Origin: Ministeria vibrans ATCC 50519
Taxonomy: Eukaryota; Protista; Filasterea
Direction: 5' to 3'
Assembly: GCA_943704425.1 (NCBI GenBank)
Contig: CALSCP010001243.1
Coordinates: 1 to 39,250, forward strand
DNA length: 39,250 nucleotides
The notes under the pieces are model-generated. The model ran no database searches. It had not been told where the DNA came from and was given only the letters and a program-made list of their open reading frames with translations. The first letter of the stretch is position 1, and each line of letters opens with the position of its first letter. Shown here piece after piece: positions 1-39,250 of the stretch. Made by a program: the position numbers and the translations under genes.

Positions 1-81
<81 letters not shown>
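1..81. repeat. (TC)n microsatellite at scaffold start
   Basis: Pure tc dinucleotide run, followed by CT-rich sequence to ~165. Confidence 0.98.
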
Positions 82-86
<5 letters not shown>

Positions 87-245
87 ACTTTGTTTTTTCT
101 CCCTCCTTTATTTCTCTCTCTCTCTCTCTTTCTTTCTCTCTCTCTCTCTCTCTTTTTTTTTTTCTTTGGTTTTTCTATATGTGTGCGTGACTGTCTCTCT
201 GTCTGCCTGTCCGAGTTCTCTCTGTTATCTGAATTTTGCCACGGC

Positions 246-3200
246 TCATTCGGAAGAATAAGTACTAAGAGCCTTTGGGACTTTGTATGGATCAAAGTCT
301 GTCACGTCGCGCTGCAGCAGGTAGTCTCGGAATGGCACCTGCCCAAAGCTGAGTTGATCAGAGAGCGCAGTATAGTCATCGTTAGTCAACTGCACCTCGC
401 AAGGCTAGGTGAAAAAATAGTCAATTGACAATCATAAATAAAGTTTGCATACCAGGTCAACAAACAAGTATCTTAGTGATGGAACATCCCGAAGGAGCGG
501 CGGAGCTGGTGTCCAATCATTATCCACAATGAACATGAGCGAGAAAAACGCCTGAACCTCCTCCCTTCTATCGTCCATAAGCATCTTGTGTACCACATCG
601 TGGAATTGCTCTGGTGTAAACTTGCCATGATCTACCAGCACGAGTGATTTGGTACGTTGGCTCGCCCGAAAGCTTGGCACTGTAACATGTTCCAGTCGCG
701 AAACCTCAACGAAATGAGCGCGAAGCAAAGCAGCGCCGACAATGTCGCGAGCAAAAGCTCGCTTGGCTCGGGTATTGCCACCACGCAGCACCAGCGCCAT
801 GGGCATACGCTTTGTTGGAAACTGAGCCAGATGAGCGAGCCAGCGAAAGATAAACTCGCGCACGTCATTGTCATTGCTCGCGATTGACACGCTGACGTGG
901 TTCTTAATGGCCTCCCATGGCTTTGTGTCTAGCATTGGACTGCGAGCACACGCCATCCACAATAGATCTGAGATAAAGACATCTGCCAGTGTGAACTCCG
1001 CTAATGTCGCGGCCCATTCACCATCGAGAAAGAGGCCACGCAAAACCTTGAGAAGAAACTCTCCAAAGGTAAAATGGAAGGCAAAGCACATGATTGCAAA
1101 GAGGGGCAAGAGGTAGAGAACCCAGCTCCACAGCGCATAGTATTTCAGTGCCCAGTTGCCCTTCTTGACAAAATAGGCAAGAAAGGCGGTGCACAGGGCA
1201 AGCATGAGTGCAAAGAAGAACGGTGTCGTCCACGTAGGACTATAGATAAATGCAAACGTGGCTGGCAACACGAGCAGGCGAAACATGCTCTCGACTGTGG
1301 ACCATGCGAGGATTGGCACAATCGTGAGGCGATCTTTCAAGCTGCCAACACCAAGGAAGAATGCAATGCGACCGAGTGTCCAGGGAAGATTGATAATGAT
1401 CACAAACAAATGGCTGGCCACAAGGGTCGATAGCCCTGCGCCGAAGAGAAACTTGGTCATCTGCTGCATTGCGTCGCAAAACTCGCTACCACAGTTTTCG
1501 AGAACCGATACGTCAACAAACTTCGTGTAGTCAGGCAGCAGACCGGCAAAGAGAGAGCCAGCAAAGAAGGGCATCGATGTGATCATAAACCCTCGAGACC
1601 AGCGAAGGCTGTAAAGCGACGGTCGAGCCAGATCAGCAAGGACAGCAAAAAGAACAAGCAATGAGCCAGTAAAGTACAGTGCCGCACTCCAGTGTCGAGA
1701 CACATCGAACATATGTAGGGCCCCATTGAAATCAGCTTGAGTCGTGTTTGTCGTGGACCCTGACGCCGCTGAGGTAAAGGAATCCAATCCAAAGCGGTTG
1801 GTGAGCGCCTGCTGCGCTCCCACAGTTGTCACATCGACCACCGATTTAATGCCAATGGTCAAAACACCGACACAGCCAATCCACAGGCATGGCCGTCGAC
1901 CCTTGATGCGCTCCCCGTATGTCTCCTTGTCGGCATTTTCGACTCGTTCCAGGAGCCAGTCGATAAATGGAGAATCGTGATACAGTTGAAGCACACGTTG
2001 GAACACCCGCACTGCGCGTGTCTGCAACTGCAGTGAGCACGCAAAGCACGCGCACTCCACTACGGTGCGCCGCATCAAATCGAGAACCAGCTCCGCAAGG
2101 AATAGACCCACAAAGATCACAAGCATCGGCAGAAAAAGGGCCACCAGAATAACTCCTGGGAACCAGGCAGAGAGAGAGAAGATTTCGCCACTGTGGCACA
2201 CCTTGTTTTTCCAAAGGGCTATGTAGCCAGCAAAGAACGCCAAGCTGTTGTAATCTTGTCGCGTACATGTCACCTTCTGGTTCATGCTCTTGAGCAGCTC
2301 GGGCCTGATAAATTCGCGCACAACATCGGGAACGTGCATGGAGTCTGACTGCAGATATGTGCGCGGTATGGTCGTCAAGACTTCAAACGAGGAACTCGCG
2401 AGGAACACCAGAAGTACGGTGGCGCAAAACGATATCACGCCGATGATTGCGACGGGTCGGTGATGCAGCAGTAACACACTGGCAATTGATAGACACGCCT
2501 CGACACCGAACGCAAGCACGGCCGTAGTCTTGACATTGGCTATCGATCGGCATTTTCGTGCGAGAATTCTCCGTCTCCAATGAATCCACTGCAGTACAAC
2601 CATGAGCGAGGCAGCCAGAGTGCACCAAAAAAAGTAGCTGTTGGGTGTCGTGACAGAGGCATACAAAATCGCCCCCAGACACAATTGCACAAACACGTGA
2701 ATGAGCGTGACACAGACTGAGAGTGGCACCAGAACGTCAACCCATTCATGTAGCCTGGCGTCTGTCACAGTGCCTTCGGCGGCCGTCGCGCTAAACCACA
2801 CCATGGTGAACATGAGCGCTGGCGGGATTGCCATTTCGGAGGCAAGAAAGGGCGCAAGCGCAGCCTGCAGGCACTTGACCGGGAACGCAGTTGACAGACT
2901 TGTGGAAAATAGGGCGCCAAGCGAGGAGCCGTCGGTTGCCGTGAAGGAGTCCCCAAAATGCTGCCACAAGGAAAAGGCAACAAACGCAAACAGCGACGAC
3001 AGTTCAAACAAGACCATGGCATGGAGAACTTGGGCTCGTGCGCTGAGCCGCGTTTCAAAGAGTCTCACCAGTTCCGTCTCGTGGATGTCGTATCGTACTA
3101 CCACAGGTCGGTGGTGCAGCTGATTTCTCGTCTTCGCCAAGAGGGAAGCGTTGGGATCGTCCGTGTCACTGCCAGCTTCGTGTTCACTAGTGTCGTCGTT

Positions 3201-6200
3201 GATGGCAAAGGGGCTTCCATGATCAGGGACCCCATACAGAGTTGCACCTGCAGCTGCAGGCATCTGTCGACGACGATCCTCAAACAACTTTCTGCGACGG
3301 TCAATCTCGGCAACACTTTCGCAAGTACAGAAGCACCAGCGAGTCAGCAAAATGAGTAGAAAGGCGACAATGAACAATGCCGTGGCCACAAACACAATCA
3401 CGTTCGCCTGGTCAATCAAACGCATCGCGACTGTTCCATCAAATTGACTTGAGTGCGCTACTGACAACTCCATTTCGTTAAAGACGGTGTGAAGAGGACT
3501 CAGCGTCTTCCATGCGACCGCAAACACAGCCATCAAAGACATCGCCAACACAGCACCAACAATAAACCCTGTGGGTGGTGGGTCCTCACGGCGCACCACG
3601 ATCCATTTCCATGACTTCCACCAGTTTTTGATGGCCCTCTTGCGGAAAATCATGCATCCAGTAATAAAAGCGAATAGAGCAAGACCACACGTCACACCAG
3701 CAATGAGGGGCACGTTTAATTCGCTGAACTCTGCACGACCACCACCAAGAGTAATGATCGTGCTGCCTGAGAGTCCTTGCTGCACACCAGTGCTTATGCA
3801 CGTTGAGTCATTCACTGACGTGCAAAATACATTTGGCGACGTGGTGGGATTGCAGTTACATGACTCGTCGCGTGAGAACAACACAGTCGCAATTTTTGCT
3901 CCTTCATAGGTCATCGAGACAGTGTGAGCACTACAGTAGAGCTGAGGCGCATCTCCGGTGCTCGTCGTGAGAACACCACCTGGGGCGTCACATGGAACAC
4001 ATGCACCTTGAGATCCCAAGTTGATTGAAGTGGAAAACGCCCGGTTGTCCTGGCAAATGTCAGTCTCTTTTTTTCGTGAGCCAAAATTTTTGACAAACAG
4101 ATCATCCTGAGAAATCGGACTCGCACCGCCACTTTGAATCACACGATCGTCCAAGAAGTTCGGAGAGATAGCAAATGATTGAACTGGGTGGCTCCCAAGA
4201 GCCGCTGGGATGCTGCCACAGGAAGAGTATTTGAGAGAGGGCACTGTATAGTTGCATTGCAAGCATCCCACGTCGCAAAAAAGTTTCACCGAAAACCTGT
4301 GTCCCTCCACGTTCAGCATGTTTATCAGAACGTTGACACCAAACACCTGACGGAGATTACTTGGGACATTAGAGCATTGTGACGAATTCACTGGAAGAGT
4401 GAATGATTGCGATCCAGTGTTTGTCATATCACAGTTGGTTGCAGTGAATCCAATGATATGGACAAGCATATTTGAAATGATGTCAGTGCCCACGTGTAGA
4501 GATGCATGTTGAGACAGTTTTCGCGAGCGTCGAGAGAGAAAAAGAGCAATACGCACGTCGGAATCTGAATCGGTTGCAGTACGCAATGGCGACTCCAACG
4601 GTGCAGTACTCGTCGTAGTTGCCTCACGAATAGAATGTTGATCATTCTGCAAGTTGGCGGGTTGTATATTTGGACAAAGAAGCCATGGTTTCTTGGCGTG
4701 TCCGGGCATGCACCAGGTTGTAATCTCAACGTAGCCTGATTTGCCGTTAGGGGAGGCCACCGAGCGAATCAAAGGATTGGGTGCCATAGGAACAAACATT
4801 CCCGAGACCGTAAGATAGTACTTGTTGAGCATGGCATTGAGACCCTCGTCGATTTTTGGAGATTGGGCCTGAATAAACTGCCGTGTTGCGTCTGTGTTGT
4901 GGATAAAGAGCGAATTCGATCCCATGACTTCGGCTTTTCCAGCACCAACCGTGATGGCCCCAACTTGAAAGAAAAGGCGTAGTGTTTGCATGTTCGGCGT
5001 CACAATCGTGGTAAACACTTGCTGTGTCGAATTGATCGCTTCGAGGGAGAGAAGGTGAAAGAAAATGTCAGAGGGATGGGGCTGTGTGGATGTCACCCCC
5101 TGTCCATTTGCTTCATCCCTGCCACTGTCATGCAAACTTGGCGGGGAGAGAGTATCATTCGATTTGGCCACACACGAGATGTCAAAATCAATTGTACTTT
5201 CGAGGGCAAGCATGGTCGCTTTCGTTGTGTCATTGAGCACCTGTATCACCTGTGGTGTACCAATAGTAACGTTGGTGATTAGATCAGCCCCATCGTACGT
5301 CACATTGTAGTTCGTGACAAAAAGACCGGCAAATTGAAAGCTCTCAAGCAATTGCGTGACGACACCTGCGTCAATCATAACGGCGCCAATGGCATTCAGG
5401 GTGTCTCCATCAAAGGTGGTCATATTGTTTGAATAGGTGGTTGGTAGTTGGGTTGGTGGCGTGGTATATGTTTGGGTTGCCACAGTGCCGTTAGGAAATT
5501 TGCGCGTCGCGGTTGACTCAGTTGCAATGTACGCAACAAAGTTATTCCGAGGGTGCCATAGAAGGTCAATCAGCTTGTACGTTGCCATAACTGAACCAGT
5601 CGGGCTGTCTTCGTGCAAAGTCACATGGTCAATATTGAAATTCTTATTCATGTGTGTGACCCAATTGTCGTATGAGGAGACAGCAAAATTTTGAATTTTA
5701 GCTGGCAAACCCTCGAGGAGCCAATGTACGAAAAAGTCCTTCTGACAATTATTAGTCGTGTCTATGGGTTTCTGGATCCATACGGGGAGGGGTGCCCCAC
5801 TCATTTTCACAACGTAGCCTTTGGCACCTTTGAAGATATCGAATACAGCAGTCTGCTTGAGGGAAGCGACAATATGTGCAATCTCGTCGCAAAGTGTTAT
5901 TTTAATGCCGACATGATAATGGGCTTCAATATGAAAGGAAAGCGTAACTGCTATGGTTGCGGTGACTTTGAGCGACCCAATAGATCCCGAAGCAACTGGT
6001 TTTTCAATTCCAACGTAAGTGGGAGTAAATTTAAGCGTGCGCTGCTTCTTTCGCTGATATGAATTGTAATCTCCGCCACATGTCATGCCATTCCCTCCAG
6101 TACACCCGTTAATATTAAAGTTGAGAGTCTGGAAGTATTGGAGCATCGGTTCTTGCAATTGGGCGATGGAATTTTTCACGGACTCTTGTGTTACAACAAC

Positions 6201-6461
6201 AACACCGTTGGAGAGGGTCGCTGAAATACTCTCTTGTGGGTTCAAAATTGGATGACTTTGCGGCGCATAAGGAGAGAAATAGGGGTTTCTTGGCAGTGGT
6301 GAGGGTGGCGACACGCCGGCCGCGTGTGGAGGAAGACCAGAGGATGCTGGGAAATTTTCGGAATATTCGAGCGGGGCGCGAAACGGGACGGCCGCGACGA
6401 GACTGCCACTCATGCACGTAATGCTAGAGAAGAGAAGCAAGTAGAGCAGCATAGACTGCAT
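246..6461 (-). CDS. ~2055-aa protein: signal peptide, probable BPI/LBP (TULIP)-like ectodomain, Cys-rich segment, many TM helices, C-terminal degenerate SF3/D5-like (DUF5906-type) helicase domain
   Basis: Exon 1 is 6461-453 (2003 codons). A 48-nt GT-AG intron at 452-405 (gtatgc...cacctag) leads to exon 2, 404-246, encoding PCEVQLTNDDYTALSDQLSFGQVPFRDYLLQRDVTDFDPYKVPKALSTYSSE*. Hydrophobic N-terminus; many hydrophobic helices from aa ~920 to 1840; C-terminal WLAHLAQFPTKRMPMALVLRGG...LVLVDH...FIVDNDW...RYLFVD pattern. Confidence 0.85.
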
Positions 6462-6671
6462 TTTGGCACAATTTTGGAACTGACCGAACGACAGAGAGAG
6501 AAGAATGTGAGAAAAAATATAAAAAAAAACAAAAAAATATGAAGAAAAAATCAGGTTGAAATCAGGTGAGTTTTTCGTGAGTTTTGATTGGATACGAATT
6601 TGATACCCCTTGGGATAGATTGTGGTTTTGCAATTGACCGCTGAAAAATGTAATAAAGCTCACCCCTAATT

Positions 6672-6930
6672 CCTAAACACTAATACCGCAAACGAAAGCG
6701 ACATGCGTCAAGCAGAATTTGCAGGCGACACGCAAAACGGAAGCAAAACGATTTTTTACAAAAAAAAACACAGTCGATATTACATATCTCGACCATATCA
6801 GCCCCGGACGACCATCGTAAACAAAGAAATATCACCTACAAACACCACTAACACAAACGAGAGCGACAGAAGTCATACATAATTTGCAGACGATACGAAA
6901 AACAATGTTTACAAAAAAACAGTCGATGAT
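6672..6930. repeat. Diverged direct repeat pair (~100 nt units, ~160 nt spacing) upstream of the large gene
   Basis: caaacgaaagcgaca...aatttgcaggcgacacgcaaaac...tttacaaaaaaaaacacagtcgat (6672-6780) vs caaacgagagcgaca...aatttgcagacgatacgaaaaac...tttacaaaaaaacagtcgat (6835-6930). Confidence 0.7.
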
Positions 6931-7129
6931 CCCCAAACAGTGTAAACACACAACAGCCCACCCCTACTCTCACACAGTGGACGGCGATTTGCAACGAGCC
7001 CCACAGTTTTGAGTCCGTTCTCGGCCATTACCATTGCGAACAGAAACGATGCACATCCCACACATTTACTGTTCGTCCTAGTTCCGTCTTAGTGTTGCTA
7101 TTTGGGACAACGGGTAAAGAATTGAAGAA

Positions 7130-7260
7130 TGCAGACTGATTGTCCGCAAATGACCAGTTAGTGTTTTTGTGTACGCTCCACTTTCAGTGGACCATAGTTT
7201 GATTGTCTTGTCCAAAGAAGCACTGAGAAGAATGAGAATACTCTTTCCCATGGAAGTGAG
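7130..7260 (-). pseudogene. WD40-repeat gene fragment
   Basis: LLSASLDKTIKLWSTESGAYTKTLTGH is a canonical WD40 repeat. Only about one repeat is present and it abuts telomeric repeats. Confidence 0.75.
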
Positions 7261-7265
7261 AATCG

Positions 7266-7285
7266 CCCTAACCCTAACCCTAACC
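7266..7285 (+). repeat. Interstitial telomeric repeat (CCCTAA)3CC
   Basis: ccctaaccctaaccctaacc read directly. Confidence 0.9.
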
Positions 7286-7289
7286 ATTC

Positions 7290-7830
7290 ACCTCCCTCTT
7301 CTTATGTACACCAACAGAGACTTTGCGCTGCGTCGACGCGCTTTGCAAACACTCGACCGACACTAACCGGGTGTAATTGTCGTCGTAGAGACGCCACCGG
7401 CCAGACTCTTGCGCCGTCGGTGGCGTGCGCGCGTGCTCCTCCCCGTCACGCACGATAGAGACGCCGTCATCTGCGTCTGCTGCAAACCGTTTCAATCCTG
7501 CTCTCATCAAATACAAGGAGTATAAAAGGTATAGTACAAACCATCAGATTAATGCACTAGTATATGCGGAGTATATACATCGTTGATTCGGTACCGACAA
7601 AAAGCACATTGGGATAGCGGTTCGATAGCGGTGCAAACGCGTCGTCTTGGTGAAAGCATGCGTCGCTCCGCACACGTCACATGATTTGACAATTGCTTCG
7701 CGATTGTTCATCAGTTCGTTGAAGCAATCAATGAGCATCGTGCAGGTAGATTCGCGAGGAACAGGCAACTGAAGACATTGTTCAGGTTGAAAGGTCCTCG
7801 ACGTGCTGCGACATGCACTCGTCGACAGGG
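7290..7830 (-). pseudogene. Ubiquitin-specific protease (peptidase C19) fragment
   Basis: STSRTFQPEQCLQLPVP...LIDCFNELMNNRE...CDVCG...TKTTRLHR...LKRF...GRWRLYDDN resembles USP finger and C-terminal boxes. No intact Cys-box or His-box; pieces are in different frames. Confidence 0.6.
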
Positions 7831-8038
7831 CGGCCACACGCGACTGAAGCAGGCTGTATGTCTCACTCGTAAAGAAGCTGTCACAACGCGACAGAAAGTT
7901 GGCCCAAAACTTGGAGGCGGGCGAAGCATGACTTGTCGCACGCGTGGGTGCGGGGCGTACATGTCGTTTGTGACGGTCCAACTTCGTGTGCAGTAAGTCA
8001 AGGTTCGCTTCAACTCGCTCCAACGACCCCTCCTAGAA

Positions 8039-8525
8039 ATGAAACAGAACCTGACGATCAACGACGCCGACGTCGTTGCCATGCTCAGACTACAGAAGAC
8101 GCTACAAATCGAGTCGCGCCTGCTCGACTCGACTGCGCAAAAATTTTCAAGCACATGTCCCTCAGACACGCCGCTGGGATACGGCGCGTTACAACTCCTC
8201 CCTCAACACCATTTTCGACATTGAACCACTCTCTCGATTGTTCTCTGAGCTATTGGACGCATACGGCCTTGTCAACAGCACGGCTGTATCGGTGGTACAG
8301 CCGCCCATAACACCGACACCCACGCTGCGCTGTGAGATCTCCCAGTGGACGTTGTGGTCCAATTGCACAGCAGAGTGTGGAACCAAGACCCAGACACGCA
8401 ACCGCACCATCGCCCAGTTGCCTTCGCATATGTGTGAGTCGTGTAACTCTGTCGCAGACTGCCCTTCCCTGAGTGAGACAGCTGGGTGCAACACCGTCGA
8501 GTGTCCAATCGACTGCACCGTCTCA
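8039..8525 (+). pseudogene. Thrombospondin type-1 (spondin-like) repeat gene fragment
   Basis: CEISQWTLWSNCTAECGTKTQTRNRTI...CPSLSETAGCNTVECPIDCTVS fits WxxWxxC..CG..RxR. The second repeat breaks off after DCTVS; the upstream part is frameshifted and has no signal peptide. Confidence 0.7.
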
Positions 8526-9621
8526 ATTAGTCTTTTAGTCTCGACTTCGTCTGTCTCAAAATGTGATTAGTCTTAGTTAGTCTCGTTGTTCCTTGGGGTC
8601 AGAAATGCGCTGCTCTAGTGCAGTAGCCATTCTTGCAAGGCGCTCCCCATTTGCCCGCAACACCGGCTGGCAAAGGTTGGCAAAGGTTTACTAATGTCTG
8701 AAACGACGTTCAAACGAAGTTCAATTCATGTTGGTATTGACGGCTGGCTGTATGGCGGGGCGAGAGGGGCGAATTGAAGTGATCTAGAGGTCAGGCAGGG
8801 GCCAGGGAGTTGACGGTCGAACGGCTGACGGCTCTATTCCTCCTACTCACTGCTTTTCTAAGTTCTCAGTGTGCCGCCTTTTGTGAAAACACAAACCGAA
8901 CAGTACGTGTATGGGTTGTAAAGTTGTGTTCGTGGTGCCTGTTGCGTTGAAGTTCCGTTGATATTACGAAGATTACCAACCCGAAACGCTGCTAAGCCCT
9001 TCAAATCAGAGCGTATCTACGGACACAACGTTGAGTGTGTATGTATATAGTGTGTTGGTGAAGGATGTATGATTGTGGAGGGCGGTGATTTTATATGAGA
9101 GCCACTCTCGCTTATTTTTTTATTATATTTTTTCGTGAACCAAAACATTCCCAAAACATGCCTTGCTCACTAGCGCCTGCAAATAATAGAGTCTGGAGTG
9201 TACGTGGTAAACTTCTGTATATCCGTCCTACCACCCTGAAACCTAGAAGGAAGAAGCTGTGGCTACTTCGTCACAACATCCAGGGGAATTTCCAAAAAAA
9301 AAAAAAACGGGTTCTGTGACCTCCTGGTTACTGCCCTAAACATATGTTTTTTATCTATGGCGTACATACGTATCAAAAGGTGTTTTATTCTACTCCGTGC
9401 AATGCTTCGCATAAGAAAAGAGAGAGTCTCCTCTTTTTTTCAGTATCCCTTTCTACACTCAGTAAAATAGTACCAGTAGCGCAGGCTGCGCGACTACCTT
9501 ATTTCTTTCTTGCCTGGCTGGTTGGTTTTATGTGCTTGGCTTGAACCTCTTGCCCATTTTTTTGGTATTACTTCGGCATCTGACTAACATCTGACACTCT
9601 CTTCCCAAGAGATTCTTCTGC

Positions 9622-12600
9622 ATGGCCGACCACAACGCCAACCTCAATGACGAACTTTTGCGTTCGGCGGCGTTTCTGTGCGATTGTCACAATGCAGACC
9701 CCGACGTTGTGAAACACAAGCTTAATGCCAACGCAAATCTCCACCTGATCACGCATGCGACGCCCACAACCAACGCGCCATTCCCTTACATCATCGCTCG
9801 CGGCAGCGCGTGTGAATACCGCGGAAAGGAATGTATCCCTTGCTTTGTCTCAGCCTCTGGTACAGTTTCATTCTCACATGTCATGGTGGATCTCTGTGCC
9901 TTCGTTGCTCCGCCCTTCAACGGCATCGACGGCAAAGTGCACGCTGGCTTCTACAATGCCTTCAACTCCATGCCCTTGGCCTTCCTGGACCGCACGATAC
10001 GAGATGGTCTCCCGATTGATGACGCGATGCCCAACGGTGAGCGATTGCCGGTACACCTCTTTCTGTGCGGGCACTCGCTTGGCGCGGCTCTTGCCCAACT
10101 CATGTGTGCGTGGCTTATTAATGGTAAGCGCCATGCGATAGAGATACCTGTCTCTATCTATCTATCTCTCCCTCTCTCTCCCTCTCATGAGCTCTCTTCA
10201 TCTCATACACACACACATAATTTTATTCCTCATTCTCTATTTGGTATTCTTCTCTCCTTCTGCAGTGCCTGGGATGGGTGCCCAGTGCAAAAACCGCGTC
10301 ACCATGCTCGGCCTCGGGTCTCCCTTGGTTGGCGACAAGGAGTATGCCTCCTCGTACGACCTTCGCTGCCAAGAGTATGGTGTGCGGAACTTCCAGTTCA
10401 TTCACAAGGACGACATTGTGCCTGCCATGATCCACGTTGTGCACGCGACGCTCTCATCCCTCGAGACCGACTCTTCCGACTCCACCACCAACTCCAACAA
10501 CACCTCCAACAACACCTCCACTGCCACCTCCGTTGCCAACTCATTGAAGAAGGAAGCGCAAAAGATGCTCCCAGCACTGCTCAACGTTATATCAGCAGAC
10601 AGCACGATACTCCAAACAATGGGAAGCATGATCCCTTCCTTGGCGCAGTTCGTTGGCCGCTGCCTGCGAATTTTCATCGAGTCGAATCTCGCCGTGTTTG
10701 ACGCCCATCGCTCTGGTGCTTACTGCATCCATGAGCTCGAACCGCTTTCGACTTGCGCCGCTGCCACCATCGCCGCCACCGCGGAGCGATTCACTCTGCT
10801 CGACTACACTCAGCTGCTGGCACGTCTCGAGCAGCATCGCCAACGGAGCTTTGATTTCGTCATGCTCCAACACCACCTCTGCCACAACTACGTTAAGCAC
10901 ATCTGTCGCAACCCACACGACCACGACGTCGGCTGTCCTGTGCAAACGCTCACGTCCATTCTGCCTCGCATCACTGGTCTCGCGCCCCACGGCAGCTTCA
11001 AGTCTCCGATGCCAGGCATTAAGTCGCGTGGCCGTTTCTCGCACTACATTGTGCTCAGTGGCAGTGGTCTCGACGCTGTCACCACAGTCAGACTGGTCCC
11101 GCAGATGTCCGAACCCGCGCCGGTGCGAGAGTTTGTGCCCGAGCCGAACACAACCTACACGCAGCTCGCGATTTTCTACGTGGACCGCGACGACTCGAGT
11201 CTCGACAACGCCCCCGTCAAACTCGTCTCCCCATTTGGCACTACCTCTAGTACGCTTCCTGGTGGCATCCGCACACAGGTGCCCCTGCTTAACGACGGCG
11301 TCAACCTGACTGCGGGCCGTATTGCCGTCAACAACCTCCCTCCCTTGCAGCTCTTCTTTTTTGCGCAGTTTATGACGCTGGTCGATGTCGACACGTCACG
11401 CAAGCAGGACGTGTCGCTGCTGCTGGACTGTATGGAGACGTACGGTGCCCAACTTGACGGCATTCCAAAGCTGAAGACGGAAATGGAGCTGCTGCTCAAG
11501 AAGGTGCGCAGTGAACAGGGCCGACATGCAGACATTGCCCAAATCCTCAAAGAGATGGATGCCGTCTTCTACGAAAAGGCGATCAAGGAGATTCAGGAAA
11601 GGAGGGAGGCATACTCTCCGCTTGTGAGTGTCACCAAACAAGTCCACGGCGCTCTGGAGACGCTGGAGGAGCCACGTTGGACTCTGTCACCTGAACCGGC
11701 CCATGGCAAGCAGCTGCAGGCGGAGACGACGACGACGACTCGGCTTGAAGCACTTGCGAGGGCACGGGATGCGGAAGCGGTTGCCTACGCATCTCTGCGC
11801 ACAATACGAGATCCGTTTGAAAGCCCTCAAGGCGCTCCTGCCACCGCCGAAGCTGGCGGCGGCGAGGTCGGCCGCCCCACCATCGTGAAAGCCATGTCCG
11901 ACTCTGTTCCGACCCTGCTTCGCGCGTACACGCGCCTTGCCAGGCCCTCCTTGAAGTTTCTCACACACCCGCTCCGTATTTTCGGGCTGGTGCTGTTGGG
12001 AGTGGTTATTGCTGCTGCGACGATTGGCTGTGCAGTCGCTGCCATGGCTGCCATGGCGGTAGTGGAGGTGGCTGGGGCTGTTCTCGCCGGAGGGGCTGCC
12101 ATAAGCGCCGGTGCGGCGGCGGCGGTGGGCAGTGTGATCACGGCTGCGCTCGTTGCCCTTGCTGTGCACATCGGCAAAGCCTTGAAGGCCCTTGACCATG
12201 ACTACTACACGGCTCTCGCCGATGTTGGGTCTCGCTTGGGCATTGACATGAGCGCACGTCCGTCTGGAATGTACTTCTCTGAGGCGGTCATTGTGCAAGT
12301 GCTCAAGGGCAGCTTTGGGTTTGCCGACTCGCACGACCTTCTCAAGTTTATTCGCACTGACCCCACCACCGTCAAGCACCGTCTCCTTTTGCTCTGCCCA
12401 AACGACGGCTCTAAAACGTGTCCTTCCCGGATCTTCGAAAAAGTCAAACCTACATCTGAGCTGCGACTCGCCGAGTTTTTGCATCAGGTAATAATTGTAA
12501 AAGGTTGCTTCAGTTTCTTGTTCACATTTTGTATCGTTAAATGTGCCGTAGGTGTACATTATGTATGAGCTGCGGGATGTGCTGTCCAAGGTGGTGCTTG

Positions 12601-13491
12601 TGGGCATCACCGGCGAAAGCAAATGCGGCAAGACGACGCTGATGGAGCGAATGAGATGCGAGGGCCGCCATGGGCTCGTCCAGGGCAGCACGACGGAGAA
12701 CACGGTTGACGTGGCTGCGTACATGCTGCACATGGAACCAAGCGAAACTTGCAAGGGCGGCCCAGTCCGTGACTTCCTCTTTATCGACTTTCCTGGCTTT
12801 ACCGACCCCCGCGTAGAGATTGCGGGGGCACTGAACCACTTTGGCGGCATGCTCGACATGGCGATTGTGCTGACAAAGAGCACGGGTCCCGCGGACCAGA
12901 CGCGGCTCCAAGTGGCCGCGCTGCTCCGACGCAAGATTCCCATGCTCGTGTGCCACCACCGGGCCGACGAGATCTTACAGCGTCCCGCTGATGCGACGGG
13001 CCCTCCTCCCCGCCCCAGCTTTTCGCTCAGCAATCCAGAATCGTTTGCTGCGCCAGCGCAGTCCATTCGCTCCAAGGCGGATTTCGACGCCAAAATTGCC
13101 GCCAACCAGAGTCTCTTGCTTCCTCCAGGAGACGGACTCCGCGAGATCGCTGACATTTTTCTGATACAGAAGGTAGAAACACTAACCTTTCGATGGTCAC
13201 ACTCATCATACTATTCGATTATAGGCGACTGTCTTTGCAGGGACTGTGCCCACGAGTATTACCGAGACGGAATTTGCGACAATTTGCAGAGAGCGGGACA
13301 TTTGGGGAGTCGGCGATTTGCTGACTAAGTGGCTTGTGCCAGCACTGGGAGACTACGGCTTCATTGACGCAGAACGTGATGCGGTGCTCAGAGCTGAAGT
13401 GATGGGCATGAGCGCACGAGAGGCTGAGACTGCCGAGGGCGAGGGCGAGCCGGAGGGTGCACGACCGGCGCGTGAAGCCCCCACTGAGTGA
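9622..13491 (+). CDS. Lipase class 3 - helical/TM - P-loop GTPase fusion protein
   Basis: Exons 9622-10123, 10266-12487, 12552-13172, 13225-13491; all introns GT-AG and phase-consistent. Lipase motifs VHAGF, GHSLG, GSPLVGD, HKDDIVP; long Ala/Val/Gly hydrophobic segment; GTPase G1 GESKCGKTT, G3 DFPG, G4-like HRAD. Confidence 0.85.
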
Positions 13492-13492
13492 G

Positions 13493-13620
<128 letters not shown>

Positions 13621-14038
13621 NNNNNNNNNNNNNNNNNNNNNNNNNNNNNNNNNNNNNNNNNNNNNNNNNNNNNNNNNNNNNNNNNNNNNNNNNNNNNNNN
13701 NNNNNNNNNNNNNNNNNNNNNNNNNNNNNNNNNNNNNNNNNNNNNNNNNNNNNNNNNNNNNNNNNNNNNNNNNNNNNNNNNNNNNNNNNNNNNNNNNNNN
13801 NNNNNNNNNNNNNNNNNNNNNNNNNNNNNNNNNNNNNNNNNNNNNNNNNNNNNNNNNNNNNNNNNNNNNNNNNNNNNNNNNNNNNNNNNNNNNNNNNNNN
13901 NNNNNNNNNNNNNNNNNNNNNNNNNNNNNNNNNCTATTTTGAGTCTAAACACTCCTTCCCGAACGGTTCTGCCACTACCGAACGCCCGGCAATCCACACA
14001 GGCGTTTGCTGGGGAAGGAAGAAATGAATAAAACTGAA

Positions 14039-14766
14039 CCCTAGCCCTAACTCTAACCCTAACCCTAACCCTAACCGAGACATGAACTATACGATTGTAT
14101 TCAGACGTTTAACACATACTCAAGCAGCTTATGAGGCCCACCCAGGATACATCGCGCCCTCTCCTCTCTAATTCTCTACTCCCATTTCTCTCTCACTCTT
14201 ACAAGAGGGTCTGCAAGTTAAGACAAACATATTTCTCTCATTCCACCGCAACGCCAGTCTACTCATGACAGCCAACACCACACCACCCATCCCAAGGTGA
14301 ATACAACACGCAAGCCACAAACATAACCATCGCTGTAAGCTCGCACTCACACGACAGCATAACACCAATGCTAGCAGAGCACAACAAACGCCAAAGTCGC
14401 AGTCACACACATTCGCGTTACGTCTAGGGCAGCGCCAGTCTCATCACAAAGCAAACGACTATTCTCGTGACACACTGCGAACATTATCACCTAACCTTAA
14501 CCGAGACATGAACTTTACGATTGTATTCCGACGTTATTACACATACTCAAGCAGCTTATGAGGCCCACCCAGGATACATTGCGCCCTCTCCTCTCTAACT
14601 CTCTACTCCCATTTCTCTCTCACTCTTACAAGAGGGTCTACAAGTCAAGACAAACATATTTCTCTCATTCCACCTAACCTTAACCGAAACATGAACTTTA
14701 CGATTGTATTCAGACGTTTAACACATACTCAAGCAGCTTATGGGGTTAACCCTAACCCTAACCCTA
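14039..14766 (-). mobile_element. Tandem array of three progressively truncated copies of one non-coding element, each bounded by telomere-like repeats (possible telomere-targeted retroelement relics)
   Basis: Units 14077-14489, 14503-14672 and 14686-14742 all begin (+ strand) with gaRacatgaactWtacgattgtattc. Spacers: (CCCTAA)-like x6 at 14039-14076, cctaaccttaacc at 14490-14502 and 14673-14685, gggttaaccctaaccctaacccta at 14743-14766. The repeat structure is certain; the retroelement identity is inferred. Confidence 0.55.
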
Positions 14767-15539
14767 CACCCTCTGGACCTCCCTTCTTTTCTTTTGAAAC
14801 GTCTTCGTTACCCTTTTTTACTGCGCAAGGCTCATTTCCATCACTTGCACACGAGTAGAGCGCCACTTGCCACCCTTCTCGCCGCCCGCAGACGACGAGT
14901 TCCGCAATTTTCCCGCGGTCTCTTTACGGACTCTCCGCGAATCTTCTCTTGAAAGCCGCGGATTGCTCTTCCGGGGCTCTAGAGCCTCGTTTTTTCGCTC
15001 ACGAGTCACGACGTGCCTACCGACACTGTCATTGGCGGCATCCCTGCCGCCTATCTTGTTCGCGCTTCCTCGTGTCGTAAACCCCTTATCAGAAAACCCT
15101 TTCAAGTTCTTCAAGAGGTCTTTTCAAGTCGTCCCCTAAAGCTCCAACGGTATCCACTCCCTTCATCGCAAATGAGGCAAACCGTCCAGCGACAGACATT
15201 TACCTGGAGTCCTTTCGGCAGGGACTCTCCGCCCCGTCGTACACAACGTCGTTTTTCTTCTCGAAAGAATAGGGTTGGTGCCCGCGCCTCGCTCTTCTTG
15301 CACTACCACACTCCGGCGGAAGCCCCTCCACTGCAAGCTTTGAACCCCTACTTTGGGTGCTCTAAAGAATGAAAGGACTAAACGTCTTTTGTCAGTGTAA
15401 TTGTTATTCAACTTTTGAGAAGCCCATCTGAAGCAGACTGACCAAAGCTATCTATTCGAGACCTGATGATTCATTTTATTGAGAGAGAAAAAAGTGTTGG
15501 AAGCGCTGTTGGCTGGCAGATCTATGACTCTGCCGCAGG

Positions 15540-18500
15540 TTAGTTGGCATTGTCCTCATCGTCTACATACGTATACGTAGCACGTTCAGACACCTCGGAT
15601 GTTTTCGAGCATGCAGCGCTGGGACACGGCGAAGGCCCAAAAATGGCACTGGCTTCTTCGTGAGTGTTCAGAGTTTGCAACACCTCACGTGCCTTGTCGC
15701 GCTCTTCAACCTGCTTGGCATATCTGCTCTCAAGAAGCCCGTGCTGATCGCGCGTCTTCTGCACCCGTACATACGCCTTCGCACCGAGACCTGCAGCCTC
15801 AAACGTGGCAGAGTAGCCGGACAGGTCACGTGAAGACGTCATGCTCTCGGTCTTGGCAAACTCCTTTGCTAGCTTCCGCGCATTGCTGATGCTGCCTAGT
15901 CCTTTCATGACAAATGCATCGTCAGGGCCACGCAGAAACTCTTGCAGAGCAGGGTGGTTCAAGGTGCGAGCGCTGGGCATACACCACGAGAACACGGGAG
16001 GCGCACTGGGGGTGTCTTGCTCCAAGAGGTGTACAAGTCGTTCGTGCAGCAGGCAGAGCACACGGCGCTGAAGAAGGTAAAATTTCGATTTACCTTCTGA
16101 CATGACCGCGGAGATGGTGCGCCGTACGTCAGCTAGACTCTCTTGGGCGGCAGTTTTAGCTGCACTGATAGCTACGTCGTCGGCTCCGAGGCGCACCCCT
16201 AACGTAAGACGCGCTCGCACGTCTTCGACGACATCGGGACGCGAGAGAATGAGCTTCCCGCAGTCTTGTGCGATAATGGAGGCATGGTCTCCTTCACGCT
16301 CAAGCAGCTGGAACACAAAGTGCGTGGCGTCGCGTACGCTGAAGCCTTCGCTTTGTACGGCACATCGGACACGGTCAGCAATAGGACCAACGGGCCACTC
16401 GCCGGCAACGGCAACCTCGGTACATATCTGGCAAGCATTGTATGATACGAGCATCCTGCCGTCGTCCTCGGTCATGCTGTCCCACACACGCACAATGATG
16501 GCACGGATGCGCGCCACAGCTTTTGCATCGTCGCTTAGCGACAACACATCTTCCGCAAGTGCTTCCAAGAGAACAAGAGGCACGCGGTAGCCATACCGTG
16601 TGTTTTGTTGCTGCAGCACAACGAACTCAAGCATCGCATCCACAAGAGACGGCGGGTTCCAGTGCAGCTGAGAAAGTTGCTCGACAAAAATCTCAAGGTC
16701 GATCGCGCAGGCAAACACATCACCTCTGTCGTTCGACGTCTGTGTACCCACAATTAGGTACTCCCGAACAAACCGCTCGCAAAACGCCGCGTCTGTGGGA
16801 CCGTCGGAGAAAAACAGCGTGATCAATTTGTCGATGCTATCGGACGAGTTGACCACAGCCTCAGGAGAGCTAGTGACGGCGTCAAACAGCACGAGAGCAT
16901 CCCGTCGCTTTTTAGCATCATCTTTCCCAGCAGCAACCAGAGCCATGGCAGCATCCATGCTGGCTGCCATAAAAAATGGCACTACCTGCGTGCTCCTCAG
17001 CAGCACCAGCATAGCACGGTGATAGACGGTGTCCTTCGACGGGCCTGAATTGCCCATGTACTCCTCCTCGTTCCCGTCCTCGCCCACACCCCAAAAGTCC
17101 GCGTTGGCATCTCCTGGTGTTTTGATCAGCTCCGAGTCTATGACGGTCCCAAGACAGACCCCGCTTTCCGTGTACCACGTGCTCTCACGCGAAGTATCCA
17201 CAACTTCCCACGACGGACTCACTGCACCGCCACGTGCACACTTCTTAGGACGGCACCCTTTCGCCACAAGCATCCTAACCCCTCTCCCCGGATTTCCTGC
17301 CATCATGTCCACGCGTTTAAGGTTCACCAAAAACACCTGAACGTCGTCATCATCGTCCAAGCGCTTGCTGACGGCCTGCACAAACTTTAGCATTGCCCTT
17401 TCGCGTCCTTTCAGGCAAGACAATCCCTTCACTGCCGATAGTTCCGTGTACTGCAAATCAAAAAAGAAAAAGACAAAGAGGAACAACAAAGGTACAACAC
17501 AACATTGAGTACCAGTAATTTAGCACGAGAAATCTATTATGCTGGTGTGCTTACCTTGTGCTCCAGAGGCATGGCCAAGACTGGATGCTGGACGGAGTCC
17601 CACTCCTGCAACACAAGCACTGCCTGCTTGACCGCTTCGCCGTGCGACAGCGACGGAGCCGCCACACGGTCGCCGGTCCACACAATGTTGTACACAACGG
17701 CAAGGCGCTGTCCATTCGTCAGTGGCTCGACTTCGTGCTCGACGTCCGCGTAGTGAGCACAGTAGTTGCACCCAAAAGCGGCGGTGTCACCTGCGCCGAA
17801 CGTGTGCTTGTACGTCTTGCGTTGGTGGTAGGCAATGAGGGCGCCTCCGGTGCAGTTCGATGCAAGCTGGATTACCAGCGTTGCAAACATGCCGTCCTCT
17901 TTCTCGGTGTCTCGGTGGCGCAGGAAGAAGTCCCCTTCACGATAAAGTAGCAGTTTGTAGGGGTGTGCCTCGACGGACGTGCCAGCGCCAAGCTCAGCGG
18001 CGACAGTGCGAGCAAACGCAGCCACGGCGCTCTCCCACGCAGGGTTCTCAAAGCGGAAGTGGGCAGGATCGATGTCGCGTGACTTGCGGACTGTCTCGTC
18101 GTAGACAGTGGCAAGACCGCGGCCGTGCGGAGACGCCACACTGTTGGACACAAGAAACGCCAAAGTCTCGTCGTCCGTCAGCGGGAGCGGGATGCGACGT
18201 TCGTGCACCACCAGGCCCGGGTACCCCGGAAGCTGTGGCGCATGTCCTCCAACACAGACCTGCAGAGGGGGTGTTTTGTTTTGTTTTTTAATTTTGGGAA
18301 AATAATACGGAGTTGAGAGGGGATGATTTCACAATTTTGGAAAATGAATGCTTACTCTCCCAGCAGCCAGCAAGCCCGACCGCTCGAGGCAGGCATTCAG
18401 TGTGTTAATGGTCTCGTCGACGCCCGCGGAGCGCACAATGATTGCCTTGGTCTTCTTTGTCTTGGACCTCTTAAAAGCGGAGGCGATCGTCTCGTCCCAG

Positions 18501-18607
18501 CTAGCCGCCCGCTTTAGCGGGGCCGCCGGTGCCACGGCAGCAGCTGCAGACGAAGACGACGACGACGACGATGAAGCTTCCGCTGTACTTGTTTTGTGAC
18601 TGGCCAT
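15540..18607 (-). CDS. 2OG-Fe(II) oxygenase superfamily protein with long C-terminal helical region
   Basis: Exons 18607-18356, 18259-17555, 17450-15540 (GT-AG). YKLLLYREGDFFLRHRDTEK (HxD), ADVEHEVEPLTNGQRLAVVYNI (His, Arg), and LEHK/YTE...LKG across the splice junction. Confidence 0.85.
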
Positions 18608-19130
18608 TTCAGCTTCGCAAGAAAAGAAATAAATTATCTGAATTCTGAGTAGAAAAAAAGGAAGTGAAAAGTTTCAAAGATTTAATTATTCTAATTATTT
18701 TTTGTTTTCATTTTCGTGAAAAGTTTATTGTTACGAAATTGTTACAGAGAGACTTTAAACCCTTATTACATATGTCTTTAAAGATCTCATCCCGTTTGTC
18801 CTTTTTGGGGATGATGTGAGTGCGGCGAAATACATGGATGTACAAGTACTTGGGGAAGGTGCTTGGAAGGTACTTGTTCAAAAAGAGAATGATAAATTTG
18901 CCTATAGGCTGAGTACCGTCTGCCGAACGCTCGAATAATCCTGGTAACCAACTTCTATATAGACAAAGTATACGAGAAACGGCCTGACTCTGCGTATCCC
19001 CAGTATATCCATGCCAGCTAATCCTTCGATGATCGCTTTGTGTCAACAGGCTAATAGGGTGTTCGTTGTGTCCGCCGTATGGTGTGTGTGTTCAGATACA
19101 TAATAATAATAATAATAGTAATTCACTACT

Positions 19131-20715
19131 TTACAGAAAATACACAATGGGAACACCCACGGCACACACCAAGATGGTTGATGGGACTCCAATCCGCACA
19201 AAGTCAACAAACCGCAACTGATTGAGAGATTTCTCAGCCACAATCATGTTCGCAATCGAACCTGTGACGGTCAAATTTCCCCCTGCAGTCAAAAAAGAAA
19301 GAGAAGATTAGCAATTAATACTGTTGTTGCCTGACCAAAAACATAGATGTGTACCAACTGTAGCAGCAAAGGCAGTGATGTACCACTGAGGCCCACCGGG
19401 GACACTGCCGGGGAGACTGTCAAGCAGGGGGAGAAGTAGAATGATAAGGGGAACGTTGCTCATGAATTGAGACATGAGAATGACGACAGCAGAAAGGAAG
19501 TAACAACCAGAGAGCGAGTTCACATGTATAAGGGGGGAGATATGCTGCCAAATAGCAAGGGGTACGCCAGTGGACGAGAATGCCTGCATAATGACAAAAA
19601 GAGAGCTGAAGAAGACCAGCAGGGGCAAGTCTACTGCCTCTCCAAAAGCTATCGACACATCCCCGCCGTTCACAAACACATTGCTGATGAGCAATACAAA
19701 GGCTCCCGTCATGCTCGCCCAACCTCCATTGCACCCTGCAATTAGACTCACAAGAACGCCAACAATGACCATCACAACAATCAGTTGAAAGTAGGGAGAG
19801 GCATTCCTTTGATCGATCGCAGGACAATCGAGGCCACTCTCAGGTATTGTCTCGTCATGCTCTTGCAGTCTACTAGAGGGTACAACTGTGGACTCTGCAT
19901 CGAGTTCTGCCTCAATCAAAGGTAAAGAAGCGACAACAAGCAAGGGCCGGTTGTCTTCCAGAGCAAGCGAGAGTACATCCTCGAGTACCACAGCAGGCAG
20001 AGGCTCATTGACAGAGGCTGTGAAGGCGTTTGAACGTTTCCTTTGGGGTCTGAAGAAAAGCACAAGTAAGAGCAAGGTGTTAAGAACCAATCCAACACTC
20101 GCTGCGAGGCCACAGCGCAGGAGAAATTTCGAAAAGGTGACGTGCGTGAACGGAGAAGAGGCAATGATGGCATTTTGCGGATTCCCAACAAGCGTCATGG
20201 CAGACCCTATGTTGGCACTGGTGCTGAGAGTCTGAGGGAGAGCGAGGGGTGGGTTGGCACTTGTATCTCGTGAGGCTGTGGTTTCTCTGTACCAGAAGGA
20301 AGGGGACAGGTGAGACATTGCGTTCAGTGCACAACTCCATGACAAAGGGCGTCAGAATGATTGCCGCAGCGTCGTTGGTGATGATTGCTGAGAGGACAGC
20401 CGTCAGCAATGCGAGTCTCCACACAAGCGAGCCCCCTGAGGATTGCTGCAGAAGGCGCTTCAAGCGGAAGAAGAGTCCAGAGTCTCGAAGAAAATACCCT
20501 AGTATCATCGTGCCAGTCAGCAGCATCAGCGTGGGGAGCGAGATAGAGTCATAGGCTGCAGAGGAGGATATGATCTGCGTGGCTACTGCCAGGACGGCTC
20601 CAAGGAGAGCAAATCCAAGTCGTCCCAACCACAGTCGACGTGGAATGGATATTAAAATTATAGTACAAATAGCAATCATCGTCCCGCCTATTGCGCGGGG
20701 TATGTCTTCAATCAT
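19131..20715 (-). CDS. ArsB/NhaD-type anion permease, Lsi2 (silicon/arsenite efflux transporter)-like
   Basis: Exons 20715-20293, 20231-19355, 19282-19131. Motifs TNDAAAIILTP, SANIGSAMTLVGNPQN, MSNVP, TVGGNLTVTGSIANMIVAE. Confidence 0.88.
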
Positions 20716-21078
20716 GACCGAAAACGAGAAATGTTGAGAGAAAATTGAAGGACCTTTAGGGCAGAAGGGTCCAAGGAGATATATTCAAATAAACCCACTT
20801 TCTTTCTTCTAGGACGCTCCAACTGTTCAAGGATTCAGGAATCAGGATAGTCTGATATTTCTATGGATTTCATAACGGAAGCCTTTCGCATTGTATTTTT
20901 GTTTTACTTTTTGTCTTATTTGTTCTCAATGAGTCACACACTCACACTTACACAATGACAATTGACAAAATAATAGTTTCATTGATCACTAAATTCACTT
21001 AATTTCTCTCTTTTATCTCCGGATTCACCTTACTACAACACTACTGTCTACTAGTACTAGTACTTGACAATTGTTACC

Positions 21079-21299
21079 ATGTGCTTCCAAGTGAACTGTC
21101 AAACGTGCCACAAGACTACCTGGGGCGGTGCGAGATTTCTAATCACAACATCCCCTTGCTTGCTCTTTTCTCACTCTTTCCCTTTGTAGGCTGCGGTCGT
21201 CACATCGAGTCTACCTTGAGGTCGGTGTCACCCGACAAGCGCTGCTCTTGCGCTGCCGACAAACGAGCGCCGGAGTCGGGAGGATGTGGCGTGCAATAA
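21079..21299 (+). CDS. Small (52 aa) Cys/His-rich protein with C-terminal CaaX-like motif
   Basis: Exons 21079-21127 and 21190-21299 give MCFQVNCQTCHKTTWGGCGRHIESTLRSVSPDKRCSCAADKRAPESGGCGVQ*. Clean GT-AG intron; CxxCxKxTWxGCGxH pattern. Confidence 0.8.
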
Positions 21300-21718
21300 G
21301 TCCGTGTATGAATGCACACCTGTAAATTCCTTTGTAGCGAGATTAATGCGCAATCGTTGAGGATTTCGTGGTATATCCCATGTCACATAGTATACGTACT
21401 ACTTTTCAAAGTCAATCGGCATTTCCAACGTGCCCCTTGTCTGATTTCTGCTGTTTGTGACTTTTCGGGGTTTATTCGACATGTTCATGCCAAACCGCGC
21501 ATTTTCGCTTTCCTCCTGTCGCACTTGGGGAATAAGTCGCACACCACGCAAGTGGTGTAACAGCAAGTGCCAGCAACCTATTCGTCATTTGGCATTCGGC
21601 CATTGGCAGCAAACACTCCCCTGGCTTCAGGTGGGCTTCAGTCCATTTGATCGATTCGAAGACCGAGTGTTTAGCTAACCAGCATCAAAAATCAAAATTT
21701 TGTTGTACCTTGAACATA

Positions 21719-22627
21719 ATGCGACCCACACCGATCGTACCGTTCTCAGCAGCAGAAGAAGATGTGGTCTACGAGCCTGCAGAAGATACCTATCTGATGC
21801 TGGATTCGTTAGAGCATGATTCGGCGCAGTTGGGCGCTGCGCAAGTGTGCCTCGAAGTCGGCTGTGGCTCTGGTGTTTCGTTGACCTTTCTCGCCCAGAT
21901 TGTCGGCCGCCAGGCGCTGTACATGTAAGAGAAGCATGCTGTCTTGCCATTTCTCATACCAATGGGGGTTTTCAGAGCGACCGACCTCAACCCATTTGCC
22001 ACTCGACTGGCTCAACGAACGGCTGTATCCAACGGCGTCAGCGTCCACTGCATCGATACCAACTTGGTCAATGGGCTTTTGCCACGACTCACGCGTCAAG
22101 TATGAGAGTGAGGCCTTTGTTTCAATGCGTAATCTTACTGCTTCCGTTTTGTGCGCAGGTTGACGTGATTCTCTTCAACCCGCCGTACGTTGTGACTCCC
22201 GACACGGAAGTTGTCAGTTCGGATCTACTGACGCGTTCGTGGGCCGGCGGGAAAGACGGGCGGCTGGTACGTCACTCATTTTCCTTTGACTCTTAACTCC
22301 TCTCATCACTCCTGCGTGTTTTTTTTCTGCTTTATCCGTCATTCACAATAAAATAATTATTATCATAATAGGTCACTGATCGAGCACTTCCGTTGATTGC
22401 GGAACTTCTCTCTCCAACCGGCCGCTTTTATTTGCTTCTGCTGCGTGAGAACAAGATTCCCGACATCATCGACCGGTTGTGTAAGGAGGAGAGTGCAAGA
22501 AGGACTAGAGAGTGTGAATGAAGAAGTGGTTGTAGATGGACTGGGGCTGAGGGAAAATCGACTGGTGAAGGAGCGACGGGCGGGACCCGAACATCTGTCG
22601 GTGTACTGCTTCACGCGCGGCCCTTGA
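21719..22627 (+). CDS. N6AMT1: HemK2/MTQ2 eRF1 glutamine methyltransferase
   Basis: [43 protein letters not shown]. Five exons; last intron 22481-22535. Confidence 0.93.
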
Positions 22628-22731
22628 GCGGCGTGGCACACGAGCAGTGCAACGGACAACGGGAAACAGAATTATGTAATGGGGTGAGCTGTACCAGTAC
22701 AGGAGAAGTATATACAGTGTGTGAGTCAGAG

Positions 22732-23845
22732 TTAGGTATCCATCTCGAAGGTGGATGTGTTGGAGTGGGCCTGTGCAGCCGCGAGGGACTGGGCGCGGTC
22801 ACGGTAGTGCTGAGCGCGCACAGGGTCGGGTGGGACGCCATCGCCGCGGGCGAGCTGGATGCTTGCATTAACGCAGGCGTACGTGTGTCCCAGTGCACAC
22901 CCTTGCTCGGCAGCATGCAGTGCCTACGATGCATGTGTTGTCACAATAAGGCAACCGAAAAATATTGCTGCATTGTGTACCTTTGCAGTGTCGACGGGCA
23001 CTCCCTCGGCGCCTCTTCGATGCAGATCGGACAGATTGAAGCACGCCTTCAAGAGCAGTGTACACTGAGAGTCAGCGCGCTCCCTCTACCTCTATCACTT
23101 TGTGTCTATCCCCCTTATCACTTTCTGTTTTTTCTTTCCCCCCTCTTCTCTCTTCCCCCCTCTTCTCTCTTCCCCCCTTCGTACGTTTCCTAATCCACCA
23201 GTGCAGGCCCGTTCAAAGAGTGGAAGGGCTCGTTTTGCGTCGGCAGACACCTCCTTGCTGCCGCGCTTCCTACACAACGGAGATCACTCATCGTCGAATA
23301 TATTTGCATGCGTCACATCCGTACAACGCCATGGCAGCATTGTTGCAACCAGCCAGGCATTGCTGTTGGCAGCCCGCCAGAAAGAGATCAAGTGCTTCGC
23401 ATTGATCAGCGGGAATCCCTACTCGCCACAACAGAACTGTGAGGCCTTTTCTCCGTGGCTTTGCGCCGCCTACCGTCGCCGGTCATTTTCATAATGCCCA
23501 GGTTCACGCAGCTCTTGCCGATGCTGCGATCGCGGCAGTTTGTCTGGTAGATCTCGGCTGCTTTGGATGGGTTTTTCTCGACAACATGATAGTACTCGGC
23601 GAGCTGCTGGCACCCTGCGAACGACAATGAGCGGTGGTGGGTGGAAGAGAGCGGCTGCGCGCTGCAGACGCACTCCCACTAACCTGTCGACTTGTTCAAC
23701 TCGAAGCAGTCGACTTCGTACGCCTACGTGACAAGACGATGGAATCCATGAGCGGCGATGCCCATGCAATTCCAACTCGCACCTCACGAAGAGACCGGAA
23801 AAGCTCGTGGTCGGGATCTGATCCCATCCCAGAGCTTCGACTCAT
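22732..23845 (-). CDS. COA7: Cytochrome c oxidase assembly factor 7 (Sel1-repeat)
   Basis: Multi-exon: ...DCFELNKSTGCQQLAEYY...NC...SCVNLG...GCNNAA...RACTGG..ACFNLS...GCALGHTYACVNAS...GDGV, matching the COA7 Cys/SLR pattern. ATG at 23845, TAA at 22732. Confidence 0.85.
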
Positions 23846-24031
23846 TTCAACAACGCAGTGAGAAACCTTAATGTGTGAAACAAGAGTGAGTTGAAAGTTG
23901 AAACTGTGAGACAAACTGAAACTAAGTTGAATGAATCCTTTCTTATAATTCCTTGATTTTCTATTTTTCCTTACTTATTTTGTCTTTGGACACTTGCAAT
24001 CAATTACCAAGTTATCTGACTTCGCCACGCG

Positions 24032-25126
24032 ATGAAGATCAAGCGCATCAAGCACGCAAGGCGGGTCGTCAACTTCTTTGTGCATCGTCTTGGCTTGCAC
24101 GAGCCCTATCCAGTTCTCGGTACGTCGCCCGCCTTCCGCTTGGCCTCCAGCCCAGCTGCACCACCCGTACCTGTCGTCTGTGAGCACTGACCGCTGCTAT
24201 TATGTTGTGGTAGTGGATGGCACGTTCTGCCAAATGACAGTCAAACTTCGATTCGACCTCGAAGCGACACTCTCCACCTATCTCGGAGGACGCGTCCGCC
24301 TCTACACCACTCCCTGTGTGGTTCGTGAGCTGAGAGCACTTGGTAGGCACCCAAAATCAACGAGACGTTTTTAAAACCGGTGAAAATATTTCTGCAGGTG
24401 AAGAATTCCGTGCGGCTCATGCTGTGGGCAAGAAGCTCGAACTGCGCTTCTGTACGCACAAGCGACTGGATGAGGGGGGCGAAGAGGTGACTGCGCGCGA
24501 CTGTGTGGTGCATCAGCTGGGCACGAGCAACCCCAATCGGCTGATGATTGCGTCGCAAGATGCAGCGTTGCGCGACACCGCTCGTGCCATTCCCAACGTC
24601 CCCATTTTGTTCTATATGAGCAATGCTTTGCGTATTGAAGAGCCCAGCGATGCTTCGTCGAAGCTGGCGGCGTCCGAATCGGCCGGTAAGTCTGGGGCAT
24701 AGCAGCAGAGAGTTGCTTGTTTCGCTAAGTTTGCACACCTCGACTTCCATTGTAGAAAAGGTGAGTGGAGTGAGTGCAATGGAGGCGAAGCGGATTCGGT
24801 CGGCTGTGGCAAGTCAGACGGGAACGACAGAGGAGGAGCGAGTACTGTTTACGAGCGAGAAGGAGGCGCTTGTGATGAAGGCACTAAAGGAGCGCATTGA
24901 GAAGATGCGGAAGAAACGAGCGCGCAGTGGGCCAAACCCACTGTCACAGCTGAAGGGCAAAGGAGTCAAGAAGACGAAGAGCAGTGCGGGGGCGGACGAG
25001 AAGCGTCGGGCGCGGGCCAATGTGAGTGCGGATGAGCTGTTGGAGCGCAGACTAAAGGCCAAAGAGCGCAAGAAGGAGCGCAAAGGGAAAGGGAAAGAGG
25101 GTGCCCTTGCCGAAAGCGACGATTGA
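24032..25126 (+). CDS. UTP23: rRNA-processing PIN-domain protein UTP23
   Basis: MKIKRIKHARR...EPYPVL/VDGTF...TTPCVVRELRALG...CTH...ASQD...PNVP, with basic C-terminus containing GPNPLS; four exons. Confidence 0.92.
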
Positions 25127-25218
25127 CTGACTACACGGCAGACGCTCTGTATTACTGTACAAGGGGGGCGCTCCTCGTGTGCTTCTCGTCATTTGTCTTT
25201 CTTGTATGCTCTGTAACC

Positions 25219-25715
25219 TACAATATCACATTGATTGCCTTTTTTCTTTCAACTCTCTTGCTGCCCTTACTAATATCTTTGTGCCAGTCTTCGGCCCGCT
25301 GCGTGATGAAGCAATTGATGCGGGTTTGCGTTTTGTTTCGTAGCTGTGCAGAGGGAAATACATACTCAGACGACCAAGTTCAAAGTGTGCCGTGCGCATA
25401 CCGTCAGGAGAAGCACTGTCTTGTCTACAATCTCCACTTTTACAATGTCGTGGTTTAATATCACGTCTTGAAGCACCCCTTTGACATTGGTGCCCTGCGA
25501 CGAAGTGAGGAGGACGTCACAAGGGACAATCAATTCGAATTCGCAAGTACCAAACCCAACTCGTAAAAACTCAGCTTATCGTCGTCGAGCTCAACCCAGC
25601 GCTTCTTTAGGCGCTTCAATGCTCTGGTCTGTTGGTACAATGGGCATGAGTGCGGAGGACGGATGGCGTGAGAGAGTACCTCTTTCTCAAGCGTGTCACT
25701 GCGAATAATATTCAT
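25219..25715 (-). CDS. Small PH-domain-like protein (3' end uncertain)
   Basis: Exons 25715-25680, 25628-~25551, 25494-25402, 25343-... give MNIIRSDTLEKE/TRALKRLKKRWVELDDDKLSFYELGL/GTNVKGVLQDVILNHDIVKVEIVDKTVLLLT/LRNKTQTRINCFITQRAEDWHKDI. KKRW-x-L-x4-L-x-FY and a terminal-helix Trp are typical of PH domains. Confidence 0.7.
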
Positions 25716-25946
25716 TTTCAAATGTCACAAAAAAGAGGTCCTTTTCCTTTGTGCAACAAATTGCACGATTCGACAAAAGAAAGACAGAGAACTGAGAGAA
25801 GTGAGAACACGAAAGGAAAAGAAACAAAAGTAAAAATTAAAAAATATAATTATAATTATATTTTTTACAAATAACAATAGGGGGAGTCACGGCAGTCAGC
25901 ACGTCACCATCTATATTAGTATTAATTTTGTATAATATGATACAGG

Positions 25947-27188
25947 TCATACAGTCGGCTCATCTTTTACACGAAAGCGCCACAGCTGGTCGTCGAGCAA
26001 AAGGCGCTCGGTCAAGGACCAGCCGGACTCGATGGCGCAGGCGCAAAAGCGGTCAAACGAAAGGGACGCATCGGAAGGGGCAGAAAGAGTCAACAGCACG
26101 GCAGTGTAGTAGGCGTGAAGAATATCGCGCGGGCAGGCGAGAGCATGGAGAGAAACGTCGATGGGAGCGTGTGGGGTGGGATCAGTCGGATGGACGACGA
26201 CAAAGGTGTCGCTGGGATGAGGAGGTCGGCTGGAAGACGCATTGCTGAGAGCGACACCAAGTCGAATGCGTGCCGGGTAGGGCGGTGTGAACACATAGAA
26301 GACCGTCTCCTGTTGGCGCACTTCTTCGGGTGTGAGTACGGTGGCACCACGGGACTGGACAAAAGCGCGGATGGCAAGGAAGGCGCGTTGACGGTTGAAG
26401 GTGCTCATGCGTACGCACCGCACACAGCGGTAATTAAAAAAGATGTGAAGTACAAGAAAGACGCTCACAAATGTCCAGACAGCGAAAAACGAGTCGGCAA
26501 ACATGGGCAAGATGTAGAAACTCGCGAGCATCGCCGCAAGGTTGACAAGCGTCTCTTGCGACCCGTCTTTGGCACTCACATCCCCCAGATTGTCGGCGCG
26601 CGCCTGATGCTGTGTCATGGACGCACGCGTCGCCGCTCCCGCCACACCCACAACGGCTCGACACACGTTAGAGGTGCACAATATGGCAGTGGTGAGATAC
26701 AACGGAAAGAGGGGTGCCAGCAGCTCGAGAAGGAGCGCACAGTCGTTGAGGAGGTCTGCAACAAGACGCATGCGCTTGCACTCCTCGTCGAGACGATGCC
26801 CCTTGAAGTAGGCAAAGACAATGCCCGACACCATGCCGCTCATGTTGCGCAAGAAGACCACCAGCGCCGCGGCAGTTGCCGTTGCCGTTGCTTCGCCAAC
26901 CCCAAGCGACCGGAAGGTGGCGTGCACCGCAAAGGCACCCACAAGGCTGCTGGAGAACGCCTGAAGGGTATCAAAGGTCTGGTACTCCAGGTAGTCGTCG
27001 CTGACGGATGCTGGGTAGCCCACGGGTAAGAACACGTCGCGCACCAGCGCCACAACCGAACTAGGCGCCGCAGAGCCGTATCCCGGACGAAACGACTCAA
27101 TCCGCCCGCTACCCTTGCAACCCGCCTCCTCTCCAGGCTGTTTCCGGCGTGCAGGAGACCGTGATCGCGACCCTCGTCGACGTTTCAT
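25947..27188 (-). CDS. RUSF1: RUS1/DUF647 family protein (RUSF1/C16orf58-like)
   Basis: FLPVGYPASVSDDYLEYQ, RLVADLLND, GAATRASMTQHQA..DNLGDVSAKDGSQETLVNL; single exon. Confidence 0.92.
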   Translation of the reverse strand: MKRRRGSRSRSPARRKQPGEEAGCKGSGRIESFRPGYGSAAPSSVVALVRDVFLPVGYPASVSDDYLEYQTFDTLQAFSSSLVGAFAVHATFRSLGVGEATATATAAALVVFLRNMSGMVSGIVFAYFKGHRLDEECKRMRLVADLLNDCALLLELLAPLFPLYLTTAILCTSNVCRAVVGVAGAATRASMTQHQARADNLGDVSAKDGSQETLVNLAAMLASFYILPMFADSFFAVWTFVSVFLVLHIFFNYRCVRCVRMSTFNRQRAFLAIRAFVQSRGATVLTPEEVRQQETVFYVFTPPYPARIRLGVALSNASSSRPPHPSDTFVVVHPTDPTPHAPIDVSLHALACPRDILHAYYTAVLLTLSAPSDASLSFDRFCACAIESGWSLTERLLLDDQLWRFRVKDEPTV

Positions 27189-27479
27189 CCCCACAAACAA
27201 ACAAATCAAAAAATTATATAATAATAATAATAATTATTATTAGAATTATTATTAGAATTATATATATAATTCGACTCATTGGAGTGTGCAGTCGTCAGAC
27301 GAATAGTTTACGTTCAATGAACGCTCAATGACGAACACAAATCACAAATTACCCTCCTTAGTCCCCTCAGTCATTTGATCTTTCTGAACACTGAGTCTCA
27401 CGGAGTCTCACTGGCTCAGTGAGTGAGCACATAAAAAAGAGTTGATTTGTACATGTACATGGCCACACTCCCTTGGGCA

Positions 27480-28309
27480 TCACCTCCCTTCGGCCGGCAC
27501 CCGAGCCCCATCAATCCGTAAGGTGTATGTGACAGCTGCCTTGCCTTTGCCCAGCGACGTCTTCTTCGTGCTCGTCCCCACCGCAATGGCCGCCTCCTGT
27601 CCATCAACGACAAACCGCTGCTCCGTCCCCTCCTCTGCAAACTCAGACTCACTCTCAACGCGCTCTCCGTCCACATACACATCCAAACTACTCTTATCAA
27701 ACACAACACAGCGCTTCTTGCCCCCAAACACGGCGTTGAACGCACAAGTCGTGTCTGCAACACTCTGTACAAAACGAATCAAGTTCAATTCCAGTTCAAT
27801 ATTAATGTGTCGCGCGCATGAGTCACGATGCCTGTCCACATTACCTCATGGTGCCTCTTCAACGCTTTTCCATTCACACTCAGCGTGTATGCATACGAGT
27901 CGCCAGGCAACGCTTTGATATCCACTCTACGCATATCACAATGCCCCTTAGTTCCACTTTCGTCTGTTTTAACGCGCCATAGTCAGCTGTCCGTATAACT
28001 GTGTCATGTGAGCATTGAGCAGTGAGTAGGCCCTCGGCTACTAGCCCCTAGCCAGTAGAAATATCATACCGAAATTTGTCGCCTTTGTACTCGACCTCCT
28101 CCGTTCCGCTCAGCTTAAACATCCAATCTAAAGGACAGATCTGCATTAGAATGCCGTGCCGAGCAATGAGCACAGCGTATTTGACGGATACCTTTGCGAC
28201 GCAACTCGTTGCCATCGATACGAAAAATGCGTTTCCCAGTCGTCGTCCCATGTACAAATTCCACTTTACGTGATCCACTTTTGACAGTGACATCCCATGT
28301 AAGGCTCAT
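27480..28309 (-). CDS. FAIM: Fas apoptotic inhibitory molecule homolog
   Basis: WDV...VEFVHGTTTGKR...DGNE..RK/DWMFKL.G.E, YAYTLSVNGK, DVYVDG...EFAEEGTE; four exons with GT-AG introns. Confidence 0.9.
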
Positions 28310-29596
28310 CGAGCGACAAAGAAAAGACTTAATCACTGATGATTTGAAACATTTTCATTGGGATGATTCAAAGAAGATTCAAAACGGTACAACATGAGAT
28401 GATGAACGCTCTGTCGTCTGTAGCCTGTTCAGAGTCTCCAGGCGACGGAGCCCAGACACAGACAGTGAGACACTGCTGCGAGTGGAAAGCGCGAGCAAGG
28501 CAGCGTGTGGTGACTGTTTCTCGAATGGTTCTCCTTCTTTGATCTGGCAACTCAAGTCTCAATTTCGTCCCAATCCCAAATTCCGATCTGAGCTCCCACC
28601 AACAACGCGCGTTCACCAATCACTTATCACTCATCAGTGGCATCACCACATCATTCTCGGGGACCCGATTAACAAGCAAACTGGTGATTTTCTCCCCCAC
28701 CCCCAAACTCCACAAAGATTCAAAATCCCAACATTTGCGCACAGCGACTGTGTTTTTAACTTTTATTCAGTATTCTATTCAGTCCTTTCAAACTCCCTTC
28801 TCCTCCTCCTTCCTCCTCCCTCCCCTCACCCGGTTTCCTCTTCTCTCGTACTGCTCTTCCGTCCTGCTCATCCTCCCCGCCCCCCTCGTCCCAATCTCAA
28901 CTCTATCGGTAATCAACTTACAGTTCAAAAAAAANNNNNNNNNNAAAAAAAAAAAAAAAAAAAAAAAAAAAACACACAAAGATCGTTTGAACACACTCAC
29001 TGGAGTGCCGATCTAAGCATCCGGCGTGTGCAGTGGGCTCGTTGCGGGCAGTGGGCGGGTGGACAGCGGCGGGGCAGCGCTGCAGGCCTCGCAGCGGCGT
29101 CCACTCGTCGGCGTGTGTTGCATGCACGCCGTGCGCTGTGTTTGCGACACCCACGCGCACGCCCCGCCGCCCCGCTGCCCTCGTGCAGTGTGCAGCCACC
29201 CGTGCCATCCCGCCACCCGCACCCGCTGCCGCCCCCGCCCCCCAGATCTCGCCGAACTTCACAATGTCAACACTGGACGATTTGCGATATAAAAAACTCT
29301 CTTCCGTCACCCCAAAATACACACTCATCCAGCCCCTCCCGCCGCGTCTATCTGTCTTGCATCCCCAATGTGCGCGATCCACATCCGCCCTGCCCGACCC
29401 AGCGCACCAATCGCCCCCACTCGCGTCCGTCTCGCAAACGATCTAACGGACTGTCCCGTTTTCCAATAAAGAAACACACACATGTTTCCACGTCATGTCT
29501 TTGACACACGCCCTCCCTCCGACGCGTCAACGCACGCCCTCACCCACCCACCCCAACCCTAACCCCAACCCTCCCCTCTGTTCTCCAGCCAACCAT

Positions 29597-30514
29597 ATGT
29601 CCTACTTCCTCCACCCCCACGCCAACTTCGGCAAGCTCAAGACGCGCGAAGACCCCCAGCACATCCACAAGACGCTGGGCATCCTGAGCCTGCTCAGCTT
29701 CTTCTATCGCTACGGCGTTGTCTACCCTCGCGATGGCAACCTCGGCTTTGAGGGATCCGCCCTCGACTGGGCCACCATGGCTGTGCACACGACCCTTGCC
29801 TTCAGCTCCATTCTCTTTCGCGTGCCAAGGAAACGCATTGACGAGAAGCCCATGGTCATCTACGAGGAGTACCGCCAGCACGCCATGGTCTTCACCTTCC
29901 GCTGCTTCTCCGTCTTTGCCGTCAGCACCCTCTGGCCTGCCCCGGCTCGCCCCGCCTATGTCATGCCCCTCGTGGTCATGGCTCACCATCTACTCGTCGA
30001 CCGCATCACCTCCATTCACGGTAGCGGCAACACGGCGGTGCGTGCCACGTCGGAGAAGCTCAAGGTGTCGTCCTTTTACAAGCGCGTCTCCCTGCTCTAC
30101 TCTTTCTACCAGTTTCTCGCCATCGCCTCGCACATTATGCCCAACGAGCGTCTTGCCGACCTCGGTTACAACACCATCATTGCCATTCAGTCGTCCGCCT
30201 TCATGATGACCCTCTACCGCAAGAAGATTGTGCGCGGTCGCACTCACATGGCCGTCTATGCTTTCTGCCTTATCCTCTCCGCTTTCCACATCTGCCGTCT
30301 TCTCGGCGCTCAGGCCGTCCTTCTCGTCGCCTTCACCTTCGCCGCCCGTGTCAACCTGCCCCGCGCCTACGGCAACAAGTACCTCGTCTGGGGTCTCTTC
30401 CTTCTCTTGCCCACCGTCCTCTCCCGCCTCACCACCCAATCTTTCTCCTCCCCCTCTCTCTTCTCCCTCTTCTCCTCCTCCTCTCCCCTTCCCCACTCCA
30501 TCGACACAATCTAA
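29597..30514 (+). CDS. Uncharacterised multi-pass membrane protein with His/Glu motifs
   Basis: Intronless ORF with strongly C-ending codons and several hydrophobic helices; motifs EDPQHIHKTLG, EEYRQH, IQSSAFMMTLYRK. A short upstream exon cannot be excluded. Confidence 0.8.
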   Translation: MSYFLHPHANFGKLKTREDPQHIHKTLGILSLLSFFYRYGVVYPRDGNLGFEGSALDWATMAVHTTLAFSSILFRVPRKRIDEKPMVIYEEYRQHAMVFTFRCFSVFAVSTLWPAPARPAYVMPLVVMAHHLLVDRITSIHGSGNTAVRATSEKLKVSSFYKRVSLLYSFYQFLAIASHIMPNERLADLGYNTIIAIQSSAFMMTLYRKKIVRGRTHMAVYAFCLILSAFHICRLLGAQAVLLVAFTFAARVNLPRAYGNKYLVWGLFLLLPTVLSRLTTQSFSSPSLFSLFSSSSPLPHSIDTI

Positions 30515-30660
30515 TCTATTTTCTTCCATTTCCTATTTCTGAGCACAATACAACGTTTTATCATGTAAAGAAAAAAGAAAGTCAATGATTTGAATCAAAT
30601 CAGTCCGTACCATATAAGTTTGATGTCAATAATGAATAATCATTCTTTTTCTTTGTGCGT

Positions 30661-33180
30661 ATGCTTGTGTTCCTCATCCTCACCGCGCTTCTGTCCTCCA
30701 GCCACTCTCTACAGTGCCCCTCGATCCCCCCAGGTCACGAACGAGTGCCTTGCCTCACTTGGTGGAATTGGGATCTCACTGAACAACAGGTATAGAAAAT
30801 ACATAATGTAATATCAACACTGCAACTCCTTTTTCGCTTTCTCTGCTTTCGCAGTGCACCGAACGCGGCTGCTGCTGGGATCCCGCCCAGCCGTTGCTTC
30901 AACGATGCTTTTACACAGCAACGACCGCCGCACCCGTTGAGGATGTGTATGTCATCCAGGGGTGTCATTTGGACATTGGCTTCGTCAAGTCCGCCACCGA
31001 CATTGTCAATCTCTGGTTCCACCATCATTTCCCTCTGGCACACTCCGTGGGCAAAGCCCTCGCGGCGTCAGGCGGTGAATTTGATGCCCAGCTCAAGTTT
31101 ACGGCGCAGTCGTGGCTCGTGTCCATGTACGTGTCGTGTCCACCGGACTGGGAGGGCATTGTGTGTCCCAACGCAACGCAACTTGCCCAGTTCGAAGAGA
31201 GTGTGCGCAATGGCTGGATCACCTGGCACGCCTTCCCGTTCAATGGAGAGCCCGAACTTGCCGACGAGGATCTGCTTGACTACGCCATCGAGCTGACTCA
31301 CTCGCTCGACGACCGCTTCGGCTTACCGCGCAAGCAAGTCATGTCGCAGCGTGATGTGCCCGGCATGACGCGCGCCATTCTGCCCCTGCTTGCACGCCAC
31401 AACATCACCACCATTTCGGTCGGTGTCAACGGAGGCTCCACCCCACCCAATGTGCCCAAGGCGTTTCTCTGGCGCGACAGCCCGTCCAACACAACACTGC
31501 AGGCGCTGTACGTCCAGGGCGGCTATGGTGGGATCAACTTCTTCAACAAGGAGGGCCTCTACGTGCACACACGCATTCCGGGCTCAACCATTGCCGCCGT
31601 CGTCGACTGGCGCGGCGACAATGCCGGCCCGCCGCCGTCGCCCGACGATGTGCGCCACCACTTTGCCCAGTTGCGCCGCCAGTTTCCGTCTGCTCGCATC
31701 CGCGCCTCCACCTTCGACGACTTTGCCCGTACCCTTCGCAACCACCACGCTGCCCTCCCCACTCTCACCGCCGAAATAGGTATGTGCTCTCTTCACATTT
31801 CTTCCACTCCCTCGCTCGTGCTGATGGCCATGGATAGGTGACACGTGGATCTACGGCGTCAGCAGTGACCCGGTGAAGCAGGCGCAGCTGCGTCGCATTG
31901 GGTCCCTGCGGCAGGCGTGTGTGCGCGGTGGAGCCTGTGTGCCGTCCGATGCGCGTGTCGAGCACTTCTCGCGGCTGTTCCTTAAGGGCAACGAGCACAC
32001 GTGGGGCCTCGACGACAAGACTTTTGTGCGTCCGCCAGCTCTGCACGCCAACTGGAGCAACGTCGAATTCGAAGTAGAGCGCACCCGCAATCCCGGTTAT
32101 GCCGCGCTGGAGGCGTCGTGGGTGCGCCAGCGACGCTGGGCTGTGGCAGACGCAGTGGACGCGCTGGGGGACCATCCACTGGCGGGCGACATTGAGCGTG
32201 TGCTTGCCGACATGCGCTCTGTCCACGTCCCTTCGACCGCCAACTACACACGCGTGCACTCCGTCGAGGGCACTCGCTTCCGCTGCGGCCAGCTCGAAGT
32301 GGGCTTTAGTAGTGCATCGGGTGCTCTTGTGCATGTCAAGGATCTCACGACGGGTCTTGTATGGGCCGACGGCGGCACCAGCTCTCTCTTTGGCGGAAAT
32401 TCGACGCTGGGCGCACCGCTCTACCGCACCTACTCGGGCGACGACTACGTTGATTTTACGCTGCGCTACTCGTACTTGGGGCCTCTGGGCCGAGTCGACG
32501 ACGGCGATGATTTTGAAAAGATTGGCATTGACAAGTACGGTGCAACACGACGCTCGCTGGGCACACAGCTGCGTACCCTGTGGACCCGCGAAACAGCACA
32601 CAACACTAGCGAGTTTCTTGTCGAGCAGCAGTTTGTCGACGGAGAAAGTGTTCATCGCGATGTGGGAGCTCCTGCGTCGCTGTGGCTGCGCGTGAGTGTG
32701 GGTCACTCGGCGGCGCGCTCCGTCAACATGACGCTGCTGCTCTTCAACAAGACGGCGACACGACTGCCCGAGACGACCATGCTGCACTTCCGCCCGTCTC
32801 TGCCCAACACTGTCGTGCATGTGAACAAACTCAACAGCGCATGGATCGACCCACTTGACGTCATGACGGGCGGCAGTGCCCATCTGCACGCGACTGGCCC
32901 GCTTGGCGTTCGCTTCACCCACCCTGGCACAAGCGATCATGACCCGTCGTCGTCTCTTACTATCTCGTCGCCCGACATTGCGCTGGTCTCTCTCGGCGCA
33001 CCCTCTCCTTTCCCCACTCCGACATCCCAGCTCCCCGACATCCCTCGCTTCGGCGTCTCCTTTGTCGTTCACAACAACCTCTGGAACACTAACTACCCTA
33101 CGTGGTTTCCCTTTGGCGATCCTCTCTCCCCCGAATACGACACAAACCTCAAGTTTGATTTTACCCTCTCCTTTACCTGA
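30661..33180 (+). CDS. Secreted trefoil (P-type) domain + DUF5054/GH38-like glycoside hydrolase
   Basis: Exons 30661-30789, 30855-31779, 31838-33180. Signal peptide MLVFLILTALL; trefoil C...RVPC...TEQQ/CTERGCCWD...CFY; HLDIGF, WHAFPFN, DVPGMT, EIGDTWIYG, EHTWGLD, NNLWNTNY. Confidence 0.85.
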
Positions 33181-33191
33181 CCCCCACAGGT

Positions 33192-33224
<33 letters not shown>

Positions 33225-33394
33225 TTGAAGACACCCCCCAGACGGAAACAATCACAATCCCGGTTTGTAATGTATAGTACAGGTATCAAAAAAAAAAAAA
33301 AAAAAAAAGGGGGNNNNNNNNNNNNNNNNNNNNNNNNNNNNNNNNNNNNNNNNNNNNAAAAAAAAAAAAAAAAAAAAAAAGGGGGGAAGGAAGG

Positions 33395-34410
33395 TTACAA
33401 GACTCCCTTTGTGGAAGGCACCGACTGTGTGCCGTCGCGCGTGAGAGCGTGTCGCAGGGCCAGCGCAACCGACTTGAACGCACTCTCAGCCTTGTGATGG
33501 TCGTTTTTGCCCTACGAGCAATGGATGAAACAGAGATGTCACATGTATAAAAAGCAAGAGAGGTCACCCATCGACAGGGAGTGAGGTTATAGATTGAAGA
33601 GGAAACACAAAAAATAATAATAATAATGCGTCATGGAGGGGCAAGTGGTTGAAGAATCATTGTCAAAGGCACTTTTGGCGCAATGAGGATCATGGAGTGT
33701 CTCGCACACCTTGAGTACGTCGACGTGGAGCGTAATCATGGCACTGGTGGCAAACGATTCGAGAAAGTGCGGAATCATTTCGCAGCTCAACTGGCCAATC
33801 TTTTCGCGCACTAACATCAGATTAATGTCGGCGGAAGGACGTCCCGAAATGTCGACCACAGTGCGTGAGAGAGCCTCGTCCAACGGCGCAAATGCAGAAC
33901 CAAAGCGGTTTATGCCGCGCGGACTCCCGAGCGCTTCCTGCGAGAGAGTGAGCGAGAGAGAGTAAGCGAGAGAGAGTGAGCGAGAGAGCATAAAGGGTGC
34001 AGTGGCGGACGACACGCCGTGGTCACTCACTCACTCACGCGCTCACTCACCTTGAAGGCTGTGCCAAGAGCTATCCCGCAGTCCTCGACAGTGTGGTGGT
34101 CGTCAATGTGAAGGTCGCCTAGACACGGCAGGAAAGTGAGCGAGAGGAAAATGATGATGACAAGCGCTTGACGCGTGCCTTTGCATTGCAGCGTAAGGTT
34201 CCATCGGCTGTGCTTCGTCAGTGCATCCAGCATGTGGTCGAGAAAGCCAACGCCCGTTGACACGTCGGATGTTCCGCTGTGGCGCACAGTGGGCAGTGAG
34301 CGGTGCAATGCGCTGAACTTCATTTGCACGTACTTTCCGTCCAAGTTCAACGTCACTGAGATATCCGTCTCTTTGGTTTTTCGTGTTACGGTGGCCACGC
34401 GCGACTCCAT
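33395..34410 (-). CDS. HIS3: Imidazoleglycerol-phosphate dehydratase
   Basis: [55 protein letters not shown]; five exons. Confidence 0.96.
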
Positions 34411-34624
34411 TTTCGTCGAAGAAGGAAGAAGATGAATAATAAAATAAACATAAACAATTAACAGAATTCACCAGATTACAACAAAAGCGCAAGTGCAATC
34501 GTTATCCACTCTGAGTGTTGACATAAAGGACAGTAGTCAGTACTCACAGAAATGAGTGAGTAATCACAGTATTCAGTGTATAATGTATAAAATGAGGTAA
34601 TCGCAATGATACGCCATTAAAAAA

Positions 34625-34975
34625 AAATCGAGCTGTACTCAATGTCAAAACCAAGGACGATATACAAAACAAAGAGCAGCACAATACTTCCAATTTATAA
34701 AGTCTCTGTCAACTGTAAAACCAAGCAAGGACAATTGTATTGTCGTTCATATTCCCAAGTTGTCGAGGTGGCAAAAAGTGAAACTATTAGTAGGAAAATA
34801 AGTAGAAGAAGAAGAAGTACAACCCATTTATTAATGATACAGTCACCACGCGAAGACACAGCCTGACCGCCTTGCAAACTCAACAAATAAATAGAAGAAG
34901 AAGAATACAACCCATTTATTAAGGAAAATAAATAGAGAATCGAGAGCTGTACTCAATGTCAAAACAAGACAACTT
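34625..34975. repeat. AT-rich locally duplicated non-coding segments
   Basis: gagctgtactcaatgtcaaaac at ~34630 and ~34944; tagaagaagaa...tacaacccatttattaa at ~34803 and ~34892. Confidence 0.75.
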
Positions 34976-35080
34976 AGATTGTAAATAAATTTCGCATACC
35001 TAAAAACAAAAGAAATAAGATAATCAAAACTAGTCTCATCCACCTAGTCCTATTTGAATCGGTTTATTTGATATCAAGAT

Positions 35081-35789
35081 TTAGATAGGGGAGTCTGTTC
35101 CAGCGGTGACAGCGCTGATCGCAAGAATATGGCACGTCATGTCATTGGTATTCTCACTAACGCGCGCGATGTCGCCGACGCTGATGGCAGACATGGTGTC
35201 TGTGCCAACGTTGCCCGTAACCTGGCACGCACTCGTAGTTCCGTCCGCAGCAACGGAGATGATATCGTCACCGTAATGGTCCTCAGCAGTCAGCGTGATT
35301 GATTGATCGGACTTGGCATACATATCAATTCGACAGTACGACTCTTCGCTTGACATGGACTTGCATGTCAGCGACGAGTAGGCACTGGATGTGTGCAACA
35401 ACGGGGTGGTGTTGGCAGGGGACGGCACGTTGCTGCCTCCCGACAGCCCGTAGCAGTACATCTATTTGAAGAAGAAGAATACAACATAGTGTAATTAGAA
35501 GAAGATTACGATGAAAGCACAAAATTAAGAGTAAAATACATAGCAAATAGAAAGAGGAGAATCAAGAACTGTCAAAACAATAATAAGAAACCTTTTTTCA
35601 CCGTTCGAGATCAGAAACAGAAAAAGTATTGTCCAAAATTAATAGTGTTTGGCTGTGAGAAAACACTCATTAGTGATTAGGCAGTACCTCAACGCGACAT
35701 CGCTGAAAGAGAGCAGTCGGAAAGGCCACCTGGTCCGCGAGACCGGGGGCGCAAAGCGCAGCGACAAAGAGAGCGATAACAAAACGCAT
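35081..35789 (-). CDS. Small secreted Cys-containing protein, copy 1 (~160 aa)
   Basis: Exon 35789-35688 (MRFVIALFVAALCAPGLADQVAFPTALFQRCRVE) splices in phase 0 to exon 35461-35081. The paralogous copy conserves both exons. Confidence 0.8.
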
Positions 35790-35977
35790 GCTGAGAAAGA
35801 AGAAGGTGTTATGTTATTTCTATTATGTATGTTCAGTTCAAAGGCAATGGCGATGAAGGGTGTCGATGCGACTGTGGTCACAGTAGTGCAGTCTGTCGGG
35901 TAGACTGCCATGCCAGACGAGCAGCTCCGTCGGCGTGTTCCCTTTCCGTTGACAACCCATTGAGAACATTGAGGCAA

Positions 35978-36012
<35 letters not shown>

Positions 36013-36639
36013 TGAAAGAATCACCAAAAATGGTGCGAAAGAGCACGATACAGCGCATTGAGCACAATCAGTGATTGACCTGACTGCCGACCTGCTCGGT
36101 GATATGCATAGTAATTCGCGAGAAGGTTGTAAACTGTATATAAAACTGTGAAACGGCAAATGAACACAAACGGCTTCTTCAGAAAGACATAACCACACGA
36201 CTGGCAGCTGGGAGTTCCTGGTGGGAGGGGTGTGTCTGCGTGGGGCTTACACTCTAAGAGCACGAGCAGCGAGAATGACAGAACTCGGAAAACANNNNNN
36301 NNNNNNNNNNNNNNNNNNNNNNNNNNNNNNNNNNNNNNNNNNNNNNNNNNNNNNNNNNNNNNNNNNNNNNNNNNNNNNNNNNNNNNNNNNNNNNNNNNNN
36401 NNNNNNNNNNNNNNNNNNNNNNNNNNNNNNNNNNNNNNNNNNNNNNNNNNNNNNNNNNNNNNNNNNNNNNNNNNNNNNNNNNNNNNNNNNNNNNNNNNNN
36501 NNNNNNNNNNNNNNNNNNNNNNNNNNNNNNNNNNNNNNNNNNNNNNNNNNNNNNNNNNNNNNNNNNNNNNNNNNNNNNNNNNNNNNNNNNNNNNNNNNNN
36601 NNNNNNNNNNNNNNNNNNNNNNNNNNNNNNNNNNNNNNN

Positions 36640-37099
36640 AGGGGTGGTGTTGGCAGGGGACGGCACGTTGCTGCCTCCCGACAGCCCGTAGCAGTACATC
36701 TGAAGAAACCCCGAAGAAAACGGAAAGAAAACCCCCTTATTAATACGCATTTCTTATGATGCAGTCACCAGGATCAACAGCAAAAGTACGAATACAATCG
36801 CTATCAAGTGAGATAATTACAATGGTACGTTATTAATTCGAAGAAAAGTACGACAAAAGCACAAAATATTAAGAATAATAATAATTATTGTAGCTAGTGC
36901 CATCGTAAATTACGTCTTCAAACTTTCCGTTCGAATGAGTGAGAGTAGAAAGAAAAAACAATTGTGTTCGGCAAAAATAACGCTCCTTTGGCAGTACCTC
37001 AACGCGGCATCGCTGAAAGACAGAAGACGGAAAGGTCGCCTGGCCCGCGAGACCGGGGGCACAAAGCGCAGCGACAAAGAGAGCGATAACAAAACGCAT
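36640..37099 (-). CDS. Small secreted protein, copy 2 (3' part lost in N gap)
   Basis: Exon 37099-36998, then an exon from 36699 identical to copy 1 up to the gap at 36639. Upstream 37150-37260 is homologous to 35845-35950. Confidence 0.75.
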
Positions 37100-37902
37100 A
37101 ATCTAAAAAAAAAAAATAGATAAATTTAATATTATTAATAGGACAACGGAAGTGACGATGAAGGGTGCCCATGCGACTGTGCTGCAGACTGCAGGCTGTA
37201 GGCAGTGTAGGATGCACCGCGACACGAGACGGGCAGCTCCGTTGGTGTGTTTCCTTCCCACATTTGAAGGAAATGTCAAAAATAAAACCGACTGAGAAAC
37301 TGAGAGAAGTTCGAGAAAACGACCCGAGAGAGAAAACTGAAGAGAGAATCTCCTAAGTGGTGTGAAAGAGCACAAAGGTTGCCACAGCACAGTTACTGAC
37401 GAGCCGACTGCCGGGCTTGGCCTATACTCAGTCTGCGCAAGCGAGGGAAATCTCCTTCTCCCCTAACCCTTCAGATCTCAGAGCGGGAACTTCGCGTGAA
37501 CGAAACAAGTTCGTTGACAGACGCAATTCTTTGAAGGTGTGCAGTCTGTAGTCTGCATGTACTACTTAGTAGTTAGTCTTGAGTGCTTACACTTTTAGAG
37601 CAGGAGCAGCGAGGACAACGTGAACGGAACTCTGAAAACAAACTGAAAACAAACTGAAAATTTGTTATTGGATCTATATCAGATCAAAGCAGGAAAAAAA
37701 GTATAGATTGTTTGTTCAAGGCTTAGGCTTAACGGTACACAAGGCGTACTGATTAATGATTATGTTAATCTGGGTTTATTCTGGGATAGGGCTGATAGGG
37801 CCGATAGGTGGCTTGGTTTCTGCTTCACTTCTCCGACGAGCGACAGAGGTTTCCTTTCTACTTAGGGACTTCTAACTAAAACTACTTTTTTTTTTTATTC
37901 TT

Positions 37903-38945
37903 ATGACATCATCGGCTCTGAAGCAATTCGCGTTTGTTGTCGAAGGTACGTGAACCCTTTTTCGATGCACGTTCGCCAAGAGACGATTTTTCAGGGAAAC
38001 ACATTGGAGCGGGCGCAGAGATTGTCAGCTTGCCTCGTCCATTGGCCCCAGCAGAGCCGGCGCGATACATGCTGCTTGATGGCTGCAAGCGAGTGCTGGA
38101 AGTGCAGCAAATCAACGAAGGCGCTCGTTTGCCGCGCTCGCTGTTTATCAACGACTCCGTTCAACGCTGTACGCGACTGCTCTGGTGATGTCCACCCGCC
38201 CTCCCCCCTGAGTTTGGCATTGTTGCCTCGTTGAGCAGTCCACCCGCCCTCCCCCCCCCCCTTCACATCCTTGTCGTTCGTCGATGTGGTCTGCCCTTGC
38301 TCACCTGCGTCTTGTCTCCCCCCTTCTTGGTAGCTGGCGTCCTCTACATGGCGACCGTCGTCGATCCGCTCTTTCTCCTCGTCGCCACTCTCCCGTTTGC
38401 CGCGTCGCGCTCCATGTTCACCACTCCCGACCAGCTGCTCTCCTTCAACGAGGAAATCAACGACCGCTTCCCGGCACTCTCCAAGATCGACTTTGCTGCC
38501 GATCAGCTTGCGCTCGTCTGCGACGTCAACGCCGACGGGCCCTTTTACCGCCTGAGCGAGGACAAAATCATCGCGTGGATTGCCAAAAAGGTACTAGAAT
38601 GAAAGGCAGTGAGTGGTCTGACACTGCGCCTCGACAGGTCCAACGACTCAGCGACGCCGTTGCAACGCACAACATCAACACATCTCACAACTCCCACTCG
38701 GCGACGTTTGTCAGTGTTGACGAGTCAGACAAGTCTGAAGAGGCACTCAAAGGTACAAAGATAGAAACACCCAGACAAGACAGAGAGTGTGTGGGAGAGA
38801 GACAGACCAAAGTGATAGTGTGAGACTCTCACTCGACATTTGAATGGGGTTGTTTGTGTCAAGAGGAACGGCTCGTTTTTGCATTTGGAATCATTGGCGA
38901 ATATGTTTCGCGCACTCTTTGCGAAAAGGCAGCAAAAACTCTCAA
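37903..38945 (+). CDS. RNASEH2B: Ribonuclease H2 subunit B, 3'-partial
   Basis: LPRP...ARY...LEVQ...RSLFINDSVQ/..G.LYMATVVDPLFLL...FYRLSEDKIIAWIAKK/V...AFGIIGEYV. The last visible donor is at 38946 and that intron runs off the window. Confidence 0.85.
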
Positions 38946-38994
38946 GTCAGTAACGTTGTCTAATACTGTATTTTGAAGAGTGAATGCCTCACTT

Positions 38995-39189
38995 ACACCC
39001 TCTCTCGCTTTGCTCTTTCTCCTCACTTTGTTCCTTCTCCTCTCTGTTCTTTCTTTTTTTGTTCTATCTCCCTCCTTTTCTATTCTCTCTGTATCACTTT
39101 GTTTCTTTCTCCTCTCTCTCTATCACTTTGTTTCTTTCTCTCTCTCTATCACTTTGTTTCTTTCTCCCTCCTTTCTCCCTCCTCTCTCC

Positions 39190-39250
<61 letters not shown>
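38995..39250. repeat. CT-rich low-complexity region with tatcactttgtttctttctc x3 and terminal (TC)n
   Basis: Read directly. Confidence 0.9.

What the first reader, a model, noticed from the sequence alone, without database searches (positions are those of the whole stretch)
246..930. Domesticated, catalytically dead viral-type SF3 helicase fused to the tail of a giant membrane protein
Seen: the last ~200 aa read PWEAIKNHV..IASNDNDVREFIFRWLAHLAQFPTKRMPMALVLRGGNTRAKRAF...HFVEVSRLEHVT...SLVLVDH...FFSLMFIVDNDW...RYLFVDL, then a 48-nt intron missed by the ORF track, then ..DYTALSDQL...FRDYLLQRDVTDFDPYKVP. Knowledge: this follows, in order, the D5/NrS-1-like (DUF5906) helicase of phage and NCLDV primase-helicases (WLA..Q.P..K...ALVL.G.QG.GKS; F...L..KLLV..DE; SN..W; RRF.V; YLL.RD...F.P). 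Here Walker A is GGNTRAKR, Walker B is DH and motif C is DN, so ATPase activity is probably lost. The spliceosomal intron inside the domain indicates a host gene rather than a recent insertion. Inference: a membrane receptor carrying a captured viral replication domain, possibly as an oligomerisation module or as a decoy/sensor for viral helicases. I know of no described protein with this architecture.
Basis: partly seen in the sequence, partly recalled or inferred. Interest (0 to 1): 0.85.

Follow-up and report, generated by a model that had tools for sequence, protein, structure and literature searches.

The report
Dead phage helicase on membrane receptor
A spliced, transcribed gene of an unidentified eukaryote encodes a 2,055-residue multi-pass membrane protein that ends in a domain related to phage DNA helicases but lacking their DNA-gripping hairpin and several catalytic residues, likely kept as a non-catalytic scaffold on what is predicted to be a lipid-sensing receptor.

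Summary
Observation confirmed. The minus-strand gene runs from ATG 6455 to stop 246. Its 48-nt GT-AG intron (405-452) is skipped in four RNA-type runs of one study. RNA-type contigs and an independent DNA contig bridge the membrane/helicase junction. The last ~215 aa are the AAA+ module of NrS-1/DUF5906 superfamily 3 primase-helicases (202 hits among 1.84 billion representatives; profile 86 bits; exon 2, not used as query, also matches). It is dead as a helicase: a 10-residue deletion removes the DNA-binding hairpin (spacing 31 in 133 of 133 relatives, 21 here), and two P-loop glycines, Walker B Glu, motif C Asn and the first finger Arg are replaced. Walker A Lys and the arginine finger remain. 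Primase, collar and winged-helix domains are absent. Relatives found are phage and bacterial; the donor cannot be placed. New here: the ectodomain resembles LBP/BPI lipid-binding proteins (one weak-to-moderate line of evidence). No orthologue was found, so selection rests on an indirect simulation. Best reading: a non-catalytic scaffold or clustering tail (0.45). Drifting relic 0.25, nucleotide sensor 0.17, antiviral decoy 0.08.

The parts
453..6455 (-). Exon 1 coding sequence, ATG 6455 to the splice donor; 2003 codons without a stop
   Evidence: RNA-type contigs cover parts without gaps; DNA contig X3 spans 150-7000 (may be the source of the window)
405..452 (-). 48-nt GT-AG spliceosomal intron, phase 0, inside the helicase-like domain
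   Evidence: joint 404/453 in X6, X8, X9 and X10
246..404 (-). Exon 2: 52 codons and TGA; last helices of the helicase module, ending 9 residues after the last conserved proline
6384..6455 (-). Likely signal peptide (aa 1 to about 24)
   Evidence: hydrophobic segment 4-22; inference from sequence
4530..6236 (-). Ectodomain predicted to be LBP/BPI-like (tandem lipid-binding TULIP fold), aa 74-642, with 7 N-glycosylation sequons
   Evidence: ESM Atlas features 0.93, 10 of 10 best family-bearing hits in one family or clan, low recognition value; Pfam, PDB sequence and fold searches blank
3786..4427 (-). Cysteine-rich extracellular region (13 Cys in aa 677-888), unassigned
   Evidence: no family hit
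942..3698 (-). Multi-pass membrane region, aa 920-1838: 14 segments at hydropathy >=1.6, 18 at >=1.2; no known family
   Evidence: no hits
270..956 (-). Captured SF3 helicase AAA+ module (aa about 1834-2048), matching the 'Body' of NrS-1 polymerase
   Evidence: (hhalign 99.6%, E 2e-23)
759..782 (-). Degenerate Walker A: two glycines replaced (130 and 133 of 133 relatives have Gly), lysine kept
627..632 (-). Walker B: Asp kept, Glu (132 of 133) replaced by His
561..569 (-). Site of the 10-residue in-frame deletion that removes the DNA-binding hairpin (NrS-1 K525 equivalent, Lys in 132 of 133)
522..524 (-). Motif C position: Asn (132 of 133) replaced by Asp in the ungapped alignment
471..476 (-). 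Arginine pair: first Arg (NrS-1 R555 equivalent) replaced, arginine finger (R556 equivalent) kept

Best explanation
A eukaryotic membrane-protein gene carries, fused in frame at its 3' end and split by a spliced intron, the AAA+ module of a phage-type primase-helicase that has lost its DNA hairpin and several catalytic residues and likely persists as a folded, non-catalytic tail that would cluster the protein or dock partners, probably on the cytoplasmic side. Shown: gene structure, splicing, transcription across the junction, homology, motif losses. Inferred: capture of a fragment from a phage or prophage gene (for example from prey or symbiont DNA), later intron gain, loss of unwinding, retention of the fold under selection. 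Predicted only: a lipid- or LPS-binding LBP/BPI-like ectodomain whose ligand state would be relayed through the membrane region to this tail; cytoplasmic location; self-assembly.
For: The captured piece starts and stops at the module's borders: homology begins at about aa 1834 and the protein ends 9 residues after the last conserved proline, where 125 of 133 relatives continue for over 80 residues. In NrS-1, K525A and R555A show no obvious unwinding (PMC7102993); both equivalents are gone here. Conserved positions are kept in the N-terminal helical part (8 of 9) far more than in the catalytic core (7 of 24), Fisher p=0.004, a post hoc split. 47 of 53 hydrophobic core columns stay hydrophobic; 8 of 400 neutral-decay simulations at matched identity reach that and 3 of 400 avoid every stop. 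All indels against the family keep the frame. A single-sequence model (pLDDT 51) matches P-loop/AAA+ chains at Z 5-6.4. GC3 of the domain (0.54) lies within the gene's range, 0.47-0.63. In NrS-1, K525A stabilises the hexamer.
Against: No orthologue found, so no dN/dS. In the simulation, overall profile score (25 of 400) and quality of non-consensus residues (42 of 400) are only borderline, and retention at the 22 most conserved columns (11 of 22) equals neutral expectation. The relatives were selected by similarity to the query, mostly its N-terminal part, which inflates these tests. The collar/Head region that precedes the module in D5 and NrS-1 rings is absent. The only domain SNP seen in another population is non-synonymous, the two in the membrane region synonymous (n=3). 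The last membrane segment (aa 1820-1838) is weak (1.39, three acidic residues); without it the domain would face outward.
Confidence: 0.45

Rival explanations
1. Passenger relic: a helicase fragment landed in frame at the gene's end, is tolerated and drifts. The frame stays open mainly because early stops upstream of the last intron would trigger nonsense-mediated decay, or because the protein needs some C-terminal tail.
For: Terminal branch of 4.84 substitutions per site against a median of 0.84; mean identity 24% to relatives that share 41% among themselves; retention at the most conserved columns equals neutral expectation; no orthologue.
Against: Exon 2 lies past the last junction, yet is open, homologous and ends at the module border; hydrophobic core better kept than in 392 of 400 neutral runs; losses concentrate in the catalytic core.
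Confidence: 0.25
2. Nucleotide-sensing or slow-NTPase switch: the kept Walker A Lys, Walker B Asp and trans-acting arginine finger still bind ATP, dNTP or another phospho-ligand between subunits and gate or regulate the membrane protein, as pseudo-enzyme domains do on some channels (recalled analogy: TRPM2 NUDT9-H).
For: Lys (133 of 133), Asp (118 of 133) and finger Arg (132 of 133) are kept while neighbours changed; K453 and R556 are the nucleotide-contacting residues of NrS-1.
Against: Two P-loop glycines are replaced, including the NrS-1 G450 equivalent whose backbone binds phosphate; the residue after Lys is Arg, where all 133 relatives have G, S, T, N or D; 3 kept of 9 catalytic or DNA-binding positions is within what drift gives.
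Confidence: 0.17
3. Antiviral decoy or dominant-negative: the tail co-assembles with, or is attacked in place of, an incoming virus's SF3 helicase.
For: Mavirus-related elements in eukaryote genomes often encode DUF5906 helicases (PMC13215967); a parvoviral Rep element blocks parvovirus replication (PMC10384997).
Against: The relatives recovered are phage and bacterial, which a eukaryotic cytoplasm would not normally replicate; identity is only 24-28%; collar and DNA-binding parts, which DeRep retains, are missing; the domain is tethered to a secretory-pathway membrane protein.
Confidence: 0.08
4. Artefact: misassembly, or two genes read as one.
For: No listed RNA-type contig spans the whole transcript; RNA status of the runs is a guess and all come from one study.
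Against: One open frame of 2075 codons; RNA-type contigs 747-1235 and 733-1160 bridge the junction with no differences; an independent algae-metagenome contig 540-1900 bridges it with 3 SNPs; the same RNA runs skip the intron.
Confidence: 0.03

Closest known systems
NrS-1 polymerase C-terminal helicase (PDB 6K9C, 6K9E, 6LRB) and DUF5906 (PF19263) primase-helicases of phages such as Pseudomonas MP1412, Epa5, ZC01
   Same: Same AAA+ module and motif order; the closest solved structure to relative P0018; 112 phage records match the window domain at E<=0.01, best 4e-7 among the 25 listed.
   Different: No primase, collar or winged-helix domain; hairpin deleted; P-loop, Walker B Glu, motif C Asn and first Arg changed; fused to a membrane protein; has an intron.
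Poxvirus/NCLDV D5 and mavirus-related DUF5906 helicases
   Same: Same superfamily and Pfam domain (PMC9611036, PMC13215967, passages read).
   Different: None of the 29 DUF5906-bearing hits scanned showed D5_N or Pox_D5; no named eukaryotic-virus relative was recovered, but most hits are unnamed.
Domesticated parvoviral Rep genes: degu DeRep and the guinea-pig Rep-myosin fusion enRep-M9L
   Same: A viral SF3-helicase-type gene kept open and expressed by a eukaryote, in one case fused to a host gene (PMC10384997 passages; the fusion paper seen only as a reference there).
   Different: Those derive from viruses of the host and DeRep keeps DNA binding; here the donor looks phage-like, only the gutted AAA+ module is kept, and it sits on a multi-pass membrane protein.
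LBP/BPI/CETP (TULIP) lipid-binding proteins
   Same: Language-model features of aa 74-642 match LBP/BPI clusters of eukaryotes and Bacteroidota (0.92-0.93).
   Different: Those clusters are 408-556 aa proteins; here the region heads a 2055-aa multi-pass protein. Sequence and structure searches did not confirm the assignment.

Membership tests
SF3 helicase, NrS-1/DUF5906 type | Sequence homology over the AAA+ module | tested here: met
   the direct Pfam scan of the query itself is blank, PHROG 1156 primase E 0.005
SF3 helicase, NrS-1/DUF5906 type | Walker A GxxGxGK | tested here: not met
   two Gly replaced, Lys kept; 125 of 133 relatives have the pattern
SF3 helicase, NrS-1/DUF5906 type | Walker B acidic pair | tested here: not met
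   Asp-His; Glu in 132 of 133
SF3 helicase, NrS-1/DUF5906 type | DNA-binding beta-hairpin with Lys (NrS-1 K525) | tested here: not met
   10-residue deletion; spacing 31 in 133 of 133, 21 here; mapping through
SF3 helicase, NrS-1/DUF5906 type | Motif C Asn | tested here: not met
   Asp in three alignments; an Asn follows, so a one-residue shift is possible
SF3 helicase, NrS-1/DUF5906 type | Arginine finger (NrS-1 R556) | tested here: met
   kept; the preceding Arg (R555) is replaced
SF3 helicase, NrS-1/DUF5906 type | Primase, collar and C-terminal winged-helix domains | tested here: not met
   a profile extended 130 aa upstream and about 150 aa downstream (113 relatives) matches only the module
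SF3 helicase, NrS-1/DUF5906 type | AAA+ fold | tested here: inconclusive
   model pLDDT 51, exon 1 only; best Z 6.4, rmsd 3.5, 101 aligned, generic P-loop and AAA+ chains; Foldseek E>0.001
SF3 helicase, NrS-1/DUF5906 type | Hexameric ring, NTPase and unwinding activity | not tested
   needs bench work; no complex prediction was obtained
Poxvirus/NCLDV D5 | D5_N and Pox_D5 context, or placement among NCLDV helicases | tested here: inconclusive
   absent from 29 scanned relatives; tree cannot place the query and held no named NCLDV rows
LBP/BPI/CETP | Tandem TULIP fold or PF01273/PF02886 match | tested here: inconclusive
   Atlas features positive at low recognition; Pfam blank; model pLDDT 33
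Domesticated mobile-element domain | Part of a spliced, transcribed host gene | tested here: met
Domesticated mobile-element domain | Purifying selection and conservation in orthologues | tested here: inconclusive
   no orthologue found; simulation gives mixed, partly positive support

The most novel reading that the evidence does not exclude
A protist pattern-recognition or lipid-sensing receptor built from an LBP/BPI-like ectodomain, a new family of about 14-18 membrane segments and a cytoplasmic assembly module taken from a bacteriophage replicative helicase: the DNA hairpin was cut out while the lysine and trans-acting arginine finger were kept, so that the helicase ring now clusters or gates the receptor in a nucleotide-dependent way.
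Probability: 0.18. Interest if true: 0.87.

Novelty: new variant of a known kind. Interest (0 to 1): 0.62.

Why it matters
Capture of viral replication genes by eukaryotes is known, but the SF3 cases I read derive from viruses of the host and keep DNA binding. Here a phage-type helicase module has been trimmed to its borders, stripped of the DNA hairpin and catalytic residues, given an intron and attached to a large membrane protein with no known relatives. If the tail is functional, it shows a replicative helicase recycled as a receptor scaffold, in the way NLRs use a P-loop module to oligomerise, and points to an unstudied class of microbial-lipid receptors in protists. It is directly testable: the 215-aa domain can be expressed, and the NrS-1 mutants give residue-level predictions. 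As it stands it is one gene in one species, which limits the weight.

Tried and rejected
Orthologue searches: three word-indexed protein searches, one full HMMER scan with exon 1 of the domain (no hit at 1e-10) and two metagenome scans found none. Control: 0 of 4 open frames of this window, two of them from other genes, are in the collection by exact match, so the organism's proteome may be missing and the blanks are weak. No whole genome is held, so paralogues outside the window were not examined; none inside it. Strain comparison gave 3 SNPs only; run X12 laid nothing. No run is on record as RNA; RNA status rests on the skipped intron. Tree: donor unplaceable. Folding the ectodomain failed (pLDDT 33) and its Foldseek rows are meaningless. 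An attempt to obtain bacterial LBP/BPI proteins for a profile comparison found none in 5 and 401 genomes, with no positive control ringing. Atlas search of the membrane region gave no usable hit. NCBIfam and PADLOC blank. Complex prediction of three copies was not available, so nothing was folded. P0008 (tandem-repeat artefact) and P0074 (PDZ) were dropped, with 15 hits too short, leaving 133 of 150. A genome scan with P0009 found nothing. Earlier findings of the scan: five look-ups, all empty. Literature searches for a comparable architecture listed none by title or abstract; the library lacks most subscription papers, and no supplements were read.

Full report
Gene structure. The minus strand holds one open frame of 2075 codons at 432-6659. 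Its first Met (nt 6455) starts a hydrophobic segment that looks like a signal peptide. A GT..AG intron of 48 nt at 405-452, phase 0, joins it to a 52-codon exon ending in TGA at 246-248, giving 2055 aa. Contigs of three RNA-type runs and a fourth, all of one study, skip exactly 405-452; DNA-type run X3 does not. Contigs 747-1235 (X6) and 733-1160 (X8) bridge the junction between the last membrane segments and the domain, and an algae-metagenome contig of another study covers 540-1900 with 3 differences. No listed RNA-type contig spans the whole gene. Neighbouring genes are ordinary eukaryotic genes, some with introns. I did not identify the organism.

Homology. Pfam and PDB sequence scans of the domain are blank, and PHROGs gives one primase family at E 0.005. 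A full HMMER scan of 1.84 billion representatives with exon 1 of the domain gave 202 hits at E<=1e-3, best 2e-7, over its first 100-140 residues. Of 31 of the 150 listed hits scanned, 29 carry DUF5906, several with PriCT-2, Prim-Pol, RepB, DnaG zinc-ribbon or Toprim domains, and none with D5_N or Pox_D5; two were spurious. A profile of 133 hit regions (2 spurious and 15 short hits dropped) matches aa 1846-2048 at 86 bits; hhalign gives 99.6% and extends the start to about aa 1834. Shuffled and reversed controls stay at or below 10.5 bits, and exon 2, absent from the query, beats all 1000 shuffles. The closest solved structure to a relative is the NrS-1 helicase. Counting residues in that alignment against the paper's numbering places the captured piece at about the 'Body', residues 404-593, plus a short lead-in (PMC7102993).

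What is lost and kept. Among 133 relatives: two Walker A glycines (130 and 133 of 133) are replaced and the lysine kept; Walker B Asp is kept and Glu (132) is His; motif C Asn (132) is Asp; of the Arg pair the first (130) is replaced and the second (132) kept. The spacing across the beta-hairpin is 31 residues in 133 of 133 relatives and 21 here, and the deleted stretch contains the lysine that aligns with NrS-1 K525. In NrS-1, K453A abolishes hydrolysis; K525A, R555A and R556A reduce it 3.8-, 7.4- and 15.4-fold and show no obvious unwinding; K525A also stabilises the hexamer. The protein lacks the K525 and R555 equivalents, so loss of unwinding is well supported by inference. Loss of hydrolysis is likely. 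Loss of nucleotide binding is open. A wider profile from 113 relatives finds no primase, collar or winged-helix sequence.

Origin. The domain matches 112 annotated phage records and 2 plasmids at E<=0.01. A scan with an alignment of relatives returned 80 viral loci; of 12 examined, 11 have phage-family neighbours, 5 a DNA polymerase. A motif scan of bacterial and archaeal genomes gave 15 loci, 13 encoding the same helicase type, across several phyla. These two scans were seeded with relatives, not the query. The tree puts the query on a 4.84-substitution branch with no supported sister. So the nearest known subfamily is phage and bacterial, but mavirus-related elements also encode DUF5906 helicases (PMC13215967) and cannot be excluded as donor. 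The intron, the long branch and host-like GC3 argue for an old capture.

Selection. With no orthologue, I compared the domain with 400 simulated neutral decays of relatives to the same mean identity. Hydrophobic core retention (47 of 53) was reached in 8 of 400, the profile score in 25 of 400, the quality of non-consensus residues in 42 of 400; retention at the most conserved columns was ordinary (254 of 400); 3 of 400 runs met no stop mutation. Conserved positions are kept in 8 of 9 cases in the N-terminal helical part, 7 of 24 in the catalytic core and 3 of 7 in the C-terminal part. These tests are post hoc and biased by how the relatives were chosen. They favour a maintained fold without proving it. 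A single-sequence model of exon 1 (pLDDT 51) resembles P-loop and AAA+ chains at Z up to 6.4, which is inconclusive.

The carrier protein. After the signal peptide come about 900 residues with 10 of the 12 glycosylation sequons, then 14 to 18 hydrophobic segments. Reading the N-terminal region by eye I suspected an LBP/BPI fold (recalled resemblance, noted at 40%). The ESM Atlas later returned LBP/BPI/CETP clusters at 0.92-0.93 with 178-189 of 256 shared features, ten of ten family-bearing hits agreeing; the recognition value is low (1535), and shuffled proteins reach 0.9 in 4-10% of cases. Pfam, PDB, folding and a profile attempt did not confirm it. I put it at about 70%. The membrane region has no relative. 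Charge bias suggests the tail is cytoplasmic only if the weak segment 1820-1838 crosses the membrane; the domain has no sequon.

Mechanism. Most likely the module is a folded, non-catalytic tail used for clustering or partner binding (0.45). Rivals: drifting relic (0.25), nucleotide-sensing switch (0.17), antiviral decoy (0.08), artefact (0.03). Oligomerisation was not tested.

Comparison and novelty. It descends from NrS-1/DUF5906 helicases but fails the catalytic membership tests, so it should be called a pseudo-helicase domain. Precedents for SF3-type domestication are parvoviral Rep elements (PMC10384997). Seven literature searches listed nothing with this architecture; one search found only 8 papers naming DUF5906. 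Papers seen: PMC7102993, passages and two parts of the main text; PMC9611036, PMC10384997 and PMC13215967, passages; the guinea-pig fusion paper, reference line only; all others, search listing only; no supplements. TRPM2 and NLR analogies are recalled.

Verdict. Real, well-supported observation; a new variant of a known kind with an undescribed architecture; function inferred; one species. Interest 0.62.

Noticed in passing
   Followed up: partly
window about 7120-7290: Three TTAGGG-type telomere repeats (7266) lie next to a short minus-strand stretch that reads like a fragment of a WD40 repeat (recalled resemblance). Further short telomere-like repeats at 14057 and 14750.
   Followed up: no
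window 7544-8032 (-) and 8055-8570 (+): A short frame with a CxxC resembling a ubiquitin-specific protease fragment (recalled), and a thrombospondin type 1 domain frame; both may be gene fragments.
   Followed up: no
window 9595-12568 (+): Class 3 lipase split by an apparent intron, followed by about 700 unassigned residues with a long Ala/Val-rich hydrophobic stretch.
   Followed up: no
window 30807-33180 (+): Trefoil domain followed by DUF5054, apparently one intron-containing gene for a secreted glycoside-hydrolase-like protein.
   Followed up: no
window 15540-18328 (-), 19308-20784 (-), 25947-27233 (-), 33587-34467 (-): 2OG-Fe(II) oxygenase with a long C-terminal region, CitMHS transporter, RUS1-family protein and intron-split imidazoleglycerol-phosphate dehydratase.
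   Followed up: no
window 6598-6835: An RNA-type contig (X8) lies upstream of the presumed start codon, suggesting a 5' UTR of 380 nt or more, or another transcript.
   Followed up: no
L094: A short contig assigned to a Micrarchaeota genome bin encodes the same bacterial/phage-type helicase; may be a binning error.
   Followed up: no
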